From: a virus
Virus record (IMG/VR): IMGVR_UViG_3300032092_000004
Location: 1 to 64,000 of that record
Length of the DNA: 64,000 nucleotides
Direction: 5' to 3' (one strand)
In this document: positions 1 to 64,000 of the stretch, one piece after another
How positions within the stretch are numbered: position 1 is the first letter of the stretch
Layout of the letters: each line of letters starts with the position of its first letter
Made by a program: the position numbers and the translations under genes
Notes under the pieces: generated by a model
What the model saw: the letters and a program-made list of their open reading frames with translations, nothing else
Databases searched by the model: none
What the model was told of the DNA's origin: nothing

Positions 1-28
1 AATGTAAAGTTTTTACTAAAAACTCGAA

Positions 29-36
29 TATTTATA
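29..36 (+). promoter_or_regulatory. TATTTAT(A) motif, putative late promoter (first of ~15 copies)
   Basis: The same heptamer recurs within ~40 nt upstream of most structural gene starts; see findings. Confidence 0.6.
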
Positions 37-67
37 GGTAAAATAAATAAGTAAAGACATTTTAAAC

Positions 68-3000
68 ATGGCAACAAACAGTAAAGTTTTCGTTTCACCT
101 GGTGTTTATACTTCTGAAGTAGATTTGAGCTTTGTTGCTCAGAGCGTCGGGGTAACAACATTAGGTATCGTAGGTGAAACTTTGATAGGACCAGCTTTTG
201 AACCGATTTTTATTACAAATTTTGATGAGTTCCAAACAGTATTTGGAGGTACTTCACCAGAAAAATTTGTTAATACACAAATCCCAAAGTATGAAGCGGC
301 TTACATTGCAAAAGCATATCTACAACAATCTAATCAATTATTTGTAACAAGAATCTTAGGATTATCGGGTTACGATGCAGGACCATCTTGGTCAATAACC
401 ACAGTCGCTAACGTAAATCCATCAACTATTGATGTTTGGTGTTTAAGTTCCGTAACTGACCCAACAACTTGTGTTACAACATGTGTAACACCTAAAGAAC
501 TTACATTTACAGTTCCATTTACTGCTTGTACAAATTCAACAACAACAATAGGATTCCAAGCAAATTTCCCATCAATCATTCAAGATATAATCACAGAGCA
601 ATACGAAGAGTTTAACGGTAATACTTCTACATTAGAAACTCAAATTAATAATTTAATTTTTAATGTAATAACAAATAATAACCCTTATCTTGCGGAAGAT
701 GAACAAATTGCTTACTTTGGTTCTATTGCAACTAATGATTATAACACATTAAATGGTGCAGGATGGACTGCGGAAACAAACGTATTTAATGTTCCATCAG
801 TTTCTTTGGATGCTACTGATTTATTATCACCTTTAAATGACTCTTGGTATTACGCTTTATTTAGTAATACAGGTAATACAAATTACACAGGATATTCATT
901 CTCAACTTTGGTATCAGGTTTAACAGCTTATTATCCAAATCCAACACCTACACCTCAATCATCATCAACACCAACGCCCACACCATCGGCAGCAAATCCT
1001 TGTATTACACCGTCACCTTTTGTGTCACCAACACCTACACCTACACCTGTTAACATTGATTGTTATTCAGGAACTATTGTTGGTAAAATTTATTACTACA
1101 CAGGAACATCATATGTTGATTACGATAATGTTGTTGTTGCGACTTTAAGATCAAGAGGTATTGCAACTTATACAAACTCAACTAATCCAGCATACTCAGT
1201 AACTGCAACGACAGATGCTAGTTTAGATATGACAGGTAAATACGCAGGAGTTCTTAAAAACCCATACTTAACATTCGCAGTTAACTGTACTGATAAGTTT
1301 GGTCAAAACTTTACATTCGAAACTTCATTAACTCAAAATGATCCTGAGTATATTAGTAAAGTATTTGGAATTGCAAACTTCCAAAAACCAAGAATTGAAG
1401 TTCCTTTATTTAATGAGGAAGTATTCCAATCTTGGTTAAACTATTCTTGGAAAAAAGGATATGTTAGAGGTTTAAATCCAAACTTCATAGAATTAGACTC
1501 CGCTCAAAGTGGTGATCCTAACTCAATTGGTTGGTATTTGGATAGATATCAAACACCTAATTCACCTTGGGTTGTATCAGAATTAAGGGGTAATAAAGTT
1601 TACGACCTATTCAGATTCTACACAATTTCTGATGGTGATGGGGCAAATACATTGATTAAAGTTTCAATTATAAATCAAACTTATAACAACTTAACGTTTG
1701 ATGTATTAATTCGTGATTATTTTGATACAGATGCAAACCCTGTAGTTCTTGAGAAATTTACAAACTGTACGATGGATCCAGGACAAAACAACTTTATCGC
1801 AAATAAAGTTGGTACATTAGATGGAGAATACGCATTGAATTCTAAATACGTAATGGTTGAAATGAATGAGGATGCACCAATCGACGCACTTCCTTGTGGG
1901 TTCAACGGATTCAACTTTAGAAATTATGCGGGAGCTCAATCACCATTCCCAATTATTAAAGGTAAATATGACTTCCCTGGTGAAGTGATCTATAACCCAC
2001 CATTTGGTTTATCTTCAGGTAATGATGATGCATTAGTAAGCCCGGGAGATAATGTTAGAAGAACATACTTAGGTATATCTAATAGTTTAGGATGGGATGC
2101 CGCTTACTTCGAATATGTTGGTAAGAGAAATCCTAATAACACTTGTGATATTGATGGATTACCATTCAATTACAGATCGGCAGGTTTCCACATGGATGTA
2201 AACGCAAGTGGTTTAACAATCGGACCTGAGTTCTCAACAAGTGGTGACCCAAGATTTATCTGTGGTAACTCATCATTCATTGCAGAACCAGAACTTCCAA
2301 CAAACGCATACTATAGATTGTTCGCACGTAAATTTACATTCTTAGTACAAGGTGGATTTGACGGATGGGATATCTATAGAGAATGGAGAACTAACGAAGA
2401 CAGATTCCAAATCGGTAGATCAGGATTCCTATTCGGAGCTTGTCCATCTACAAGATACCCACAAGCAACAGGTTGGGGAGCATTTAAAGAAATTTCTTTA
2501 GGTGACGGAACTCAAAACTTCGCAAACACTGACTATTACGCATATTTGTTAGGTCAACAAACATTTGCAAACCCTGAAGCGGTTAACATTAACGTGTTTG
2601 TAACACCGGGTATTGATTATGTGAATAACAGTAACCTTGTTGAAGACGCAGTTAACATAATTGAATTTAACAGAGCTGACTCATTGTATGTTTGTACAAC
2701 ACCCGATATTGACTTATTCGTTCCAACAACAACAGGTGGTGACTATTTTATTTACCCGACTGAAGCGGTTGACAACTTAGAAAATACAGGAATTGACTCT
2801 AACTACACGGCCACTTATTATCCTTGGGTATTGACAAGAGATAGTGTAAACAATACACAAATCTACATCCCACCAACAGCTGAGGTGACAAGAAACTTAG
2901 CGTTGACAGACAACATCGCGTTCCCTTGGTTCGCAGCGGCGGGTTACACTCGTGGTATTGTTAACTGTATTAAAGCACGTAAGAAGTTGACACAAGAAGA

Positions 3001-3418
3001 TAGAGACATCCTTTACGTAGGTAGAATTAACCCAATCGCAACCTTCTCTGACGTAGGTACAGTAATTTGGGGTAACAAAACTCTACAAGTAAGAGAATCG
3101 GCTCTTGACAGAATCAACGTTAGAAGATTGTTGTTACAAGCTCGTAAATTGATTTCAGCGGTATCTGTAAGATTATTGTTTGAACAAAACGATTCACAAG
3201 TAAGACAAGACTTCTTAAATGCTGTTAACCCAATCTTAGATGCGATCAGAAGAGATCGTGGTTTATATGACTTCCGAGTTACAGTTTCTTCAGATCCTGA
3301 GGATTTAGATAGAAACCAAATGACAGGTAAGATTTATATCAAACCAACAAGATCACTTGAATTTATCGACATCACATTCTACATCACTCCAACAGGAGCA
3401 TCGTTTGAGAATATATAA
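68..3418 (+). CDS. Contractile tail sheath protein (T4 gp18-like) with a large inserted surface domain
   Basis: N-terminal FVSPGVYTSEVDLS and C-terminal ATYYPWV...PWFAAAGYTRG...INPI...WGNKTLQ...LDRINVRRLL...IKPTRSLEFIDITF are classic sheath signatures; lies upstream of the tube gene. Confidence 0.96.
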   Translation: MATNSKVFVSPGVYTSEVDLSFVAQSVGVTTLGIVGETLIGPAFEPIFITNFDEFQTVFGGTSPEKFVNTQIPKYEAAYIAKAYLQQSNQLFVTRILGLSGYDAGPSWSITTVANVNPSTIDVWCLSSVTDPTTCVTTCVTPKELTFTVPFTACTNSTTTIGFQANFPSIIQDIITEQYEEFNGNTSTLETQINNLIFNVITNNNPYLAEDEQIAYFGSIATNDYNTLNGAGWTAETNVFNVPSVSLDATDLLSPLNDSWYYALFSNTGNTNYTGYSFSTLVSGLTAYYPNPTPTPQSSSTPTPTPSAANPCITPSPFVSPTPTPTPVNIDCYSGTIVGKIYYYTGTSYVDYDNVVVATLRSRGIATYTNSTNPAYSVTATTDASLDMTGKYAGVLKNPYLTFAVNCTDKFGQNFTFETSLTQNDPEYISKVFGIANFQKPRIEVPLFNEEVFQSWLNYSWKKGYVRGLNPNFIELDSAQSGDPNSIGWYLDRYQTPNSPWVVSELRGNKVYDLFRFYTISDGDGANTLIKVSIINQTYNNLTFDVLIRDYFDTDANPVVLEKFTNCTMDPGQNNFIANKVGTLDGEYALNSKYVMVEMNEDAPIDALPCGFNGFNFRNYAGAQSPFPIIKGKYDFPGEVIYNPPFGLSSGNDDALVSPGDNVRRTYLGISNSLGWDAAYFEYVGKRNPNNTCDIDGLPFNYRSAGFHMDVNASGLTIGPEFSTSGDPRFICGNSSFIAEPELPTNAYYRLFARKFTFLVQGGFDGWDIYREWRTNEDRFQIGRSGFLFGACPSTRYPQATGWGAFKEISLGDGTQNFANTDYYAYLLGQQTFANPEAVNINVFVTPGIDYVNNSNLVEDAVNIIEFNRADSLYVCTTPDIDLFVPTTTGGDYFIYPTEAVDNLENTGIDSNYTATYYPWVLTRDSVNNTQIYIPPTAEVTRNLALTDNIAFPWFAAAGYTRGIVNCIKARKKLTQEDRDILYVGRINPIATFSDVGTVIWGNKTLQVRESALDRINVRRLLLQARKLISAVSVRLLFEQNDSQVRQDFLNAVNPILDAIRRDRGLYDFRVTVSSDPEDLDRNQMTGKIYIKPTRSLEFIDITFYITPTGASFENI
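935..1048 (+). repeat. Pro/Thr-rich mucin-like coding repeat in the sheath
   Basis: Encodes PNPTPTPQSSSTPTPTPSAANPCITPSPFVSPTPTPTP. Confidence 0.9.
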
Positions 3419-3438
3419 GTTGGTTTATTATTCATACG

Positions 3439-3470
3439 AAAAGGGGGGACGGAAGTTTCCCCTTTTTTTT
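3439..3470 (+). terminator. Intrinsic terminator after the sheath gene
   Basis: AAAAGGGGGGAC-GGAA-GTTTCCCCTTTT hairpin (with G:U pairs, GNRA loop) followed by a T-tract. Confidence 0.8.
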
Positions 3471-3503
3471 GTTTAACAAGATATTTATCTAATAAAATAT
3501 AAA

Positions 3504-6500
3504 ATGTCTTCAGTTTATTGCTCAACATGTAACGGTACCCAAGAAAGCTGGGTTAATATCGGTGATTTACCATTTAATTATCCTAGTCTAACACCAAATG
3601 ATTCATTCATCGTAGGTGATGGGTTTGATGATATTATTCTATCAACAGTAATTCAATCAGACGGAAAGATATTAGTTGGTGGTGGTTTTACATCATATAG
3701 TGGGGTATCTAAAAATAGAATTATTAAATTAAACTCTGATGGATCAATAGATTCTAGTTTTGTAACTGGCTTAGGGTTTGACGGTAGTGTTAGGGATATT
3801 GAAGTTCAGTCGGATGGAAAAATACTAGTTGTTGGGGGGTTTACAGAATATAGCGGAGTTTCTTATGGTGGAATTATTAGGTTAAATACTGATGGTTCTA
3901 TTGACAATAGTTTTGTTATTGGAACTGGATTTAATGGTGATGTTTATACAATTGAATTACAATCGGATGGAAAAATATTAGTTGGTGGTGAATATAATGA
4001 ATATAGTGGAGTTTCTTCTAATTATATAATTAGATTAAACTCTGATGGATCAATAGATTCTAGTTTTGTTATTGGTACCGGATTTAATCAGGTTGTTCTT
4101 ACAATTGAATTACAATCGGATGGAAAAATATTAGTTGGTGGTAATTTTACATTATACAGTGGAATATCTAATAATTACATTGTTAGATTAAATACCGATG
4201 GATCTGTTGATAATAGTTTTGTTATTGGTAGTGGATTTAATAACATTGTTTATTCAATACAAATACAATCAGATGGTAAAATAGTGGTTGGTGGTGATTT
4301 TGGTGAGTATAGTGGTTTAACTTATGATAAAATTATAAGATTAAACTCTAATGGAACAATAGATTCTAGTTTTGTTATTGGTAGTGGATTTAATCGTAGC
4401 GTAAATTCATTAAAAATATTATCAGATGGAAAAATAGCTGTCGGAGGATATTTTGGAGAATATGATGGTACGACAAGTCCGGGAATTGTTTTATTAAATA
4501 ACGACGGGTCTTTATTTAATCTATATGTTGGGACTGGTTTTAATAATTCACCTTATAGTATATCCGAAACAAATAATGGTAATATTTTAGTTGGCGGTGA
4601 ATTTAATCAGTTTAACGTAACTAACTCAAATTACATAATAATGTTAGACATTAATTTAAGTTTATCGTCTTATAGAACCACAAATCAACTTTGTGTTTAT
4701 CCGATAAGTGGATTTACGTACAATGGAAATTTGGTTTTTGATGCTTTTAATAATCAAATATTAAATAGTTATGTAAACACAATACAAATACAACCAGATG
4801 GTAAAGCACTTGTTGGTGGAGCTTTTACAAATTACATTATTAGATTATTTCCGGATGGATCCATTGACCCAACATTTAATGTTGGTTCAGGTTTTAACGG
4901 TATAGTATATAAAATAAAAATACTTGATAATGGAAAAATACTAGTTGGTGGTGAATTTACTTCTTATAATGGATATTCGTCAAACTATATTGCAAGATTA
5001 AATTCAGATGGTTCATTTGATGAAACTTTTGGTATTGGAACTGGTTTTAATAATATATTAAGAGATATTGAGGTATTACCTGACGGTAGAATATTATGCG
5101 GAGGTGACTTTACCACATTTGATGTACTTTTTAGTATTGGTAATGGATTTAATAATAGTGTTATTACAATACAAATACAACCGGACGGAAAGATATTAGT
5201 TGGAGGTAACTTTACAACTTATAGTGGTGTATCTATAAATAATATTATAAGATTAAACACTGATGGATCAATAGATAATAGTTTTGTTATTGGTACTGGA
5301 TTTAATAGTACTGTTTTGTCAATTGAATTACAATCAGACGGAAAGATATTAGTTGGTGGTATATTTACATCATATAGTGGTGTATCTAGAAATAGAATTA
5401 TTAGATTAAATACTGATGGATCTGTTGATACTAGTTTTGTTATTGGAACCGGATTTGATAATTTTATTTTTTCAATTGAATTACAATCAGACGGAAAGAT
5501 ATTAGTTGGTGGTTTCTTCACATCTTATAGTGGTGTATCTAGAAATAGAATTATTAGATTAAACACTGATGGATCAATAGATAATAGTTTTGTTATTGGT
5601 ACTGGATTTAATAGTACTGTATTTGACATTGAACTACAATCAGACGGGAAGATATTAGCGGGTGGAGCATTTACATCTTATAGTGGTGTATCTAGAAATT
5701 TTATTATTAGATTAAATACTGACGGATCTATTGACACTAGTTTTGTTATTGGTGCGGGGTTTAATAATGTTGTTTACTCAATCGCAACCCAATCAGATGG
5801 GAAGATATTAGCGGGTGGCGACTTTACATCATATAGTGGAGTATCTAGTAATAGAATTATTAGATTAAACACAGACGGGTCTATTGACACTAGTTTTGTT
5901 ATTGGTACTGGATTTAATAGTATTGTCACATCAATCGCATTACAATCAGACGGAAAGATATTAGTTGTTGGATGGTTTTCATCATATAGTGGTGTATCTA
6001 GAAATAGTATTATTAGATTAAATAGCGATGGATCAATAGATGTTAGTTTTGTTATTGGCACTGGATTTAATGGTCAGGTAAGTATAATTACATTACAACC
6101 TGACGGAAAAATGTTAGTTGGTGGTGCATTCAGTTCTTATAGTGGATATTATTCACCCCGTTTAATAAGATTAAGAACAAACGGATCAATAGATGCCGAT
6201 CAATGTAATAAAATATCGTTACTAACTGAAAATGGTAATTTTGATAATAGTTTTGTTATTGGAACTGGATTTAATAGTCGGGTAAATACCATAACATTAC
6301 AATCAGACGGAAAGATATTAGTTGGTGGCGACTTTACATCATATAGTGGAGTATCTAGTAATAGAATTATTAGATTAAACACAGACGGGTCTATTGACAA
6401 CAGTTTTAGTATTGGGTTAGGATTCGATTCCCAACCTCTTGATCTTGTGTTACAAGCGGACGGAAAGATACTAGTTGGTGGTATATTTACATCATATAGT

Positions 6501-7070
6501 GGTGTATCTAGAAATTATATAATTAGATTAAATACCGATGGTTCTGTTGACACTAGTTTTGTTATTGGTACTGGATTTGATAATTTTGTCTCTGTAATGG
6601 ATTTACAATCAGACGGAAAGATATTAGTTGTTGGTGGTTTTACATCGTATAGTGGGGTATCTAGTAATAGGATAATTAGGTTAAACACAGATGCGTCTGT
6701 TGATGATAGTTTTGTTATTGGTAGTGGATTTAACGATACTGTTCAGGATATTTCGGTACAACCGGACGGAAAGATATTAGTTGGTGGTTACTTTACCACA
6801 TTTGACTTTATCTCCAGATATTATATTGCGGAACTTTATACGGAAGGAACAACCCCAATTGAATTATCTAGTTTTCTTGAATTCTCTTCTTGTACGGAAT
6901 GTTTTAACTTCACAATTAACTCTGGAGACGAATACTTGATGTGTGAAGTTTGTAATGGTGATACCTTCACTGTAAACCCACCTCACCCGGTATGGACAAA
7001 CAATTATGGAACCGCAGTTACAATATTAGATGCTATCGTTTTAGGTGGCCCGAATGGATTAAATAATTAA
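3504..7070 (+). CDS. Delta-60-type repeat beta-propeller protein (21 repeats of ~51 aa) in a Cys-rich scaffold; probably virion-associated
   Basis: Repeat unit FVIGTGFNxxVxxIxLQSDGKILVGGxFTSYSGVSRNRIIRLNTDGSIDxS; CxxC motifs at both ends; TATTTAT upstream; next to the sheath gene. Confidence 0.85.
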   Translation: MSSVYCSTCNGTQESWVNIGDLPFNYPSLTPNDSFIVGDGFDDIILSTVIQSDGKILVGGGFTSYSGVSKNRIIKLNSDGSIDSSFVTGLGFDGSVRDIEVQSDGKILVVGGFTEYSGVSYGGIIRLNTDGSIDNSFVIGTGFNGDVYTIELQSDGKILVGGEYNEYSGVSSNYIIRLNSDGSIDSSFVIGTGFNQVVLTIELQSDGKILVGGNFTLYSGISNNYIVRLNTDGSVDNSFVIGSGFNNIVYSIQIQSDGKIVVGGDFGEYSGLTYDKIIRLNSNGTIDSSFVIGSGFNRSVNSLKILSDGKIAVGGYFGEYDGTTSPGIVLLNNDGSLFNLYVGTGFNNSPYSISETNNGNILVGGEFNQFNVTNSNYIIMLDINLSLSSYRTTNQLCVYPISGFTYNGNLVFDAFNNQILNSYVNTIQIQPDGKALVGGAFTNYIIRLFPDGSIDPTFNVGSGFNGIVYKIKILDNGKILVGGEFTSYNGYSSNYIARLNSDGSFDETFGIGTGFNNILRDIEVLPDGRILCGGDFTTFDVLFSIGNGFNNSVITIQIQPDGKILVGGNFTTYSGVSINNIIRLNTDGSIDNSFVIGTGFNSTVLSIELQSDGKILVGGIFTSYSGVSRNRIIRLNTDGSVDTSFVIGTGFDNFIFSIELQSDGKILVGGFFTSYSGVSRNRIIRLNTDGSIDNSFVIGTGFNSTVFDIELQSDGKILAGGAFTSYSGVSRNFIIRLNTDGSIDTSFVIGAGFNNVVYSIATQSDGKILAGGDFTSYSGVSSNRIIRLNTDGSIDTSFVIGTGFNSIVTSIALQSDGKILVVGWFSSYSGVSRNSIIRLNSDGSIDVSFVIGTGFNGQVSIITLQPDGKMLVGGAFSSYSGYYSPRLIRLRTNGSIDADQCNKISLLTENGNFDNSFVIGTGFNSRVNTITLQSDGKILVGGDFTSYSGVSSNRIIRLNTDGSIDNSFSIGLGFDSQPLDLVLQADGKILVGGIFTSYSGVSRNYIIRLNTDGSVDTSFVIGTGFDNFVSVMDLQSDGKILVVGGFTSYSGVSSNRIIRLNTDASVDDSFVIGSGFNDTVQDISVQPDGKILVGGYFTTFDFISRYYIAELYTEGTTPIELSSFLEFSSCTECFNFTINSGDEYLMCEVCNGDTFTVNPPHPVWTNNYGTAVTILDAIVLGGPNGLNN

Positions 7071-7095
7071 ATTAAAAAAATAAGTATTTATTTAT

Positions 7096-7926
7096 ATGAA
7101 TTACAAAAAAATTGTTAAACAGATTATTTCAGAGATCATTCACGATCAGATGAAACCCACAATGAAGTATTATGCTTTTGATTGGGATGATAATCTTATG
7201 TATATGCCGACAAAAATTTATCTTTTAGATGATAAAGGAAAAACTGTTGGTATGTCTACGGAAGATTTTGCAGAGTATAGAACTGAGATAGGTAAAGAAC
7301 CATTTGAATACGAGGGGCATACTATTGTAAATTTTGATAAAGATGCCTTTAGAGACTTTAGAGTACCGGGAGATAAGGCTTTTATTAGTGACGCTATGAA
7401 AGCAGAAACAGGACCAGCTTGGAGTGACTTTGTTGAGGCGGTTAATAATGGGTCTATATTTTCGATCATCACAGCAAGAGGACACACCCCTTCGGTACTT
7501 AAAAATGCTGTTTACAACTTAATTAAGAAGAACAAACACGGATTAAGTGAAAAAGAACTTGTTAAAAATCTTAAAAAATATAGAGATTTAGCAGATGAAG
7601 AAGATTTGTCTGATGATGAATTGGTTAGAGCTTATTTAGATATGAATAAGTATCATCCTGTAAGTTTTGGTGAAGGTTCAGCTGCGAATCCTGAGGAACT
7701 TAAAGTGAAAGCAATGAGAGAGTTTATGACATATGTTCAAGACTTATCAAGAAAATTACAAGAAAAAGCCTTTATGAAAAATAAAATAAGTAATTACTTT
7801 ATACCTTATATTGGTTTTTCAGATGATGATTTAAGAAACGTTCAAGCAATGAAGAAACATTTTGATGATGAATCTGGATTAGATATTTATCATACAGGAG
7901 GAGGTAAAAAAACTAAATTTGAATAA
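7096..7926 (+). CDS. HAD-superfamily phosphatase-like protein
   Basis: Motif I FDWDDNL, motif II IITARG, a Lys in LKVKA, motif IV GFSDDD. Confidence 0.7.
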   Translation: MNYKKIVKQIISEIIHDQMKPTMKYYAFDWDDNLMYMPTKIYLLDDKGKTVGMSTEDFAEYRTEIGKEPFEYEGHTIVNFDKDAFRDFRVPGDKAFISDAMKAETGPAWSDFVEAVNNGSIFSIITARGHTPSVLKNAVYNLIKKNKHGLSEKELVKNLKKYRDLADEEDLSDDELVRAYLDMNKYHPVSFGEGSAANPEELKVKAMREFMTYVQDLSRKLQEKAFMKNKISNYFIPYIGFSDDDLRNVQAMKKHFDDESGLDIYHTGGGKKTKFE

Positions 7927-8034
7927 TAACTGGGACTAGTTAAGATATAATTTGAAAAATAATCGAAGTAAATAGAAAAATTTTTATTTCATAGTATTTA
8001 TAATAAAAATAAAACAAAATTTAAACAATAAGAT

Positions 8035-8523
8035 ATGGCTGATTTATTAATGAAAATGCCGATCCCTTACGAACCGAAAAGGGAGAACCGATGGATTTTG
8101 AGATTTCCATCATCACTTGGTATTAACGAGTGGTATGTAGAAAGTACATCAAGACCAAAACTTACTATTGGATCTAAAGAGATCGAATTTTTAAATACTT
8201 CAACGTTTGTTGCAGGTAGATTTAAATGGGAAGCAATTTCAGTTAAGTTCCGTGACCCTATCGGACCTTCAGCTTCACAAGCTATTATGGAATGGATTCG
8301 TTTATGTGCTGAGTCGGTAACAGGACGTATGGGTTACGCTGCGGGGTACAAAAAGAATGTCGACCTTGAGATGTTGGATCCAACAGGGGTAGTTGTTGAA
8401 AAATGGATATTAGAAGGAGCATTTCTTTTAGGATATGATGGAGGTTCTTTAGCTTACAACTCTGATAATATCGCAGGTATCACATGTCAAATGCAAATGG
8501 ATAGATGTATCTTAGTATACTAA
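8035..8523 (+). CDS. Tail tube protein (T4 gp19-like)
   Basis: YEPKRENRWIL...SRPK...AGRFKWEAISVKFRDPIGP...GYKKNVDLEMLDPTGVVVEKWILEGAF; size and position fit. Confidence 0.92.
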   Translation: MADLLMKMPIPYEPKRENRWILRFPSSLGINEWYVESTSRPKLTIGSKEIEFLNTSTFVAGRFKWEAISVKFRDPIGPSASQAIMEWIRLCAESVTGRMGYAAGYKKNVDLEMLDPTGVVVEKWILEGAFLLGYDGGSLAYNSDNIAGITCQMQMDRCILVY

Positions 8524-8545
8524 TCTAAATAACACTAAAACGTAT

Positions 8546-8578
8546 AACCGTAGACTTTACAGTTTACGGTTTTTTTTT
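8546..8578 (+). terminator. Intrinsic terminator after the tube gene
   Basis: AACCGTAGAC-tttaca-GTTTACGGTT hairpin followed by a T run. Confidence 0.8.
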
Positions 8579-8605
8579 ATTATTTAAGTTGAAATTATAT
8601 ATAAT

Positions 8606-9376
8606 ATGGAACAAAATGAATATACAGTAGGTCACGGTAATTTAAATTTACCTCATGACGTTATAACTCTACCAACACAGGGTATTTTTTACAGATCAAA
8701 AAAGAAAACAGTTAAAGTGGGTTATTTGACTGCGGTTGATGAAAACATACTTTCAGATTACGACGGTACAAGAAATGTTACTGAGTCAATTATTCTACCA
8801 TTGTTAAGAAACAAAGTATATGAAAGAGAAATTAGACCTGAAGAACTCTTAGATGGAGATGTAGAGGCAATTTTATTATTTTTAAGAAACACGGCTTTTG
8901 GACCTGAATACAAATTAACAGTTACAGATCCCTCAACAGATCAAAAGTTTACGGCAACAATCCAATTAGATGAACTTAATTTCAAAAAAACAGAAGTACA
9001 ACCTGATGAAAACGGACTTTTCAATGTGACATTACCTGTATCTAAAAGAAAAGTATCTTTAAAACTATTGTCTTTAACGGATACATTAGAGATCGATAGA
9101 ATCATTAAAAGCTATCCTTCCGATAGAACAGCACCTTCAATTACCACTAAATTAAACAAACACATTGTTACTTTAGATGGGGATGGAGACAGAATTAAAA
9201 TTTCAACATTTGTTGAAACTATGCCTATCGGAGATTCTAAATATATTAGAAGATTCCTTGTTGATAACGAACCAAGATTAGATTTAAGAAAAGAAGTAAT
9301 AGCCCCGTCAGGAGAAAAAGTAATGGTTAACATTGCTTTTGGGGTGGAATTTTTTCGGCCTTTCTTCGCAGTATAA
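8606..9376 (+). CDS. Baseplate hub / tail assembly chaperone (T4 gp26-like)
   Basis: ITLPTQGIFY...YLTAVDENIL...LLDGDVEAILLFLRNTAFG, an internal pseudo-duplication (VTLPVSKRKV), and a C-terminal EFFRP; lies between tube and tape measure. Confidence 0.75.
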   Translation: MEQNEYTVGHGNLNLPHDVITLPTQGIFYRSKKKTVKVGYLTAVDENILSDYDGTRNVTESIILPLLRNKVYEREIRPEELLDGDVEAILLFLRNTAFGPEYKLTVTDPSTDQKFTATIQLDELNFKKTEVQPDENGLFNVTLPVSKRKVSLKLLSLTDTLEIDRIIKSYPSDRTAPSITTKLNKHIVTLDGDGDRIKISTFVETMPIGDSKYIRRFLVDNEPRLDLRKEVIAPSGEKVMVNIAFGVEFFRPFFAV

Positions 9377-9509
9377 GATAACCATATTAGATGAGTTTTA
9401 TTATTTCTCAAAAATTTTCAGAACACAGTACTCTGAGTTCATGTCTTTGCCCACGTATGTAAGAAAATACTTAATTAACAAATATGTTGAAGAAATTGAA
9501 AATAAATAA
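9354..9509 (+). CDS. Unannotated +1-frame extension of the chaperone gene (probable programmed frameshift product; G/GT-like)
   Basis: Open +1 frame FGLSSQYKITILDEFYYFSKIFRTQYSEFMSLPTYVRKYLINKYVEEIENK* with no early ATG; it begins at TTT TTT CGG. Confidence 0.7.
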   Translation, partial: FGLSSQYKITILDEFYYFSKIFRTQYSEFMSLPTYVRKYLINKYVEEIENK

Positions 9510-9541
9510 TTTGATATTTATGAGTAAATAGAATACTAATA

Positions 9542-11380
9542 ATGACTGAAGAAGAAAAAAAAGAAGTCCAAAAACAAATTCAAGAAGCGGTTGCTGCCGA
9601 AAGAAAGAAAATTGCTCAAGGAGTTTCTGGTGAAGAAACAAAAATTCCTTTACTTGATTTTAAGGAAGACTACGTAAAAGATTGGACTGTTGGTCTTGGT
9701 ACTATTAAAACAGAAGTTGGAAAAACTATGGAAGAAGTTGCCGCTTCTTTTACCGATAAAAGTTTGGGTGAAAATACTTTCATTAAGTTATTAGATGAAC
9801 AAGCTACGGAACTTTCGTCACAATTTGGTGTTGGAAAAGGTAGGATGGAGGAATTTCGTCAATCTATTGCCGATGTATCACCAGCACTTATTAGAATGGG
9901 AGTGGACCAAGCCGATGCAATCAAGAACATTGGTAAAATGGGAGAAGCTTTAGGTTCCGCGGCAAGTTTAGGAAGTGAGGCAATAATTGAACTATCCGCC
10001 GCTTCTAAAGCTACAGGACAAGATGTTGGTCTTTTAACTGAAAAATTTAGAGAAGTTGGTGTTTCAGTTTATGATGTTGGTGATGCAATGTTAGATGTTG
10101 CAAATTCAGCAAGAGCTGCCGGTGTTTCAGTTGGTGCGGTATCTTCCGCTGTTGCTCAAAACATAGGAAAACTAAACTTATATAATTTTGAAGGTGGTAT
10201 TAACGGACTAACAAAAATGTCGATACAGGCATCAAGACTTGGTGTTGATATGGGTAAAGTATTTAAAATTGCCGATGATTTATTCTCACCTGAAAAGGCA
10301 ATTGAAATGTCAGCATCATTACAAAGATTAGGTGTGACAAGTAGTGGATTGTTAGATCCATTAAGGGCGATGGACATGGCACAAAATGATCCTGAAGCAT
10401 TACAAAACGAGATCCTTAACATTTCTAAAGAATTTACCAAGTTTAATGAACAAACAGGTAAGTTTGAAATTATGCCAGGTTCAAAACGAAGATTAAGAGA
10501 AGTTGCAGAGGCGATGGGTATGACCGCAGAAGAATTGGCAGGTATGTCAATTAAAGCTTCGGAGTTTGACAAAAAAATGTCACAAATCAAATTACCTAGT
10601 TTTGCTGAAGGTAATGAAGAAACTAAGGAACTCATTGCTAGTATGGCACAAATGAAAGATGGTGTTGCCACAGTAAACGTTAAGGATGAAAAAACAGGTG
10701 AGGTAATATTAAAACAAGTTGATCAATTAACACCTGAAGATATTGAAAAATTAAAAGAGTCTCAAACAACTCAAGCGCAAACGGTTGAACAGTTAGCTTA
10801 CGACCAATTAACAGAGTTACAACAAATTAATAGTAGTATATCAGGGACAAAAGCCGCTGTTGGGTTTGGAAAGGCAACTTCAGAACCAATTGAAAAACTT
10901 TTCACGACTATGATGGGTATTAATAAAGATGTTGCTGTGGGTCTGAATAGAGGAGTTACAACAAAATCTGTAAGAGAACCATTAACAGACTTAACTCAAC
11001 CAATTGAAGATGCGATAACGGCATTGTTAAAGGAAGACGCTAAAGGGGCCTCAGATGCGTTTAACCAATTTGTTGCGAACGCAGCAAAAATAGAGGAAGA
11101 ATCAAAAGCTAAAATTCAAACATCATTTGATAATACATTAAAAAGTATTCAGGAAACATTTAATAAGGCTTATAACCCACAAACCCCTTCTCAACCACAA
11201 ACAGTAAATGTTAATTGGACTATTTCTGGTGATCCTAACATAACTGGTAAAATTAATCAAGATCAATTTGATAGAATGTTAAATACGTCCACATCTAATC
11301 CTGATACTAGAATTAACGTAACTAATAATTTAGTTGACAAAAACGCACCATCAGCAACAACAGGAGGTAAAAATCAATAA
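9542..11380 (+). CDS. Tape measure protein
   Basis: Ala/Gly/Leu-rich helical protein (LTKMSIQASRLGVDMGKV, RRLREVAEAMGMTAEELA) directly after tube and chaperone. Confidence 0.8.
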   Translation: MTEEEKKEVQKQIQEAVAAERKKIAQGVSGEETKIPLLDFKEDYVKDWTVGLGTIKTEVGKTMEEVAASFTDKSLGENTFIKLLDEQATELSSQFGVGKGRMEEFRQSIADVSPALIRMGVDQADAIKNIGKMGEALGSAASLGSEAIIELSAASKATGQDVGLLTEKFREVGVSVYDVGDAMLDVANSARAAGVSVGAVSSAVAQNIGKLNLYNFEGGINGLTKMSIQASRLGVDMGKVFKIADDLFSPEKAIEMSASLQRLGVTSSGLLDPLRAMDMAQNDPEALQNEILNISKEFTKFNEQTGKFEIMPGSKRRLREVAEAMGMTAEELAGMSIKASEFDKKMSQIKLPSFAEGNEETKELIASMAQMKDGVATVNVKDEKTGEVILKQVDQLTPEDIEKLKESQTTQAQTVEQLAYDQLTELQQINSSISGTKAAVGFGKATSEPIEKLFTTMMGINKDVAVGLNRGVTTKSVREPLTDLTQPIEDAITALLKEDAKGASDAFNQFVANAAKIEEESKAKIQTSFDNTLKSIQETFNKAYNPQTPSQPQTVNVNWTISGDPNITGKINQDQFDRMLNTSTSNPDTRINVTNNLVDKNAPSATTGGKNQ

Positions 11381-11430
11381 CAATATACTACTAAAAAAAA
11401 TAGACTATAATCTATTTATAAAATAAAAGT

Positions 11431-14400
11431 ATGGCTGAAAGCTTTTTATCGTTTGGTAACTCAGAATTATTTAGAAAACAGTTATTGGTTAGAAATTTAC
11501 AACCGTATGGCGTGCCAGGTGCATACACATCACCGGGTAATCCTGTAAATTACGAAACAAACATAACAGTTTCAAACGTAGCGGATTCACCAAATAATTA
11601 TGTTTCTACAAATTTATTTGCATCAGATTTATATCCACTTAATGAGTACGGACCTGAAGGTGGTTTCGGAAATCCTATTGGTGTTAATTTAACACCCGTT
11701 TTAGAACCTAACCAAGGACCATACTATCCTGTTAATGGTGCTCAAACTCAAGGATTAGTTCTTGTCAATGAATTCTTTATTGAATCGGCATATGTAACGA
11801 ATAAATGGGGACCATCAGGAGGATATAAAGATTTGGTTATCATAACTGATGTTCAACAATCAGGACTTATATACCAACCATATTGGTACCCTGGTTATTA
11901 TAGTTATTCAAGTTACTCAACATACGGGATTGTTTTTTCAGATGACCCATTAGGGTCTAACGGACCTTTATCTTCCGATAGTTTTTTAGCGAAAATTGGT
12001 GCGGAACAATTGAAGTTCGCATTCAATGAAAGGATTGCTCAAGAATTAGAACAAGCAACTATCGGTGCTATTAACTTAGACACGATTACAGATCCATTTT
12101 CCGCTAGCTTATTAGCAACAGGGCAACAACCATTTTTCATAAGAAATTGGAAAATTACAGTTCCTGAAAATCCTGCTTTAGCTGCGGTCTCTTTAGGTAA
12201 TAGATTAACAGGTACTTATTTCCCTGTTTCATTTATTCCTGGTGATTATTTTGATGATGATAATCCCATTAATGGACCACAAAATGCTGCAGCACTAGGA
12301 GTTGCAAATAATCTAACAGGTGGGTTGTTAGCACCTATATTAAACAAGTATAGAAATCCATCGGAAGTATTTGTTGCAAACACAGGTAATGGTCAAAGAT
12401 CGGCATTATTTTCGGCTTTAGATTATAACCTTTATAGACCGGCTTACAATAGAGGAATAGTTGGTGGACTTATCGCAGGGGCATCGGCAGCTGTAAATAG
12501 ATTATTTGATCAAGACAAAGCTCAATCCTCAGGATATTATGTTGGTAGTGAAAACGCTGAACCCGCACAAATTGATGGACCACCTAATCAATTACCTGTT
12601 AATCAATTTGGTGTACAACAACAAACTATTGTTTATGGACCTCAAGAATTAGGTATTTTATATGAAGGTAACGAAAACCAACTTAATTTTGGTTTAAAGG
12701 GTAAATCATATACTGATGGTGGTGGAACGTCAGGTCAAATGGTTTGGACTTCACCTAAGTATAAAGGAGACGCTGGTTTCCGTGCAACTGTAGGTGGTGG
12801 TGCAGGAAGTTTAGATGATGAGTTTAATCAGATTTCAGGTGATTATTTAAGATATCAATCAACAGATGTTCCTTTTAGACCCGGTTCTATTCTCTATGAG
12901 ACACAAAGATTGGTAGATTCTGCTGATCAAGTACAAGGACAAGCCAGACTAAAGCATGTTGGAACTGCAATTAACCAAGTTTCAAAAGTATTCAATGATG
13001 GATATAAAGAGTTAACCAAAGGTTCAAGAGTTTTATCTTATGTTAATCAAGCGGACGGAACTCAAGCAGGATTAGAATATTGTAGAGTATTCCAAAAAGA
13101 TACTCCATATTACACATATGCTGACTTACAAAAAGTTGATGGGATCACAACTTCGGGTAGAAGATTTGACTATTCAATATTCGACAACACATATAACTTG
13201 AACATTGCTCCTTTAAGAAATCCGGGATCGACAAACATTGTTGATGGAAAAGTTAAAAAGTACATGTTCTCAATCGAGAACTTAGCTTGGAGAACTTCAG
13301 ACAGACCGGGTTATACTTACGATGATTTACCTGTATGTGAAAAAGGACCAAATGGAGGAAGAATTATGTGGTTCCCACCATATAACGTTAAATTCAATGA
13401 CGATACAAAACCCGATTTCAATGCAACAAGTTTCATCGGTAGACCTGAACCAATTTACACTTATAAAAATACATCTAGAAGTGGACAGATCAGTTGGACA
13501 ATTATTGTAGATAATCCATCCATGATGAATACTATCATTGAAAAACAATTGAAAGGAGCAACAAAAGACAGGATTCAAAGTATCATTGATTCATTCTTTG
13601 CCGGATGTACCAAATATGATATGTATGAATTAGGTATTAAATTTAATACTATACCAACAAAAGATTTATATACATACCAACAAATATTAAATAACCCAAG
13701 ATTAACAACAGAAGAACAAGTAGAGGTCTTTCAAAGCATACCTGTAAATCAAGAAGCGACAAACGATGGTGATGCTTCAGGTGCCGACGGGACTGAAGGA
13801 ACAACTGGAACTGGAAACCAACAAAAAGAAAATATCCAATATGTTGAAACCGATTTAAGTAATTATGTTGGTTATGGTTTCTATTTTGAAAATGACGTAC
13901 CTGGAGGACCAAACGGAACTAAACCTGGTGAAGACAAAACTAAAGGGGAATCGGCTTACAACTTTAGTTACTATTATAATCAATACATTGGGTTACAACC
14001 AACCTATTTACAACAAGCACCTCAAAACGTTTATGTTGGGACTGATCAATTTACTAAGGATGGAATTCCAAACTTCTTCTCAACAGTTATTGAAGGTAAC
14101 TTTAATTTAATCCAAAACGAACTTGTTAAACAAAAAATTGAAGATATCTTAGTTAAACAAAAAGGTAAAATTGAAATAGAATTGGTTGGTTCGGCATCGG
14201 CACCACAAACTGTATCGTATAATAAATTATTATCTGAACGAAGAAATTTCTCAGTTCAAAAATGGTTTTTAGATCAAAAACTAAGTGATGGTAAAACAAT
14301 TAGAGAATATCAAGAAATGGGGAACTTTAAGGTTATTTTAAATCCAAATGGTGAACAACTTGTAATTCCAAAGACCAAAGAACAAGCCGCAGCAACCACA

Positions 14401-16548
14401 GGTGATACTACAGACATTAGTGTTACAAATGCACAAGGTGGTAATGTTTTAAATGCTAGTGTTGATTGTACTAAAAATATAACTTTAGTATCAACTCAAA
14501 ACCCAACTTCAGGTGATGTCCAAGAATCTAGTAAAGCACAGTGGTATAGCATACCTGCGATGGCTTGTCGTAGAGTTGCGATCCAAAGGATTAAAGCCGA
14601 GATCCCAAAAAATGAAACTCCTCAACCAAGTCCCGTACCACCTAAACCGGTACCTACACCTGTACCGAATATTCTTACAGGTCAGACTCAAAGTATTAAA
14701 CCTGAGCCTAAAATAACTATCGAACAAAAGATTAAAGAAGGTATCTCTAAAAAAATATTAAGAAATCTTTTTACAGAGTGTGATTATTTCCAAATCATTA
14801 AAGAAAGTGATCCTATGGTATATGATTCTATAAAAGATAGAATTAAATATTTTAGTCCGGCTTTCCACTCGATGACACCTGAAGGTTTGAACGCTCGTTT
14901 GACTTTCTTACAACAATGTATGAGACCTGGTCAAACAATTCCTGTTATAGGTGCCGACGGTAGACCTAAATATAATGATGCATTGAATACCACTTTCGGT
15001 GCACCGCCAATTTTGATTTTAAGATTTGGTGACTTTTATCATACCAAAATAGTACCAACAAATCTTGGTATTACTTACGATCCACTTCATTTAGATATAA
15101 ATCCTGAAGGTATTGGCGTACAACCAATGTTAGCGAACATTTCATTGTCATTTAATATAATTGGGGGTATGGGTCTTAAAGAACCAGTTCAAGAATTACA
15201 AAACGCACTTTCGTTTAACTATTATGCTAATACTGAAATTTATGATGAAAGAGCAACTGCGACTGAAGATACAAGTAAGATGGATCAATACGTTGTTCAA
15301 AAGATAACTTCTGCATTACCAACAGTGAGTTCACAAGAGGCCGCGAATATTGTTAATAACGTACAACCTAAAAAAGGAGGAAGTACTATAGGTGTGATAG
15401 CCAGTGAAACTGAAATGGATTATACAACCATATTAACATCATTACAAGATGGACTACAAGGATACTTCAAAGCTTATTATGATGCTATTAGTAAGATTAA
15501 TACCGATTACAATTTTGGTGCGTTACAGATAGCCTTACAAGAAAAATCATATACTGAGGGTGATCTTTCTGAATATACAAATGATAAAGTTAAAACAACC
15601 CTTTATGGTAAAAGTAATAATTATCAAGAATATGTTGAGAACTTAATCAAAGAGGTTAAAAAAGATATTGAACAAAATGACGACCCTATTATGTCTTCAT
15701 TGAAGGGTGAAAGTCAAATGACAAATAAGATTAAAAGAGAATTAGAAGATAAATTACAAGCTTACGCAACACAAAGACAACAACCAATGTTAGATGTTAT
15801 AGTGAATAACACCTCAAACATCACCAAAGTCACAACTGATCTGAATTTTATTTTTAGACAATTAGATGTTGTATCTGATAAATTAGATGGTGATCTTGGA
15901 TCTAATAATCAACCAAACGCTTATGATCTTAGTGGTGATACTTTCTTTGGTCCAGCAACTACTGATGGTACTTTGGCGAATTTATACACTAAAAAAGTAC
16001 CTGAAACAATAACTAAGTTTGAAAAACTTTTGGAAAGTTATAAAATTATATCAAAAGACGGATTTTTTAACCCAAGAAAATCAACTATTGAAAATGGAAG
16101 TGGTTGTAAATTTGTTGTAAATAATGATCCTTATTTTGGCGCTAATGGTGATTGTTCTTGGAATAGATTTTATATTGCAATGTCACCTTTATTTACTAAA
16201 GAACAATCATATACTGAATTTGTAAATGATTTGGTAAGTGGACCTGAAATAAAAGTTAATTCTACTATTGTTGAATTAGTAAAAAAACAATGTGGATATA
16301 TAAAAGACAGTCTATTCCTACCCTTTCAAAAAATATGGACCGACACATTTATTGAAATTGAAAAATCACAAGATTATGTTGCAGTTACAACATTTAAATT
16401 ACCTGACGCACAAGTTAAAAAATGTAATTTTGTAACACCGGCAACGGACAACGTAAATCAAAAGAATAAGAAATTAAAAGACCTGTACTCAAGTGTTAAC
16501 TTGAACGACAATAAAAAGACCTTCAATGGTAAAGTAACATTCAATTAA
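11431..16548 (+). CDS. Large baseplate/tube-initiator-like protein with an inserted OmpA-like peptidoglycan-binding domain
   Basis: FIGRPEPIYTYKNTSRSGQISW and PPILILRFGDFY...QPMLANISLSF tube-like motifs flank FYFENDVP...ELVGSASA...YNKLLSERRNFSV...CRRVAI. Confidence 0.65.
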   Translation: MAESFLSFGNSELFRKQLLVRNLQPYGVPGAYTSPGNPVNYETNITVSNVADSPNNYVSTNLFASDLYPLNEYGPEGGFGNPIGVNLTPVLEPNQGPYYPVNGAQTQGLVLVNEFFIESAYVTNKWGPSGGYKDLVIITDVQQSGLIYQPYWYPGYYSYSSYSTYGIVFSDDPLGSNGPLSSDSFLAKIGAEQLKFAFNERIAQELEQATIGAINLDTITDPFSASLLATGQQPFFIRNWKITVPENPALAAVSLGNRLTGTYFPVSFIPGDYFDDDNPINGPQNAAALGVANNLTGGLLAPILNKYRNPSEVFVANTGNGQRSALFSALDYNLYRPAYNRGIVGGLIAGASAAVNRLFDQDKAQSSGYYVGSENAEPAQIDGPPNQLPVNQFGVQQQTIVYGPQELGILYEGNENQLNFGLKGKSYTDGGGTSGQMVWTSPKYKGDAGFRATVGGGAGSLDDEFNQISGDYLRYQSTDVPFRPGSILYETQRLVDSADQVQGQARLKHVGTAINQVSKVFNDGYKELTKGSRVLSYVNQADGTQAGLEYCRVFQKDTPYYTYADLQKVDGITTSGRRFDYSIFDNTYNLNIAPLRNPGSTNIVDGKVKKYMFSIENLAWRTSDRPGYTYDDLPVCEKGPNGGRIMWFPPYNVKFNDDTKPDFNATSFIGRPEPIYTYKNTSRSGQISWTIIVDNPSMMNTIIEKQLKGATKDRIQSIIDSFFAGCTKYDMYELGIKFNTIPTKDLYTYQQILNNPRLTTEEQVEVFQSIPVNQEATNDGDASGADGTEGTTGTGNQQKENIQYVETDLSNYVGYGFYFENDVPGGPNGTKPGEDKTKGESAYNFSYYYNQYIGLQPTYLQQAPQNVYVGTDQFTKDGIPNFFSTVIEGNFNLIQNELVKQKIEDILVKQKGKIEIELVGSASAPQTVSYNKLLSERRNFSVQKWFLDQKLSDGKTIREYQEMGNFKVILNPNGEQLVIPKTKEQAAATTGDTTDISVTNAQGGNVLNASVDCTKNITLVSTQNPTSGDVQESSKAQWYSIPAMACRRVAIQRIKAEIPKNETPQPSPVPPKPVPTPVPNILTGQTQSIKPEPKITIEQKIKEGISKKILRNLFTECDYFQIIKESDPMVYDSIKDRIKYFSPAFHSMTPEGLNARLTFLQQCMRPGQTIPVIGADGRPKYNDALNTTFGAPPILILRFGDFYHTKIVPTNLGITYDPLHLDINPEGIGVQPMLANISLSFNIIGGMGLKEPVQELQNALSFNYYANTEIYDERATATEDTSKMDQYVVQKITSALPTVSSQEAANIVNNVQPKKGGSTIGVIASETEMDYTTILTSLQDGLQGYFKAYYDAISKINTDYNFGALQIALQEKSYTEGDLSEYTNDKVKTTLYGKSNNYQEYVENLIKEVKKDIEQNDDPIMSSLKGESQMTNKIKRELEDKLQAYATQRQQPMLDVIVNNTSNITKVTTDLNFIFRQLDVVSDKLDGDLGSNNQPNAYDLSGDTFFGPATTDGTLANLYTKKVPETITKFEKLLESYKIISKDGFFNPRKSTIENGSGCKFVVNNDPYFGANGDCSWNRFYIAMSPLFTKEQSYTEFVNDLVSGPEIKVNSTIVELVKKQCGYIKDSLFLPFQKIWTDTFIEIEKSQDYVAVTTFKLPDAQVKKCNFVTPATDNVNQKNKKLKDLYSSVNLNDNKKTFNGKVTFN

Positions 16549-16549
16549 A

Positions 16550-16873
16550 ATGCCTTTTCAATATTGGAATAGATATACGAATTTTTTAATCAATGGAGAA
16601 CAAACTGTTGTACCATTTGTGCCAGTACCCGCAAAAACCTCAGATAAAAATTATATTTTTATTGTAGGTCAATCAAGATTAGATAAAGTTTCACAACAAT
16701 TTTATGCGTCACCCTACTTTGGTTGGTTAATAATGGCTGCAAATCCCCAATATTCAGGTAATGAATACTCAATACCTGATGGTGCAGTATTGACAATTCC
16801 ATATCCGTTAGTAGCTTCTTTACAAGACTATAAAAACGCATTAGAAAATTACTTCTTCTACTATGGCAGATAA
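16550..16873 (+). CDS. Baseplate wedge gp53 / LysM-like (tail X-type) protein
   Basis: SRLDKVSQQFYASPYFGWLIMAANP...IPDGAVLTIP. Confidence 0.8.
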   Translation: MPFQYWNRYTNFLINGEQTVVPFVPVPAKTSDKNYIFIVGQSRLDKVSQQFYASPYFGWLIMAANPQYSGNEYSIPDGAVLTIPYPLVASLQDYKNALENYFFYYGR

Positions 16874-19800
16874 CGGCGAAAATATATTAGTAGAATTTGA
16901 CTACGATAATATTACTTTAATTGACCCAAATAAATTAATTGATGAACAAGGTAATGTTAAAGATCGTCTTGTAAAACAAGAGGACCTGATTTTCTATGCG
17001 AATTTGGAATGTAATGTTTTACCAAGAACGAAATTGGCTGTTGGTTCGGCAATGAACGATCAACAAAGAACTATCTCAGTTGGTAGGATTAATTTTTTAA
17101 ATCCTGGCCATAAAACATTTTTGGATACTGCTTGGTCAGACGAACTAACAGGTAAGGGTACCTTAGAAGGTAAAGGTGTAAATCAACCTAAATTGACTGC
17201 AGTCAAAAACCCAAACAAATCCGATGATTACTACATAACTCAAAACCTTTGGTCTAATGGAACACCGGGTGCGGTCGATAATGGATTCTTAGGTATTAAA
17301 AGTATTCGATTTTCAATAGGAACTGACTTCTTACCGGTAATAGATATTGAATTAGAAGACGTTAAAGGTAGAGCTTTATTTGAAGGTGGAAACAGTTCAC
17401 CATATTCTGCTTTCTTTCAATTACCATACCCACAGTTTACATTAACAATGAAGGGTTATTATGGGAAGGCGGTTAAGTTCCCTATAATGTTACAATCATT
17501 TAGTTCTAAATTTAATCCATCTACACATAATTTTGAAATATCTTTAAAGTTCTACGGATACAAATATACTTTATTATCATATGTAAATTATGGGTCATTG
17601 ATGGCAGTTCCACATATGTATAACAATGTTGTTAATCAGACTACCGCAAGTAAAACACAAGGATCTAATACAAATGATCAATCTGCACAAGCACCAACGA
17701 TTGTAAGTAGAGGTTATCAAAAGATGAAAGAAATTTATTCTGATTATAAATCTAAAGGACTCATTCCTGATGATTTTCCAGAAATAACATTGAACCAACT
17801 TAATTTCAGATTACAAAAATTTATTGACGACGTATTAAGTAAGTTTGCAAAAGAGAATCTTGGTGTTTTAACTGAGATGACAAATTATACAAACGCATTG
17901 ACTTTGTACCAACAAAAAGTTTTCTTGTATGGATCTTCGTGGTTTAATACTTATATGAATGTAAAATCTCCTATAGTTTTAAAAAACGGACAAAATATTT
18001 ATGATTTCAAACCTGACTTAGATGCTCAAAAACAAGAAACCGCTTTAACCGAACTTGAGGGTATTATTAAAGACAATAACGCAAAATTAAACGAAAATAG
18101 TATTTTTGGTACAAACGGATCTTATACTGTTGGAAACAAAACAGTACAGTCTAAAATACCAGTTCCAATAGAAACGAAAACATTTGCGAAAGGTGAGTTA
18201 ATAACTAATGTAGATTTAGAAAAAACTTTTAGAGCGTCACCAAACGCACCTAAAGGAACATTGTCACCATCAAATACACCACAAACAGGGTTGACCGCCA
18301 CAGATTTGGCATTTGCAACATTTAAAACAAATTTAGAAACTAAATTTAAAGAAACAAATGGGCAATTTTTTATTTTTGACGGACCAAATACTTTCATGAG
18401 TATTACAGATACTGCCGGTAAATCAGCACAAAAGTTTAGAACACAAATTGAACAACAAATTACTGAGAGTTTGGCTTCTAAATTTAATGAACAAGGTGAA
18501 AATAGTTTAGGGTTTATTCCATCCATAAGAAACATATTAGCAATTTTTTATTGTCAAGGAGAGGCTTTTCTAAGGTTGTTAGATGAGGTTCACAAAAAAG
18601 CTTGGGACCAAAGAGAAAATCCTTATAGAAGAGCCGCAATTTTTGGAAATCAAACAACAGCACCAAGTGTGGACATTAAAGACTCAACACAAAACAATGA
18701 ACCAATTTATCCTTGGCCACAAGTTATACAAGAGACTGTCGGTGACGACAATCAAGAAAAATTCCAAGTAATTTACCCTGGTGCTCAAAATGTTGCAAAC
18801 TCATATAGGGCTTATGATCCTGAAATATGGCCTGAGGTTGAATTTGTTGAACAATTCATAAAAGGATATACACAAAGACAAAATGATGCAGATAAGAGAG
18901 GTGCTGAATTTAATGAAATAGATCTACAACCATCTCGAATCTCTTTAAATGGAATTGATTTCCCAGTTTCAAACGAAGTATTTCAAAATAAAGAAGAGTC
19001 TAAATATTTCTTTGAGATATATGAAAGACTTCTTTTAAATTCATATTACAGTAGACTTAATAGACAGTCAGGATATAATCTATCTATTTATGAAGCAGAA
19101 GCGGATGACGAAGCGGTAAACATATTAACAAGTCTTGGTCAAGATAATCCTTTCTTATCTAAAACTATTAAAGAATATCTTTTGGATAGTAATAATTATT
19201 TACCATTCTTAAGACATATATCGAATCAAGGTCAAGGTGAAAGTTGGCAATCTTATATTAGAGGTGAATTTGTCACTAACTATATTAAAAATGATGTAAA
19301 CAACCCAAATGTTTTATATAATGAAGATATAATAGTATCTACTAAATCACAACCTAATGTTTCTTTAAGTAACCCAAAAAATTTAACAAATCTAAATAAA
19401 TATATTGCGGGTTCTTCTTCATCAAATACGTTTGAGTTTGGGGATACATACCCAATAACAGATTTAGATTGGGATAGAAAAAATTTGGCAAATGGTAAGT
19501 CATTAAATAATGCAAATGAAGCATTTGATACTAAAGATGTTCTTAATTACAACCCAACCCAATTAACAATAACTAACTTTTTGGATAACACAAACGAGAA
19601 TCAAAGAAGACCTTTTACTTACTTCAATTTTGTTAATCTGAATGTTACTCCTGATGTTACAAATCTAAAAACTTTCTATAAAGATAGAAAATATCAAGAT
19701 CAATTAGTTACAGAGGGTAATATATCCTACTCAAATTATTCAGGAAATGTTTTTTCTGAACAAACAACATCTATGTTGAATACACCGTACTTCATAAATG

Positions 19801-22800
19801 CGATACAACAAGGTGTGTTTAATTTTAGATACAAACAAAATGATCCTTATCCTTATAAAAGTGCAGCATATTTGTTCTTGAATAGTTTACCTTTAGGTAC
19901 TTTAAGAGAAAAATACAAAACTTTTGATGGTCAGGCAACAACTGATTTGAACTATATCTTATCCACAATGAAAAAATTTGGTGCTGTTCATAAGTTACCA
20001 TATGCTTGGATTTTGAAATACGGATCTATTTGGCACAGATATAAAACCTATGACAAAACAGGAAAAGACTTTTTAGATGATGTATGGAAAAACTTTAACT
20101 ATTTGGAAAATTGGGATCCAGGTTTTTCTTCATCAACAAAAACATATTCATTATTAATTGATGGAGATCAAAAAAATCTTGTATTACAAAATAATTCGGG
20201 ATCACCGACATTTACAGATATGACAACAGGATTCTATCCCCAATTAATCGACGACTTCAACGTATTCTTACAAGGGTTAAAATTATTCAGTGGTAAAACA
20301 CAAGTAACAGGTAGTGCGGTAGTTCAGAGTATTTCAGGAAATTCTAATGTGTTTACGGTTACAGGAACCTGTACTTGTGCGGGAAGTGCAATAACTGTAA
20401 ACTCAATTACTAAGAACTTCATCCAAGTAAATGATACAATATCTATACCAATTGGTAATATAAATATTAATTTAGTGGTTACTGGTATTGGACCAAATAC
20501 ATCAGGTGGGACAGGTACATATAGTGTAACCCCAAGTTTTACGTCAACAACAACTAATTTTGTTTTAGGTAGCTACATTAGTGTTAGCGGTTTAACTTTG
20601 AGTTCTTTAGGTACAGGTAGTATTTTAACAGGATCTTCAATAAGTCCTCAAGTAACAATACAAAAACAAATTACGGGACCAACACACTCAAATGGGGTTT
20701 ATAAGTTAACATCATCAGCGGCTACGGTTGCTTCAGACTTTAGAGTTCTTAACCCACCACTACAAGTAAATCAAATTGATAGTAACGTTTTAAGTGCTGG
20801 ACAAATAATAAACGGACCTAACTTAAATGGTAACGTTACAATTATAAGTCAAATTTCAGGAACAACAGGTGGTAACGGTATATACATAGTATCCTCAGGA
20901 CAAACAGAACCAACATCATCACCATTTGTTGTACAAAACCAATATATACAAGGTATAGGTTCCTCGGCAATACAACCATTATTAGACAATAAAAAACTAA
21001 TAATATTTAATACAACAGACTCAACTATATATGGGGCACCAGGATTTGACCCAAATAGTGCACTTAGAACTATGAGAATATCACCTTATTCTGTTATTGT
21101 TAGATCAACTGACGAAACAGGGTATTATGTTCTACCATCTTTTGGATCAAATGTAAATCAGGCAAAAGAAGAGGCATTTAAAAATGGTAGTATGAAGACA
21201 GAATTGTATAACAATCCTGCAATGTTTAATGGAAGTGTAAGGTTATTTTGGAACGCACCTCAATACGGATGGTTTAATAATGATCAAGTTAAAAAGAACA
21301 ATCCTATAACTTATTTAAAAGAAATTTTGAATGAACAAAAAGAACAACAAAACTTTTTGATTTCAGGAGAGATAAATGATTATACAAGTTTTGAAGAATT
21401 ATTCACAACATTTAATAGTCAAACCTTAGATTTGTTTGAATCCGAATTTTTAAATTTCAGTAGATCTCTTTATGATTATGTTGACACATTACCTGAGACT
21501 ACAAAATCTGAAGTGTTAAACGCCACAACAACCCAAGTTAAAAATCCTGATGGTAGCGTTGTTGAAATTAAAAATCCTGACGGAAGTGTTGGGTCATTAT
21601 CTCAAAAAACATTTAAGAATTTTCATTTCTTAATGAAAGAATTAATGAAAATACAAACCCCAACAGGAACGTCACCTGAAACAAAACTTAGTGAAATAAT
21701 TACAAGTCAAAACACACAGTTTCAACAAGTATTGTCATCTTTTGTGAACTATGATGTGGCCTTTAAATTTGGAAACCCGACTCAGTTTGATAGAAGATTG
21801 TACTTAACTTTCTCAACAAGGTTCTTAGAGAACCCAATTATTTATGGACCATATGAACAAGGAACACTACCACCACAAGTTACTGTTGCTCAATCAAAAC
21901 AACAAAGTCCTGAAACGTGGAAAAAACTATTATATTATGTTGGAGAATCTTCAATACCTAAATTACAATATAAAAATAACGGATCATACATAACAGACTT
22001 CTTCATTGATTTAAACGTCCAATTTAATGAAAAAAACGTTGAGGATTTTGCACCACTTATTAAAGTATATGCCAGTGAAAAATTAAAAAATAATAACTTG
22101 AATTTGTCTTCATTTTATTCTTTGATGGATAATTACATAATTGCATCTGATAATTACATAGGTAATGTTATTAATGTAATGTTACCTCAAGTAAGAAAAG
22201 AATTACCAACAGTTTTAATCAATCAAGAGTTAACGGATAATAGGGCTAATTTGGAGGCAGGTTTTACTGAACAAACAAGAACTGAATTATGGGAAACATT
22301 TAAGGCATTAAATGATAGTTGGATTGCAGGATTCGATTTTCAAAACAAAACATTATTTGAAGATGTTCTTTTGGTAGATAGAGCGAGTAGAAATGTTGGA
22401 GATAAAATTATTGTGGACATTTTTGAAATTCAAGAGTTGATAACTGACGGAAGCTATAAGAATACATTGTTGGATATGATTACAACGATATTGGTTCAGA
22501 ATAACTTCCAATATTTTATGTTACCTGCATTTGTTAATTTCTACAATATCCAAGATGTTGAAAAAAACCCAACTCCTAGACCTGACGGAACTTTAGAATT
22601 TGGTAATTCTTTATTTGGAACATTCTTAAATGTTGATTACAGAAATAGTTCACCAAAATTCTTATGTTATTATGTTAACAAACCAAGCGAACACTTGGAT
22701 ATGAATGACAATATAGATTATAGATATCGAGATGATGCTTTTGATCTTAGACGAGCTAGTGATAACCCACTTCAAGAAAACCAAGCTTACAAGTTAGATT

Positions 22801-23963
22801 GGGATAAATCAAACAAAGTAGTCGGATTCAATGTGGACGTAACAAAACCAAACCAACAAATCTTTAAAAGTTTCAGTGTTAACCAAAATCCTGGAAAACC
22901 AACATCTGAATCTTTAGAAATGTTAAATCAAATGGCTAACTTGGGTGGTAACAGAAGATCAACAACTCAATCCGTTTCTTTATATAACCTTTATAAAAAT
23001 AGAAGTTATGAATGTAGTGTTGAGATGATGGGATGTGCATTAATCCAACCATTAATGTATTTTAATATCAGAAACGTTCCTATGTTCTCAGGACCATATA
23101 TGATTACAAAGGTTACTCATGACATTACTGAAGATACCTTTAATACATCATTTACAGGAACAAGACAACCATTCTATGCATTACCTAAGATTGATAACTT
23201 TGTTCAGACACTTAATATTAAAATATTAAACACAATACAATCAAGGATCCAACAAAACGAAAAGAAAGAAAGAGAAAGTTCTGCAAACGTTTTAGCTCAA
23301 AAAGAAAATGTGTTGTCTAATATTAAAGCGGAAGAAAAACTAACAAAAAATCAAGATTGTGTTGCGAATATTAATCCAAGATATCTGAATTATAATGGCC
23401 TTGATGTGCCGGCACAAACATCTCAAACAACAAAAGAATTGTTTAATGTTATAAGAGATGAATTATTAAGTAGAGGTTATACGGCAACGGGAGATACAAC
23501 ACCACTTATTGCGGGATTGGCATTTACAATGGTATATGTTGATTCGGGTAAGGGAGCAGGAATTAATGCCTATGAGAATAACTACAGCACTATAAATCTG
23601 ACTGAAGTCTATGGACCTAATTTTGTAAACTACATTAAGAAAAATTATTATTGTATTACAAGAGGAACTAACAGTAACTTACCTGTTGCATCGTTCAATA
23701 CATTTAAAGATTTTATAAAATTTGTAGTAGATAAAACATCAACATTAAAAACATTGTTAGAACAAGATAAAAATAATTTTGATTTCTCAACATTAGAAGG
23801 ATTATCAGCAGCAACTGCAAAACAATATGTATTAAGTTATCCTGTTGAACAACCCGCAAATGTATATACTAGTTTAACTGAACAAGAAAAATTAACATTA
23901 CAACAAGAATTTGTTGCTGCTTATAATGTTTACGAAACAGTACAAACTTTCACAATAAGCTGA
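16863..23963 (+). CDS. Giant baseplate hub protein (gp27/VgrG-like C-terminal motif) with inserted beta-rich repeats
   Basis: SYECSVEMMGCALIQPLMYFNIRNVPMFSGPYMITKVTHDI hub-type motif; follows the LysM/gp53-like gene. Confidence 0.6.
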   Translation: MADNGENILVEFDYDNITLIDPNKLIDEQGNVKDRLVKQEDLIFYANLECNVLPRTKLAVGSAMNDQQRTISVGRINFLNPGHKTFLDTAWSDELTGKGTLEGKGVNQPKLTAVKNPNKSDDYYITQNLWSNGTPGAVDNGFLGIKSIRFSIGTDFLPVIDIELEDVKGRALFEGGNSSPYSAFFQLPYPQFTLTMKGYYGKAVKFPIMLQSFSSKFNPSTHNFEISLKFYGYKYTLLSYVNYGSLMAVPHMYNNVVNQTTASKTQGSNTNDQSAQAPTIVSRGYQKMKEIYSDYKSKGLIPDDFPEITLNQLNFRLQKFIDDVLSKFAKENLGVLTEMTNYTNALTLYQQKVFLYGSSWFNTYMNVKSPIVLKNGQNIYDFKPDLDAQKQETALTELEGIIKDNNAKLNENSIFGTNGSYTVGNKTVQSKIPVPIETKTFAKGELITNVDLEKTFRASPNAPKGTLSPSNTPQTGLTATDLAFATFKTNLETKFKETNGQFFIFDGPNTFMSITDTAGKSAQKFRTQIEQQITESLASKFNEQGENSLGFIPSIRNILAIFYCQGEAFLRLLDEVHKKAWDQRENPYRRAAIFGNQTTAPSVDIKDSTQNNEPIYPWPQVIQETVGDDNQEKFQVIYPGAQNVANSYRAYDPEIWPEVEFVEQFIKGYTQRQNDADKRGAEFNEIDLQPSRISLNGIDFPVSNEVFQNKEESKYFFEIYERLLLNSYYSRLNRQSGYNLSIYEAEADDEAVNILTSLGQDNPFLSKTIKEYLLDSNNYLPFLRHISNQGQGESWQSYIRGEFVTNYIKNDVNNPNVLYNEDIIVSTKSQPNVSLSNPKNLTNLNKYIAGSSSSNTFEFGDTYPITDLDWDRKNLANGKSLNNANEAFDTKDVLNYNPTQLTITNFLDNTNENQRRPFTYFNFVNLNVTPDVTNLKTFYKDRKYQDQLVTEGNISYSNYSGNVFSEQTTSMLNTPYFINAIQQGVFNFRYKQNDPYPYKSAAYLFLNSLPLGTLREKYKTFDGQATTDLNYILSTMKKFGAVHKLPYAWILKYGSIWHRYKTYDKTGKDFLDDVWKNFNYLENWDPGFSSSTKTYSLLIDGDQKNLVLQNNSGSPTFTDMTTGFYPQLIDDFNVFLQGLKLFSGKTQVTGSAVVQSISGNSNVFTVTGTCTCAGSAITVNSITKNFIQVNDTISIPIGNININLVVTGIGPNTSGGTGTYSVTPSFTSTTTNFVLGSYISVSGLTLSSLGTGSILTGSSISPQVTIQKQITGPTHSNGVYKLTSSAATVASDFRVLNPPLQVNQIDSNVLSAGQIINGPNLNGNVTIISQISGTTGGNGIYIVSSGQTEPTSSPFVVQNQYIQGIGSSAIQPLLDNKKLIIFNTTDSTIYGAPGFDPNSALRTMRISPYSVIVRSTDETGYYVLPSFGSNVNQAKEEAFKNGSMKTELYNNPAMFNGSVRLFWNAPQYGWFNNDQVKKNNPITYLKEILNEQKEQQNFLISGEINDYTSFEELFTTFNSQTLDLFESEFLNFSRSLYDYVDTLPETTKSEVLNATTTQVKNPDGSVVEIKNPDGSVGSLSQKTFKNFHFLMKELMKIQTPTGTSPETKLSEIITSQNTQFQQVLSSFVNYDVAFKFGNPTQFDRRLYLTFSTRFLENPIIYGPYEQGTLPPQVTVAQSKQQSPETWKKLLYYVGESSIPKLQYKNNGSYITDFFIDLNVQFNEKNVEDFAPLIKVYASEKLKNNNLNLSSFYSLMDNYIIASDNYIGNVINVMLPQVRKELPTVLINQELTDNRANLEAGFTEQTRTELWETFKALNDSWIAGFDFQNKTLFEDVLLVDRASRNVGDKIIVDIFEIQELITDGSYKNTLLDMITTILVQNNFQYFMLPAFVNFYNIQDVEKNPTPRPDGTLEFGNSLFGTFLNVDYRNSSPKFLCYYVNKPSEHLDMNDNIDYRYRDDAFDLRRASDNPLQENQAYKLDWDKSNKVVGFNVDVTKPNQQIFKSFSVNQNPGKPTSESLEMLNQMANLGGNRRSTTQSVSLYNLYKNRSYECSVEMMGCALIQPLMYFNIRNVPMFSGPYMITKVTHDITEDTFNTSFTGTRQPFYALPKIDNFVQTLNIKILNTIQSRIQQNEKKERESSANVLAQKENVLSNIKAEEKLTKNQDCVANINPRYLNYNGLDVPAQTSQTTKELFNVIRDELLSRGYTATGDTTPLIAGLAFTMVYVDSGKGAGINAYENNYSTINLTEVYGPNFVNYIKKNYYCITRGTNSNLPVASFNTFKDFIKFVVDKTSTLKTLLEQDKNNFDFSTLEGLSAATAKQYVLSYPVEQPANVYTSLTEQEKLTLQQEFVAAYNVYETVQTFTIS

Positions 23964-23984
23964 TATTTATAAATAAAAATACTT

Positions 23985-24209
23985 ATGAGTACTAAAATGT
24001 TATTGGATAATTACTTGGGGAAAAACACAAGAGTATCCGAAAAAGATATGGGTGACGGAACAAAACAAGTTTGTGATTTAGACACAGGAGATTGTTATAC
24101 TGTCAGAATTAAAGACGGACTTATCGAAAGAGTCGACAACACTATGAGAACATTTAAAAAAATTCAAGTGGAAACTAATCAAGGTTATAAAACATTATTA
24201 AACGGTTAA
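23985..24209 (+). CDS. Small hypothetical protein (late-type promoter)
   Basis: ORF with TATTTATA at 23964; VCDLDTGDCY motif. Confidence 0.7.
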   Translation: MSTKMLLDNYLGKNTRVSEKDMGDGTKQVCDLDTGDCYTVRIKDGLIERVDNTMRTFKKIQVETNQGYKTLLNG

Positions 24210-24210
24210 G

Positions 24211-24906
24211 ATGGGCATAGACGACAAAATCCTAAAAGAGATCGCAAGATACAATTCGATCAACAAATATATTACGGAACAAGATATTCCGGCACCTCCT
24301 GCAGATGCGGCGGCAATACCTCCACCTCCGGCAGATGCAGCAGCACCGACTGATCCTGCAGCGGCAGGTGTAGATCCTGCGGCACCAACACCTCCAGCGG
24401 CTCCTGGCGCAGAAGGGGAAGCGACACCTGTTGATGTTGCTGCAGATCCTGATGTTGAAGAAGTTCCTGCTGAAGGGGAAGAAGGTGAAGGAGAAACTGA
24501 AGAATTAGACATCACTGATCTTGTTGATTCACAAAAAACAATTGCCGACAAACAAGAAGAATACTTTACAAATCTTTTTGACCAAATCAAAACTATGGAA
24601 GAAAAGTTAGCAGAAATGGATACGATCGTTTCTAAGTTAGATTCTTTGGAAGCTAAAGTTGAAAAATACAGACCAAAAACAGCACAAGAAAAATTACAAC
24701 TTAGATCATTAGATTCAGGACCATTCAAACAAAATTTAGCTGATTTCTTTGACGAGAAAAAAGATGAAATGGAACAGACAGGGAAAAATGAATATGTTCT
24801 AACTCAAGATGAGGTTGAAAGTTTTAGCCCATCTGACATAGAAAAATCTTTTAATGAACCAATGGAGGATGAAGACGATATTTTATTGAACAGATTTAAT
24901 TCATAA
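24211..24906 (+). CDS. Acidic Pro/Ala-rich coiled-coil protein, possibly a head scaffold or internal protein
   Basis: N-terminal ILKEIARYNSINKYITEQ, a PA-rich linker, an acidic tract and a coiled coil. Confidence 0.55.
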   Translation: MGIDDKILKEIARYNSINKYITEQDIPAPPADAAAIPPPPADAAAPTDPAAAGVDPAAPTPPAAPGAEGEATPVDVAADPDVEEVPAEGEEGEGETEELDITDLVDSQKTIADKQEEYFTNLFDQIKTMEEKLAEMDTIVSKLDSLEAKVEKYRPKTAQEKLQLRSLDSGPFKQNLADFFDEKKDEMEQTGKNEYVLTQDEVESFSPSDIEKSFNEPMEDEDDILLNRFNS

Positions 24907-24943
24907 GTTTTAAGGTCGATAAATTCGACCTTAAACTTTTTTT
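24905..24943 (+). terminator. Intrinsic terminator
   Basis: TTTAAGGTCGA-taaat-TCGACCTTAAA hairpin followed by a T-tract. Confidence 0.8.
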
Positions 24944-24954
24944 GGCGACACAAT

Positions 24955-24983
24955 TTGACTATAACTTTTTATACACTTATAAT
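24955..24983 (+). promoter_or_regulatory. Sigma70-type promoter for the replication genes
   Basis: TTGACT (24955-60), 17-nt spacer, TATAAT (24978-83), just upstream of the SSB gene. Confidence 0.75.
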
Positions 24984-25014
24984 TTTAATATAAACCTTTA
25001 ATTTTTATTTACAC

Positions 25015-25881
25015 ATGGCGACAAACCCACTAGACGCAGTACTTGCACAGTACGAGAAATCAACTCAAAGTAGTAACAATTCTACATCAAAGATGTCTTC
25101 TGAAGACCGAATGAAAAAATATTTCGCGGCTCTTTTGAAAGACAATGAAAAACAAGGACAGAGACGAGTACGTATTCTTCCTACAACAGACGGATCTTCA
25201 CCGTTCAAAGAAGTATGGTTCCACGAAATCCTTGTGGACGGTAAATACCAAAAATTTTATGATCCAGGAAAAAATGACAACGAGCGTTCACCTTTAAATG
25301 AAGTTTATGAGGAGCTTATGTCTACAGGTAGAGATGCCGACAAACAATTGGCAGCACAGTACAGAGCACGTAAGTTTTATATTGTAAAAGTTATTGATCG
25401 TGATAACGAACAAGACGGAGTAAAATTTTGGAGATTTAAACACAATTACAAACAAGAAGGAATCCTTGATAAAATTATTCCAATTTGGAAGGCAAAAGGA
25501 GATATTACTGATCCTGATAAAGGACGTGACCTTATTCTTGAATTAACAAAGGCAAAAACACCAAAAGGGGCTTTCTACACGGTAATCCAAACAGTTATGT
25601 ATGATGACCCATCGACAATTTCAGAAGACGAAACTCAAATGTCAGAGTGGGTTTCTGATGAGTTAACTTGGGAAAACGTATATTCTAAAAAACCTGTTGA
25701 GTATCTTGAGGCAATCGCTCGTGGTGAAACTCCACGTTGGGACTCTGAAAAGGGTGGATATGTGTATTCTAATGACGAAACATCTGAAGTATCTATGGGT
25801 GGAACACCAGCACCAAAATCAATCAACGAAGTTGCTGATCCACAAGCAAACGACGAGATTGATGAAGAATTACCATTCTAA
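25015..25881 (+). CDS. Single-stranded DNA-binding protein (T4 gp32-like)
   Basis: RVRILPTTDGSSPFKEVWFH, FYIVKVIDRDNEQDGVKFWRF, DITDPDKGRDL, acidic tail ending DEELPF. Confidence 0.88.
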   Translation: MATNPLDAVLAQYEKSTQSSNNSTSKMSSEDRMKKYFAALLKDNEKQGQRRVRILPTTDGSSPFKEVWFHEILVDGKYQKFYDPGKNDNERSPLNEVYEELMSTGRDADKQLAAQYRARKFYIVKVIDRDNEQDGVKFWRFKHNYKQEGILDKIIPIWKAKGDITDPDKGRDLILELTKAKTPKGAFYTVIQTVMYDDPSTISEDETQMSEWVSDELTWENVYSKKPVEYLEAIARGETPRWDSEKGGYVYSNDETSEVSMGGTPAPKSINEVADPQANDEIDEELPF

Positions 25882-25899
25882 TTTTATTAAACAAAATGT

Positions 25900-25930
25900 A
25901 ACGGGAGCAGTTTATTGTTCCCGTTTTTTT
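25900..25930 (+). terminator. Intrinsic terminator after the SSB gene
   Basis: AACGGGAGCAG...TTGTTCCCGTT hairpin followed by a T-tract. Confidence 0.7.
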
Positions 25931-25969
25931 GTCTATATTTTATAGTACAAATACTTAAAAATTTATCAT

Positions 25970-26977
25970 ATGGCACTTAAAAAAAATGACTTTAGTTCAT
26001 TGAAGAAAAAATTCTCTTCAGATGCAAAATATAAACCACAAAGATTTTTTGATCTTGGATCTCATTTCTTAGATGCGGTAGGTTTACCTGGACCCGCAAT
26101 TGGACACCTTAATATGTATTTAGGTCACTCTGACACAGGAAAAACAACGGCACTTGTTAAAACTGCGGTTGATGCTCAAAAGAAAGAAATTCTACCTGTA
26201 TTCATTATTACAGAACAAAAATGGTCATTTGATCATGCAAAATTAATGGGGTTTGAATGTGAGGAAGTAGTTGATGAAGAAACAGGTGAGTTAACTTGGG
26301 ACGGATTCTTTTTGTTTAATAACAACTTCAGTTATATTGAACAAATTACAGATTACATTAACGATCTATTGGACGCACAAGAAAAAGGTGAATTAGATTA
26401 TTCACTTTGTATAATGTGGGATTCAGTTGGATCAGTTCCTTGTAAAATGACTTACGAGGGTAAAGGAGGTAAACAACACAACGCAAGTGTTTTAGCCGAC
26501 AAAATTGGTATGGGTATCAACCAACGTATTTCAGGATCTCGTAAAGCAGATTCTAAATATGAAAATACCTTAATCATTGTTAATCAGCCTTGGGTAGAAT
26601 TACCTGATAATCCATTTGGTCAACCTAAAATCAAGGCAAAAGGTGGTGAAGCAATTTGGTTAAACTCTTCTTTGGTATTCTTATTTGGTAATCAAAAAGG
26701 TGCAGGTACAACAAAGATCACAGCAACAAAAGATAAGAGAACTGTAAAGTTCGCTTCAAGAACAAAAGTATCGGTTATGAAAAACCACATTAATGGTCTT
26801 GGTTTTGAAGATGGAAGAATCATTGTAACACCACATGGTTTCTTGCCAGGTAAAGATACTACCGAAGAAAAATCATCAATAGAAAAGTACAAAAAAGAAT
26901 ATGCTGACTATTGGAAAGACATAATCGGAGTTGATGGTGACTTTGATTTGAAAGCAGAAAAGGAAGAGGTTGAGTAG
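25970..26977 (+). CDS. uvsX: RecA/UvsX-like recombinase
   Basis: Walker A GHSDTGKTT, Walker B IMWDSVG, IIVNQ, KGGEAIW, KNH motifs. Confidence 0.88.
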   Translation: MALKKNDFSSLKKKFSSDAKYKPQRFFDLGSHFLDAVGLPGPAIGHLNMYLGHSDTGKTTALVKTAVDAQKKEILPVFIITEQKWSFDHAKLMGFECEEVVDEETGELTWDGFFLFNNNFSYIEQITDYINDLLDAQEKGELDYSLCIMWDSVGSVPCKMTYEGKGGKQHNASVLADKIGMGINQRISGSRKADSKYENTLIIVNQPWVELPDNPFGQPKIKAKGGEAIWLNSSLVFLFGNQKGAGTTKITATKDKRTVKFASRTKVSVMKNHINGLGFEDGRIIVTPHGFLPGKDTTEEKSSIEKYKKEYADYWKDIIGVDGDFDLKAEKEEVE

Positions 26978-26999
26978 AAATCATTTAAGATTTGAGAAA

Positions 27000-28010
27000 G
27001 TGCCCAAAACATTATTAGTAGACGGAAATAATTTATTAAAAATTGGATTTCATGGTGTTAGAGAATTCTATCACAATGGAAAACATGTTGGAGGTGTTTG
27101 GCACTTTCTTAATACTCTTCGTAAATTCTTGGAAGAACACAACTATGATAAGGTTGTAGTATTTTGGGATTCTAAAACCTCATCTTCACAAAGAAGATTG
27201 ATTTACCCAAAGTACAAATTAAATCGGAGACCTTCCGAATCAGAACAAAAAGAAGAAGCTTTCTTGGAACAAAAGCAGAGGGTTAGACAATACCTCGAGG
27301 AGATGTTTGTAAGACAATTGGAGACAGATCACTCAGAGGCTGATGACTTGATAGCTTATTACTGCCAAGTGTCATTAGATGAGACAAAAACCATATTCTC
27401 AAGTGATAGGGACTTGACCCAACTTATCTCTGAAAAAGTATCAATTTATTCACCATCCACAAAACAATATTATAAATTGGGGGATAAAATTAAATTACAT
27501 GATATTGAAGTTCCCCACTTTAATGTTAAAACCGTAAAGATACTCACTGGTGATAGTTCCGATAATATTGATGGGATTTATTATCTTGGTGAGAAGACTT
27601 TGGTGAAATTGTTTCCTGAGCTACTTGAAGAATTAATACAAATACCCTATATTTTAAGTACAAGTACTAATTTACTTAAAGAGGAAAAGGGGAATGTTGC
27701 TCTTCAGAATCTATTAAGTGGTAAAACTAAAGAAGGTATTTTTGGTGATGAATTTTTCGTAATCAACCAAAAACTAGTTGACTTAGACGATCCACTCTTA
27801 AGTGATGAAGACAAAGAATTAGTTAAATTATATTACACTGAGTCGATGGATCCCGACGGAAGAGGACATAGAAATTTAATTAGAATGATGATGGAAGATG
27901 GATTCTTCAAATACCTACCTAAGGGTGACGATGATTGGGTTAGTTTTTTGAAACCATTTTTAAAGTTAACAAGAAAAGAAAAAACAAATTTTAGAAACAA
28001 AAAAAATTAA
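27000..28010 (+). CDS. 5'-3' exonuclease / flap endonuclease (T4 RNase H / PolI N-terminal family); start probably GTG 27000 rather than TTG 26970
   Basis: LLVDGNNL, VFWD, RRLIYPKYKLNR, EADDLIA, SSDRDLTQL, LTGDSSDNIDGIYYLGEKT. Confidence 0.92.
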   Translation: MPKTLLVDGNNLLKIGFHGVREFYHNGKHVGGVWHFLNTLRKFLEEHNYDKVVVFWDSKTSSSQRRLIYPKYKLNRRPSESEQKEEAFLEQKQRVRQYLEEMFVRQLETDHSEADDLIAYYCQVSLDETKTIFSSDRDLTQLISEKVSIYSPSTKQYYKLGDKIKLHDIEVPHFNVKTVKILTGDSSDNIDGIYYLGEKTLVKLFPELLEELIQIPYILSTSTNLLKEEKGNVALQNLLSGKTKEGIFGDEFFVINQKLVDLDDPLLSDEDKELVKLYYTESMDPDGRGHRNLIRMMMEDGFFKYLPKGDDDWVSFLKPFLKLTRKEKTNFRNKKN

Positions 28011-28019
28011 AAAAAACAA

Positions 28020-28469
28020 ATGAAAGAACAGGATATTACCAAAGTTGAATTTTTGTTAATGTGTAACGATAACATTGTGGTTCAGAGATTCTTTAATGTT
28101 AGAAACTTTAATAAAAATGCTCACAAATCTGAGGATTTTTATTATCACATTGAGAGTATTTGTGATGAGTTAAAATACGATCTTAAAATGAGATCTCTAA
28201 CTTATATGTTGGACAACCAATATGAAATTTCAGAAAATCCAGATGTATTAAATACATCAATTACGGACGGTCCGGAAAATTTTAATCTAATAATTAAGCT
28301 CGGAGACATGACAATTTGTCAGCGTGAGTTTGATGCTAAAGTATACCCCCCAAAGGTAAGATACACCGTAGACCTACGCCCAAAGTTAAAAAACATCCTC
28401 TCATCACTTACTGACATTTTTTCAGGTAAAAATTTTAATTATTTTTATCCTGAATTTATCAAAAACTAA
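28020..28469 (+). CDS. Hypothetical protein in the replication operon
   Basis: 149-aa ORF tightly packed between the exonuclease and helicase; no recognised motif. Confidence 0.75.
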   Translation: MKEQDITKVEFLLMCNDNIVVQRFFNVRNFNKNAHKSEDFYYHIESICDELKYDLKMRSLTYMLDNQYEISENPDVLNTSITDGPENFNLIIKLGDMTICQREFDAKVYPPKVRYTVDLRPKLKNILSSLTDIFSGKNFNYFYPEFIKN

Positions 28470-28503
28470 TACTATTTATTTTTACTAAAGAAGAGAAAAC
28501 TAT

Positions 28504-29886
28504 ATGGCGACAGGTAAAAATTTTGAGTATTTAGGTAATACGTTTCAGTTACAATTACTTAATCAAATCATTGTGGATAAAGACTTTTCACATTCAATTA
28601 TTGATGTGATAGAGAATAATTATTTTGAAAACAAATACTTCAAAATCATCATTCAAATGATTAGAGAGTATTATGTTAAATATGACCACACACCTTCGTT
28701 TGATACGTTAGAACAAATTACAAAATCTGAATTACAACAAGAAATTGCGTCCAAAATTGTTATGGACACAATTAAGAAAATTAAAGATGCACCTATCGAT
28801 GGCGTGAGTTTTGTACAGGAAAAGGCTTTAAAGTTCTGTAAACAACAAGAACTACAAAAGGTTATGGGTAAGGCTCAAAAGATCATCGATGGTGGTGAGT
28901 TTGAGAACTACGATACCCTTGAAGAAATGGTTAAAACCGCTCTTCAGGTTGGGGCAAAAGACACATCCATGTTAGATGTGTTTTCTAACCTTGACCAAGT
29001 TCTTGAAGACGATTATAGACACCCAATTCCTATGGGAATACCAGGTATCGATAGATTGTTGAAGGGAGGTTTGGCAAAAGGAGAAATTGGTGTTATCTTA
29101 GCACCAACAGGTGTAGGTAAATCAACCATTTTAACTAAGATGGCAAACCACGCATTTAACTTAGGGTTTAATGTTCTTCAGATATTTTTTGAGGACAACC
29201 CAAAGGTAATCCAAAGAAAACACTTCACTTTATGGACTAAAATCCATCCTGACGATTTGTCAGAAAAAAGAGAAGAAGTGGTTACTAAAGTTAGAGAAAT
29301 TGAGGAATCAATGCCAAACAAATTGATTATGAAAAAGTTACCATCCGATACTATGACGATGTTACAAATCAAAAATCAAATTAGAAAGATGGTATCTGAT
29401 GGGATTAAAGTCGATATGATTGTTTTAGATTATATTGATTGTATTGTCCCTGATAAAAATTTGGGTGATGAATGGAAGAGTGAAGGGTCAGTGATGAGAG
29501 CTTTTGAAGCGATGTGTCACGAAATGAATATCGTAGGTTGGACCGCAACTCAAGGTAACAGATCTTCGATATCTTCCGAAGTTGTTACAACAGATCAAAT
29601 GGGTGGATCAATTAAAAAGGCTCAAGTGGGTCACGTTATTATATCAGTTGCAAAGACACTACAACAAAAAGAAATGAAATTGGCAACAATTGCGATTACA
29701 AAATCACGTATCGGTGATGATGGTGTTGTATTTGAAAACTGTAAGTTTGATAACGCTATGATTGAGATAGATACTGAAAGCTCAATGACGTTCTTAGGTC
29801 TTGAAGAACAAAAAGAAGAAAGACAAAGACAAAGAGTCAAAGAACTCTTAGAAAAGAGGAAACAAAGAGAAACACAATCAAATTAA
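28504..29886 (+). CDS. dnaB: Replicative DnaB / T4 gp41-like helicase
   Basis: [21 protein letters not shown] (Walker A), IVLDYID (Walker B), [11 protein letters not shown]. Confidence 0.93.
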
Positions 29887-29908
29887 CAAAACAAGTAAAT
29901 TTATAAAA

Positions 29909-30856
29909 ATGGAAAAAATACTAGTAGAAAACCCTAATCGGTTCGTCATCTTCCCTATCGAACACAATGATATATGGGAATTTTACAAACAACACCAAGC
30001 GGCCTTTTGGACGGCAGAAGAGGTGGATTTAACTAATGACATCAGAGATTGGGAAAATTTAACTGATAACGAAAAATACTTTATCAAAAACGTATTGTCA
30101 TTTTTCGCGGCTTCTGACGGCATTGTAAACGAAAACTTGGCGGAAAATTTCTACCGAGAAGTACAATACCCTGAGGCTAAATTCTTTTACGGATTCCAAT
30201 TAGCAATGGAAAACATTCACTCATTAATGTATTCGTTGTTGATCGATACGTACATTAATAACCCAAAAGAAAAAGATGAATGTTTTAATGCAATTGATAG
30301 ACTACCCGCAGTTCAGAAAAAAGCTAAATGGGCTTTGGAATGGATTGAAAAGGCATCATTCGCAGAACGATTAGTTGCGTTTGCCGCTGTTGAAGGTATC
30401 TTTTTCTCAGGTTCATTCTGTTCTATTTTTTGGATGAAATCAAGAGGAATTATGCAAGGTTTGTGTAATGCTAACTCTTTGATTTTTAAAGATGAAAATT
30501 TACATTGTGACTTTGCAATTCACTTATTAAATAATCATTTAGAGGATAAACCTTCTGAAAAAAGAATTAAAGAGATTTTACTTTCGGCTTTAGAAATTGA
30601 AAAAGAGTTCATAACAGAATCACTACCAGTTTCTTTAATCGGAATGAATTCAAACCTAATGAAACAATATCTTGAATTTGTAGTTGACGGACTACTTGTT
30701 AAGATGGGTTGTGGTAAGGAATTCAATGTAGAACAACCATTTAAGTTTATGGAGCAAATTGCTGTTGAAACTAAAGGTAATTTCTTTGAATCACGAACTA
30801 TGGAGTATCAGAAGGCAAAATTGAATGAAACCATAACATTTACAGACGACTTTTAA
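29909..30856 (+). CDS. nrdB: Ribonucleotide reductase class Ia beta subunit
   Basis: [49 protein letters not shown]. Confidence 0.97.
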
Positions 30857-30866
30857 TTTTTAGAAT

Positions 30867-33296
30867 ATGTCATTAAAAATAAATAAACGAGGAGGAGATA
30901 ATGTATCATTTAATCCTCAAAAAATTTACAACAGAGTTAAGAGAGCCTCAAAAGGTTTGAATGTTAATTCTGATGAAATTTTCATTAAAGTAATTACTTC
31001 TGTACCTACAGAAGGTGAGGTAACAACAAAAGAACTTGATAAATTAGTTTATGAGATTGCAGCTTCTTACACAGGTAGTCATCATGATTACTCAAGATTA
31101 GCAGCAAGTGTTGCAATTTCTTCATATCACAAAGAAACTAATGAAAGTTTTTCACAAACAATGATGCAACTTTATGAAGATGGAATCATCAACGAAAAAT
31201 TGATCGAGACCATTAAAGAATATGGTGAAGATACTATTGACGCGGCTATTAATCATGAAAATGATTATAACTTTGATTACTTCGCTTGGAGATCATTACA
31301 AGAAATGTATTTGTTGAAAAGACCAAATGGTAAAGTAGTTGAAAGACCACAACATATGTATATGAGAGTTTCTCTTTGGGCTACTAACAATATGGCAGAT
31401 GCATTTGAGTACTACAAATCATTATCAAATCAACTGATTTCAAAGGCAACACCAATCATGATTAATGCAGGGACAAAAGTTCCACAATTAGCATCATGTG
31501 TGCTTCACTATAACAACTCCGACTCAAGAAAAGGTTTATTAGACACATTAACCGACATCTCAACTTTCTCTTCTGATGCTGCTGGTATTGGATTATCTAT
31601 GTCTAATATTAGAAGTAAAGAAAGTAGAATCTCAAGTTCAGGTGGTTATGCTGGTGGTCTTTTGAAGTACTTAAAAATTGTTAACGAATCACTAAGATTT
31701 TTTAACCAACAAGGTCGTAGACCTGGTAGCGCGGCTATCTATCTTGAGCCTTGGCATAAAGACATCTTTGATCTTTTAGATATCAAAAAGAACACAGGTG
31801 CCGAAGAACTAAGAGCTCGTGACTTATTTACAGCACTTTGGATTCCTGATAATTTTATGAGGGCGGTTAAAAATAATGGTAGTTGGTATTTATTCTGTCC
31901 TAATGATATCACTAAAGCCGGTTTAAAACCACTACAAGAATGTTTTGGTGATGAATATGAAGAGGTTTACAATAAAGCGGTTTCTATGGGATTAGGTAAA
32001 AAAGTAAAAGCCCAAGACATTTGGAGTAAAGTTGTTGAATCTCAAATTGAAACGGGTGTTCCTTACTTATGTTCTAAAGATAACGCAAATAGAAAAACTA
32101 ACCACCAAAATATTGGGGTGATTAAACAATCTAACTTGTGTAACGAGATCTATCAATATACAGATGAAGAAACTACAGCAATATGTACATTATCATCTAT
32201 GGTATTGAAAAACTTTATTCAAGGGGGTAAATTTGATTTTGAACTTTTATTTAATGAGGTTAGAAAGGTTGTTAGGTCACTTAATAAAGTTGTTGATATT
32301 AATAACTACTCAACTGAAAAAGGTAGAAAAGGTGGTTTAGCACAAAGAGCAATTGCAATTGGAACTCAAGGTTTGGCTGACGTATTTTATCTAATGGATT
32401 ATATCTTCACATCTGACGAGGCTAAAAAATTAAATAAAGATATTTTTGAAACAATCTATTATGCATCAATCTATGAAAGTAATCAGTTGTGTATAGACGG
32501 TAAATACGAACCTTACTCATTCTTCAACGGCTCACCAATGTCCAAAGGAGTATTCCAATTTGATATGTGGGGATTAGACGAAACTCAACTTTCAGGAATG
32601 TGGGATTGGAACAAACTTAAAAATAGTGTTTCACAATATGGTGTATGTAATTCATTATTTACAGCACAAATGCCTGTGGCATCTTCAGCTAAGATTACAG
32701 GATCATATGAAATGACAGAACCAGCTCACTCGGCTATTTTTAACAGAAGAGTTGTTGGTGGGGAAATCATGATTGTTAACAAATACTTAATTAATGATTT
32801 TGAAAAGATTGGAATTTGGTCTGAAGATTTGAAAAATGAAATTATTATAAATGAAGGATCAATCCAAAATATTAATTTCAATAACTATTTGGATAGTGAA
32901 GATAAAAATTACAATAAGAAAGTTAAAAGAATTGAGCATTTAATTCCTAAATATAAAACTATTTGGGAGATCTCACAAAGAGAACTTATTGATATGGCGG
33001 CAGATAGAGCACCATTTATTGATCAATCACAATCAATGAATATCTATATGGCGAACCCAACTTTATCTAAAATTACATCATCACATTTCCACTCTTGGGA
33101 AAAAGGTTTAAAAACTCTTTGTTACTATGTAAGAACAAAAGCAATCTCAACAGGTGCAAAACATTTAGCGTTAGATATGTCAAAACGTGAAAAACCTAAA
33201 GTGACTCCTGAACCACCAAAAGTTGACTACTCTAACTTGAATTTACCACCAAGACCTGAGAATTCTGATTTCGAATGTTTTGGATGTTCATCCTAA
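30867..33296 (+). CDS. nrdA: Ribonucleotide reductase class Ia alpha subunit with ATP-cone
   Basis: N-terminal ATP-cone, ERPQHMYMRV, ATP...QLASC, SNLCNEI, AQMPVASS, DQSQSMN, GLKTLCYY, C-terminal ECFGCSS. Confidence 0.97.
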   Translation: MSLKINKRGGDNVSFNPQKIYNRVKRASKGLNVNSDEIFIKVITSVPTEGEVTTKELDKLVYEIAASYTGSHHDYSRLAASVAISSYHKETNESFSQTMMQLYEDGIINEKLIETIKEYGEDTIDAAINHENDYNFDYFAWRSLQEMYLLKRPNGKVVERPQHMYMRVSLWATNNMADAFEYYKSLSNQLISKATPIMINAGTKVPQLASCVLHYNNSDSRKGLLDTLTDISTFSSDAAGIGLSMSNIRSKESRISSSGGYAGGLLKYLKIVNESLRFFNQQGRRPGSAAIYLEPWHKDIFDLLDIKKNTGAEELRARDLFTALWIPDNFMRAVKNNGSWYLFCPNDITKAGLKPLQECFGDEYEEVYNKAVSMGLGKKVKAQDIWSKVVESQIETGVPYLCSKDNANRKTNHQNIGVIKQSNLCNEIYQYTDEETTAICTLSSMVLKNFIQGGKFDFELLFNEVRKVVRSLNKVVDINNYSTEKGRKGGLAQRAIAIGTQGLADVFYLMDYIFTSDEAKKLNKDIFETIYYASIYESNQLCIDGKYEPYSFFNGSPMSKGVFQFDMWGLDETQLSGMWDWNKLKNSVSQYGVCNSLFTAQMPVASSAKITGSYEMTEPAHSAIFNRRVVGGEIMIVNKYLINDFEKIGIWSEDLKNEIIINEGSIQNINFNNYLDSEDKNYNKKVKRIEHLIPKYKTIWEISQRELIDMAADRAPFIDQSQSMNIYMANPTLSKITSSHFHSWEKGLKTLCYYVRTKAISTGAKHLALDMSKREKPKVTPEPPKVDYSNLNLPPRPENSDFECFGCSS

Positions 33297-33303
33297 AATT
33301 AAG

Positions 33304-33333
33304 AATCACTACTTCGGTAGTGATTTTTTTTTT
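33304..33333 (+). terminator. Intrinsic terminator with cUUCGg tetraloop
   Basis: AATCACTAC-TTCG-GTAGTGATT followed by a T run. Confidence 0.9.
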
Positions 33334-33368
33334 ACTTAAAAATTCTATAACTTATATTTATATATGAT

Positions 33369-33827
33369 ATGGCAAATGGTATTACATACGGTATAGGGTT
33401 TCCCTTCGTTGATTCGTTTACAGGTAGATATTTAGATGTTACTGAAACTACTGAAGCTGAGATTAGAGGTAATCTAGTACACCTACTTTTAACAAGAAGG
33501 GGTAGTAGATATTTTTTACCTGATTTTGGGACAAGATTATATGAGTACATATTTGAACCACTTGATGGTCCTACGTTTTCAGATATTGAGGCGGAGATAA
33601 GGGACACCATTAGAACATTTATGCCAAACTTACAAGTAACAAATATTGTTGTTGAACCAGCATCTGCAGGACTTGAAGATAAAGGTTTTACTGTAAATGA
33701 ATATGGTGAACGAGAATTTAAAGTTACAAACATTGCCAATTTAGAACATACGGCAAGAATCAAAATTGACTATAAAATCACTGATTCGGCATTCGAATCA
33801 CAAGATTTTGTTATATTAAATATTTAA
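33369..33827 (+). CDS. Baseplate wedge subunit (T4 gp25-like)
   Basis: YGIGFPF...IRGNLVHLLLTRRGSRYFLPDFGTRLYEYIFEP. Confidence 0.92.
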   Translation: MANGITYGIGFPFVDSFTGRYLDVTETTEAEIRGNLVHLLLTRRGSRYFLPDFGTRLYEYIFEPLDGPTFSDIEAEIRDTIRTFMPNLQVTNIVVEPASAGLEDKGFTVNEYGEREFKVTNIANLEHTARIKIDYKITDSAFESQDFVILNI

Positions 33828-33833
33828 TGATAT

Positions 33834-35675
33834 ATGGCTGAAAAAAAGATATCCTATACGGTCCGAGATTTTCAAGGAGTAAGATCTGAGTTAATAAATT
33901 TCACAAGAACTTACTATCCTGATTTAGTTCAGAACTTTAACGATGCTGGTATTTTTTCAGTTATGTTAGATCTTAACGCTGCGGTAACTGATAACTTAAA
34001 TTATCAAATTGACAGAAGTATCCAAGAAACTGTATTACAATTTGCTCAGCAAAAAAACTCAGTTTATAACATTGCAAGAACATACGGTCTTAAAGTACCA
34101 GGTCAAAGACCATCAGTTGCTTTAGTTGATTTTTCAATAACTGTTCCTGCTTTTGGGGATAGAGAAGATATAAGATATTGTGGTATCTTAAGAAGAGGAT
34201 CTTTGGTTAATGGTGCAGGACAACCTTTTGAAACTGTTTATGACATTGATTTTGCATCACCAATTAACGCTGAAGGATCACCAAACAGATTAAAAATACC
34301 AAACTTTGATTCAAGTGGTAAGTTAATAAATTATACTATTGTTAAAAGGGAAGTTGTCGTAAACGGTGTTACAAAAGTGTTTAAAAGAACAATTACAGCT
34401 AATGATGTAAAACCATATTTAGAATTATTCCTTCCTGAAAAAAATATATTAGGAATAACTAGCGTTTTATTAAAACCTGGAACACAATACTCTACAGTCC
34501 CAAACCCACAAGATTTTTTAAGTTTAGGGCCTGAAAGATGGTATGAAGTTGATGCGTTAGTTCAGGATAGAATTTTTGTTGAAGACCCAACTAAAGTTTC
34601 AGATCAACCTGGGATTAAAGTTGGAAGATACATCACAACATCAAATAAATTTATTTCTGAATACACACCACAAGGTTTTTGTAAAATGACTTTTGGTGGT
34701 GGTAACATTTCAGCCGAAGAACAATTAAGAGAATTTGCTCGTGACGGGAAAGGATTTGATTTAAGTAGATATACTAACAATTATGCGATGGGTGCGGCAT
34801 TAACACCAAACACAACTTTATTCGTTCAATATAGAATAGGTGGTGGTTTGGCTAGTAATGTTGGTCTTAATACGATCAATCAAATTGGTACAGTTTCATT
34901 CGCAGTTAATGGACCTTCTGATTCTGTTAATAGAAGTGTTATTAATAGTCTTCAGTGTAATAACGTAACTGCGGCAATTGGTGGGGCTAATTTACCAACA
35001 ACGGAAGACGTTAGAAACATGGTTTCATTTAACTTTGCCGCTCAGAACAGAGCCGTAACAGTTAATGACTACAATTCATTAATAAGAACAATGCCATCTC
35101 AATACGGAGCACCTGCAAAAGTTGCGATTACTGAAGAAAATAATAAAATTAGAATTAAAATGTTGTCATACGATACAAATGGTAGTTTATCTAATGTTGT
35201 ATCGAATACTTTAAAACAAAACATTGCAAATTATTTATCTAACTTTAGAATGATAAATGATTATATTTCTGTTGAAGCGGCAGAAACTATCGATTTATCG
35301 GTTACCGTTGATGTGGTATTAGATAATAGTCAAAATCAAGGTGCAATCATTTCAAAAACAATCGAAATCATTAGTAATTTCTTCAATCCATTGGTTATAC
35401 AGTTAGGTCAAAACGTAAATATATCAGAACTTAGAAGATTAATACAAGCTGAAAATGGGATAGTTAGTATCTCTAATGTTTCTTTCTTCAACCAAGTGGG
35501 AGGTCAATATTCTTCGGCACAAACTTCTATGCCTTATTCAGATCCTGTAACAAGACAAATACAACCTACGGCAGATACTCTTTTCGCAACTCCAACACAA
35601 ATCTATCAAATTAGATTCCCAAGCAAAGACATTAATGTGAGAGTATTGAACTTGAAATCCGTTAATTTCTCATAG
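33834..35675 (+). CDS. Baseplate wedge subunit (T4 gp6 / baseplate J-like)
   Basis: RDFQGVRSELINF, QETVLQFAQ...IARTYG, MTFGGG, YRIGGGLASN, AQNRAVTVNDY. Confidence 0.92.
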   Translation: MAEKKISYTVRDFQGVRSELINFTRTYYPDLVQNFNDAGIFSVMLDLNAAVTDNLNYQIDRSIQETVLQFAQQKNSVYNIARTYGLKVPGQRPSVALVDFSITVPAFGDREDIRYCGILRRGSLVNGAGQPFETVYDIDFASPINAEGSPNRLKIPNFDSSGKLINYTIVKREVVVNGVTKVFKRTITANDVKPYLELFLPEKNILGITSVLLKPGTQYSTVPNPQDFLSLGPERWYEVDALVQDRIFVEDPTKVSDQPGIKVGRYITTSNKFISEYTPQGFCKMTFGGGNISAEEQLREFARDGKGFDLSRYTNNYAMGAALTPNTTLFVQYRIGGGLASNVGLNTINQIGTVSFAVNGPSDSVNRSVINSLQCNNVTAAIGGANLPTTEDVRNMVSFNFAAQNRAVTVNDYNSLIRTMPSQYGAPAKVAITEENNKIRIKMLSYDTNGSLSNVVSNTLKQNIANYLSNFRMINDYISVEAAETIDLSVTVDVVLDNSQNQGAIISKTIEIISNFFNPLVIQLGQNVNISELRRLIQAENGIVSISNVSFFNQVGGQYSSAQTSMPYSDPVTRQIQPTADTLFATPTQIYQIRFPSKDINVRVLNLKSVNFS

Positions 35676-35753
35676 GGATTTATTTTTTTTCAAAAGGGAC
35701 TATTTTTCTATGAAAATAGGAAATAAACTATTTATGAAAAAACGATTTTTTTA

Positions 35754-38700
35754 ATGCCAAAATCATACAGAATAAGAACCGAAGTTGGTGTTGACAAGTA
35801 CATCAATGTAAATTTAGAACAAGATTGGGAGTCTTTAGAAGTACTCTCACTGAAAATACTTGCGAATGATGTTTATACAAGAATGTGTGCCGATTACGGA
35901 GTTGTGGTTGGTAGAGTTTTTGTTAATAATGGTTTTGGTTTACCAAATGCTAGGGTTTCTGTTTTTATTCCTCTTGATGACGCAGATGAATTAAACCCTG
36001 TAATATCAGAATTATATCCATATAAAACAATTACCGATACTAACGAAGATGGTTATAGATATAATTTACTTCCTAAGTTACCATCATATAGAGGACATCA
36101 ATCTACAGGATCATTTCCAAATGTATCAGATGTTTTGATGGACGATTCATACATTGAAGTGTATGATAAGTATTATAGATTCACCGTTAAAACTAACGAG
36201 AGTGGTGACTTTATGATTTTTGGTGTTCCTGTTGGAAACCAAACTATTGTTATGGATGTTGACCTTTCAGATATCGGATGTTTTTCATTATCACCACAAG
36301 ATTTAATACAACAAGGTTTGGCGACTGAATCTCAAGTTAATGGGTCGACATTTAAATCCTCAACAAATTTAAGAGAACTCCCACAAATTAAAAATTTAGT
36401 TTTTGACGTTGATGTATCTCCTTTTTGGGGTGATCCTGATTTATGTCAAGTTGCAATAACAAGAGTTGATTTTGATTTAACAAAGTTAGCGAATATTAAT
36501 ATACAACCGACCTCAATTTTTATGGGGTCAATTATATCTACAACTGATGATGATGCTTTAAAAGTAAGTTGTAAACCAAAAAATAATACAGGAAATCTTT
36601 GTGAAATAGTTGCAGGACCTGGTGAAATTTTGTCTATTAGACACACAATTAATTCTGATGATCAAGGATTACCAATTCTTGAACAATATCAAATAGAAGA
36701 AGAAGGAAAAGTAATTGACCAAGATGGTACATATCTATTGAACGTACCTATGAATTTGGATTATGTTTTTACAAATGAATTTGGTCAACAGGTGTTATCT
36801 GATGATCCATCAAAAGGTATCCCAACAAAAGGTAGATATAGATTTAAATTTAAATGGCAAAACGAACAAGGACTACAAGGTAGTTTCCAAAGAGCGAACT
36901 TCTTAGTTCCAAACGTTAGAGAATATGGATGGTCAAGTTATTTGACAGATCCATTAACAACTTCTTCACCCTCAACGTACACTTATAATTTAGGTGTTGG
37001 TGTTGTAACAGGATCTACACTTGTTTTTGCAACAGCACAAGGTTTGGCAGAACCAACAACCACAAATGTTCAGTCTTATATAATTTATTTAAATGGACAA
37101 CCATATACGGGAACTTTAAATGCGATTGAGATAACGCCAGGAACATCAATACAAATTATTGCAAATCCAGTTGACCCATCTCAACCACAGGTAATAACAT
37201 TTAAACAATACCCACAGGCGTTATTTGATCTTTATAGATCATACGCATTTAGTACTGATTGGGATGACTATGTGAACAAACAAGATGCTATTGATTGTGA
37301 GGATACTTTCTACGAATTCCAATATAATAAAGTCTATACAACGGCAATGTTCTTGGATAGATATAAAAATGGAATTGGAAGGGCAAAACACTTAGGTATA
37401 AAGGAAATTGATAATAGAACTTGTAAGTCAACCGTTAACACTTTTCCCGTTAATGATATTATAAAAAACTTTGACCCAATCTTTTTTGTATTCAATGTAC
37501 TTGTTAATATCTTAACATTCCCAATTTTGGTATTGTTGTTTGTTGCCCATTTAATTGCGTTATTATGGCCTGTCTTAAAATACTTGTTATTATTCTTGGG
37601 ACCATATATTGTGTATCAGGGTGTTTCTGCGGGGATAGATTTAGTTTATTATATTACCAGTCTTGGTGATTTTGCACCATTAGGAGGACCTGTAATCTCA
37701 ATTGGTACTATTTTACAAATTATCGCTCAAGGACTAAAAGTTATAGTCCAAGTTGCTGCTGGTTTGGCATTTACATATTTTTATACAAAATTTTTAATTG
37801 AAAATACTCAAAATGGTAGAATAGACAATTTCCCAAGAATTGGTTTACCTATGATCGCATATCCTGATTGTACAAGTTGTGATTGTGATTGTGGGACCGC
37901 AAGTATAGATGATGATTTTGATGCAAATACTTTAGCTCAAGAACAACAAACCATACAAAATGGTCTACAGGATCCTGATAGTGGTTTAGGTTATGATGTT
38001 ACATTGGCACAACCAAACAGTATAATTGCGCCCGTTAATTCTGCAGGGTCTTACGATATTAATCATCCTAATTTTGAAAACGATGCAAATGGGGATGACC
38101 CATTTCAATGTGGAAATACAGGAGGATATAAAACTTTTCAGTCATTATTAGGGCAAAACGATATTGATACTGCAGTTGCGGTAAAGGCATCGATAGACTT
38201 TAAAAGAATAATTTCAGGTTATGATGTAATATCATCAACAGACCCAAATAAGTTATACAATAATGAATTGTATTTATTACATGCCCCTCAACCATTTTTA
38301 TGGTCTGCTAACAAACAAGGTCTAGGTGTTGCAGATGAAAGATACTTTGCTTACCCAACAACAACTACATTCCCACAACAATTAAATCAATTTAATACTA
38401 GAGATAAATATTTTTCGGGTGTAAATCAAATTAAAACCACTGTTAACCCAACTTCAGGATCAACACCATTTTTTGATCAAGTTGTTGTTGTTTTAATGAA
38501 CTCAGGTACTGCGGCTTCTATTACACCTGGAGGACTTTGTTCATTCCAAGACCCGAACTATATGGATTCAGGTTCTCAGTTTAGAATGAGAAACCTTACG
38601 GGGGCAACTCTTAATCAATTTAGTAATAATGCAATTACAGGTTTAACAACTACAGGTGTTACAACATACACTGTTAACTATGCTAACCCAACCAATCCAA

Positions 38701-41345
38701 ACGGAACATCAAACTCTTCATCTATAATTTTTATTAATCAACCACAAGTTAGTCAAGTTACAGGAAGTGTAACACAAGAACAAAGTTATTTACAATATCC
38801 AACAGACGTAGAATATTACCAATTATTAACAGGACTAACTGTAAATGATTTTATAAACACTTCTTTGGGTACATCAGGTTATTACAAAAGTGCTTATTTA
38901 GAACATAACATACAGTTTAATTATCCAATATGTAATGGAAATAATGTTCCTGCTTGTCCATCATTTAGTGCATATACAATTTCAGATGTGATTTACACCA
39001 TGCCAAATTGGCAGAATTATGAGATTTGTATTTTTGTTAGAGGTGTCGATCCTCATACATCACAACAAACAATATCATATGATGTTTCTAAAATTTTTGG
39101 ACATACATCTTTCAACGGAAGTGTTGTGATTAGCGGGAATTATTATTTGAATGTACCAATACAAAGTTCCACTGTACCTCAAAAACCTCAAACACACAAT
39201 ACGACAAATAACAATAATGTTAAATTGTATTTCCCATCTTATAATTTTACAATTACTCCACCAAGTGTTAACCCAAACAATTATAGTGGTTTTACCTCAA
39301 ATTTACCTTATTTTTATTTAAGTACTGATGACTCACCATCATATACATCAGCACCAGGTTGGTTAAACGTATCGACGCAAACTCAAGGCTCTCCTTTTGT
39401 TTATGTAGATGCAAGTTCACAATACACTTTACCAAGAAACCAAGTAAACCCAACAACATATGTTGGGGGTGGTGCGTTTTTAGGATGGATCGGCAACAAT
39501 TCTTTTTCATCAAACATGTTGACTGATACTGCAATATCAGATGATAATCAAAAGAAACAATATTATAATACTAATGCAGGATATTTCCAACAACAATCTT
39601 CATGTGGAGGAAATGGTAATGTAAGTTCTTTATATTCTCCGGCATACTATAATCAATCTTATTCACCTATAAATTTTGTCAATTCACTTCTTATTGTTAT
39701 GAGAAGTGATAGATTACCGACATCTACCTTTGTTGAAAATGGTGGTAACGCAGCAACTGGATTTGCTTTACATCAAAATAATAATTTTACGGTTTATACT
39801 GTTAATGGTCAGTTAGAACCACCATCAATAACTGCAGGTGCTGACCTACCATCAGGTGATAGTTTTGATGAAGGAGGTCCTACATCTGGGTTGACATCAA
39901 CTTTAACATGTGAGGGGATGGTTCCTTTAGAGTGTTATAGTGGTTCGGGAAATAATGTTGGTGTTATACCTGATAATCAATGTTCCATACCTACTAATAG
40001 AATGATTAACGGATGTTACTGTCTTCTTAATAAGAAATATGTTAAAGAATATGGTTCAGATGTTAGATTATTTTTAGAATGGAAAGTTAGATTTACTATG
40101 AACTTCGCGGCTTGTAGGGGGGTGTTTGCTCAAGTGTTCCAAAACAATTGGGTTAACGGAGTTCTGTACATGTTCAATTTCAATAAGAGATTAACTTTTG
40201 GTGTTAATCCATTAATACCAAATTATGATTATTGTACTGATGTTATTGTATTTGATGATATAAACAATAGTTTCTATTATAGATCATCACCTTGGAATAA
40301 GAACATTCAACAGTTTATTGGAAAAAATAAACCACAGGTAAATCCATTGATTCCACAAAGATTTGCCACATTCCCTGGTTTTGGATACAATGACAGACAA
40401 ATCCAATTCCCAACTACACTTGTTGACTTAGGTCCGAGAGATTCTTTCATTAATGAAGTTTGTTGTGGAGCAGGAGAAAATGGATTTGGATCCTACTATG
40501 CCGACCAACAAAAATCAACCTCTTATCAAGATAATTCCGATATCATCCAACTTGGATTCTTATCGAGAATATTGAACGAAGGTGTAAGACAAAGAATACT
40601 CCCAATTGGACAAGGTCAAAATAATACTGAGGGTAAAGGTATTGAACAGTTCTTTAATAGTACAAGAGGTGGTTATAGAATTGATGGTGATTGGGCACAA
40701 ATGTTGTCAATAAATTCAGAATGGAAGGTTTTACCGTTCATAAGTGAAAACCTTTTAGGTCCAAACGCAAATGATTTTATTTTCTTTGGTGATAATTATT
40801 ATCCATCAACTCCTCCATCAGGCGCAAACGACGTAAAACCTGTTATGGGATTATTTTTCCAAACTCCACAAGAAAATTTGAGATATAGAAAAATTGAATC
40901 ACCGGGAATTGAAACTTATAACTTTAATCCACTAATCCAAAACTACTTTGCATACGGTAAATCACAAGAAGTACCACATTACAAGTGGAGTTTGAAACAA
41001 AGTAACCCAAGTCAAAATATATTTGGTACTGAAGATAATAACTGGTATACAAACGTGGTAGGACAAGGGTTCTTCAAGAAAAAGTATCAAGATTTAAATT
41101 TTACAACTTTAGGTGAAAAATACGTTACAAGTACAACTAATTTAGGTTACATTGCAAACTATACGTTAGCTGGTGTACCTGAACCACTTATACCACCTTC
41201 AGTTGTGAATCAGGGACAACCTACAGGTAGTGCTAATCAGGCGGTCGTTGTTGGGGCTCCGTATCATTTTTATTTTGGTTTGAACAACGGTAAAACAGCT
41301 TTGAATAGATTCTATAAACTTTATGTAGCAACAACAGAAGAATGA
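35754..41345 (+). CDS. Large tail/baseplate-associated protein with an N-terminal carboxypeptidase-regulatory-like beta-sandwich and an internal hydrophobic (TM-like) segment
   Basis: GVVVGRVFVNNGFGLPNARVSVF...TNESGDFMIFGVPVGNQTI; ~105-aa hydrophobic stretch; TATTTAT upstream; follows the gp6-like gene. Confidence 0.6.
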   Translation: MPKSYRIRTEVGVDKYINVNLEQDWESLEVLSLKILANDVYTRMCADYGVVVGRVFVNNGFGLPNARVSVFIPLDDADELNPVISELYPYKTITDTNEDGYRYNLLPKLPSYRGHQSTGSFPNVSDVLMDDSYIEVYDKYYRFTVKTNESGDFMIFGVPVGNQTIVMDVDLSDIGCFSLSPQDLIQQGLATESQVNGSTFKSSTNLRELPQIKNLVFDVDVSPFWGDPDLCQVAITRVDFDLTKLANINIQPTSIFMGSIISTTDDDALKVSCKPKNNTGNLCEIVAGPGEILSIRHTINSDDQGLPILEQYQIEEEGKVIDQDGTYLLNVPMNLDYVFTNEFGQQVLSDDPSKGIPTKGRYRFKFKWQNEQGLQGSFQRANFLVPNVREYGWSSYLTDPLTTSSPSTYTYNLGVGVVTGSTLVFATAQGLAEPTTTNVQSYIIYLNGQPYTGTLNAIEITPGTSIQIIANPVDPSQPQVITFKQYPQALFDLYRSYAFSTDWDDYVNKQDAIDCEDTFYEFQYNKVYTTAMFLDRYKNGIGRAKHLGIKEIDNRTCKSTVNTFPVNDIIKNFDPIFFVFNVLVNILTFPILVLLFVAHLIALLWPVLKYLLLFLGPYIVYQGVSAGIDLVYYITSLGDFAPLGGPVISIGTILQIIAQGLKVIVQVAAGLAFTYFYTKFLIENTQNGRIDNFPRIGLPMIAYPDCTSCDCDCGTASIDDDFDANTLAQEQQTIQNGLQDPDSGLGYDVTLAQPNSIIAPVNSAGSYDINHPNFENDANGDDPFQCGNTGGYKTFQSLLGQNDIDTAVAVKASIDFKRIISGYDVISSTDPNKLYNNELYLLHAPQPFLWSANKQGLGVADERYFAYPTTTTFPQQLNQFNTRDKYFSGVNQIKTTVNPTSGSTPFFDQVVVVLMNSGTAASITPGGLCSFQDPNYMDSGSQFRMRNLTGATLNQFSNNAITGLTTTGVTTYTVNYANPTNPNGTSNSSSIIFINQPQVSQVTGSVTQEQSYLQYPTDVEYYQLLTGLTVNDFINTSLGTSGYYKSAYLEHNIQFNYPICNGNNVPACPSFSAYTISDVIYTMPNWQNYEICIFVRGVDPHTSQQTISYDVSKIFGHTSFNGSVVISGNYYLNVPIQSSTVPQKPQTHNTTNNNNVKLYFPSYNFTITPPSVNPNNYSGFTSNLPYFYLSTDDSPSYTSAPGWLNVSTQTQGSPFVYVDASSQYTLPRNQVNPTTYVGGGAFLGWIGNNSFSSNMLTDTAISDDNQKKQYYNTNAGYFQQQSSCGGNGNVSSLYSPAYYNQSYSPINFVNSLLIVMRSDRLPTSTFVENGGNAATGFALHQNNNFTVYTVNGQLEPPSITAGADLPSGDSFDEGGPTSGLTSTLTCEGMVPLECYSGSGNNVGVIPDNQCSIPTNRMINGCYCLLNKKYVKEYGSDVRLFLEWKVRFTMNFAACRGVFAQVFQNNWVNGVLYMFNFNKRLTFGVNPLIPNYDYCTDVIVFDDINNSFYYRSSPWNKNIQQFIGKNKPQVNPLIPQRFATFPGFGYNDRQIQFPTTLVDLGPRDSFINEVCCGAGENGFGSYYADQQKSTSYQDNSDIIQLGFLSRILNEGVRQRILPIGQGQNNTEGKGIEQFFNSTRGGYRIDGDWAQMLSINSEWKVLPFISENLLGPNANDFIFFGDNYYPSTPPSGANDVKPVMGLFFQTPQENLRYRKIESPGIETYNFNPLIQNYFAYGKSQEVPHYKWSLKQSNPSQNIFGTEDNNWYTNVVGQGFFKKKYQDLNFTTLGEKYVTSTTNLGYIANYTLAGVPEPLIPPSVVNQGQPTGSANQAVVVGAPYHFYFGLNNGKTALNRFYKLYVATTEE

Positions 41346-43138
41346 TGACAGTAGATCCATCAACAAGAATAATAGAATCAACGCAAAGGTATAAATCAGC
41401 ACCAAAAGTTGATCAATTTATAAACATACCATTTGCTCAAACTTCAAAAGATTTAATTGAGTATGATAGAAGTGTTGATTTGAATTTGGCAACTGTCTTT
41501 GATGAAGAAAGACAAGCATCCACAATATTCAGACCTGTTACAAAATTCACAGTTTTATTTGAAAATGCGTATACGGGATCAACAAAATATGTCCCATACA
41601 GAGATAATTTGTATTATACTAATGAATTAAATAATGCTATTCTATATTATCCAGCGGGAAATTTTGGACCAAATCCATCAACAGTTCAAACAGTTCCATG
41701 GACAGGATTTCCACAATATTCTGAATTTGATTTTATAAGAACGGATAATGATGTTATTGGTTATACTCAACCACCAAACAATCATTTAAATTTTAAAAAT
41801 GTAAGTGCAACAACTTATAATTGGAGTCATTATTTAAGTTATGCTTTTACAAATGATTATAATAAAAATTTATTTGCCGTCGAACCTAATACTTCTATTA
41901 ATTGGTCTTGGGTTGCGTCAGATGGTTTACCATATTATATAATGGTGGGTAATGATTTAAACGGTCTAAATATAAAATTTAAGTGTCCTGTAGAACACGG
42001 TTTACAAGTAGGTGAGTTTGTTTTATTATCAACTAATTACAACGGAACAGTAATGTTCCAAGTCTCAAGTTTAGGTGATCCTGGTGACGGATCCGACGCA
42101 TTCATTTTTAACATTAAAAACATTGGTTATACAGGAACTACATTTCAAACAAACTCACAAGGTACATTCAAAAGAGTCATAAATGCCGCTAATTCTGCGG
42201 ATACAATAAGTGAGTATTACGTTAGAAAACATAAGATATTAACCAATCAAGAATGTTCAGTTTTAGTAAATGCTGGATTTGAAAGAAATATTTATGGTGA
42301 CAAAAGAAAATGTGAGGCAAAAGTCCTAACACCAAATAATAAAGCGAGAGTTTCAACAAAAGAAGGAAACAGATCATACACCCTTTCGTTTAACTGTGAT
42401 ATTGATATACAACCATTGAGAGATAATCAAGGCAGACCTTTGAGTGAATTATTTTTTACATCAATTTGGAGGGGATATTTTGGGTGGACAAAAGATCTTA
42501 AACAAGGATGGTACTTCAATACATTCTTAGAAGATAAAAAACCACAATCATGGTGGGATGACAACAATATTAACTCAAACGTAATCGTTAATCAAAATAG
42601 TTATGTTTCATTGTTAGGATCGGGACCTTTTTTTTATAATGATTTTTTACAATCTGGTGATACAATAGACGGTGATTATTGTGAATGGAATAATTATGAA
42701 CAATTTGAAAGAGTTATATCTTTATATCAACATAAAATAAAATATAACCAATCATGGTTTACACTTTATAATGAATTTATACCAACAAACCAACCTGGTT
42801 ATTTTTATCAACCACACAGTGCAATACAGATTGCTGCTTTCTCCGACTATATAGAGGAAGGTAGTTCGTCAAACGTTGTTGGTATTCCTGATTACGCTTA
42901 CTACTCTACTATGGCCGCATTATTCAGATGGAGAGATAAATATCCTTATGGATTCATCGATACTGATGGTATTGGTGTTGATTATCCATTTTTAAACAAT
43001 GCTCATTACCCTTATAAAAATACAATTTTTAGAATTACTCCTGAATTATATAATATACCAAACGATTATGCAATTTCAGGTTCGGTTCCATTGAACATAA
43101 CAACAATAGCAGAACCAACGACAGATGAATGCGAATAG
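41342..43138 (+). CDS. Putative structural protein
   Basis: Overlaps the upstream stop codon; beta-rich composition; HGLQVGEFVLL beta-barrel motif common in phage tail proteins. Confidence 0.6.
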   Translation: MMTVDPSTRIIESTQRYKSAPKVDQFINIPFAQTSKDLIEYDRSVDLNLATVFDEERQASTIFRPVTKFTVLFENAYTGSTKYVPYRDNLYYTNELNNAILYYPAGNFGPNPSTVQTVPWTGFPQYSEFDFIRTDNDVIGYTQPPNNHLNFKNVSATTYNWSHYLSYAFTNDYNKNLFAVEPNTSINWSWVASDGLPYYIMVGNDLNGLNIKFKCPVEHGLQVGEFVLLSTNYNGTVMFQVSSLGDPGDGSDAFIFNIKNIGYTGTTFQTNSQGTFKRVINAANSADTISEYYVRKHKILTNQECSVLVNAGFERNIYGDKRKCEAKVLTPNNKARVSTKEGNRSYTLSFNCDIDIQPLRDNQGRPLSELFFTSIWRGYFGWTKDLKQGWYFNTFLEDKKPQSWWDDNNINSNVIVNQNSYVSLLGSGPFFYNDFLQSGDTIDGDYCEWNNYEQFERVISLYQHKIKYNQSWFTLYNEFIPTNQPGYFYQPHSAIQIAAFSDYIEEGSSSNVVGIPDYAYYSTMAALFRWRDKYPYGFIDTDGIGVDYPFLNNAHYPYKNTIFRITPELYNIPNDYAISGSVPLNITTIAEPTTDECE

Positions 43139-43928
43139 AATAAAAATATTAAAAACCGAACTTGAACAGTTTGTTAATATACCAATTAACATGCAATGGG
43201 ATTTTACGGGAAAAGACGATGCTATTGATGAATATGAAGTAAGTGTTATTGATCAAGTTATTGGTCCTGCCGCGGACTTTGAAATTGCAAGATTTTCACA
43301 TAACGTATTCCAAAACCAAGATACAGGAATTAATTATGAATTTTATTTTTATGATGATTCGCAACCAATAACCGCAAATACTGTTGGTAACTGGACCATC
43401 TCATATTTAAATAACGGGTTTACAGCTGAAGAAATTTACTACTATTCAAAACCATTCACTAAATCCTTCTTCAAATTGGATTTTTATGACACTGCTGATG
43501 AAAGAGATCAACAAATTTATTTATCGGTAATTTTACCTGTACAACAAGGGTTAACTCAAACTGTTGTGATATCACCTTTAGTTCCACCTGTCGATATTAA
43601 AAAACCAAAAATGGTTTTAGATTATTTAGGTGATAAAGAAGGATTTTTTATTTATTGGTTAAGAAGCAGAGATTTTATAGATGTTGACACCTTTTATGTT
43701 ACCGCAAAATTTTTTGATGCTAGATTAGGAGTTTTCAAACAAATGACTAACACAAGACAAGATCTAATATCACCAACCAAATTTACTTTTAATAATGCAG
43801 ACTATTTCTATTATAGATATAGTTTAAATTATACTACTAAAACTTACGAGGTATTCTCCACTTCAACAAACTTAAGAGTTGGGGACGGATTATCACCGAT
43901 AAAATGGTATGAATATGTTAATCCATAA
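43125..43928 (+). CDS. Putative structural protein
   Basis: Overlapping ORF in the baseplate operon; aromatic-rich. Confidence 0.55.
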   Translation: MNANRIKILKTELEQFVNIPINMQWDFTGKDDAIDEYEVSVIDQVIGPAADFEIARFSHNVFQNQDTGINYEFYFYDDSQPITANTVGNWTISYLNNGFTAEEIYYYSKPFTKSFFKLDFYDTADERDQQIYLSVILPVQQGLTQTVVISPLVPPVDIKKPKMVLDYLGDKEGFFIYWLRSRDFIDVDTFYVTAKFFDARLGVFKQMTNTRQDLISPTKFTFNNADYFYYRYSLNYTTKTYEVFSTSTNLRVGDGLSPIKWYEYVNP

Positions 43929-45103
43929 TGGAATTACAACAATATAATTTCATAATTTCTCCTGAAAACATCAAGAGTGATTTGGTATTTGTTCCTTATA
44001 CAGGGGAAACAGATATAACAACAATCATAGATCCTTGTTGTTTAACGGCATCAACATTTAGTGCGACAACAACAGGAACGACCGGAGTTTACTTACCAAT
44101 GGAGTATGTATTATCGGGGAATACAGGAGGTACATCATTTCTGACTGGATTAACAGTCAATCTGATGTTTACAGAATCAACAGTGGATATTGGGTATTAT
44201 TCACCAACGGATGGTTTAATTTTACAACTTGATGTTTTAAATAATTTTATTGCAACCGCAAATACCATCAATCCATATACTTTCACATTTTATAACACTT
44301 CTGACTTAGAACTAATAAAATTCTTACAATTAGTAACTTATACTTTGGATTGGGGTGATGGATCCGCACCACAGGCTGTTTTAGGTATTTCACCGATAAC
44401 TCATACATATCCTGTTAGTCAAACATCATACACAATAACCCTTACGGCAAATTCCCCATGGGGTATCTCAAAAGTACAAAAAGATGTTATTGTACCTTAT
44501 ACAAACGCAACAATACCAAATCCAAACGGATCTATAACTTTTTATCCTGCGGGAGGTAATTGGTCTGCAACACCAATAAGTTATGATTATATTTTTACAG
44601 GAGACTCAAATACGAACATAAATGATTATTATTCCTACAATTACACTTCGGTTCCATTTCCAATAACAGGTTTAACCTTATCTTCTGTTAACGACTTAGC
44701 ACAATTTGGACCCAAAACAAATTTATACGACGGTAAATTTAAATTAGGAGTCCAAGTAACGGGAACAACAGGTGCGATTGGAACATATTGGGGACCAGAT
44801 CCAAGTAACTCATATACAGCTTATACCATAAATGGTATGACTTATTTAGATTACGAAGATTATACGATTTATGTTACAGATTCTTACGGTTTAGTTCCTG
44901 GTGACATCGTATTATCGGCATTAACAAAAAACGAAGCATTATTAAATGTTATTGATCAACCTGAAATTATAACTAATGTTTATGTTGAGAGAGGTAAATA
45001 CACACCATTAGAAAATATACAAAGGATTGGTGAAGTTGATAATGTAGGGGACTTAGAAAAATACGGATACAAATATTTCAACATTGAAAAAGTATCAACA
45101 TAA
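43928..45103 (+). CDS. PKD-domain structural protein
   Basis: YTLDWGDGS...ITHTY...YTITLTANSPWG PKD signature. Confidence 0.75.
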   Translation: MELQQYNFIISPENIKSDLVFVPYTGETDITTIIDPCCLTASTFSATTTGTTGVYLPMEYVLSGNTGGTSFLTGLTVNLMFTESTVDIGYYSPTDGLILQLDVLNNFIATANTINPYTFTFYNTSDLELIKFLQLVTYTLDWGDGSAPQAVLGISPITHTYPVSQTSYTITLTANSPWGISKVQKDVIVPYTNATIPNPNGSITFYPAGGNWSATPISYDYIFTGDSNTNINDYYSYNYTSVPFPITGLTLSSVNDLAQFGPKTNLYDGKFKLGVQVTGTTGAIGTYWGPDPSNSYTAYTINGMTYLDYEDYTIYVTDSYGLVPGDIVLSALTKNEALLNVIDQPEIITNVYVERGKYTPLENIQRIGEVDNVGDLEKYGYKYFNIEKVST

Positions 45104-45130
45104 CTATTTATAAAAAAAAAGAAAACACAA

Positions 45131-46036
45131 ATGGCTACAGGTAATTACGGAACTATTAGACCAGCGGATGTCAGTCCTGAAGACGTAGAGATCGTTATGG
45201 TTTATACACAATCAAGAGATGACACACAAAACTTTATTTTAACAACGTTGAACGCTCAAGATGTCTTAAGACCATACTTCAATAATAACGCAACAGGAGG
45301 TAATACTGTTGAAGTTTTAGGTGGGTTGTATAGTTTAAAACTACCTGCCGATCAGTTTACAAGTTTGGGGATTTACACTCTAATGATTAGACCTGCACAA
45401 ATTAGAACAACTATTACTGATTGTGGTGTTTTATCCGCATTACCAAATGTTAAAGGGATAGTAATTGATTTAAATAATGTCCCATCACAATATAGAAATA
45501 AGTTTGTTAATCAAGGACTTGTAGGATTTAGAGTTGAATACTTAAATCCTGATGGGACAAAAATTCCTAACTTCTTTAGAATAATAACATCTTCATTCTA
45601 TTGTGAACCAGTTATCCAAAACTTAACTAACACAATTCAAAAGTCTATTAGGTATAGATATGTGGAAGGGGCAACAAATCTTTTATTTTGTACACTTTCA
45701 CCATCTTCATCACCAACAAACAAACCAAGTGCAACACCTTATATTGGACAACCTAATCAAAGTATTATCATAAGTAATACTTATTTTAACCCAATATCAA
45801 CAGAAATTGAAATAGTTGACCAAGACATCTCGACGTTGGCAATAGCACTTTATGGCAATCAAACTAAATCTATTGAGGACGGTATTTACACAATCTACGA
45901 CGCTGACAACAACATCTACCAACAATACAACTTGTATGAAATTAAAGATCAGTTCAATACTCTTCTTTATGAGGTTAGACAAAATCGTAATGAAAATATC
46001 GATTTCTCTAAAGCTTTTAATAATATTGTTGCTTAA
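45131..46036 (+). CDS. Putative baseplate/structural protein
   Basis: TATTTATA upstream (45105); coupled to the gp7-like gene. Confidence 0.55.
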   Translation: MATGNYGTIRPADVSPEDVEIVMVYTQSRDDTQNFILTTLNAQDVLRPYFNNNATGGNTVEVLGGLYSLKLPADQFTSLGIYTLMIRPAQIRTTITDCGVLSALPNVKGIVIDLNNVPSQYRNKFVNQGLVGFRVEYLNPDGTKIPNFFRIITSSFYCEPVIQNLTNTIQKSIRYRYVEGATNLLFCTLSPSSSPTNKPSATPYIGQPNQSIIISNTYFNPISTEIEIVDQDISTLAIALYGNQTKSIEDGIYTIYDADNNIYQQYNLYEIKDQFNTLLYEVRQNRNENIDFSKAFNNIVA

Positions 46037-49023
46037 TGGCTATACAGAAGTTTACTTGTCCACCTCAAAGTAGTGCCGCCAATGAATTCTCAAATAATTT
46101 GGTTGGAGTTCAGTTAGTTACTGGAGGAGGTTTAACGCAAGCAAATTTTAACTTTACAACAAATATTTCTGAAAAGCAGAATAGAACATTTAATATTGGT
46201 ACGTTTTCAGATCCGATAAATCTTGAGAGTATAAACATCGATAATAATGTTGAAGCTGCCGAAATCTTAGCTAACAACTATAGAGTTTACCCAAATTATG
46301 ATTTATCACAAGTAACAAACTTTACTCAATATGGTTCCTTGGTTAAAAGATTTTCAGTTTCAATAACTAAGATAATCAACTTTTATCCTGCAGGATTAGA
46401 GGTTTCACCAAACACAAACAAGTTTATAACTCAAGAAACCGCATTTAATATTACTTACGATGCGGTTGAAAATGATACAACATTTGAAGTATTAATATCA
46501 TCAATTAGAAATCCATTTGATATTGATTACACTGTAAATGCTGAGACAAATATGATGTTTAATGAGATGGAAGTTTCATCTTTGAGAAACATGAAGTTGG
46601 AGTATAAAAAATATGCGTTAATTCTAAATGGTAATGAATATCCTGTTAACTATTTATACCCAACCACAAATGACTCGACAACATTAAAGTTAATTGTCGA
46701 TGGAAATCCATTTGGGGGTAATGCAATATCATATGATTATATAGTTATAAGACCAAACAACTATGAGGTTAACAGAGTTTTTAACCTTAAATTTGATCCC
46801 GTTGAAAATTTCCTACTAAATAGAAACATTAATCCACCATATACCGCAACTTTTACCGTTCCAAGAGAACAAGATGACGGTACATTTAAAATCACGACTG
46901 AACTTGCAACGTTTCCTAAATCAGGACTTTGGAACTTAGATATTGAATCACAAACATTTGATAACTACCTAACACAAATAAATGATTTTGCAATAAACCT
47001 TGATTCATATAATACTAACTTAGTTTCAAGATTTTTAACAACAGGTGCTTTAAAAGAGTTTGATACACCTGATCATAAATTTGAAAAACTTTTACAGATT
47101 TATGGTAGAAGTTTTGACGAAACTAAGGCTTTCATTTCGGCATTAGGTAATATTAATAGTGTTCATTATACTGTTAAGAATGATATACCGTCACAACTTT
47201 TAAAAAATTTAGCACAAACATTAGGTTGGGTAACAAATTTTTCACCTATATCTAATGAAGAATTGTTACAAGCAGTTTTTACGACACAACCAAATACTTT
47301 TCCTGGTTTACAAATCGGACCAACACCTGAAGAAATCAATTATCAATTTTATAGAAATTTGATTTTGAATTCTGCTTGGTTGTTTAAATCAAAAGGAACT
47401 AGAAAATCTATTGAATGTCTTTTAAGAATGGTTGGGGCACCTGAAGCCTTAATAGATTTTAACGAACATATTTATGTTGCTGATCAAAGAATAAACATGA
47501 GTGAGTTCAATCAACAATATTTACAATTATCAGGAGGGACTTTTCTACAAGAATATCCTGTATTAGAAACTAACAACACATATTCAATACAAGGAGTTCA
47601 ATATACTGGTTTTACCACAACATTTGCAAACGCAACTGTATTAACAACAAGGGAAGATTACCCCGTTGATGAATTTGGATGCCCAAAAATGCCAACACCA
47701 ACAGAAGAGTACTTTTTCCAAATTGGTGGGGGTTGGTTTGAATCAACACCTCAACACAGAATGCCAGAATTTGCAATCCCAACAAATCAAGTATTCACAG
47801 GTAATAATCCTAATTTCCAAACACAACTTTTACCTTTCAATTACGGTGAGGAATATTTGCAACTTTACAGAAATTTCCCTTATATGAATTTGGGGTATAA
47901 GATTAGAAGAGTTCAGGATAACAAAAAAAGTTGGAGTGATACGTCACCAACACAAAGAGTAAGTTTTGATGGTGGATTTAATGCTTATTATGAAGTTGGT
48001 GAAGAATGTTTAACATTGAATGTGAAAAATGTTGACATCATGATGAATCCTGCTCAAGGTTTGGTTTATGATGTTTGGACAATGTCTAGACAATATAATT
48101 ACCCAATACCTGAAGAAGGTTTATTCTACACTCCACCAACACCTTGTAATGTACCAAATCCATACCCAAGATATGGAGGAATAGATTGGACAACAATTAT
48201 TCCAAAACCAAAACAAAAAACTTTCTTTGAATTTGCTCAAACATTTTGGAGAAACATGGTTAACACAAGAAACCGTCAATATATTACTGATGGTAAAACT
48301 GGCGGTTACCCTACATTACAATCAATATATTGGAGATACTTAGAGTCTCAAACACAAGCAGGTGTACCAAACGATAATTTTACATACCAAACAATGATAG
48401 ACTATATTAATGGTATGGGTGACTATTGGATTAGAATGGTTGAACAAATGGTTCCTGCAACTACAATATGGAATACAGGTGTTAGATTAGAAAACTCTAT
48501 ATTCCATAGACAAAAATTTGTATGGAGAAGACAAGAAGGATGTAAGATTGTTCCTGTCCCTTGTAAACCTTGTTCTTTGGCAACACAATTGTTTGTATAT
48601 GATTGTCCTGTACAACAAGTGGTTTGTGGTCTTTATCCATGGAATAGTAACCCAACAATCACATCTATGGGTGCTGTATTGAATGATACTTTAGATACTT
48701 TTTATAGTCAAAATTCATTAAACGCAAATGACTGTTCACAAAACTCTGTCATAACTACTTGGAATGTAGATTTAAGAGTAAATGGGGTTATACTTGTGAT
48801 ATCACCATTCTATACAGGTATTGGACCATTTAACGTCCCTACTAACACAGAATGGGTGAATGCTTTAAGTGACACATTAAATAATTTACTAACCTCAGGG
48901 TATAGTTATAATATTGATGAGGATACTGAACAAATAACGGTGTTTAACAATAATTGTCAACCAAATTTTGATGACTTCCAAATAAACATAGGACTTGAGT
49001 TCGAAATATATTGTAACGGATAA
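46036..49023 (+). CDS. Baseplate wedge protein (T4 gp7 / P2 gpI-like)
   Basis: IPSQLLKNLAQTLGW...LILNSAWLFKSKGTRKSIECLLRMVG...MVEQMVPATT. Confidence 0.7.
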   Translation: MAIQKFTCPPQSSAANEFSNNLVGVQLVTGGGLTQANFNFTTNISEKQNRTFNIGTFSDPINLESINIDNNVEAAEILANNYRVYPNYDLSQVTNFTQYGSLVKRFSVSITKIINFYPAGLEVSPNTNKFITQETAFNITYDAVENDTTFEVLISSIRNPFDIDYTVNAETNMMFNEMEVSSLRNMKLEYKKYALILNGNEYPVNYLYPTTNDSTTLKLIVDGNPFGGNAISYDYIVIRPNNYEVNRVFNLKFDPVENFLLNRNINPPYTATFTVPREQDDGTFKITTELATFPKSGLWNLDIESQTFDNYLTQINDFAINLDSYNTNLVSRFLTTGALKEFDTPDHKFEKLLQIYGRSFDETKAFISALGNINSVHYTVKNDIPSQLLKNLAQTLGWVTNFSPISNEELLQAVFTTQPNTFPGLQIGPTPEEINYQFYRNLILNSAWLFKSKGTRKSIECLLRMVGAPEALIDFNEHIYVADQRINMSEFNQQYLQLSGGTFLQEYPVLETNNTYSIQGVQYTGFTTTFANATVLTTREDYPVDEFGCPKMPTPTEEYFFQIGGGWFESTPQHRMPEFAIPTNQVFTGNNPNFQTQLLPFNYGEEYLQLYRNFPYMNLGYKIRRVQDNKKSWSDTSPTQRVSFDGGFNAYYEVGEECLTLNVKNVDIMMNPAQGLVYDVWTMSRQYNYPIPEEGLFYTPPTPCNVPNPYPRYGGIDWTTIIPKPKQKTFFEFAQTFWRNMVNTRNRQYITDGKTGGYPTLQSIYWRYLESQTQAGVPNDNFTYQTMIDYINGMGDYWIRMVEQMVPATTIWNTGVRLENSIFHRQKFVWRRQEGCKIVPVPCKPCSLATQLFVYDCPVQQVVCGLYPWNSNPTITSMGAVLNDTLDTFYSQNSLNANDCSQNSVITTWNVDLRVNGVILVISPFYTGIGPFNVPTNTEWVNALSDTLNNLLTSGYSYNIDEDTEQITVFNNNCQPNFDDFQINIGLEFEIYCNG

Positions 49024-51215
49024 TGCCTTATATACAAATATATAATTATAGAGTCACTGGTGACTGTAGTAATACAAAAGTAGGTGCGGTCTCATTCAAC
49101 ATAACCGGAGATACGCCTAATTTTAGTGTCACAGATGCAACAGGGTTAGGATTACTACCATTGTCAGCTAACACCACATTTTATTCTGTTACGGGAATGT
49201 CTGGTGGTACTTATTATGCTACAGTTGCAGATGCGGGTACCACAAAAATTGTACAACCAATTTATATATCAACAGGTACTACCGCAACTATAGATTCTTC
49301 TAATACCACTTGTGGTCAAAATAATGGAACAATAACAGGTTTTACGTCTGGCGTTTATGGTCTTGTTTCTTTTAGTTTATACGATATAAGTAATAATTTA
49401 ATTACATCTGCAACAACATCAAATCCTTACTATGAATTCACATCTCTTTCTGCAGGAACTTATTATATAGTTGCAAACGATGGTGGTGGTTGTACAGGAA
49501 TAACAGCATCTGTAATATTAAATCCTTCATCTGGATTAACATACGGGGCATATGTTGTTGATGATGCTAGTTGTTTAGGTTCAGGTAGTGGTAAAATTTT
49601 CTTAACAGGATTAACACCTCCATTATCTGCTTATACAATAACTTGGAGTCCTAACGCTTTAGGTCAAACAGGATCAACAATAACAGGATTAACTTCGGGA
49701 AGTTACGTTGCAACAGTAACAAATCCAATTGGATGTACAACAAGTGAATCATTTACTGTTAACACTATACCACCATTAACGTCAGGTGGATTTATAACTA
49801 TAGCCCAACCATCTTGTTTTGCGAATGACGGTGAAGTAGAATTTATTGTGGTTGGTGGAACTGCTCCCTATTTTTTCAGCGGATCATCAGGTCAAGTTGA
49901 AATTACTTTTGATACTTCTGTAACATTTACAGGACTGTCTTCAGGTTTATATTCGTTTTTGGTTACCGATGCTGGTTTATGTACAATTTATGATTCAGTA
50001 AGTTTATTAACACCAAATTCATTTAGTACCGTTGCCGTCACAACAACTAATTCAACTTGTTCGGCAAATGATGGTAGCATTAATGTTTTAGTTGATGGTG
50101 GTCTTAGTAGTGCAACTAATTTACAGATCTCTGTGTCAGGAACTACAGGTATTAGTCAAATAGGATTATTCGGTAGTTCTAATGAGACATTCTATGGATT
50201 AGGTAGTGGAACATATAATGTAACAGTTGTGTCTGCAGGTTGTACTTATACCGCCTCTACTGTTATTAATTCGGTTAGTTTATATAGTGCGACTACTCAA
50301 GTAAATGGTACCACATGTGGATTAAATAATGGATCTTTAGTTGTAAGTGCGTCAACAGGAGGAACATTTCCATACACATATTCATTAACAGGACCAACTT
50401 ATAGTCCAAATACTGTAACAAGTTTATTTAACACATTCACAAATTTAGCTTATGGTAATTACACTCTAACAATACAAGATACGTCATCACCACCTTGTAT
50501 CCAAAGTTATCCTGTTTTTATACCAAATAGTCAGACCGTAAACTTCAACTTATATCCAAACCAACCTTTAAATGGTGATGATGGTTCTATCACTGCATTC
50601 ATTACTAGTGGTGAACCACCGTTTACTTTAACTTGGAGTGGTGGAACCGTAGGTTCTCAAACGGGAACTACAGTTACAGGTTTAACTACGGGTACATATA
50701 GTTTAACTGTAACAGACGCTAGTGGTTGTACACTTACAAAATACACAACATTAACGGGTACAAAAAAATATGTTAATTATTTGTACTATAATGTATGTGA
50801 TGATACTTTTACAGATAGTGGATTGGTAACTAAAAGAACAATTCGATCAATGTATTTAGAAGGGTTTAATGATCTAACTAGTGGTGACACAAACTGTATT
50901 ATAAATTCAGCGACTTTTGCAATAAGTGCGGAAGTTGGTGGTCAATCTGCTGAAACTATATTTTACACATCTTCAGGATCTACTGATTATCCAAATGATT
51001 TGTTATGGGCTGAAGCAATATCTACAATATTAAATGAGTTTGTAGGGATATCTGATGTAACAATAGATCTACCTTCAAATAGAATCACAATAAAAACAAA
51101 CTGTGAAGAAATTAGTAAAAATTGTGGTCCACAAACAATAAATCCATTACAAGATACTGAAATAAAAGTCAACTTGTTGATTGATTATGACATATCTTGT
51201 GTAAGTTGTAGTTAA
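49023..51215 (+). CDS. SprB-repeat (Ig-like) adhesin/fibre protein
   Basis: Tandem units CxxxxGxI...GGTxPYxYS...TGLxxGxYxxTVTDxxGC. Confidence 0.8.
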   Translation: MPYIQIYNYRVTGDCSNTKVGAVSFNITGDTPNFSVTDATGLGLLPLSANTTFYSVTGMSGGTYYATVADAGTTKIVQPIYISTGTTATIDSSNTTCGQNNGTITGFTSGVYGLVSFSLYDISNNLITSATTSNPYYEFTSLSAGTYYIVANDGGGCTGITASVILNPSSGLTYGAYVVDDASCLGSGSGKIFLTGLTPPLSAYTITWSPNALGQTGSTITGLTSGSYVATVTNPIGCTTSESFTVNTIPPLTSGGFITIAQPSCFANDGEVEFIVVGGTAPYFFSGSSGQVEITFDTSVTFTGLSSGLYSFLVTDAGLCTIYDSVSLLTPNSFSTVAVTTTNSTCSANDGSINVLVDGGLSSATNLQISVSGTTGISQIGLFGSSNETFYGLGSGTYNVTVVSAGCTYTASTVINSVSLYSATTQVNGTTCGLNNGSLVVSASTGGTFPYTYSLTGPTYSPNTVTSLFNTFTNLAYGNYTLTIQDTSSPPCIQSYPVFIPNSQTVNFNLYPNQPLNGDDGSITAFITSGEPPFTLTWSGGTVGSQTGTTVTGLTTGTYSLTVTDASGCTLTKYTTLTGTKKYVNYLYYNVCDDTFTDSGLVTKRTIRSMYLEGFNDLTSGDTNCIINSATFAISAEVGGQSAETIFYTSSGSTDYPNDLLWAEAISTILNEFVGISDVTIDLPSNRITIKTNCEEISKNCGPQTINPLQDTEIKVNLLIDYDISCVSCS

Positions 51216-51217
51216 TT

Positions 51218-51514
51218 GTGGCGAATCAAGTAATCGTTTATAGTGCAACAAGTGTTACACCACCATTCAGTGGTATTGCATGTGACGTTTATGGTAATAA
51301 TTGTTCTTATGTTGGTAGTGGAACCACTTATCCTACAACTTTTACTTTACCAGCACAATTCAACACAGCACCTGCATTACAGTTAACTTTAATAGATTCA
51401 ACCGGATGTTCATTATCTGAAATAATTTATTGTACAACTGAAGGGGCCCCAAAACAATTTCAAAATTTACAATATTACTTCTTTATGGATGGAACGCAGT
51501 TTAATTTCCAATAA
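51218..51514 (+). CDS. Small Cys-containing structural protein (paralog of 61850..62071)
   Basis: PPFSGIACDVYGNNCSYVG...FTLP...LIDSTGC; GTG start. Confidence 0.65.
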   Translation: MANQVIVYSATSVTPPFSGIACDVYGNNCSYVGSGTTYPTTFTLPAQFNTAPALQLTLIDSTGCSLSEIIYCTTEGAPKQFQNLQYYFFMDGTQFNFQ

Positions 51515-51535
51515 CTAAAATATTTATTATACGAT

Positions 51536-54199
51536 ATGGCATTATTAACGGATCAAATACAAGCAACTGGAGTTTCTTTAACGGACTTAATTCACATAGT
51601 CATCACCGGTGACACATCTCAAAATCCTGCGGGATCTTCTTATAAAGCAACAATCCAACAAGTGGCTCGAGTAATATCAGGTACAACAGGCACTAGTGGT
51701 ACTTCCGGATCAAGGGGTTCGTCAGGGACAAGTGGTCAAAGTGGGATTGGGTTATTTTTACCATTATCAGGAGGTACGGTTACGGGTAATACAATATTTA
51801 ATGCGGGTTTAAGTGCAATAACAATATCGGCAACAACTTATCAAAACTTACCAAGTGATGTAATAATTATTGACTCAACACAGATCCAATCAGGATTTAC
51901 AGGTGGAGTCTTATTTCAAAGTTCAGCAAGTACGGTAAGTCAAACTACTGGTTTTACTTGGAATAATACAAATAAAAGATTGGGAATTGGGATTAACTCC
52001 CCTCTCTATGATTTAGATGTCAACGGGTCTATCTATCAAAGAACCGGAGAATTATTAATTACATCCACAGGTGGTGTCAACAAAGAAGGACCATTTATTG
52101 CATCAAGTGGTGGTGACGATTTAATCTCCGACAGAAAAATCCAATTAGGAATTTCAGACAATTCAACTGTACCTGTCGGTATTAATATGTTTGTAACTAA
52201 CAATTCATTCCCACCAAGTTACATGAACTTTAGAGTAAACAATGCAGATCTAGTTAGAATGTCTGGTAGTTCTGTTGAAATTAGCGGTCTTACATATACA
52301 AGTGGTATAACCTCAACATCTAAAATCACATTTCCACAGATAACAATTAATAGTGGGTATACAGTTACTGATAATGACTATATGGTTGACGTTACAGGTG
52401 GTACTTTTACTGTAAACTTACCAAGTGCTGTAGGAAGAAAGGGTAGATTATTAGTTATTAAAAATAATGGTGGAGGTGCGGTTACCGTAGATCCATTTGG
52501 TAGTGAAACCATCGATGGAAAATTATTCGTAATTTTAGGAGAAACTAACTCAATACAATTATCAAGTAATGGAACAGAATGGGTTGCTTTGGGGTATAAT
52601 ATCTCAACAGTAAACTCATCAACGGGTGTTTTTGAATTTACAGGTATTACAACCGCATCCCCAACAACATTTAATGTTGCTCCTGTAAAAGGATGGATAG
52701 TAGACGACACAACAAATCCTTTATCACCACAATTATATTATGTTGTGTATACAGGTGGTACAAATACCGCAACTTATGTTACAACAAGTACCGAAACTTG
52801 GATTTATTTAACGAGCGGAGGAACAATTAGTCAATCAAATATTCCTTTAACGGAACAAGAAAGAAGACAAAATATATTTTTAGGTAAATTGGGTCACGCT
52901 AATAAGACATCAATTATTAATTCTTTTTCTCAACCTGACTTTGTTTTATCTCCATTATCACAACTTCGTGATATGTTTACACCAATTAATTTAATTAACG
53001 GTGGAATAACCCCATCACCTAACGGTGTAAATTTAAGTTTTAACACAAGTGCGGAATACCTATATGGTTTAGGTATAAATTTCGCAAACGACATATTAAG
53101 TCCTGATTCGTTATATGTTTCAGGAACCGCTCCTTGTACGTTCCAATATAGAACACAAACAGGTGGAACCGCATCAAACACAACATTTATTGACCCAACA
53201 AAATATGATGTTGGTGGTACTGTAACTTCTATACCAGGAACTAAAGCAACTAACCAAAGAATTTATTTGGTACAAAACGGTGTTTTTAGAGTTCAGTACG
53301 GACAAACAGTTTATTCAACACTAACTCAAGCAGTTGCGGGTATTTCAACAGAACAGTATGTTGAGTTTTCAAACTTTCAAACTAACGGTATTTTAATTGG
53401 TATTTTATCAGTTTTAAGCTCATGTACTGATTTAAGTGATACTTCTAAAGCATTATTTTTCCAAGCCTCAAAATTTGGTGAATCAACAGGGGCCGCTGGT
53501 GGTACACCAACAACAAACTTACAACAAGCATACAACAACTCATCAGAACCTGAAATTTTAACTAACTCAACATTAGGAGCATTTTCAATTAAAAATGGTA
53601 CGGGTAATCCTGACATCTCAACAAATTTGTTTGAAGGTATTGGGTCTTCAGGTGTTTTAACTTCGTCAATCACTGCGAGAGGTGTTATCACGGGGACTAG
53701 CATTAGTACAAATGGTACTATTAGTGGTGGTGCGGTAACAGGTACAACAATGTTGGCATCTACGTTCAATCTTGCTGGATCACAAATAGAATCGGCGTGG
53801 GAATCATATAGTGTATCTTGGACATCGTCAGGTACTAATCCAGTAATTGGTAATGGAACTATAGAAGGTTGGTATAAAGTAATTGGTAAAACATGTTTTG
53901 TTAGAGGAAATATTGTGATGGGGTCAACAACAACATTTGGTACGGGAGAATGGTATGTATCGATGCCGGTTACTGCTGTAAATGCTGATGCCATATTAAT
54001 GACGGTAACTTTATTAGATAATGGTAGTGCTTGGTATAATGCCACAATGGCCGGAGCAAGAGCAGGATTTAACACTAAAGCCCCTATGCAATATGTAAAT
54101 ATTTTAAACGGTACTGCAAATGATGTAAATGCAACTCAACCATTTACTTGGACAACTAGTGATAGATTTGTATGGAACGGAAGTTATGAAATTGCATAG
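51536..54199 (+). CDS. Tail fibre protein with a short G-X-[ST] collagen-like repeat
   Basis: GTTGTSGTSGSRGSSGTSGQSG, FLPLSGGTVTG, RLGIGINSPLYDLDVNG, TVNLPSA...IKN...ETIDG, C-terminal GWYKVIGKTCFVR receptor-binding-like domain. Confidence 0.8.
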   Translation: MALLTDQIQATGVSLTDLIHIVITGDTSQNPAGSSYKATIQQVARVISGTTGTSGTSGSRGSSGTSGQSGIGLFLPLSGGTVTGNTIFNAGLSAITISATTYQNLPSDVIIIDSTQIQSGFTGGVLFQSSASTVSQTTGFTWNNTNKRLGIGINSPLYDLDVNGSIYQRTGELLITSTGGVNKEGPFIASSGGDDLISDRKIQLGISDNSTVPVGINMFVTNNSFPPSYMNFRVNNADLVRMSGSSVEISGLTYTSGITSTSKITFPQITINSGYTVTDNDYMVDVTGGTFTVNLPSAVGRKGRLLVIKNNGGGAVTVDPFGSETIDGKLFVILGETNSIQLSSNGTEWVALGYNISTVNSSTGVFEFTGITTASPTTFNVAPVKGWIVDDTTNPLSPQLYYVVYTGGTNTATYVTTSTETWIYLTSGGTISQSNIPLTEQERRQNIFLGKLGHANKTSIINSFSQPDFVLSPLSQLRDMFTPINLINGGITPSPNGVNLSFNTSAEYLYGLGINFANDILSPDSLYVSGTAPCTFQYRTQTGGTASNTTFIDPTKYDVGGTVTSIPGTKATNQRIYLVQNGVFRVQYGQTVYSTLTQAVAGISTEQYVEFSNFQTNGILIGILSVLSSCTDLSDTSKALFFQASKFGESTGAAGGTPTTNLQQAYNNSSEPEILTNSTLGAFSIKNGTGNPDISTNLFEGIGSSGVLTSSITARGVITGTSISTNGTISGGAVTGTTMLASTFNLAGSQIESAWESYSVSWTSSGTNPVIGNGTIEGWYKVIGKTCFVRGNIVMGSTTTFGTGEWYVSMPVTAVNADAILMTVTLLDNGSAWYNATMAGARAGFNTKAPMQYVNILNGTANDVNATQPFTWTTSDRFVWNGSYEIA

Positions 54200-54253
54200 A
54201 GTTTAAAATTTAAAATTAATTCACTTTACCTTATTTTCATTTAATTTTCCTAT

Positions 54254-55234
54254 ATGGAAAACATATTATTTGTCTCAGCACAACCTGACGTTCCCTACTT
54301 TATATGGCAAATAAAATTGTATGTTCACAATTTTATCGAAAAAGGAATTAACCCAAATCAAATACATGTGGTTTTAGGGTTAGTTAATAATGTGAACACA
54401 CCATCTAAAGAATCAGAACAACTTAAAGAGTTAGGTGTTAATGTTCATTACTTTGTTGATGAAAGATCTAAAAAACATTACATACCAAGTATTAAACCAT
54501 ACCTCATCTCAAAGTGGATCCAATCAAATACTGATTATGGAAAATTATTTTTTCTTCACGATGCTGATATTATTTTTAAAGAACTACCAAGTTTTAATCG
54601 GTTGTTAGACGATGAGGTTAGTTATCTATCTGATACGATAGGTTATATCGGATACAACTATATTATGGATTGTTGTGAGAGATATGAACAACAACACCCC
54701 AATTCAGATAAAGGACAACTTATAAGTGAAATGGCAGATGTAATTGGTGTTGATGTTGAAAAAATTAAACTCAATCAAGAAAATTCAGGTGGAGGACAAT
54801 ACCTAATTAAAAATACAAATTGTGAATTGTGGGATAAAATCTATAGAGACTCCACAAATATGTATAATAAAATGTTGGATTACCAAAAAAGATTCCCAAT
54901 AAATTCAGGTCAAATACAATTTTGGACCGCAGAGATGTGGTCATTATTATGGAATTTATGGTTGTATGGATTTAAAACTAAAGTAACTGAAGAACTTGAT
55001 TTTTCTTGGGCGACAGACACCATAGAAACTTATGAAAAAAAACCAATACTTCATATGGCTGGTGTAACAGATAACCTTAAAACTACAAAATTTTATAAAG
55101 GTGATTACATTAATATAGACCCAATTGTTAAGTTGAGAGATAACCCCAATCATTTTGATTACATAGATAAAAATAGTTCGACAATAAAATATATCGATAA
55201 TATGAAATCTTACATTCAAAAATACAACATATGA
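54254..55234 (+). CDS. GT-A glycosyltransferase resembling plant HPAT/SGT1 protein O-glycosyltransferases (GT95/GT96)
   Basis: PYFIWQIKLYVHNF, YIPSIKPYLISKW, FLHDADIIF (DxD), GGGQYLI, WTAEMWS, ILHMAG. Confidence 0.7.
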   Translation: MENILFVSAQPDVPYFIWQIKLYVHNFIEKGINPNQIHVVLGLVNNVNTPSKESEQLKELGVNVHYFVDERSKKHYIPSIKPYLISKWIQSNTDYGKLFFLHDADIIFKELPSFNRLLDDEVSYLSDTIGYIGYNYIMDCCERYEQQHPNSDKGQLISEMADVIGVDVEKIKLNQENSGGGQYLIKNTNCELWDKIYRDSTNMYNKMLDYQKRFPINSGQIQFWTAEMWSLLWNLWLYGFKTKVTEELDFSWATDTIETYEKKPILHMAGVTDNLKTTKFYKGDYINIDPIVKLRDNPNHFDYIDKNSSTIKYIDNMKSYIQKYNI

Positions 55235-55251
55235 TTATTTATTGTTAATAG

Positions 55252-57327
55252 ATGGTAGAAAATTGTTATATATTATATTCTTGTGACGGAAGTTACAAAC
55301 CGATCATTTCAAACCTTAGTGGGTTAAGCGCTTATTCAACGTCATACATTTCTGTAAATTCTATAGATTCAGTAACAATAGATGAAACTTGTTTTTATGT
55401 GTTAAGTTTAGGTGAAATAGACTGTACACCAACAAACGAAATAACAATTTCAACAGGGATAACATGCAATTGTCAATGTTATTGTTATTTTATAAGATCT
55501 GTGACTCAAACAACTGATGTTACATATGTTAATTGTAATGATGAAATTATTGTTGATACTATCCAAGAGGGATTAACTTACAATATTTGTAGTAAAGTTT
55601 ATCCACAGTTTGACACTCAAGTGCAAATACCAATTAAATTAACTGACATTTGTGTTGATAACCAATGTCCACCAACAATCCCAACTGTAAAACCAACAAA
55701 CGAATGTGATGTTATTACAATATTCCCTATGGGGGTTACTTGTATAACACAACAACCTTCATCAGAAAGAGATTTTGATGGAGCGGTTGAATTAGTTGTA
55801 ACAGGAGGAACGCCACCTTACACTATATTTTGGGAAGTTGGAAGTTTTGCACCAGCACTAACTAATCTTGGAGTTGGTGAATATTCAGCATCTGTTACGG
55901 ATTATTATGGTGATTTTTCGGCATTTACAACTTGTGTTTTAACTGCGGAGACTGTAACATATTCAGGTATGTGTTTTGTATTAACAGGTGTAGTTGAAGA
56001 TCAGTTAGTATATATTAATTCAGAAGTAAAAGGGTTTAAAAATACAAAACCATACTTTGAAATACAATATGGTGTAAATCTTTTGGGTTACGTTTTTTGG
56101 GACCCAAGTTCAGAAAAATGGTTTTTTTGTCAAACGCTAGATTGTCAATTATCCCCATATAACACACTTTTATTACCTGATGGATTATATCCTACAGGAA
56201 CGACAGGTGATTGGCAAGTTATTTCAGACTCACCATATTTAATTGTTGAATCAACAATTGGCAATTGCTCACCACCGGTAATACCTAAAGAAGATTATAC
56301 ACTCTGTGCAACAATAGTTTCAAGGTCAACAAAACCTGGAATCCCAACTATGGCCTCACAAGTAGAACTTGATCCAAGTATTAATATAAATGGAGAACCT
56401 AGTTGGTCTTCATCAACAGGTCAATATGTTGTGTATTGGGATAGTGGATCGACACCATCACAATGGGTTATGACAGGATTTACTAGTCCATCAACATTAG
56501 TTACAAATAATGACCCATCATATCCACCAGTAAGTAATTGGCAAGTTTATGGTGGATATGATATATACAGTGTTGATATTGCTCAAGGATTATGTACTGA
56601 TTCGTACATTGTAGTGGTTTCTGCGGTAGTTAACGACGCTTTATGTGGAAATAATGGTAGTATTACTATTAGTGCTTCTGGAGGAGATGCACCGTACCAA
56701 TACTCAATAGATGGAGGATTATCATATCAACCATCACCAATATTCAGTAATGTTCTTCCAGGGACTTATATAGTATTTGCTAAAGACGTAAATACAACAA
56801 TAGGTTCATTTGGACCTGTGGTGGTTAATAACATCCCAACCACCATTTATAACGTAACGATGAACGTAAATTACAATAATAATACTTTTACGTTAACTGC
56901 ACCATCTTTACCTGTTGGATCTACATTAACTGTTGATGTTGTTATGTCGTCAATATTTAACTATTACCCACAAAGTTTGAGCCCAATACCTTCATATAAT
57001 AATTTTACAACTATTAGTGGTGTTGGACTTATGACAAATACAAATACAACAGTTAATACTTATGCATTAGGTGGACCTTGTAGTGTTCCTGGACCACTAA
57101 ACAATACACAAATTAGTAAAACCTATTTGAACACCTTAACATTAACTAGTGGTCAAGTTGTTACAGGTAGTACTACAAATAGTATCATCAACTTTCCTGC
57201 ATTTGAGTGTTCAAACGCAGTTGGATATTATCAATTATCTATTACAAACGCAATAATAAATAACTGTCAATGTTGTGAGACAAACCTAATTAATTCGGTT
57301 CCACCTGTACCACAATCAGTTTTATAA
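55252..57327 (+). CDS. Cys-rich SprB-repeat structural/adhesin protein
   Basis: DGAVELVVTGGTPPYTIFW...LTNLGVGEYSASVTD and CGNNGSITISASGGDAPYQYSIDGG...FSNVLPGTYIVFAKD; many Cys. Confidence 0.75.
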   Translation: MVENCYILYSCDGSYKPIISNLSGLSAYSTSYISVNSIDSVTIDETCFYVLSLGEIDCTPTNEITISTGITCNCQCYCYFIRSVTQTTDVTYVNCNDEIIVDTIQEGLTYNICSKVYPQFDTQVQIPIKLTDICVDNQCPPTIPTVKPTNECDVITIFPMGVTCITQQPSSERDFDGAVELVVTGGTPPYTIFWEVGSFAPALTNLGVGEYSASVTDYYGDFSAFTTCVLTAETVTYSGMCFVLTGVVEDQLVYINSEVKGFKNTKPYFEIQYGVNLLGYVFWDPSSEKWFFCQTLDCQLSPYNTLLLPDGLYPTGTTGDWQVISDSPYLIVESTIGNCSPPVIPKEDYTLCATIVSRSTKPGIPTMASQVELDPSININGEPSWSSSTGQYVVYWDSGSTPSQWVMTGFTSPSTLVTNNDPSYPPVSNWQVYGGYDIYSVDIAQGLCTDSYIVVVSAVVNDALCGNNGSITISASGGDAPYQYSIDGGLSYQPSPIFSNVLPGTYIVFAKDVNTTIGSFGPVVVNNIPTTIYNVTMNVNYNNNTFTLTAPSLPVGSTLTVDVVMSSIFNYYPQSLSPIPSYNNFTTISGVGLMTNTNTTVNTYALGGPCSVPGPLNNTQISKTYLNTLTLTSGQVVTGSTTNSIINFPAFECSNAVGYYQLSITNAIINNCQCCETNLINSVPPVPQSVL

Positions 57328-57353
57328 ATTGAATATAAGAATATTTACAATAA

Positions 57354-59858
57354 ATGGCTTACATAATTAAAAATACATCTGGTTTAGTTAACACTCGTGT
57401 TACAGATACGGGTAGACAAAAAATGTCCGAAGGCAACTTTAATATTTTTTACTTTGCGGTAGGGGATAGTGAAGTTTCATATAACGAGTTACCATCTACT
57501 TACAATCAGACTAATACCGTTGTTTTAGAACCACAATTCAATGCACAAAACAGTTCAGGTGTTCCTGAATCAAATAGACAGTACATTAAATATCCATATT
57601 TAGTTGATGAAGGACAAACAAATATTTATGGTATACCTTTTATGGATTCAGGTATTGATTCTGTTTACAATAGAGCTGCTATGAGAGGGTTCTTCACAGG
57701 AAACACAACCGCTTCTACTGTAGATTGGAAAGCGTTAGTTAATAACACATATGTCATTACACCAAATTATGTGGTTAACATGTCCACTTTGAACGGAACA
57801 AACCAAATAAGTGTACAAAGAATGGACTGTAATGTTCAAAATGATAATACACCAAATGTTGGAGATTTTATAACAATATATTATGATGGAAGAGCAGAGA
57901 CCGATTGTTCTTGTAGTAATTTTCCTACACCAACTCCGACACCTTCGTTATACAGTACACCAACTCCGACACCCACACCAACAAGTACACTTTCAATACC
58001 TTGTGCTTCTCCAACACCAACACCTTCACCAACACACACACCATGTTTAACACCAACACCAAGTGCTCAATGTCCATTACCACCACCACCTGATTGTTTA
58101 AAAGATGTAGTAAGTTGTTTTTCAATTTTAACTTATAGAATTGTTGAAGTTTGTGGTAGTGTTTTAACGTTAGACAGAGATACACCTGATTTTACAAATT
58201 TATCAATTGATTGTTGGGCGAGAACATTAATTTATCCACCACAAATGGTTCCTTTATATGACAGTTTTACACCTGAACCACATTGGAATAAAAGTGTAAT
58301 CGACTTTGAATCAGTTTGTGATACTGATCAGTTTGATGTTAAAATATGGAATATGAATATTCCTTGGACCGAGAGTCCTGCTGGTTTGGCATCCGCTCAA
58401 TTCCAAGACTACACAAAATTTGGTTCTATTAACTACATAGGACAAAAAGAATATTTTGGATATAATTCATCTGATGGTCAAACATCTACTGATGATGTAT
58501 ATTACTACAATTCATTCGGCGAAAAAATTGTAGTAGCACCTGAAGAACAAAAGGCAATTGCAATTATCCACTATACTAATCAAACTATCGATTTCTTTTA
58601 TGGTGAAAAATTTGCGTTAGAACCTTACGACACACAAAACCCTGATAACACTCAAGGTCAAGCGAGAAACTTTAAGTTACATATGCCAACAATAATGTGG
58701 CATAAAAATCCTGAATGTTGTTTTGGGCAAACTTTTTGGGTGGATCCTCCAGGATTTGACAATCAAAATTTATTCCAAGTTCAATATACAAAGTCTAAAA
58801 TTTCACAACAAATGAATCAACCTGGACTTAGATATTATAATCTTTGGGATACATTTGCACAACCAAACGGTCTACCAAGTAGGGTAGGTAAAGTTTACCC
58901 TGACTCAAAACTAATTGTTATTGATGATGAAGAATTAGTAGCTGCTCTATCATATAAATCAAATAGAAACTGGACTTTACCGGCACCACAAGTATCTTTA
59001 ATTACACCAAACACATGTGGGACTTCAAATACTACAGGTGTTTTAACAGGAGGAGGAGAGACACTTTGGGTAACTTATAGACTATCAAACACAAACGCAT
59101 TTACAAATTCATTACATAGTAATTATTACACAAGTGTTGTTGGAACTGAGAATGTCTGTTCACCTGAAACACCTAAGAATGTTGCAGTTAGATTTGGTGG
59201 AGATTTCCCTTGTTTAGTACAACCAGGTTTCTCACCAACAACTACAACGACTACATTCAATCCTGTTACCACATCAACAACTACAATTAATCCACCATAC
59301 ACAACAACTACAACAACTCAGTGTCCTGTTTGTACTGTTCCTGCTGGATTCTATGCACAACAGTTCCAAGTACTGGCTCAAAAAACATTATCGGGGGTGA
59401 GACCTGATCCGGCTCAATGGAGATTAATTGATTTTACAAGTCAAATTGAACAATACTTCATTAATGGTTATGTAACCCAAGAATCTTTAACCGCAACAAC
59501 TTTTGTTGTAACTGCGGAAAATTATGGAAGTGCACCAATATACAATCTAAACGACTATATAAGTTTGGTTCCTAATGGTGCGACAGGACAACAATTGAAT
59601 TTTGGTGATGAGTACTATTTCTACGGTAATTTAGAAACCGACATCCAAGCCACATTATATGAGATGAAATATAAAATTAACTTAAGTGATAATGAATTCT
59701 TAGTTTCTCAAAACCCAACTTGGACCCAAGGAACCCCATCTTATGTTACCGAAATTGCACTTTTAGATGAAAATAAAGATGTTTTAGTTATGTCTAAAAT
59801 GCAATCACCAATATTAAGACAAGGAATCCAACAGTACGTTATTAAATTAGATTTCTAA
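57354..59858 (+). CDS. Tail-collar/fibre-attachment-like protein with PT and poly-T linkers
   Basis: N-terminal VTDTGRQKMSEG...YFAVGDSE and C-terminal YVTEIALLDENKDVLVMSKMQSPILR resemble the two halves of the P2 gpH-type N-terminal domain. Confidence 0.6.
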   Translation: MAYIIKNTSGLVNTRVTDTGRQKMSEGNFNIFYFAVGDSEVSYNELPSTYNQTNTVVLEPQFNAQNSSGVPESNRQYIKYPYLVDEGQTNIYGIPFMDSGIDSVYNRAAMRGFFTGNTTASTVDWKALVNNTYVITPNYVVNMSTLNGTNQISVQRMDCNVQNDNTPNVGDFITIYYDGRAETDCSCSNFPTPTPTPSLYSTPTPTPTPTSTLSIPCASPTPTPSPTHTPCLTPTPSAQCPLPPPPDCLKDVVSCFSILTYRIVEVCGSVLTLDRDTPDFTNLSIDCWARTLIYPPQMVPLYDSFTPEPHWNKSVIDFESVCDTDQFDVKIWNMNIPWTESPAGLASAQFQDYTKFGSINYIGQKEYFGYNSSDGQTSTDDVYYYNSFGEKIVVAPEEQKAIAIIHYTNQTIDFFYGEKFALEPYDTQNPDNTQGQARNFKLHMPTIMWHKNPECCFGQTFWVDPPGFDNQNLFQVQYTKSKISQQMNQPGLRYYNLWDTFAQPNGLPSRVGKVYPDSKLIVIDDEELVAALSYKSNRNWTLPAPQVSLITPNTCGTSNTTGVLTGGGETLWVTYRLSNTNAFTNSLHSNYYTSVVGTENVCSPETPKNVAVRFGGDFPCLVQPGFSPTTTTTTFNPVTTSTTTINPPYTTTTTTQCPVCTVPAGFYAQQFQVLAQKTLSGVRPDPAQWRLIDFTSQIEQYFINGYVTQESLTATTFVVTAENYGSAPIYNLNDYISLVPNGATGQQLNFGDEYYFYGNLETDIQATLYEMKYKINLSDNEFLVSQNPTWTQGTPSYVTEIALLDENKDVLVMSKMQSPILRQGIQQYVIKLDF
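57924..58091 (+). repeat. Pro/Thr-rich mucin/extensin-like coding repeat
   Basis: Encodes PTPTPTPSLYSTPTPTPTPTSTLSIPCASPTPTPSPTHTPCLTPTPSAQCPLPPPP. Confidence 0.9.
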
Positions 59859-59912
59859 CAAAACTACAATTTTTATCTTCATAGTTTATAATATAAATAA
59901 AATAATAGCTTT

Positions 59913-60521
59913 ATGGCAAAAAATTTAAAAAACTCCCCCAAAGTTTTGGGTCTTGATATTTCCACAAAAACCATAGGGTGGGCATTGTTTGATATCAAAA
60001 CACAAGAACTACTTGAATTAACTCATATCTCACCAAGACCAAAAATGGAGAAAGATGAGAATGATAAACTAAAAGAGTTATTATTAAAATCAGAAATATT
60101 TGCTGAAAAACTTAAACAATATAAAGATTTAGGGATTGTTAGAATTATTATAGAGGAACCACTTTTAAATTCTAATAACATTTATACCATACAAACACTA
60201 TTAAGATTTAATAGTTTTGTATTTAAAGAAATCTATAATATAATGGGAATAGTTCCTGAATTTATATCGACATATAACTCAAGAAAATTTGCCTTTCCTG
60301 AGTTAGTCCAAGAAAACGATAAAAAGAAATTTGTGTTATTTGGTGGATTACCAAAAGACGTTGATAAAAAGTTGATAATTTGGGAAAAGGTTGCAAAAAG
60401 AGAACCACAGATTACTTGGCATTATACAAAAAACAATACATTAAAGAAAGAGAATTTTGATCAAACAGATGCGTACACTTGTGTTTTAGGATTTATGAGA
60501 TCAAAAGAAATTTGGAAATAA
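59913..60521 (+). CDS. ruvC: RuvC-like Holliday junction resolvase
   Basis: VLGLDISTKTIGWA, IIIEEP, FDQTDAY catalytic acidic residues. Confidence 0.8.
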   Translation: MAKNLKNSPKVLGLDISTKTIGWALFDIKTQELLELTHISPRPKMEKDENDKLKELLLKSEIFAEKLKQYKDLGIVRIIIEEPLLNSNNIYTIQTLLRFNSFVFKEIYNIMGIVPEFISTYNSRKFAFPELVQENDKKKFVLFGGLPKDVDKKLIIWEKVAKREPQITWHYTKNNTLKKENFDQTDAYTCVLGFMRSKEIWK

Positions 60522-60545
60522 TATCGTTTATATAACCGATAATTG

Positions 60546-60578
60546 AAAATATCGTCTTTTTAGACGATATTTTTTTTT
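60546..60578. terminator. Probably bidirectional terminator between convergent genes
   Basis: AAAATATCGTCT-TTTT-AGACGATATTTT with a long T run on + and a short T run on -. Confidence 0.8.
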
Positions 60579-60579
60579 A

Positions 60580-61848
60580 TTAACAAATTACACCTGAATC
60601 TGTTGCTGTAAAGTTTGGAGAAGAAGATGTTGGAATTGTGATAGAACAAATGTAATCGGATGTGTAACCACCTAACCCACCTAAAGATATCGTTCCATCA
60701 CACTCATAGTAATTATATTTAATTTGACTAACACTATTGTTTTCAACATACCATTTTGTAAGGATACAAGGACTTGATGTTGGAGTTGGTGTTGGTGTTT
60801 GTGTTGGTGAAGGAGTTGGTGTTTGTGTTAAATTAGGAAGACAATCTAAACACGCACCATCTATTCTTGAACCAACTTCAAAAGTTAACGTAATGTCATC
60901 CACACCACTTATGTTTTCAAATAAACCTTCATAAACAACACAACAACCTTGACCATTAATAATTGCGTTATATACGTAACCTTCTTTTGGACTTGTGTTT
61001 CCTGAAACTAATATTAAATCTGAAGAGAAATAATCAAAACCAGTAAAGCAATCTTTAAATTTCTTACTATTAGCACATTGTAATATTTCATTAAATGTGT
61101 TAAATATAACTTCACCACTAAAATTACAAGGTCTTGTTATTTGTGGTGTAGGTGTTGGGGTTGGTGTCATTGTTGGTGTCGGAGAATATGATACCGTAAT
61201 CGCTGACGCACTTATAAAAGATCCACCACATATATTTGTTGATGAAGGTGTTGGAGTTGGTGTAGGTGTTTGAGTTGGTGTTGCCGATATTGAAGGGGAA
61301 GGGGTGACTAAACAATCAAAAATTGCGGTGAAATCAAATGTTGCACACGGATTAACAGTTGTGGTAGTTGTAACACAAATTCCTGTATATGCGACAGTGT
61401 CGTCAAAATCAGGACAATCTGACGTACTTCCAAATGGACCAAACTGATCACATGGGCCACCTAATGTTTGAGACAAACACCATCTTGTTTCACCTGTTGA
61501 GTAAAACATAAAATATCCTGTGGTTTGTCCCGTAAAATAAGATTGACCCAGATATCTTCCTCCTGCTAATTGGTATGTGTCATCATAATTTGTGTCATTC
61601 TCAACACAAAAAAACTGAGGACATGTACAACCTGAAATACCGGTAATAGTTCCTGAAACAACATTATATACATTAATACCATTAGAATAATAAGATGTTA
61701 ATGCTGGTGTTCCAGTACATCCTGAGTTTAAATAAACTACATAACCTATTGTTAATCCGCTACCATAAAGTGTGGTACTCAAAGAACCACCACACGAAAT
61801 ATAAGGATCCGAAGCAGAGGCAAATAAACCTAAATTACTACAAGCCAT
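60580..61848 (-). CDS. Cys-rich, PT-repeat protein; putative virion-surface protein
   Basis: Three (PT)n tracts, a TTTTT tract and many Cys; composition matches the + strand structural proteins. Confidence 0.75.
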   Translation of the reverse strand: MACSNLGLFASASDPYISCGGSLSTTLYGSGLTIGYVVYLNSGCTGTPALTSYYSNGINVYNVVSGTITGISGCTCPQFFCVENDTNYDDTYQLAGGRYLGQSYFTGQTTGYFMFYSTGETRWCLSQTLGGPCDQFGPFGSTSDCPDFDDTVAYTGICVTTTTTVNPCATFDFTAIFDCLVTPSPSISATPTQTPTPTPTPSSTNICGGSFISASAITVSYSPTPTMTPTPTPTPQITRPCNFSGEVIFNTFNEILQCANSKKFKDCFTGFDYFSSDLILVSGNTSPKEGYVYNAIINGQGCCVVYEGLFENISGVDDITLTFEVGSRIDGACLDCLPNLTQTPTPSPTQTPTPTPTSSPCILTKWYVENNSVSQIKYNYYECDGTISLGGLGGYTSDYICSITIPTSSSPNFTATDSGVIC

Positions 61849-61849
61849 A

Positions 61850-62071
61850 TTATATTATCAAATTTTTCTCAACCAAACAATTATTACTATCAACAGATTT
61901 AACACCTACTGAACCCATACCCTCCAAAACATATGGAAGATTGAAAACATATGGGATTTGACCGGATGATATTGTGGCTATGTAAATACAAGTTGTGTAA
62001 CCTGTATCACAAGTGTAAATATCAAAAGGTGAAGAACCGCTTAAACCTGTAATTGTTATTTGTGTTGGCAT
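61850..62071 (-). CDS. Small Cys-containing protein (paralog of 51218..51514)
   Basis: SPFDIYTCDTGYTTCIYIAT...FNLP...VDSNNC; TATTTAT on the - strand at 62079-62085. Confidence 0.75.
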   Translation of the reverse strand: MPTQITITGLSGSSPFDIYTCDTGYTTCIYIATISSGQIPYVFNLPYVLEGMGSVGVKSVDSNNCLVEKNLII

Positions 62072-62110
62072 ATCAACAATAAATATAAAAGAACATGAAA
62101 GTTTGTGTAG

Positions 62111-62139
62111 TTGATGTATTGAAAGTTTATTATTATATT
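62111..62139 (+). promoter_or_regulatory. Sigma70-type promoter for primase
   Basis: TTGATG, 17-nt spacer, TATATT; ATG 7 nt downstream. Confidence 0.5.
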
Positions 62140-62146
62140 ATAGGGG

Positions 62147-63046
62147 ATGGAAGAAAATGAAGCGTTAGTTGAGTTATTGGAAGAAGTTCTTGGTGATCAC
62201 GGACTTCACTATCCTAATCGTGGTCAAATTTCTTTTAATTGTCCTGTTTGTGATGATGGGAGAAATAAACATAATTTGGAAGTTAACTACATAGATAATG
62301 TTTATAAATGTTGGGCATGTGGGGATAGTGAAAATACACACGGACCTTTGGGTAGAATATTCGACAAGTATGGGAATAGAAAACAGAAAAAACTATATAA
62401 CGTCTTCAAACCCGAAACAGTTGTAAAAAGAGAAAAAAAGAAAAAAACTCTTAAACTTCCTGAAAGTTTTACCCTATTCAAAGACTCAAGTACGGTTTAT
62501 CCAGTTAGACGACAAGCAATGAATTATCTTAAAAGTCGTGGGATTACAGACGAGATGATAGAAAAGTTTGGGATTGGATTTTGTGATAAAGGGGATCATG
62601 CTGGTAGAATTGTTATTCCGTCTTACGATAAAAAGGGTGAGTTGAATTATTATATTGCAAGAAGTTGGAACCCGATGTCACGAGCTAAGTATAAAAACCC
62701 TGAGGCTGAAAAAGACAAAATTATATTTTGGGAAAATTTAATTGATTGGAAAAAAGACATTTATTTAGTTGAAGGAGCTTTTGACGGATTATTTTTAGAT
62801 AACCCAATACCAATGCTTGGAAAACATATGTCTGAACTTTTGTTTGAAACAATTTATAAAAACGCTAAGGCTAATGTAATTATTTGTTTGGATGGTGACG
62901 CTTGGCAAAACGCGGTTAAACTTTATCACGAATTAAATGGTGGTGAGTTATATCAAAAAATAAAAATACTCAAACTTCCTATGGATCAGGATGTTTGTGA
63001 TCTCAAGGGTCAGATTGATCCTTATTATGTAATAATTAAAGACTAA
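62147..63046 (+). CDS. dnaG: DNA primase (Zn finger + Toprim)
   Basis: CPVCD...CWACG, YLKSRGI, RIVIP, KYKNP, YLVEGAFD, CLDGDA, DVCD. Confidence 0.92.
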   Translation: MEENEALVELLEEVLGDHGLHYPNRGQISFNCPVCDDGRNKHNLEVNYIDNVYKCWACGDSENTHGPLGRIFDKYGNRKQKKLYNVFKPETVVKREKKKKTLKLPESFTLFKDSSTVYPVRRQAMNYLKSRGITDEMIEKFGIGFCDKGDHAGRIVIPSYDKKGELNYYIARSWNPMSRAKYKNPEAEKDKIIFWENLIDWKKDIYLVEGAFDGLFLDNPIPMLGKHMSELLFETIYKNAKANVIICLDGDAWQNAVKLYHELNGGELYQKIKILKLPMDQDVCDLKGQIDPYYVIIKD

Positions 63047-63909
63047 TGGATTTAAAAAAAATAGCGGAAGAGATTAGAGAAATCATATCCCAAAAACAAA
63101 AAGACTTTCAATTAACCTTTGAGGAAGAAAGTCACAAATACACAATGTTGGATAAAGAAGGTAACTTACGATCAGACTTCCCTTCGGTATCCAAAGTCAT
63201 GAAAATATTTTACGACGACTTCCCAACAGAACAAGCTGCATATAACAAAGCGGGGGGCGATCCTGATGAAGCCGAAAGATTAATGGAAGAGTGGGCCGAA
63301 GCCGGTAGAAAATCAACAAACTTAGGATCTCGTTGTCACTTCTTCTTAGAGGAACATACACTCAAAGAATTTGGTATTGATAAAGTAGTTCGCCAACCAT
63401 TATTTGATTGTGATGCCGAGCAGATTATTAAAAGTGATACAATGATTATGGCTGGTAAGTATTACATTGAACTACTTAAAGAGAGAGGATGTGAACTGAT
63501 TGATACTGAGATGGTTTTAGGTCATCCTGAATTAGAATACACTGGACAACCAGATAAGGTATGGTTAGTAATTGGAACAAATGGTAACATTGGTATTTTA
63601 ATAACGGATTGGAAATCAAACAAACCAAAGAACTTTGCGGTTACCCGTTATACTAAAAAAATGAAAAAACCATTTGAAGATTTACCTGATAATGCTTTAG
63701 GTCACTACAACACTCAATTACCTTTTTATGGTAAATTACTTCTAAAAATGTTAGAGGGTACTAAATATGAAAACATACAACTATTAGGGTGTATTATAGT
63801 TTTAATTACTGATGATAGAGAGTACCACGAATATCGAGTATCTAAAAAAACTATGAACACAATCTTAGATATGGATATAAAACAATATTTGACTAAACTT
63901 AAGAAATAA
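63046..63909 (+). CDS. PD-(D/E)xK exonuclease
   Basis: FEEESHKY, PSVSKV, GSRCH, E...GQPDKV...ITDWKSNK, YNTQLPFY. Confidence 0.8.
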   Translation: MDLKKIAEEIREIISQKQKDFQLTFEEESHKYTMLDKEGNLRSDFPSVSKVMKIFYDDFPTEQAAYNKAGGDPDEAERLMEEWAEAGRKSTNLGSRCHFFLEEHTLKEFGIDKVVRQPLFDCDAEQIIKSDTMIMAGKYYIELLKERGCELIDTEMVLGHPELEYTGQPDKVWLVIGTNGNIGILITDWKSNKPKNFAVTRYTKKMKKPFEDLPDNALGHYNTQLPFYGKLLLKMLEGTKYENIQLLGCIIVLITDDREYHEYRVSKKTMNTILDMDIKQYLTKLKK

Positions 63910-63917
63910 ACTATTAT
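63889..63917 (+). promoter_or_regulatory. Sigma70-type promoter
   Basis: TTGACT, 17-nt spacer, TATTAT; ATG at 63923. Confidence 0.55.
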
Positions 63918-63922
63918 TGGAT

Positions 63923-64000
63923 ATGACATTAACAATTACACCCACTTGGGTAACAACAACTAGTTGGGACCAATTATTACCTATTAAAATAAAAATAAAC
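63923..64000 (+). CDS. Possible ORF truncated by the window end (MTLTITPTWVTTTSWDQLLPIKIKIN...)
   Basis: Frame is open from the ATG just after the promoter to the end of the window. Confidence 0.35.
   Translation, partial: MTLTITPTWVTTTSWDQLLPIKIKIN

Follow-up and report, generated by a model that had tools for sequence, protein, structure and literature searches.

A probable +1 ribosomal frameshift at a conserved UUU_Y site in the gp26-like tail genes of a large group of phages

Gene layout and reading frames at the locus

The analyzed stretch, called here the window, comprises 64,000 nucleotides (positions 1 to 64,000 of the IMG/VR record IMGVR_UViG_3300032092_000004) of a viral contig of 153 kb with 32% G+C, whose completeness is estimated at about half. 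Zero matches to the region were obtained by blastn against 50,697 phage records. A 1188-aa protein composed of 19 DUF5122 beta-propeller repeats (E 1e-279) immediately precedes the tail genes, at 3504-7070. The features described below are all on the plus strand. The tail tube gene (gp19-like, 162 aa) is located at 8035-8523 and was recognized by phrog_4542 (E 4e-19) and PF06841 (E 4.4e-5). It is followed, in the intergenic region, by a terminator-like hairpin (8546-8581) with an 11-pair stem and then a T run, TTTTTTTATT; a terminator is annotated at the matching position in the record of Bacillus phage SP-15. This hairpin may lower the dose of the chaperone relative to that of the tube protein. 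The next gene, at 8606-9376, is gp26-like and has a frame-0 product of 256 aa (P0001); it adjoins the tube gene in 83 distinct relatives as well. At 9542-11380 lies a probable tape measure protein of 612 aa. No match was found for it in family or profile searches, and its pairwise similarity with the tape measure protein of Flavobacterium phage immuto is weak (E 0.002), the assignment being based on position, which is the same as that of the annotated tape measure proteins of immuto and of Bacillus phage HSE3.

The gp26-like gene ends with GAA (9347) TTT TTT CGG (9356-9358) CCT TTC TTC GCA GTA TAA (9374-9376). The +1 frame is free of stops from 9324 to a TAA at 9507-9509 and encodes GLSSQYKITILDEFYYFSKIFRTQYSEFMSLPTYVRKYLINKYVEEIENK. 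We propose TTT TTT CGG (9350-9358) as a +1 shift site, containing a conserved TTTTTTC, a TTT_Y at the invariant Phe249, and the rare codon CGG. When the frames are joined after the second TTT, the fusion has 300 aa (P0002), and its C-terminal domain would be the +1-frame extension of 50 codons plus TAA (9357-9509). In the overlap zone (9359-9376), frame 0 reads PFFAV-stop and the +1 frame reads part of GLSSQYK. The earliest ATG of the +1 ORF is found 28 codons beyond the site, and two TTG codons (9333, 9339) precede the site, at distances of 6 and 8 codons. A stop closes the -1 frame one codon beyond the frame-0 stop. Since the in-frame run is phased TTT_TTT_C and the -1 frame is closed, a shift at this point would have to be +1. 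Re-reading of the letters agrees with the original prediction regarding the gene end with its TAA at 9376, the +1 frame open to the TAA at 9509, the product lengths of 256 and 300 aa, and the absence of an early ATG in the +1 frame.

Judging from profile matches, the ORF at 8606-9376 is a member of the T4 gp26/gp51 family (PF12322; phrog_150). The window protein matches PF12322 (T4_baseplate) over residues 31-235 with 28.2 bits (E 1.8e-6), the curated cut-off being 24.5 bits, and phrog_150 (baseplate hub) with an E-value of 1.7e-10. The fusion aligns with the phrog_150 profile, which has 282 positions, up to position 237 only, so the extension falls outside that profile. An AlphaFold model of the 256-aa domain (pLDDT 86.5) is similar to the models that BFVD has for SP-15's baseplate hub (TM 0.79/0.82, E 4e-17) and for Gp26 from Aeromonas phage 25 (E 1.3e-5). 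At the C-terminus there is an (E/N/S)-F-F motif whose F249 is invariant in the family alignments, one of which includes T4 gp26. Both Cys pairs (CPxCG ... CxxCG), which are kept by T4 gp26 and most relatives, are lost in the window protein, with DPSTDQ and APSGEK found instead. These pairs are typical of the gp26 family and probably not essential, and the putative zinc ribbon would therefore be dispensable in the window's clade.

There was no strong match for the 256-aa model among PDB structures. Over model residues 135-224, the best ones were 2ob9, a tail assembly chaperone from HK97 (Z 5.2, rmsd 3.1 over 75 residues), and 3klu, YqbN (Z 5.3, rmsd 3.5 over 82 residues). Foldseek assigned to this chaperone-fold match a probability of 0.91 and an E-value of 0.13, and the match is a middling one (Z around 5), with unrelated rows at Z around 2. 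YqbN is the paralogue of XkdN. The latter has been named as the tail assembly chaperone of PBSX (PMC9406221). A profile search of PDB sequences revealed nothing meaningful. The single-sequence AlphaFold prediction of the 300-aa fusion is unusable (pLDDT 32.6), and the predicted complex of the tube protein with the extension scored 0.00, a value that carries no weight on binding either way.

Conservation of the site and of the +1 frame

The two elements of the original prediction, TTT TTT CGN and the +1 ORF, are kept in 38/38 IMG/VR relatives of the window's clade (56-95% protein identity), the last codon of the string being CGG, CGC or CGT and the ORF extending 44-48 codons beyond the frame-0 stop. 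The same 38 relatives keep the frame-0 end RPFF(xx)-stop. Considering all 39 loci of the clade, 22 of them distinct, TTTTTTC is invariant. The variable sites in the overlap zone number 1, 1 and 5 at the first, second and third frame-0 codon positions, so that RPFF is kept while the +1 reading varies among GLSS, ALSS and VRSS. Beyond the overlap, synonymous codon differences among the 22 distinct sequences amount to 38% in the +1 frame versus 4% and 7% in the other frames. The third-position changes of frame 0 in the overlap, together with the synonymous changes in +1 beyond it, indicate that both frames are under protein-level selection. As far as these alignments go, the conservation of the site and of the +1 ORF is far beyond chance. 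A G-rich tract (GGGGTGG, 9341-9347), located 2 nt before the T run, is also conserved within the clade, with GGGGT invariant although GGG makes up 10% of Gly codons; its conservation stops at the window's clade. In a search of 5.8 billion proteins, 3182 homologues were found, and the best 120 are nearly all of exactly 256 aa, which indicates that the frame break recurs in independent assemblies. These best 120 cover only the first 83% of the fusion.

The family survey included 146 loci, from deposited phage genomes and about 100 more distant IMG/VR loci, with a threshold of at least 40 codons for the +1 ORF. A +1 ORF and, at the invariant Phe, an in-frame TTT followed by C or T were present in 141 of them. 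From the other five, three are cut by contig ends and two are exceptions (L139 and L145). The codon after TTT is TGG in 58 loci, CTT in 35, CGG in 31, CGT in 8, CTA in 5, CGC in 2, and CAC in 2. The residue after Phe is variable (R, W, L, H), and the first base of its codon is always C or T. On this comparative evidence, the element conserved family-wide is UUU_Y and not UUU_CGN; as the next codon differs among clades, the rare Arg codon is the version of the window's clade only. The original prediction regarded a +1 shift in a gp26-like chaperone as unusual, but for a large group of gp26-like genes the +1 arrangement seems to be the norm.

This arrangement is present in six named isolates, namely Microcystis phage Mel-JY01, Flavobacterium phage immuto, Bacillus phages SP-15 and HSE3, Rhodothermus phage RM378 and Streptococcus phage GXN1, as well as in the record of the 484-kb metagenomic phage LR756508. 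The +1 ORF extends 64-89 codons beyond the frame-0 stop in all 7 deposited phage records. We take the hosts of the 6 named isolates to represent four bacterial phyla. Where the flanks are annotated, sheath and tube come first, followed by the gp26-like gene, the small ORF and the tape measure; RM378 differs in having its tube and sheath genes on the opposite side of the gp26-like gene.

The extensions share the core GL(S/T)xxY(K/R)..L..E......Y....(M/L)P.(Y/W).R.(Y/F)..K. With the extension profile, 1271 representative proteins were retrieved, the best 150 being in every case short ORFs called separately, whose starts fall at different points in the domain. Neither the best 120 gp26-like homologues nor the best 150 extension matches included an in-frame gp26 fusion, and the single longer protein retrieved with the extension as query is not such a fusion either. 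In a 144-aa protein (P0122) encoded in a contig of GCA_031546345 (L042:3001-3435), the extension domain, 85% identical over 39 residues, is fused in frame to an unrelated 105-aa N-terminus. This could be an assembly chimera, or it may be a new arrangement. A match of the extension with PF20442 (BrxL_N) fell below the cut-off (E 0.008) and was dismissed as chance.

Competing readings and the proposed mechanism

The downstream ORF could be a separate small gene initiated at TTG 9333 or 9339 (58 or 56 aa), with no fusion being produced. Gene callers and GenBank annotators do call small ORFs separately, and TTG codons are found in the +1 frame of every member of the window's clade. However, these TTGs arise as a consequence of the frame-0 codons ATT-GCN and TTT-GGG, and no TTG occupies a position conserved across clades. 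Moreover, 29 of the 104 distinct +1 ORFs contain no ATG, GTG or TTG in the interval from the preceding +1 stop to where the conserved part of the extension begins, and in such start-less ORFs the +1 frame is often open for only 2-9 codons upstream of the site. The two exceptions of the survey (L139:2232-2549 and L145:2223-2511) show that the extension domain can be a free protein with its own ATG. In both of them, this ATG is located 2-5 nt after the gp26-like stop, in the -1 frame, the protein is longer by about 22 residues at its N-terminus, and the invariant Phe is encoded by TTC instead of TTT. By their sequences, they act as a natural control against separate initiation elsewhere. A separate gene would also leave unexplained the presence of an invariant TTT_Y beside a variable next amino acid. 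From these comparisons, separate initiation of the extension is unlikely, and we attribute a small probability to an unfused gene in the window.

The fusion would also be encoded in one frame if the RNA polymerase slipped on the T6 and dropped one U in some transcripts; the window has this T6 and several clades have T7. Transcriptional slippage usually needs runs of about 8 or more, and a T3 is not expected to slip. Many relatives have T3 only (AGC TTT CTT, TTC TTT CGT, TTC TTT TGG, AAC TTT CTA), the common feature of all clades being the in-frame UUU_Y. Although slippage of this kind is used by other length-ruler systems (PMC5009743), we consider it very improbable here. The probability is slightly lower still for a -2 ribosomal shift on the T run, which would reach the same frame with one extra Phe. 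Shifts of -2 have been described in phage tail chaperone genes, and tRNA-Phe can re-pair two bases back in T6 or T7, but this re-pairing is impossible with AGC TTT C or TTC TTT Y, where the arrangement is nevertheless kept. Finally, a homopolymer sequencing error or a pseudogene hiding one real 300-aa ORF, as could be suspected because the deletion of one T would join the frames and the contig comes from a metagenome assembly, has a negligible probability, an assembly error being refuted for practical purposes by the T6 identical across 39 independent contigs, the recurrence of the 256-aa call in well over 100 protein clusters, the lack of in-frame fusions among the best matches mentioned above, the same break in finished genomes of cultured phages, and the purifying selection on the frame-0 tail RPFF.

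We consider it highly probable that a +1 ribosomal frameshift yields here a pair of chaperones similar to lambda G/GT. The +1 reading of the original prediction gains comparative support from the site, the +1 ORF, the missing starts, the +1 coding signature, and the rare CGG. The rarity of this codon, first estimated by eye together with the predominance of AGA, was confirmed by counting: in 105 long ORFs of the 153-kb contig, CGG accounts for 8 of 41,850 codons (0.19 per 1000), being the second-rarest sense codon, and AGA for 77% of the Arg codons. CGC occurs 7 times in the same ORFs. Such rarity fits a slow A site. The +1 slip of tRNA-Phe from UUU to UUC or UUU is supported by the sequence comparison, while UUU_CGN does not hold as the general motif and has to be replaced by UUU_Y. 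TTT_Y is missing where no shift would be needed, since T4 has TTT_G and both L139 and L145 have TTC. We did not find a predicted downstream RNA structure (z +0.59) or a stimulator common to all clades, and in some clades (TGG, CTT) the A-site codon would not count as rare by its identity.

According to the proposed mechanism, most ribosomes would read frame 0 to the TAA at 9376 and release the 256-aa protein ending in ...GVEFFRPFFAV. In a fraction of them, a pause would occur while UUU (9350-9355) is occupied by peptidyl-tRNA-Phe and the A site, with the very rare CGG, is still empty. The tRNA-Phe would then re-pair one base downstream, from UUU to UUU or UUC, and translation would resume in the +1 frame from GGC 9357 to TAA 9509. 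The long product of 300 aa (...GVEFF-GLSSQYK...EIENK) would share the first 250 residues with the short one and carry a 50-aa helical tail, and the expected junction peptide of the trans-frame protein is VMVNIAFGVEFFGLSSQYK. The domain common to both products would hold the tape measure or the hub, and another tail component would be brought in by the tail. We infer the shift, its efficiency and these binding partners from the sequences.

Relation to known tail chaperones and recoding sites

The tail assembly chaperone frameshift that produces gpG and gpGT in lambda is conserved (Levin 1993; Xu, Hendrix and Duda 2004; reviewed in PMC5009743), the G-T frameshift being described as conserved in long-tailed phages "except T4" (PMC5009743). 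As in lambda, the gene of the window has the tube (major tail) gene on one side and the probable tape measure gene on the other, and would have a short and a C-terminally extended product encoded in overlapping frames, with no reliable start in the downstream one; the arrangement is likewise kept while the sequences diverge. In addition, part of the window-protein model bears a middling resemblance to the fold of the HK97 chaperone (Z 5.2). On the other hand, the shift proposed here is +1 on UUU_Y and that of lambda is -1 on an X_XXY_YYZ heptamer, and no in-phase heptamer of this type is present at the window site. The PF12322 domain of 250 aa, carrying two Cys pairs in most relatives, also differs from the gpG-like protein of about 140 aa. 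The position, the two-product logic and the weak fold link point, by analogy, to a lambda G/GT-like role with the putative partners named above.

Regarding the site, UUU_Ynn is particularly liable to +1 shifting in bacteria, and the +1 site of influenza is UCC_UUU_CGU (PMC5009743). The bacterial sites, including YopN-TyeA, and influenza PA-X have a P-site UUU followed by a pyrimidine (PMC5009743), as found here, so that tRNA-Phe would re-pair in +1, and in the window's clade the A-site codon is a rare CGN as in PA-X. The differences are that we are dealing with a phage structural-assembly gene, that the E-site codon is UUU or GAR and not UCC, and that the A-site codon varies across the gp26-like clades. 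Another known case is prfB (RF2), with a +1 frameshift at CUU_UGA and an upstream Shine-Dalgarno element. Both prfB and the gp26-like site would involve a single-tRNA +1 slip onto UUU, some gp26-like relatives have CUU_UGG, and the spacing of GGGGTGG before the T run recalls the prfB stimulator. However, the A site of the gp26-like genes contains no stop codon, and the G-rich tract is not conserved outside the window's clade. The host is likely of the Bacteroidota type, in which little use is made of Shine-Dalgarno pairing.

In T4, gp26 (208 aa) consists of the PF12322 domain alone, and gp51 (249 aa) has this domain over residues 1-201 and a 48-aa tail. Both have been called hub assembly chaperones (PMC3004832). 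They mirror the pair of 256 and 300 aa proposed here, and the E-F-F motif with its invariant Phe is shared. In contrast, T4 has two separate genes with no recoding, which are not adjacent to the tube gene, and its gp26 gene has TTC TTT GAG, lacks the extension, and runs directly into gene 25. The extension and the gp51 tail show no significant homology (hhalign E 0.45, on gp51 221-244), and gp51 was not retrieved by the extension profile.

A different situation was found in the Synechococcus phage S-PM2 (150495-151363 of its record), where the gp26-like gene ends with TCT TTT TTC GCA TAA. There is a U_UUU_UUC heptamer and an extension of 58 codons in the -1 frame, which is recognized by the extension profile (E 0.005). 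The family, the motif (SFF), the string TTTTTTC, and the homologous extension are common to S-PM2 and the window, whereas the phase is T_TTT_TTC with a -1 extension in the former and TTT_TTT_C with a +1 extension in the latter. Judging from S-PM2, the phage checked, T4-like cyanophages would use -1 where the large gp26-like group would use +1.

In the literature, we found no report of a frameshift, +1 or -1, in gp26- or gp51-type genes. Among the 7 GenBank records, the gene appears as "baseplate hub subunit", "baseplate protein" or hypothetical, together with a small hypothetical ORF, and one record is unannotated; in the GXN1 record the small ORF was not called. None of the 7 has a frameshift annotation. 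Since they annotate a short gene and a small ORF, or nothing, the long form would be missing from the records. What appears to be new here, from the sequences, is the +1 form at UUU_Y, spread over phages of Bacteroidota, Bacillota, Cyanobacteria, and Rhodothermus.

There are, in our estimate, even chances that the PF12322 family supplies T4-related and many giant myoviruses with their tail assembly chaperone, its short and long forms being made by four interchangeable routes. With the same even chances, these routes would be a bare UUU_Y read with a +1 shift (the window and phages of four bacterial phyla), a U_UUU_UUC read with a -1 shift (cyanophages), a free extension gene (L139, L145), and a duplication, as in T4 26/51. 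If this is true, T4 would no longer be an exception to the G/GT rule, and UUU_Y with no shared stimulator would be among the most widespread natural bacterial +1 signals after prfB. A frameshift in gp26-like genes suggests a reason why reviews list T4 as the exception, and would link the poorly understood gp26 and gp51 of T4 to the well-studied G/GT chaperones of tail length. About 140 natural +1 sites that share only UUU_Y, from hosts of several phyla, and with a sister clade using -1 at the same motif, would form a rare comparative set for +1 programming. As there are cultured relatives, namely Flavobacterium phage vB_FspM_immuto, Bacillus phages SP-15 and HSE3, and Rhodothermus phage RM378, the claim is directly testable.

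Follow-up and report, generated by a model that had tools for sequence, protein, structure and literature searches.

Gene content of the tail and fibre region

The window, i.e., the whole stretch of 64,000 nucleotides that was analysed (positions 1 to 64,000 of the viral contig IMGVR_UViG_3300032092_000004), carries tail and fibre genes among which a glycosyltransferase gene is embedded (Table 1; genes are referred to by their first coordinate). Many of the encoded proteins are rich in the tetrapeptide [ST]-[GA]-x-[ST], henceforth called the motif. PHROG and Pfam sheath matches of the tail sheath (68) span only residues about 833–1114, and its insert holds 9 of the 11 motif sites as well as (PT)n linkers. 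In the delta-60 protein (3504), Y-S-G-[VIL]-[ST] repeats recur with a 51-residue period (14 Y[ST]G.[ST] sites), and 19 stretches match TIGR02608 (551.8 bits, curated cut-off 76.5). The SprB repeat (PF13573, curated cut-off 28) was detected in 49023 (55.6 bits; E = 4e-15) and 55252 (52.1 bits). Motif sites are grouped at residues 901–1072 in 35754, and residues 1143–1345 of 16863 hold 10 of its 17 sites. The tail fibre 51536, which matches the PHROG tail fibre families 16641 and 5668, has a tailspike-like central domain and a collagen-like G-x-y run (residues 48–70) that supplies 5 of its 25 sites. For 43928, a weak PKD-like match (Pfam PKD, E = 1.2e-4, below cut-off) was found, and no relatives were detected among the other motif-rich proteins. 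A preliminary description of the region had called the motif carriers non-homologous; according to BLAST and hhalign this applies to most of them, the exceptions being the SprB-repeat proteins 49023 and 55252 (hhalign 97.9%) and the paralogues 3504 and 91809. Finally, 57354 has (PT)n linkers at residues 191–231 and two poly-Thr runs at residues 627–656.

Table 1 Features of the tail and fibre region, with motif sites seen and expected (expectation per protein from composition-preserving shuffles)
Feature	Length (aa)	Coordinates	Strand	Motif sites, seen vs expected	z	Remark
Tail sheath with large insert	1116	68..3418	+	11 vs 4.2		
Delta-60 repeat protein	1188	3504..7070	+			19 repeats; TIGR02608 E = 4e-170
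Tail protein	2366	16863..23963	+	17 vs 6.5	4.4	
Baseplate/fibre protein	1863	35754..41345	+	13 vs 5.5	3.2	
Tail-module protein	598	41342..43138	+	5 vs 1.4	3.2	Moderate enrichment
Tail-module protein	391	43928..45103	+	14 vs 2.1	9.2	Strongest enrichment
SprB-repeat fibre/adhesin protein	730	49023..51215	+	30 vs 9.5	7.1	
Small protein	98	51218..51514	+	3 vs 0.6	3.4	
Tail fibre	887	51536..54199	+	25 vs 9.7	5.4	
GT-A fold (GT8-like) glycosyltransferase	326	54254..55234	+	none		
SprB-repeat protein	691	55252..57327	+	11 vs 3.3	4.6	Motif-rich
Tail protein	834	57354..59858	+	3 vs 2.8		Not motif-enriched
Protein with (TP)n linkers	422	60580..61848	-	8 vs 3.7		Moderate enrichment

Enrichment of the motif

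Across the 24 tail and fibre proteins, 184 motif sites were counted where local shuffles predict 80.5 (z = 12.8), whereas the other 149 open reading frames of the genome were depleted (29 vs 45.0 expected), and Ser/Thr-rich non-tail reading frames of the same genome contained 6 sites vs 10.9 expected. In the replication proteins from SSB to RNR, which total 2553 residues, 3 sites occur, in line with the preliminary description, where the motif had been judged nearly absent from SSB, helicase, RNR, and primase. All tetrapeptides quoted there for 43928, 49023, 51536, and the sheath insert were recovered; among the further genes listed, 16863, 35754, 41342, 55252, and 60580 are enriched and 57354 is not.

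Shuffling within local 20-residue stretches gave 182 sites vs 78.6 expected (2.3x), and five control patterns made by permuting the motif's residue classes reached 0.8–1.4x. With all G, A, P, C, and hydrophobic residues kept fixed, 137 sites vs 75.9 expected (1.8x) were obtained, and z ranged from 2.0 to 4.7 in every protein tested under such skeleton-preserving shuffles. An excess of 1.8–2.3x remains after control for Ser/Thr/Gly composition, which had been named beforehand as a possible source of the whole signal. In an unbiased scan with a reduced alphabet the motif ranked top, with 97 vs 35.5 sites for [ST]-G-x-[ST] (z = 11.4) and 40 vs 17.5 for [ST]-A-x-[ST] (z = 6.2). Codon usage at motif sites equals background, so the signal sits at the protein level.

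Comparison with bacterial repeats and other phages

No enrichment was seen in T4 virion proteins (38 sites vs about 43 expected), bacterial SprB proteins (66 vs 62), or bacterial delta-60 proteins (38 vs 54), and the fibres of phages 11b and DLP_6 (37 vs 29) did not exceed permuted patterns. Per SprB unit, 2.41 motifs were counted in the phage and 0.67 in bacteria, with a Ser/Thr share of 29% vs 20% and many E/D/K columns changed to T/S/N in the phage; 61% of phage delta-60 units complete the motif vs 1% of bacterial ones. The preliminary description had given YNG for bacterial delta-60 repeats in place of the phage YSG. YSG does dominate in 3504 (15 YSG, 2 YNG), but N and S are equally frequent at this column in 69 bacterial units. 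If the motif were purely structural, the bacterial copies of these repeats should have it as well, and it is absent from them.

Conservation and sequence context

Between 43928 orthologues of about 50% identity, 71–79% of motif sites are shared, compared with 15–23% of permuted-pattern sites, and at the level of residue class individual sites persist in as many as 35 of 35 orthologues; S and T as well as G and A swap freely, and x is variable. Orthologues of 43928 and 41342 are enriched 5.4x and 3.7x, respectively. The accumulation of the motif is real, lineage-specific, and selected: the convergence under selection that had been proposed for it is borne out by the site conservation in 43928 and by the SprB and delta-60 copies, which carry the motif in the phage and not in bacteria.

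A hydrophobic residue precedes the motif (position -1) at 57% of sites, against a background of 34%, and occupies position +4 at 42%; position +3 is Thr in 104 and Ser in 31 cases; the fuller form is hydrophobic-[ST]-[GA]-x-T. Several sites lie at fixed repeat columns beside conserved Gly/Leu (SprB columns 16–19 and 71–74; delta-60 column 27). The middle residue is hydrophobic in 34% of sites, which fits poorly with a simple two-residue hairpin turn.

The glycosyltransferase and poly-Thr tracts

The product of 54254, for which the preliminary description had suggested a glycosyltransferase, is a genuine GT-A (GT8-like) glycosyltransferase by fold, DxD-like motif, and domain fusions. It consists of a single Rossmann-like GT-A fold, and the DxD-type motif of the family has the consensus HDSD, in which D105 is shared by all of 52 diverse homologues and D103 by nearly all. 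The family corresponds to phrog_4417, which is unannotated and has more than 800 cluster representatives. The gene sits inside the fibre gene cluster, nearly always at the same place in relatives. No Pfam match was obtained for the protein at E ≤ 10; the GT8 model (PF01501) matched nothing in the genome at E ≤ 0.01 and did match five control genomes, and the HPAT/GT95 model (PF23452) matched neither the protein nor the genome at E ≤ 10, the genome search being of unproven sensitivity since its controls gave no match anywhere either. Identity to GT8-type retaining GT-A enzymes (glycogenin, LgtC, Skp1 alpha-galactosyltransferase, S. pneumoniae GlyE) is only 7–13%. An ESM Atlas cluster from Chlorophyta (99% plant-type hydroxyproline O-arabinosyltransferase, HPAT) aligned with the 54254 model at TM 0.72 (by query; 291 residues, rmsd 4.1), although the corresponding Pfam model finds nothing, and 10% of the members carried HPAT in each of two viral clusters that resemble the protein, the first in its features and the second in structure. 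Unlike in the HPAT setting, no hydroxyproline-rich acceptor is evident in the phage, though (PT)n linkers are present.

The enzyme is associated with poly-Thr tracts. Of 10 distant phages that carry it, at least 8 have its gene directly 3' of one for a virion protein in which Thr forms a poly-Thr or Thr-rich tract (e.g., Lactococcus 1706, Enterococcus phiFL2A, Lactobacillus Bacchae, iLp84, SAC12B, Arcanobacterium TPWB06, and Clostridium phiCTP1); in Enterococcus nattely a poly-Thr stretch follows the likely capsid gene in another frame. Runs of at least five Thr occur in 28 of 42 orthologues of 60580, in 16 of 53 of 55252, and in 67 of 69 orthologues of 57354 at enzyme-positive loci vs none in the one enzyme-less lineage (a single loss event, in the direction expected if enzyme and tracts come and go together). 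This lineage is represented by G002, a complete relative (257 kb, estimated 100% complete) in which no 54254 homologue was found by protein or profile search; its 57354 orthologue lacks both poly-Thr runs and has kept the (PT)n linkers. The runs of 57354, and in relatives those of 60580 and 55252, are more likely than the motif to be the acceptors in a putative glycosylation by 54254, with 57354 as the likeliest candidate.

In 43928 the motif is independent of the enzyme: the G002 orthologue, for which 2.3 sites are expected, contains 11 (z = 6.0) and keeps 10 of 14 sites. Because G002 is the sole enzyme-less lineage found, both this independence and the co-loss of poly-Thr are observations with n = 1. 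Its 49023 orthologue retains just 7 of 30 sites, and its distal fibre proteins show the lowest enrichment seen (1.25x; three nearest enzyme-positive sisters 1.36, 1.45, and 2.29x), which is weakly compatible with relaxed selection after enzyme loss. The virion proteins examined beside enzyme homologues in ten distant cultured phages have 0–2 motif sites, at or below expectation, and the neighbours of the homologue in Chryseobacterium phage MA9V-3 show no motif excess.

Interpretation of the motif

It appears somewhat probable that the motif is an intrinsic structural element and not the recognition site of 54254, and that poly-Thr is the likelier acceptor. A Ser/Thr-flanked Gly/Ala turn or bulge would link the strands of beta modules with an unusually high Thr/Ser content (SprB-like, PKD-like, delta-60, and fibre domains), and the transferase would act on the poly-Thr runs of tail proteins encoded just downstream, the whole forming a candidate system for virion O-glycosylation like that of mycobacteriophages. 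The strand-turn role is read from sequence context because the structure model of 43928 reaches a pLDDT of 39.9; the hydrophobic flanks at -1 and +4 suggest an embedded strand or turn rather than a loop that is free. Ser/Thr-flanked glycine turns are a feature of beta-sandwich repeats (Ig-like, FN3-like, and SprB), with a stretch of the type '..tGL.pGtY.v.V'. Many of the phage sites resemble them, reading hydrophobic-T-G-L-[ST] followed by G-x-Y-x-V-T-V-x-D, and others read [ST]-G-G-T-x-P-Y, each at fixed SprB columns. Unlike those turns, the motif is found in proteins without a recognisable repeat as well, and bacterial copies seldom complete it.

The preliminary description had proposed that 54254 recognises the motif, which would then be an O-glycosylation sequon at which the enzyme decorates many tail and fibre proteins. 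Such a role would fit a real GT-A enzyme in the fibre cluster, the restriction of the motif to virion tail proteins, the interchangeability of S/T and G/A around a variable x, and the weak distal-fibre enrichment in G002; it is nevertheless unlikely, given the strong enrichment of the G002 43928 orthologue and the ten other phages, whose enzyme-adjacent virion proteins mostly carry poly-Thr and show no motif excess. Further, the motif-richest proteins 43928, 41342, 51536, and 35754 are without poly-Thr and 57354 shows the reverse, the hydrophobic flanks suggest a partly buried context, and the positional conservation of the sites resembles that of fold residues. Also unlikely is a recognition or functional site for something other than 54254; candidates are the contig's GT2 cluster (at about 138–145 kb), an enzyme of the host, or a glycan-binding surface element that is repeated and serves adsorption. 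It would accommodate a lineage-specific, selected motif whose absence from bacterial copies is unexplained by a structural role, and three genes of the contig pass the Pfam cut-off for GT2, with a fourth match that is weaker; yet G002, with no GT2 gene above cut-off, has kept the motif in 43928, and no result ties the motif to another enzyme or ligand. The contig, and with it the gene content, is about 49% complete.

A low probability is likewise given to an unselected origin, in which the motif would be a by-product of a lineage-wide Thr/Ser shift at exposed residues next to conserved glycines of beta-rich domains. The Ser/Thr-richer phage SprB units agree with this, as does the drop of the excess from about 2.4x to 1.8x once the Gly/Ala/hydrophobic skeleton is fixed; the S/T share of polar residues is 0.51 at -1 and 0.53 at +2 from Gly (background 0.41), which alone would give about 1.6x if positions were independent. 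Against it stand the excess that every protein keeps under skeleton-preserving shuffles, the far weaker reversed and other permuted patterns, the three to five times better conservation of 43928 motif sites than of permuted sites, and the lack of excess in Ser/Thr-rich non-tail proteins. Rather unlikely, too, is a combination in which folded tail and fibre proteins have in the motif a real sequon for modification (by 54254, the GT2 cluster, or another enzyme) and poly-Thr is a second acceptor class; if true, phage virion glycosylation would gain its first defined sequon, one that arose by convergence in three or more domain families and is missing from their bacterial homologues. If the motif is structural, as preferred here, it offers a clean case of a lineage-specific signature that could pass for a sequon, and it raises the question why unrelated fibre modules of one lineage swapped charged surface residues for Thr/Ser near turn glycines.

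Relation to known glycosylation systems

The general O-glycosylation sequon of Bacteroidota is D-[ST]-[ALIVMT]; it serves to modify exported proteins in the periplasm, whereas the cytoplasm is where phage virions are assembled. The phage motif is likewise short and Ser/Thr-centred, and Bacteroidota is the phylum of the probable host, but it is a different motif from that of the periplasmic system.

Virion O-glycosylation was described for mycobacteriophages (Freeman et al. 2023, as summarised in PMC12619734). As in that system, a phage glycosyltransferase gene lies in the structural module beside Ser/Thr-rich acceptor stretches, the layout seen here for 54254 between fibre genes with poly-Thr nearby, and Firmicutes phages with a homologue have poly-Thr as C-terminal tails of tail-tube or capsid proteins, again as in mycobacteriophages (PMC12619734). 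Unlike there, 54254 belongs to another enzyme family with no Pfam model match, the predicted host is probably from Bacteroidota and not Mycobacterium, and the candidate acceptors are internal poly-Thr runs of tail proteins. The tetrapeptide has no known counterpart in the mycobacteriophages. With phrog_4417 adjoining poly-Thr virion proteins in Firmicutes phages, an Arcanobacterium phage, and this probable Bacteroidota phage, virion O-glycosylation, so far reported for mycobacteriophages according to PMC12619734, may be widespread, and the enzyme/acceptor pairs named above in cultured phages are open to test.

Genome setting

The window covers the first 64 kb of a viral contig of 153,130 bp in total, whose completeness was estimated at ~49% with CheckV; since its relatives reached up to 257–317 kb, the source is probably a jumbo phage. 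A myovirus tail module was encoded in the window (see table; genes and their products are named by start coordinate), and the SprB and delta-60 repeats of its proteins point to a probable Bacteroidota host. The two delta-60 paralogues shared ~52% identity. Nucleotide searches of a phage collection matched no cultured relative, and no homologue of 43928, a protein with a weak PKD-like match, was found among cultured phages. The relative G002 (257 kb, estimated to be 100% complete), in which fibre-cluster orthologues were present, had no delta-60 protein apart from a 63-residue match to its C-terminus, and no GT2 genes above the Pfam cut-off; the GT2-family cluster of the studied contig lay outside the window.

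Coordinates of features on the studied contig and in loci of cultured phages
Feature	Sequence	Positions	Remark
Sheath with large insert	window	68-3418	
Delta-60 repeat protein	window	3504-7070	
Tube protein	window	8035	
Replication genes, SSB to RNR	window	25015-33296	between tail genes
Baseplate wedge protein	window	33834	
Fibre cluster	window	35754-59858	
Collagen-like G-x-y run (G-T-S, G-S-R, G-Q-S etc.)	window	51677-51745	51536 residues 48-70, near N-terminus
Delta-60 paralogue	contig	91809-94364	
GT2-family gene cluster	contig	138151-144850	three above Pfam cut-off, one weaker
Long poly-Thr stretch, Enterococcus nattely	L195	2235-2494	
Small poly-Thr ORF, Arcanobacterium TPWB06	L196	2214-2420	
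Candidate enzyme/acceptor locus	L085	9741-11355	
Candidate enzyme/acceptor locus	L086	6339-7856	
Candidate enzyme/acceptor locus	L088	6643-7873	
Candidate enzyme/acceptor locus	L196	1658-3379	
Candidate enzyme/acceptor locus	L197	1841-3409	
Candidate enzyme/acceptor locus	L198	944-3373	
Candidate enzyme/acceptor locus	L200	1910-3460	

Enrichment of the motif in tail and fibre proteins

The preliminary description had noted from the sequence alone that the tetrapeptide [ST][GA]x[ST] recurs across the virion proteins, and counting revealed a stronger bias than could be known from such a reading: genome-wide, the 24 tail/fibre proteins contained 184 sites vs 80.5 expected from shuffles (z = 12.8), whereas the remaining 149 non-tail ORFs were depleted (29 vs 45.0, z = −2.6) and four S/T-rich non-tail ORFs had 6 sites vs 10.9. 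With whole-protein shuffles, the excess was largest in 43928 (14 vs 2.1, z = 9.2), the SprB-repeat protein 49023 (30 vs 9.5, z = 7.1), the tail fibre 51536 (25 vs 9.7, z = 5.4), and the second SprB-repeat protein 55252 (11 vs 3.3, z = 4.6), with lesser excesses in the sheath, 16863, 35754, 41342, and 60580. Five of the 25 sites of 51536 stem from its collagen-like run.

The excess survived shuffling within 20-residue windows (182 vs 78.6, 2.3×), under which five permuted patterns of the same residue classes ranged from 0.8 to 1.4×. In a skeleton-preserving shuffle, i.e., with G, A, P, C, and hydrophobic residues fixed and polar residues alone permuted, it fell to 1.8× (137 vs 75.9) with every protein positive (z 2.0–4.7), and bacterial controls were at 1.04×. 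When 3- and 4-mers in a reduced alphabet were enumerated without bias, [ST]-G-x-[ST] came out on top (97 vs 35.5, z = 11.4) and [ST]-A-x-[ST] was enriched independently (z = 6.2); both kept their lead after removal of the SprB and collagen-like proteins, and the top patterns of bacterial SprB proteins reflected beta-strand alternation only. Codon usage at the motif sites equalled the background; the signal therefore resides at the protein level, and a DNA-level motif was ruled out.

Lineage specificity, conservation, and kinship

Bacterial controls were taken from genome searches, as the related-locus search for 49023 had given one locus only. No excess was present in 11 bacterial SprB-repeat proteins (66 vs 62), 14 bacterial delta-60 proteins (38 vs 54), or the T4 baseplate, fibre, sheath, capsid, and Ig-like Hoc proteins (38 vs ~43), and the fibres of Flavobacterium phage 11b and Stenotrophomonas phage DLP_6 (37 vs 29) did not rise above permuted patterns, which together rule out a generic property of fibre or beta proteins. 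Per homologous 76-residue SprB unit, phage copies carried 2.41 motifs vs 0.67 in bacteria, at a Ser/Thr share of 29% vs 20%, and the delta-60 column singled out in the preliminary description held the motif in 61% of phage units vs 1% of bacterial ones. Because the bacterial copies and the other controls lack the excess, the accumulation is, on sequence grounds, specific to this lineage and took place in several families of domains. T4 displayed a bias of its own, [GA]-[ST]-x-[ST] at ~2–3× (gp34 16 vs 7.8, Hoc 10 vs 3.3, gp37 14 vs 7.8; L082, L083), so lineage-specific short Ser/Thr/Gly patterns in virions are not unique to the studied phage. Literature searches returned no report of the motif.

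Among 80 related contigs, the excess recurred in the orthologues of 43928 (5.4×), 49023 (2.8×), 55252 (2.6×), and 41342 (3.7×). In 43928, 12 of the 14 sites preserved their residue class in no fewer than 23 of the 35 orthologues, where S and T, or G and A, replaced each other and x varied, and at ~50% identity 71–79% of motif sites were shared vs 15–23% of permuted-pattern sites; for enzyme-positive orthologues of 49023, the shares were 30–50% vs 14–32%. Judged from this conservation, the motif is under selection, and the convergent accumulation suggested beforehand is borne out.

The motif-rich proteins had also been described as unrelated, which by sequence comparison is mostly the case. BLAST and profile-profile comparison (hhalign) found no relatives of 43928, 41342, 51536, or 35754 among the others and, within the fibre cluster, linked no more than three pairs, ruling out a cryptic domain common to all: 49023 with 55252 through the SprB region, 57354 with 60580 through (PT)n linkers, and 46036 with 49023. 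The delta-60 proteins 3504 and 91809 are paralogues. Homology of the proteins encoded at 46036-49023 and 49023-51215 extended over their last ~95 residues (hhalign 94%), which suggests a common C-terminal module in these adjoining fibre genes.

The 54254 enzyme

The 54254 protein had no match in Pfam, NCBIfam, or PDB sequence searches, and its PHROGs family (phrog_4417) has no function assigned there. An exhaustive search yielded 836 related cluster representatives; an HDSD motif was conserved across the family, and long homologues were fused to PF11397 GlcNAc-transferase, O-FucT, GT6, GT2, and F5/8 type C domains. The AF2 model (pLDDT 97.5) adopted a GT-A fold, every leading Foldseek match was a glycosyltransferase, and an HPAT-dominated Atlas cluster aligned with it at TM 0.72, so that at the level of the predicted fold the assignment as a glycosyltransferase is supported. 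The Pfam models for HPAT, DUF7164, and GT8 did not match.

Interpretation of the motif

The tetrapeptide had been proposed as the recognition site of the 54254 enzyme, a reading that sequence comparisons did not support because the motif persists in 43928 of the enzyme-less G002, the neighbours of enzyme homologues in ten phages show no excess, and in most of these phages the enzyme gene adjoins a poly-Thr gene instead. Protein and profile searches of G002 found no 54254 homologue, and its closest enzyme-positive relatives shared ~80% identity in 43928 and 66–69% in 49023, so the loss was not recent. In this comparison, made on the single lineage G002, the 43928 orthologue had 11 sites vs 2.3 (z = 6.0) and retained 10 of 14; the remaining fibre proteins stood at 1.25×, the lowest value seen, near the 1.36, 1.45, and 2.29× of sister contigs. 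Distant enzyme homologues (30–36% identity) occurred in 77 cultured phages, and in the ten examined the adjoining virion proteins had 0–2 motif sites, at or below expectation. It is considered unlikely that the motif is a sequon recognised by some modifying enzyme.

A structural role, with the tetrapeptide as an element of beta modules rich in Thr and Ser, is slightly favoured. The preceding position was hydrophobic at 57% of sites (background 34%) and position +4 at 42%, Thr outnumbered Ser at +3 (104 vs 31), and a large number of sites had the form hydrophobic-T-G-L-[ST] leading into G-x-Y-x-V-T-V-x-D, or else the form [ST]-G-G-T-x-P-Y, both being fixed SprB-unit columns beside conserved Gly and Leu. 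Such a context is compatible with a bulge or a strand-to-turn element; for 43928, an AF2 model built from 29 orthologues (pLDDT 39.9) was too low in confidence for reading site exposure or secondary structure. The structural reading leaves a puzzle, in that the motif evolved in this lineage alone and bacterial homologues of the repeats are without it.

A second putatively enzyme-less relative, L237, was rejected, as an inversion places its enzyme gene in a more distant part of the contig. In L237 and L287 (contig G085), a block of the enzyme, 57354, and 59913 genes ran in the opposite orientation to the fibre genes upstream.

Association of the enzyme with poly-Thr

Runs of T≥5 in the studied lineage were concentrated in the three genes after the enzyme, namely 57354 (67 of 69 orthologues in all, and 44 of the 46 unique ones), 60580 (28 of 42), and 55252 (16 of 53), and were not found in 43928, 41342, 51536, or 35754. 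The 57354 orthologue of G002, the one enzyme-less lineage found, kept its (PT)n linkers and had unrelated sequence at both poly-Thr positions; the enzyme therefore appears to track poly-Thr and not the tetrapeptide. The linkers, being kept without the enzyme, look like ordinary linkers and were rejected as acceptors.

In at least eight of the ten cultured phages examined, the enzyme gene lay directly 3′ of a virion gene encoding poly-Thr or Thr-rich repeats, usually C-terminal: major tail proteins in Lactococcus 1706, Enterococcus phiFL2A, and Arcanobacterium TPWB06, gp18 in Clostridium phiCTP1, and, in Lactobacillus phages, Bacchae gp069, iLp84 gp8, and the SAC12B Ig-domain protein. The major head protein of iLp84, one gene further upstream, likewise ends in poly-Thr. 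These tail-tube or Ig-domain proteins and the adjoining homologues are candidate enzyme/acceptor pairs in culturable phages. The enzyme appears to belong to a candidate system of virion O-glycosylation in which it would modify poly-Thr, comparable to that of mycobacteriophages as summarised in PMC12619734. Literature searches found no report tying the enzyme family to poly-Thr.

In Enterococcus nattely, likewise counted among these phages, the poly-Thr stretch was in another frame, in the gap between the likely capsid and enzyme genes, and in TPWB06 the small ORF overlapped the last part of the gene for the major tail protein; both may be frameshifted extensions through which some of the subunits would gain an acceptor tail.

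Follow-up and report, generated by a model that had tools for sequence, protein, structure and literature searches.

What is an enzyme gene doing among the tail-fibre genes of a phage, and on which molecule does its product act? This question is raised by the gene located at positions 54254 to 55234 of the window, that is, of the whole stretch of 64,000 nucleotides analysed here, which opens a 153-kb IMG/VR contig with an estimated completeness of 49%. This sequence has a G+C content of about 33% and encodes a tail sheath, a tail tube, UvsX, a DnaB-type helicase, a ribonucleotide reductase and a primase. The presence of sheath and tube genes, together with contigs of relatives reaching up to 318 kb, points to a jumbo aquatic myophage of ~300 kb. 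The closest isolate in a homolog search with the enzyme under study is Chryseobacterium phage MA9V-3; on the basis of this isolate and of the SprB repeats found in the fibre genes, our guess is that the host belongs to the Bacteroidota. A megablast search with 22 kb against phage records returned no match.

The first-pass annotation, produced from the sequence alone, had described a 326-residue glycosyltransferase (GT) inserted between two fibre genes and had quoted six ordered motifs in its sequence. Both descriptions proved to be accurate: the open reading frame lies between fibre genes on either side, and the six motifs are all present in the order claimed. The opposite strand of the gene is closed by many stops. 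The immediate neighbourhood is organized as follows, the slot letters referring to the order of the fibre cassette given below.

49023..51215, plus strand: SprB-repeat fibre/adhesin-like protein (slot B), with Pfam SprB repeats and, in this copy, no PT tract
51536..54199, plus strand: tail-fibre protein (slot D), directly upstream of the GT, matching PHROGs 16641 and 5668
54254..55234, plus strand: GT-A glycosyltransferase of PHROG 4417, with an ATG start, 326 aa, soluble, carrying D103-A-D105 and H267
55252..57327, plus strand: SprB-repeat fibre/adhesin-like protein (slot E), directly downstream of the GT, with Pfam SprB repeats

These genes belong to a co-directional block that extends from the baseplate-wedge genes at 33369 and 33834, through very large open reading frames, up to position 59858. 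A TATTTAT element precedes 5 of the 15 starts of this module by 14-26 nt, and one is found 15 nt upstream of the slot D gene. Since no such element stands before the GT, and since no terminator was predicted between the slot D fibre gene and the GT, the latter is probably read through together with the late genes. The same location is observed in 80 relatives (59-94% identity), in which the GT is kept inside a fibre cassette of order A-B-(C-D)-GT-E-F-G-H. Slot D, just upstream, is hypervariable in both length and content among these relatives, ranging from less than 200 to more than 1700 residues.

The gene is real and conserved. Its product matches a single profile, PHROG 4417 (E=7e-67), a family without assigned function, and residues 6-319 align with positions 3-290 of the 293 positions of this profile. 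Homologs of similar length are numerous: 1219 were retrieved from a set of 5.8 billion proteins, 836 clusters from a representative library, and 77 phage genome records were positive by tblastn (E<=1e-5). The Pfam search of the 326-aa protein returned nothing at E<=0.1, the GT8 model (Glyco_transf_8) included, and the NCBIfam search gave no match either. Among the candidates discarded, matches of PDB chains to TAL-effector repeats by sequence and profile were spurious, and a match to GNPTAB/Stealth (E 0.62) was not significant. The protein contains no hydrophobic or transmembrane segment and its site of action should therefore be the cytoplasm, in which phage particles are assembled. In many relatives of 500-1400 residues, which look giant-virus-like when several GT domains are joined, the domain is fused to GT2, GT6, GT25, PF11397 GlcNAc-T or O-FucT domains; such fusions to glycan-building domains make the family a fitting candidate for a step of glycan assembly.

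The AF2 model of the protein, built from a 57-sequence alignment (pLDDT 97.2, pTM 0.94), adopts the GT-A fold, with a single Rossmann-like alpha/beta/alpha domain in which a strand formed by residues 98-101 leads to H-D103-A-D105. Hundreds of GT-A structures match this model. Its best matches among solved representatives are retaining enzymes of the GT8/GT24 type; the search returned glycogenin (Z 15.2), Skp1 alpha-galactosyltransferase (Z 14.6), LgtC (Z 14.4), the catalytic domain of UGGT (Z 14.3), WbbM (Z 14.1) and GlyE (Z 13.9), and also A64R, the capsid-glycosylating enzyme of PBCV-1 (Z 11.4). Glycogenin, the Skp1 enzyme, GlyE and UGGT all glycosylate proteins. The GT8-type enzymes have in common with the phage GT the DxD ... 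His arrangement, and 213-243 of their residues can be aligned with it (rmsd 3.3-4.0, Z 13.9-15.2), but with an identity of merely 7-12%, with about 90 residues left uncovered and with a Pfam GT8 model that stays silent on the phage protein.

The first-pass annotation had proposed a relationship with HPAT (PF23452, GT95) and SGT1 (GT96). Both are retaining GT-A enzymes that act on extended Pro/Ser-rich peptides. Among families with a name, HPAT is indeed the one whose predicted structures come closest: in the ESM Atlas, a green-algal cluster with a PF23452 share of 99% reached a TM of 0.72 by query over 291 residues, against 0.40-0.47 by query for the solved GT8-type structures in Foldseek. In a viral structure library, only members of the family itself score above this value, and since the divergent member LP65 Orf49 scores 0.71, HPAT is as close to the phage GT as the outliers of its own family. 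The neighbours of the GT according to a language model include viral sister clusters, with HPAT matches in 10% of their members. The Pfam HPAT model, however, has no match to the phage GT and reaches 2 of the 57 family members at E~0.09, which makes the kinship a remote one. No solved structure of HPAT or SGT1 was present among the structural matches. As regards HPAT, the earlier proposal thus stands as a structural resemblance and falls as a statement of family membership; the likeness to SGT1 is a suggestion of that annotation. In our reading of these models, the GT family would be a distinct one, remotely related to the HPAT type and located within the GT8-like group of retaining GT-A enzymes, outside Pfam HPAT. 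Compared with HPAT and SGT1, the phage enzyme is soluble and devoid of a membrane anchor, and its acceptor is likely to be Thr instead of Hyp or Ser.

The conservation of individual residues was considered over 57 diverse members of the family. D105, G180, H267 and K282 are invariant, and D103, Q182 and Q222 are conserved in at least 90% of the sequences. Judging from these alignments, D103, D105 and other conserved residues are predicted to bind the metal and the nucleotide. The conservation of such active-site-type residues bears on the idea that the protein might be a catalytically inert virion component, structural or glycan-binding, which merely retained the GT fold. This idea draws on the constant location of the gene within structural modules and on phiFL2B gp49, a member once annotated as 'major tail protein'. 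It is nevertheless extremely improbable in our opinion, given the residues just described, the fact that the fusion partners of the family are other catalytic GT domains, and the presence in TPWB06 and PLE3 of an annotated major tail protein encoded by a separate gene.

If the enzyme is active, its acceptor has to be found. The first-pass annotation had drawn attention to PT and poly-T tracts in the neighbouring virion proteins. Such tracts are real, yet they are absent from the two immediate neighbours (slots D and E); they lie two or more genes away from the GT, and also in the tail sheath 51 kb upstream. In this window they are of the (PT)n type more than poly-Thr. The proteins that carry them, listed below, are candidate acceptors.

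68..3418, plus strand: tail sheath of 1116 aa, a major repeated virion protein
935..1048, plus strand: (PT)n tracts of the sheath (aa 290-327), inside a large N-terminal insertion
57354..59858, plus strand: 834-aa protein (slot F)
57924..58046, plus strand: (PT)n tract of the slot F protein (aa 191-231, 41 residues)
59238..59273, plus strand: T-run of the slot F protein (aa 629-640)
60580..61848, minus strand: 422-aa protein (slot H), with (PT)n at aa 188-206, 220-236 and 341-362

The conserved core of the sheath covers aa 833-1114, and its (PT)n tracts lie outside this core. No family could be assigned to the 422-aa protein of slot H. Among the 80 relatives, PT tracts are found again and again in the cassette: at slot F in a large majority of the loci, at slots B and E in many of them, and also at slot H. 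It should be kept in mind that PT linkers are common flexible spacers which need not carry any modification.

The abundance of Pro in the tracts of this phage, together with the structural proximity to HPAT described above, could suggest an enzyme working exactly like plant HPAT, with a hydroxyproline acceptor created in (PT)n by prolyl hydroxylation. The first-pass annotation had evoked a search of the remaining genome for 2OG-Fe prolyl hydroxylases and sugar genes. Sugar genes do exist elsewhere on the contig and are described below; no PF13640 2OG-Fe(II) oxygenase was detected in the 153-kb contig, which represents about half of the genome (~49%), under conditions where control genomes gave matches. 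Moreover, the tags found in phages of Gram-positive bacteria consist almost entirely of Thr and contain scarcely any Pro, if at all. A hydroxyproline acceptor is very unlikely in these circumstances, and Thr or Ser is to be favored over Hyp.

Evidence on the acceptor comes from other phages, in which the position of the gene was surveyed over ten lineages. In phiFL2B, phiCTP1, TPWB06 and CHPC971, the GT comes right after the major tail protein, annotated or inferred as such, and ahead of the chaperones and the tape measure; in VPE25, R3.3, 4995_1 and PLE3, its direct predecessor is the major capsid protein (MCP); and in the Herelleviridae 521B and LP65, it comes after an Ig-like protein or a structural protein proven by mass spectrometry. 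In the Gram-positive phages, the capsid and tail-tube proteins encoded next to the GT carry C-terminal poly-Thr tails. The same tag can even be present on both proteins of one phage: PLE3 has ...TTTTTTTSK twice, CHPC971 has ...TTTTTTTTRHD on both its capsid and tail proteins, and R3.3 has ...SHA endings twice.

This association was quantified using six control siphophage genomes from the same host genera (phiFL3A, phiFL4A, phiEf11, A2, Lc-Nu and TP901-1), which were declared before inspection and verified to be free of the GT. A stretch with at least 7 Thr in 10 residues was found in 12 of the 14 GT-positive loci, which span 13-21 kb, and in none of the six GT-negative whole genomes with their 334 open reading frames (Fisher one-sided p=7.2e-4), a comparison to be read with the small number of controls, picked by the authors, and the partial relatedness of the GT-positive lineages in mind (PT1-4 and TPWB06 share ...TTTTTTTTP, CHPC971 and LT985583 share ...RHD). 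The runs are mostly located at the C-terminus of capsid and tail proteins. At this threshold, no Thr run was present in the GT-positive loci of the Herelleviridae 521B and LP65.

Pairs of homologous proteins illustrate this more directly. The MCPs of PLE3 and phiEf11 share 58% identity over 335 aa and diverge only at their end, which reads ...PTTTTTTTSK in PLE3, where the GT is present, and ...LPDSKK in phiEf11, where it is absent. The same pattern is displayed by the capsid proteins of R3.3 and phiFL4A, and by the tail proteins in three comparisons (PLE3 with TP901-1, PLE3 with phiEf11, and PT1-4 with A2).

A scan in the reverse direction started from the tag. IMG/VR was searched for nine consecutive ACN codons, and 80 loci were returned, in 63 of which 8 or more consecutive Thr are encoded in frame. 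The GT family was present in five of the (ACN)9 loci and, in all five, immediately downstream of the poly-Thr open reading frame; if the background is set, generously, at 0.2% per locus, the probability of observing at least five such loci by chance is P<1e-6. In 58 of the 63 poly-Thr loci, the short locus does not include a member of the GT family, so that the tag cannot be regarded as specific to this enzyme. A further case is provided by P0173, a GT2-fused relative from a T4-like phage: its gene comes directly after three genes with S/T tracts of 18-58 residues, and the genes that follow it have no such tracts. The co-occurrence of the GT with Thr/Pro-rich virion proteins, which the first-pass annotation had suggested as a check, thus holds strongly across unrelated phages.

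On the basis of this comparative genomics, which makes the argument for the acceptor a correlative one, we consider it likely that the GT puts sugar on the Thr-rich tracts of the phage's own virion proteins. This is also the part of the earlier functional proposal that survives: the co-occurrence supports a Thr/Ser acceptor on virion proteins, while its Hyp variant is left unsupported, no hydroxylase having been found in the 153 kb of the contig. The gene, its fold, its conserved residues of catalytic type, its place in the genome and its co-occurrence with Thr-rich tags are observations; from them we infer the acceptor, the donor sugar, the stereochemistry and the biological benefit as follows. 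The GT would be a soluble cytoplasmic GT-A enzyme, probably retaining, and metal-dependent through D103-x-D105 and H267. It would move a sugar from a nucleotide sugar to the hydroxyl of Thr, and perhaps Ser, within extended low-complexity tracts rich in Thr and Pro, and its acceptors would be newly made virion proteins. In the jumbo myophage, these would be the (PT)n linkers of the sheath insertion and of the fibre-cassette proteins starting at 57354 and 60580; in the small siphophages of Gram-positive bacteria, they would be the short poly-Thr tags with which the major capsid and tail-tube proteins end. The outcome may be a mucin-like glycan sleeve on the exposed parts of the particle, conferring stiffening, protease resistance, shielding or adhesion.

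Other genes of the contig were considered with regard to the origin and the fate of the sugar.

136.6-144.9 kb of the contig: GT cluster comprising RgpF-like, rhamnosyltransferase-like and five GT2 genes

A dTDP-glucose-4,6-dehydratase-like gene and a gene of the thymidylate-synthase family are also present on the contig, about 60 kb from the GT. No NDP-sugar pyrophosphorylase (PF00483) was detected in the 153 kb, about half of the genome. The cluster and the dehydratase-like gene could serve host-glycan modification or, equally, the extension of virion glycans. In the mechanism proposed here, further sugars may be added to the first one by this very set of enzymes (RgpF-like, rhamnosyltransferase-like and the five GT2).

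The same genes can be invoked for a different function, in which the GT would alter a glycan of the host envelope (O-antigen, capsule, teichoic acid or a rhamnan-type polymer), for instance for a superinfection block or for release, the Thr tracts being unrelated linkers. Phage GTs that alter the host serotype are well known (reviewed in PMC12619734), the contig holds the RgpF-like, rhamnosyltransferase-like, GT2 and dehydratase-like genes, and the polysaccharide enzymes WbbM and LgtC are among the structural matches. Such a function does not explain why the GT tracks the poly-Thr tags, matched pairs of homologs included. Furthermore, the gene forms part of late structural operons, right next to capsid or tail genes, in many unrelated phages, its product has no membrane segment, and in the 36-41-kb siphophages the structural-module stretches around it contain no second GT. 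We regard a host-glycan target as unlikely.

The thymidylate-synthase-family gene and the NDP-sugar dehydratase about 60 kb away might instead evoke the glycosylation of phage DNA on a hydroxylated or hydroxymethylated base, leading to restriction evasion, all the more as DNA is the substrate of many phage GTs (PMC13326640). The ThyA homolog nevertheless turned out to be an ordinary thymidylate synthase, scoring 370 bits against an NCBIfam equivalog cut-off of 325, and the GT sits in structural modules and not in those of nucleotide metabolism. Small phages of the phiFL type carry homologs as well; integrases are encoded by their genus relatives, and a temperate phage would not be expected to have hypermodified DNA. 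The characterised DNA arabinosyltransferases are GT-B/GT4-like (PMC13326640); they were rejected as relatives of the GT, which has the GT-A fold. With an ordinary thymidylate synthase and no prolyl hydroxylase found in the 153-kb contig, the DNA and Hyp targets are both unsupported, and DNA appears to us a highly improbable substrate.

The preferred reading, glycosylation of Thr-rich tracts of virion proteins, can be compared with two known viral systems. The first is that of the mycobacteriophages, in which phage-encoded GTs O-glycosylate the C-termini of the capsid and tail-tube subunits (Freeman 2023, as summarised in PMC12619734). As far as this summary describes it, the likeness with the Gram-positive phages is close, with C-terminal tags on the same two proteins. 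The enzyme family is a different one, as indicated by the absence of any Mycobacterium phage among the 77 tblastn-positive records (E<=1e-5), and the present family would use a poly-Thr/(PT)n tag and is itself much more widely distributed. The jumbo phage differs further in that its (PT)n tracts are linkers lying inside the sheath and fibre-like proteins instead of C-terminal ends.

The second system is that of chlorovirus PBCV-1 A64R and of the capsid and fibril GTs of giant viruses, which are virus-encoded cytoplasmic GT-A enzymes acting on virion proteins. The match of A64R to the phage GT is much weaker than those of the GT8 or HPAT enzymes, and the glycans of chloroviruses are N-linked at atypical sequons. 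To our knowledge, the glycosylation of phage particles has so far been shown for mycobacteriophages only, where it shields the virion from antibodies, and it was considered rare elsewhere. Our literature search found no paper tying the PHROG 4417 family or the poly-Thr/(PT)n tags to glycosylation, and the link between family, tag and glycosylation looks undescribed in the searchable literature.

Taken at its widest, the proposal is that PHROG 4417, a single GT family remotely akin to the plant enzymes that put sugars on extensins, represents a widespread 'tag-and-glycosylate' system of tailed phages, in which a poly-Thr/(PT)n tag receives O-glycans from a co-encoded enzyme. We hold this generalization to be somewhat more probable than its contrary, and the same holds for its proposed span, which covers siphophages of Enterococcus, Lactobacillus, Lactococcus, Staphylococcus and Clostridium, both temperate and lytic, the Herelleviridae and the aquatic jumbo phages. 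If it is true, virion O-glycosylation would be widespread among phages and readable from the genome as a GT gene accompanied by a poly-Thr tag; mucin-like glycosylation of the particle would become a common phage trait, predictable from sequence alone. It would apply to phages used or considered for therapy and for dairy work (Enterococcus VPE25-like phages, staphylococcal Sextaecvirus, and phages of Lactobacillus and Lactococcus) as well as to the abundant aquatic jumbo phages. It would also bear on the immunogenicity and clearance of therapeutic phages, on the stability of particles and their adherence to mucus and surfaces, and on the way cryo-EM and mass-spectrometry data of tail and capsid proteins are read. 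In addition, a short tag and one enzyme could offer an easy means of O-glycosylating chosen sites in bacteria. Finally, an enzyme lineage that is otherwise familiar from the biology of the plant cell wall would gain a bacterial-virus branch.

The tetrapeptide [ST]-[GA]-x-[TS] is found 166 times in the structural ORFs, among them 43928-45103, 49023-51215, 51536-54199 and 55252-57327 of the window, where 67.6 occurrences are expected from composition-shuffled sequences (a 2.5-fold excess), and it remains at expectation in the non-structural ORFs (37 observed, 40.2 expected). This excess may stem from internal repeats of the SprB or collagen-like type; alternatively, the tetrapeptide could constitute a second acceptor motif for the glycosyltransferase. 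PT linkers are present in the tail sheath (68-3418, +), a protein of 1116 aa in which about 800 residues of insertion precede the conserved core, and they are located on the flanks of parts of this insert. The gene directly downstream of the tail sheath encodes a repeat protein:

3504-7070, DUF5122 beta-propeller repeat protein of 1188 aa, about 19 repeats (E 1e-279)

Homologs of the glycosyltransferase are encountered in other settings:

L004:5643-5990 (Lactobacillus phage Bacchae), Thr-rich protein of 115 aa, directly upstream of the glycosyltransferase homolog
L229:26-6084 (contig of GCA_039208045.1), locus with a 1369-aa fusion of O-FucT, a PF11397 GlcNAc-T, a discoidin domain and a glycosyltransferase domain of the PHROG 4417 type

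With 45% threonine and TTTVKPTTTTTS-type repeats, the Bacchae protein would be an extreme candidate acceptor. The fusion gene is adjoined by a PLOD-type glycosyltransferase gene, and this locus looks like a glycosylation locus of giant-virus or eukaryote type.

Among the 80 relatives (L014-L093), the fibre gene directly upstream of the glycosyltransferase (slot D) varies from about 180 to 1724 aa, being swapped or resized between close relatives and at times missing, while the genes on either side are kept. Slot D looks like a host-range cassette. The fibre block ends as follows:

59913-60521, RuvC-like resolvase gene, closing the block
60545-60574, terminator with a 13-bp stem, shared with the convergent PT-rich gene (60580-61848, -)

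When the upstream regions of fifteen starts of the baseplate/fibre module were compared, the motif TATTTAT was observed 14-26 nt 5' of five start codons (approximate positions 33355, 35729, 45105, 51521 and 55236), for an expectation of about 0.03 per 80-nt upstream region. It probably serves as a late promoter element, and the glycosyltransferase gene is devoid of it.

Further genes of interest lie on the same contig, beyond the window, in stretches L007 and L009:

L007:11762-12709 (contig 115762-116709), dTDP-glucose 4,6-dehydratase-like SDR, scoring 306 bits where the equivalog cut-off is 365
L007:15069-16178 (contig 119069-120178), thymidylate synthase of 369 aa, above the equivalog cut-offs
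L007:16429-17154, ClpP-type protease, after the thymidylate synthase gene
L009:2663-10850 (contig 136663-144850), glycosyltransferase cluster with an RgpF-like protein (rhamnan synthesis), a putative rhamnosyltransferase-like protein and several GT2 enzymes

The cluster, interrupted by a lysozyme gene and a UvrC-like GIY-YIG nuclease gene, could serve in the extension of virion glycans or act on the host envelope.
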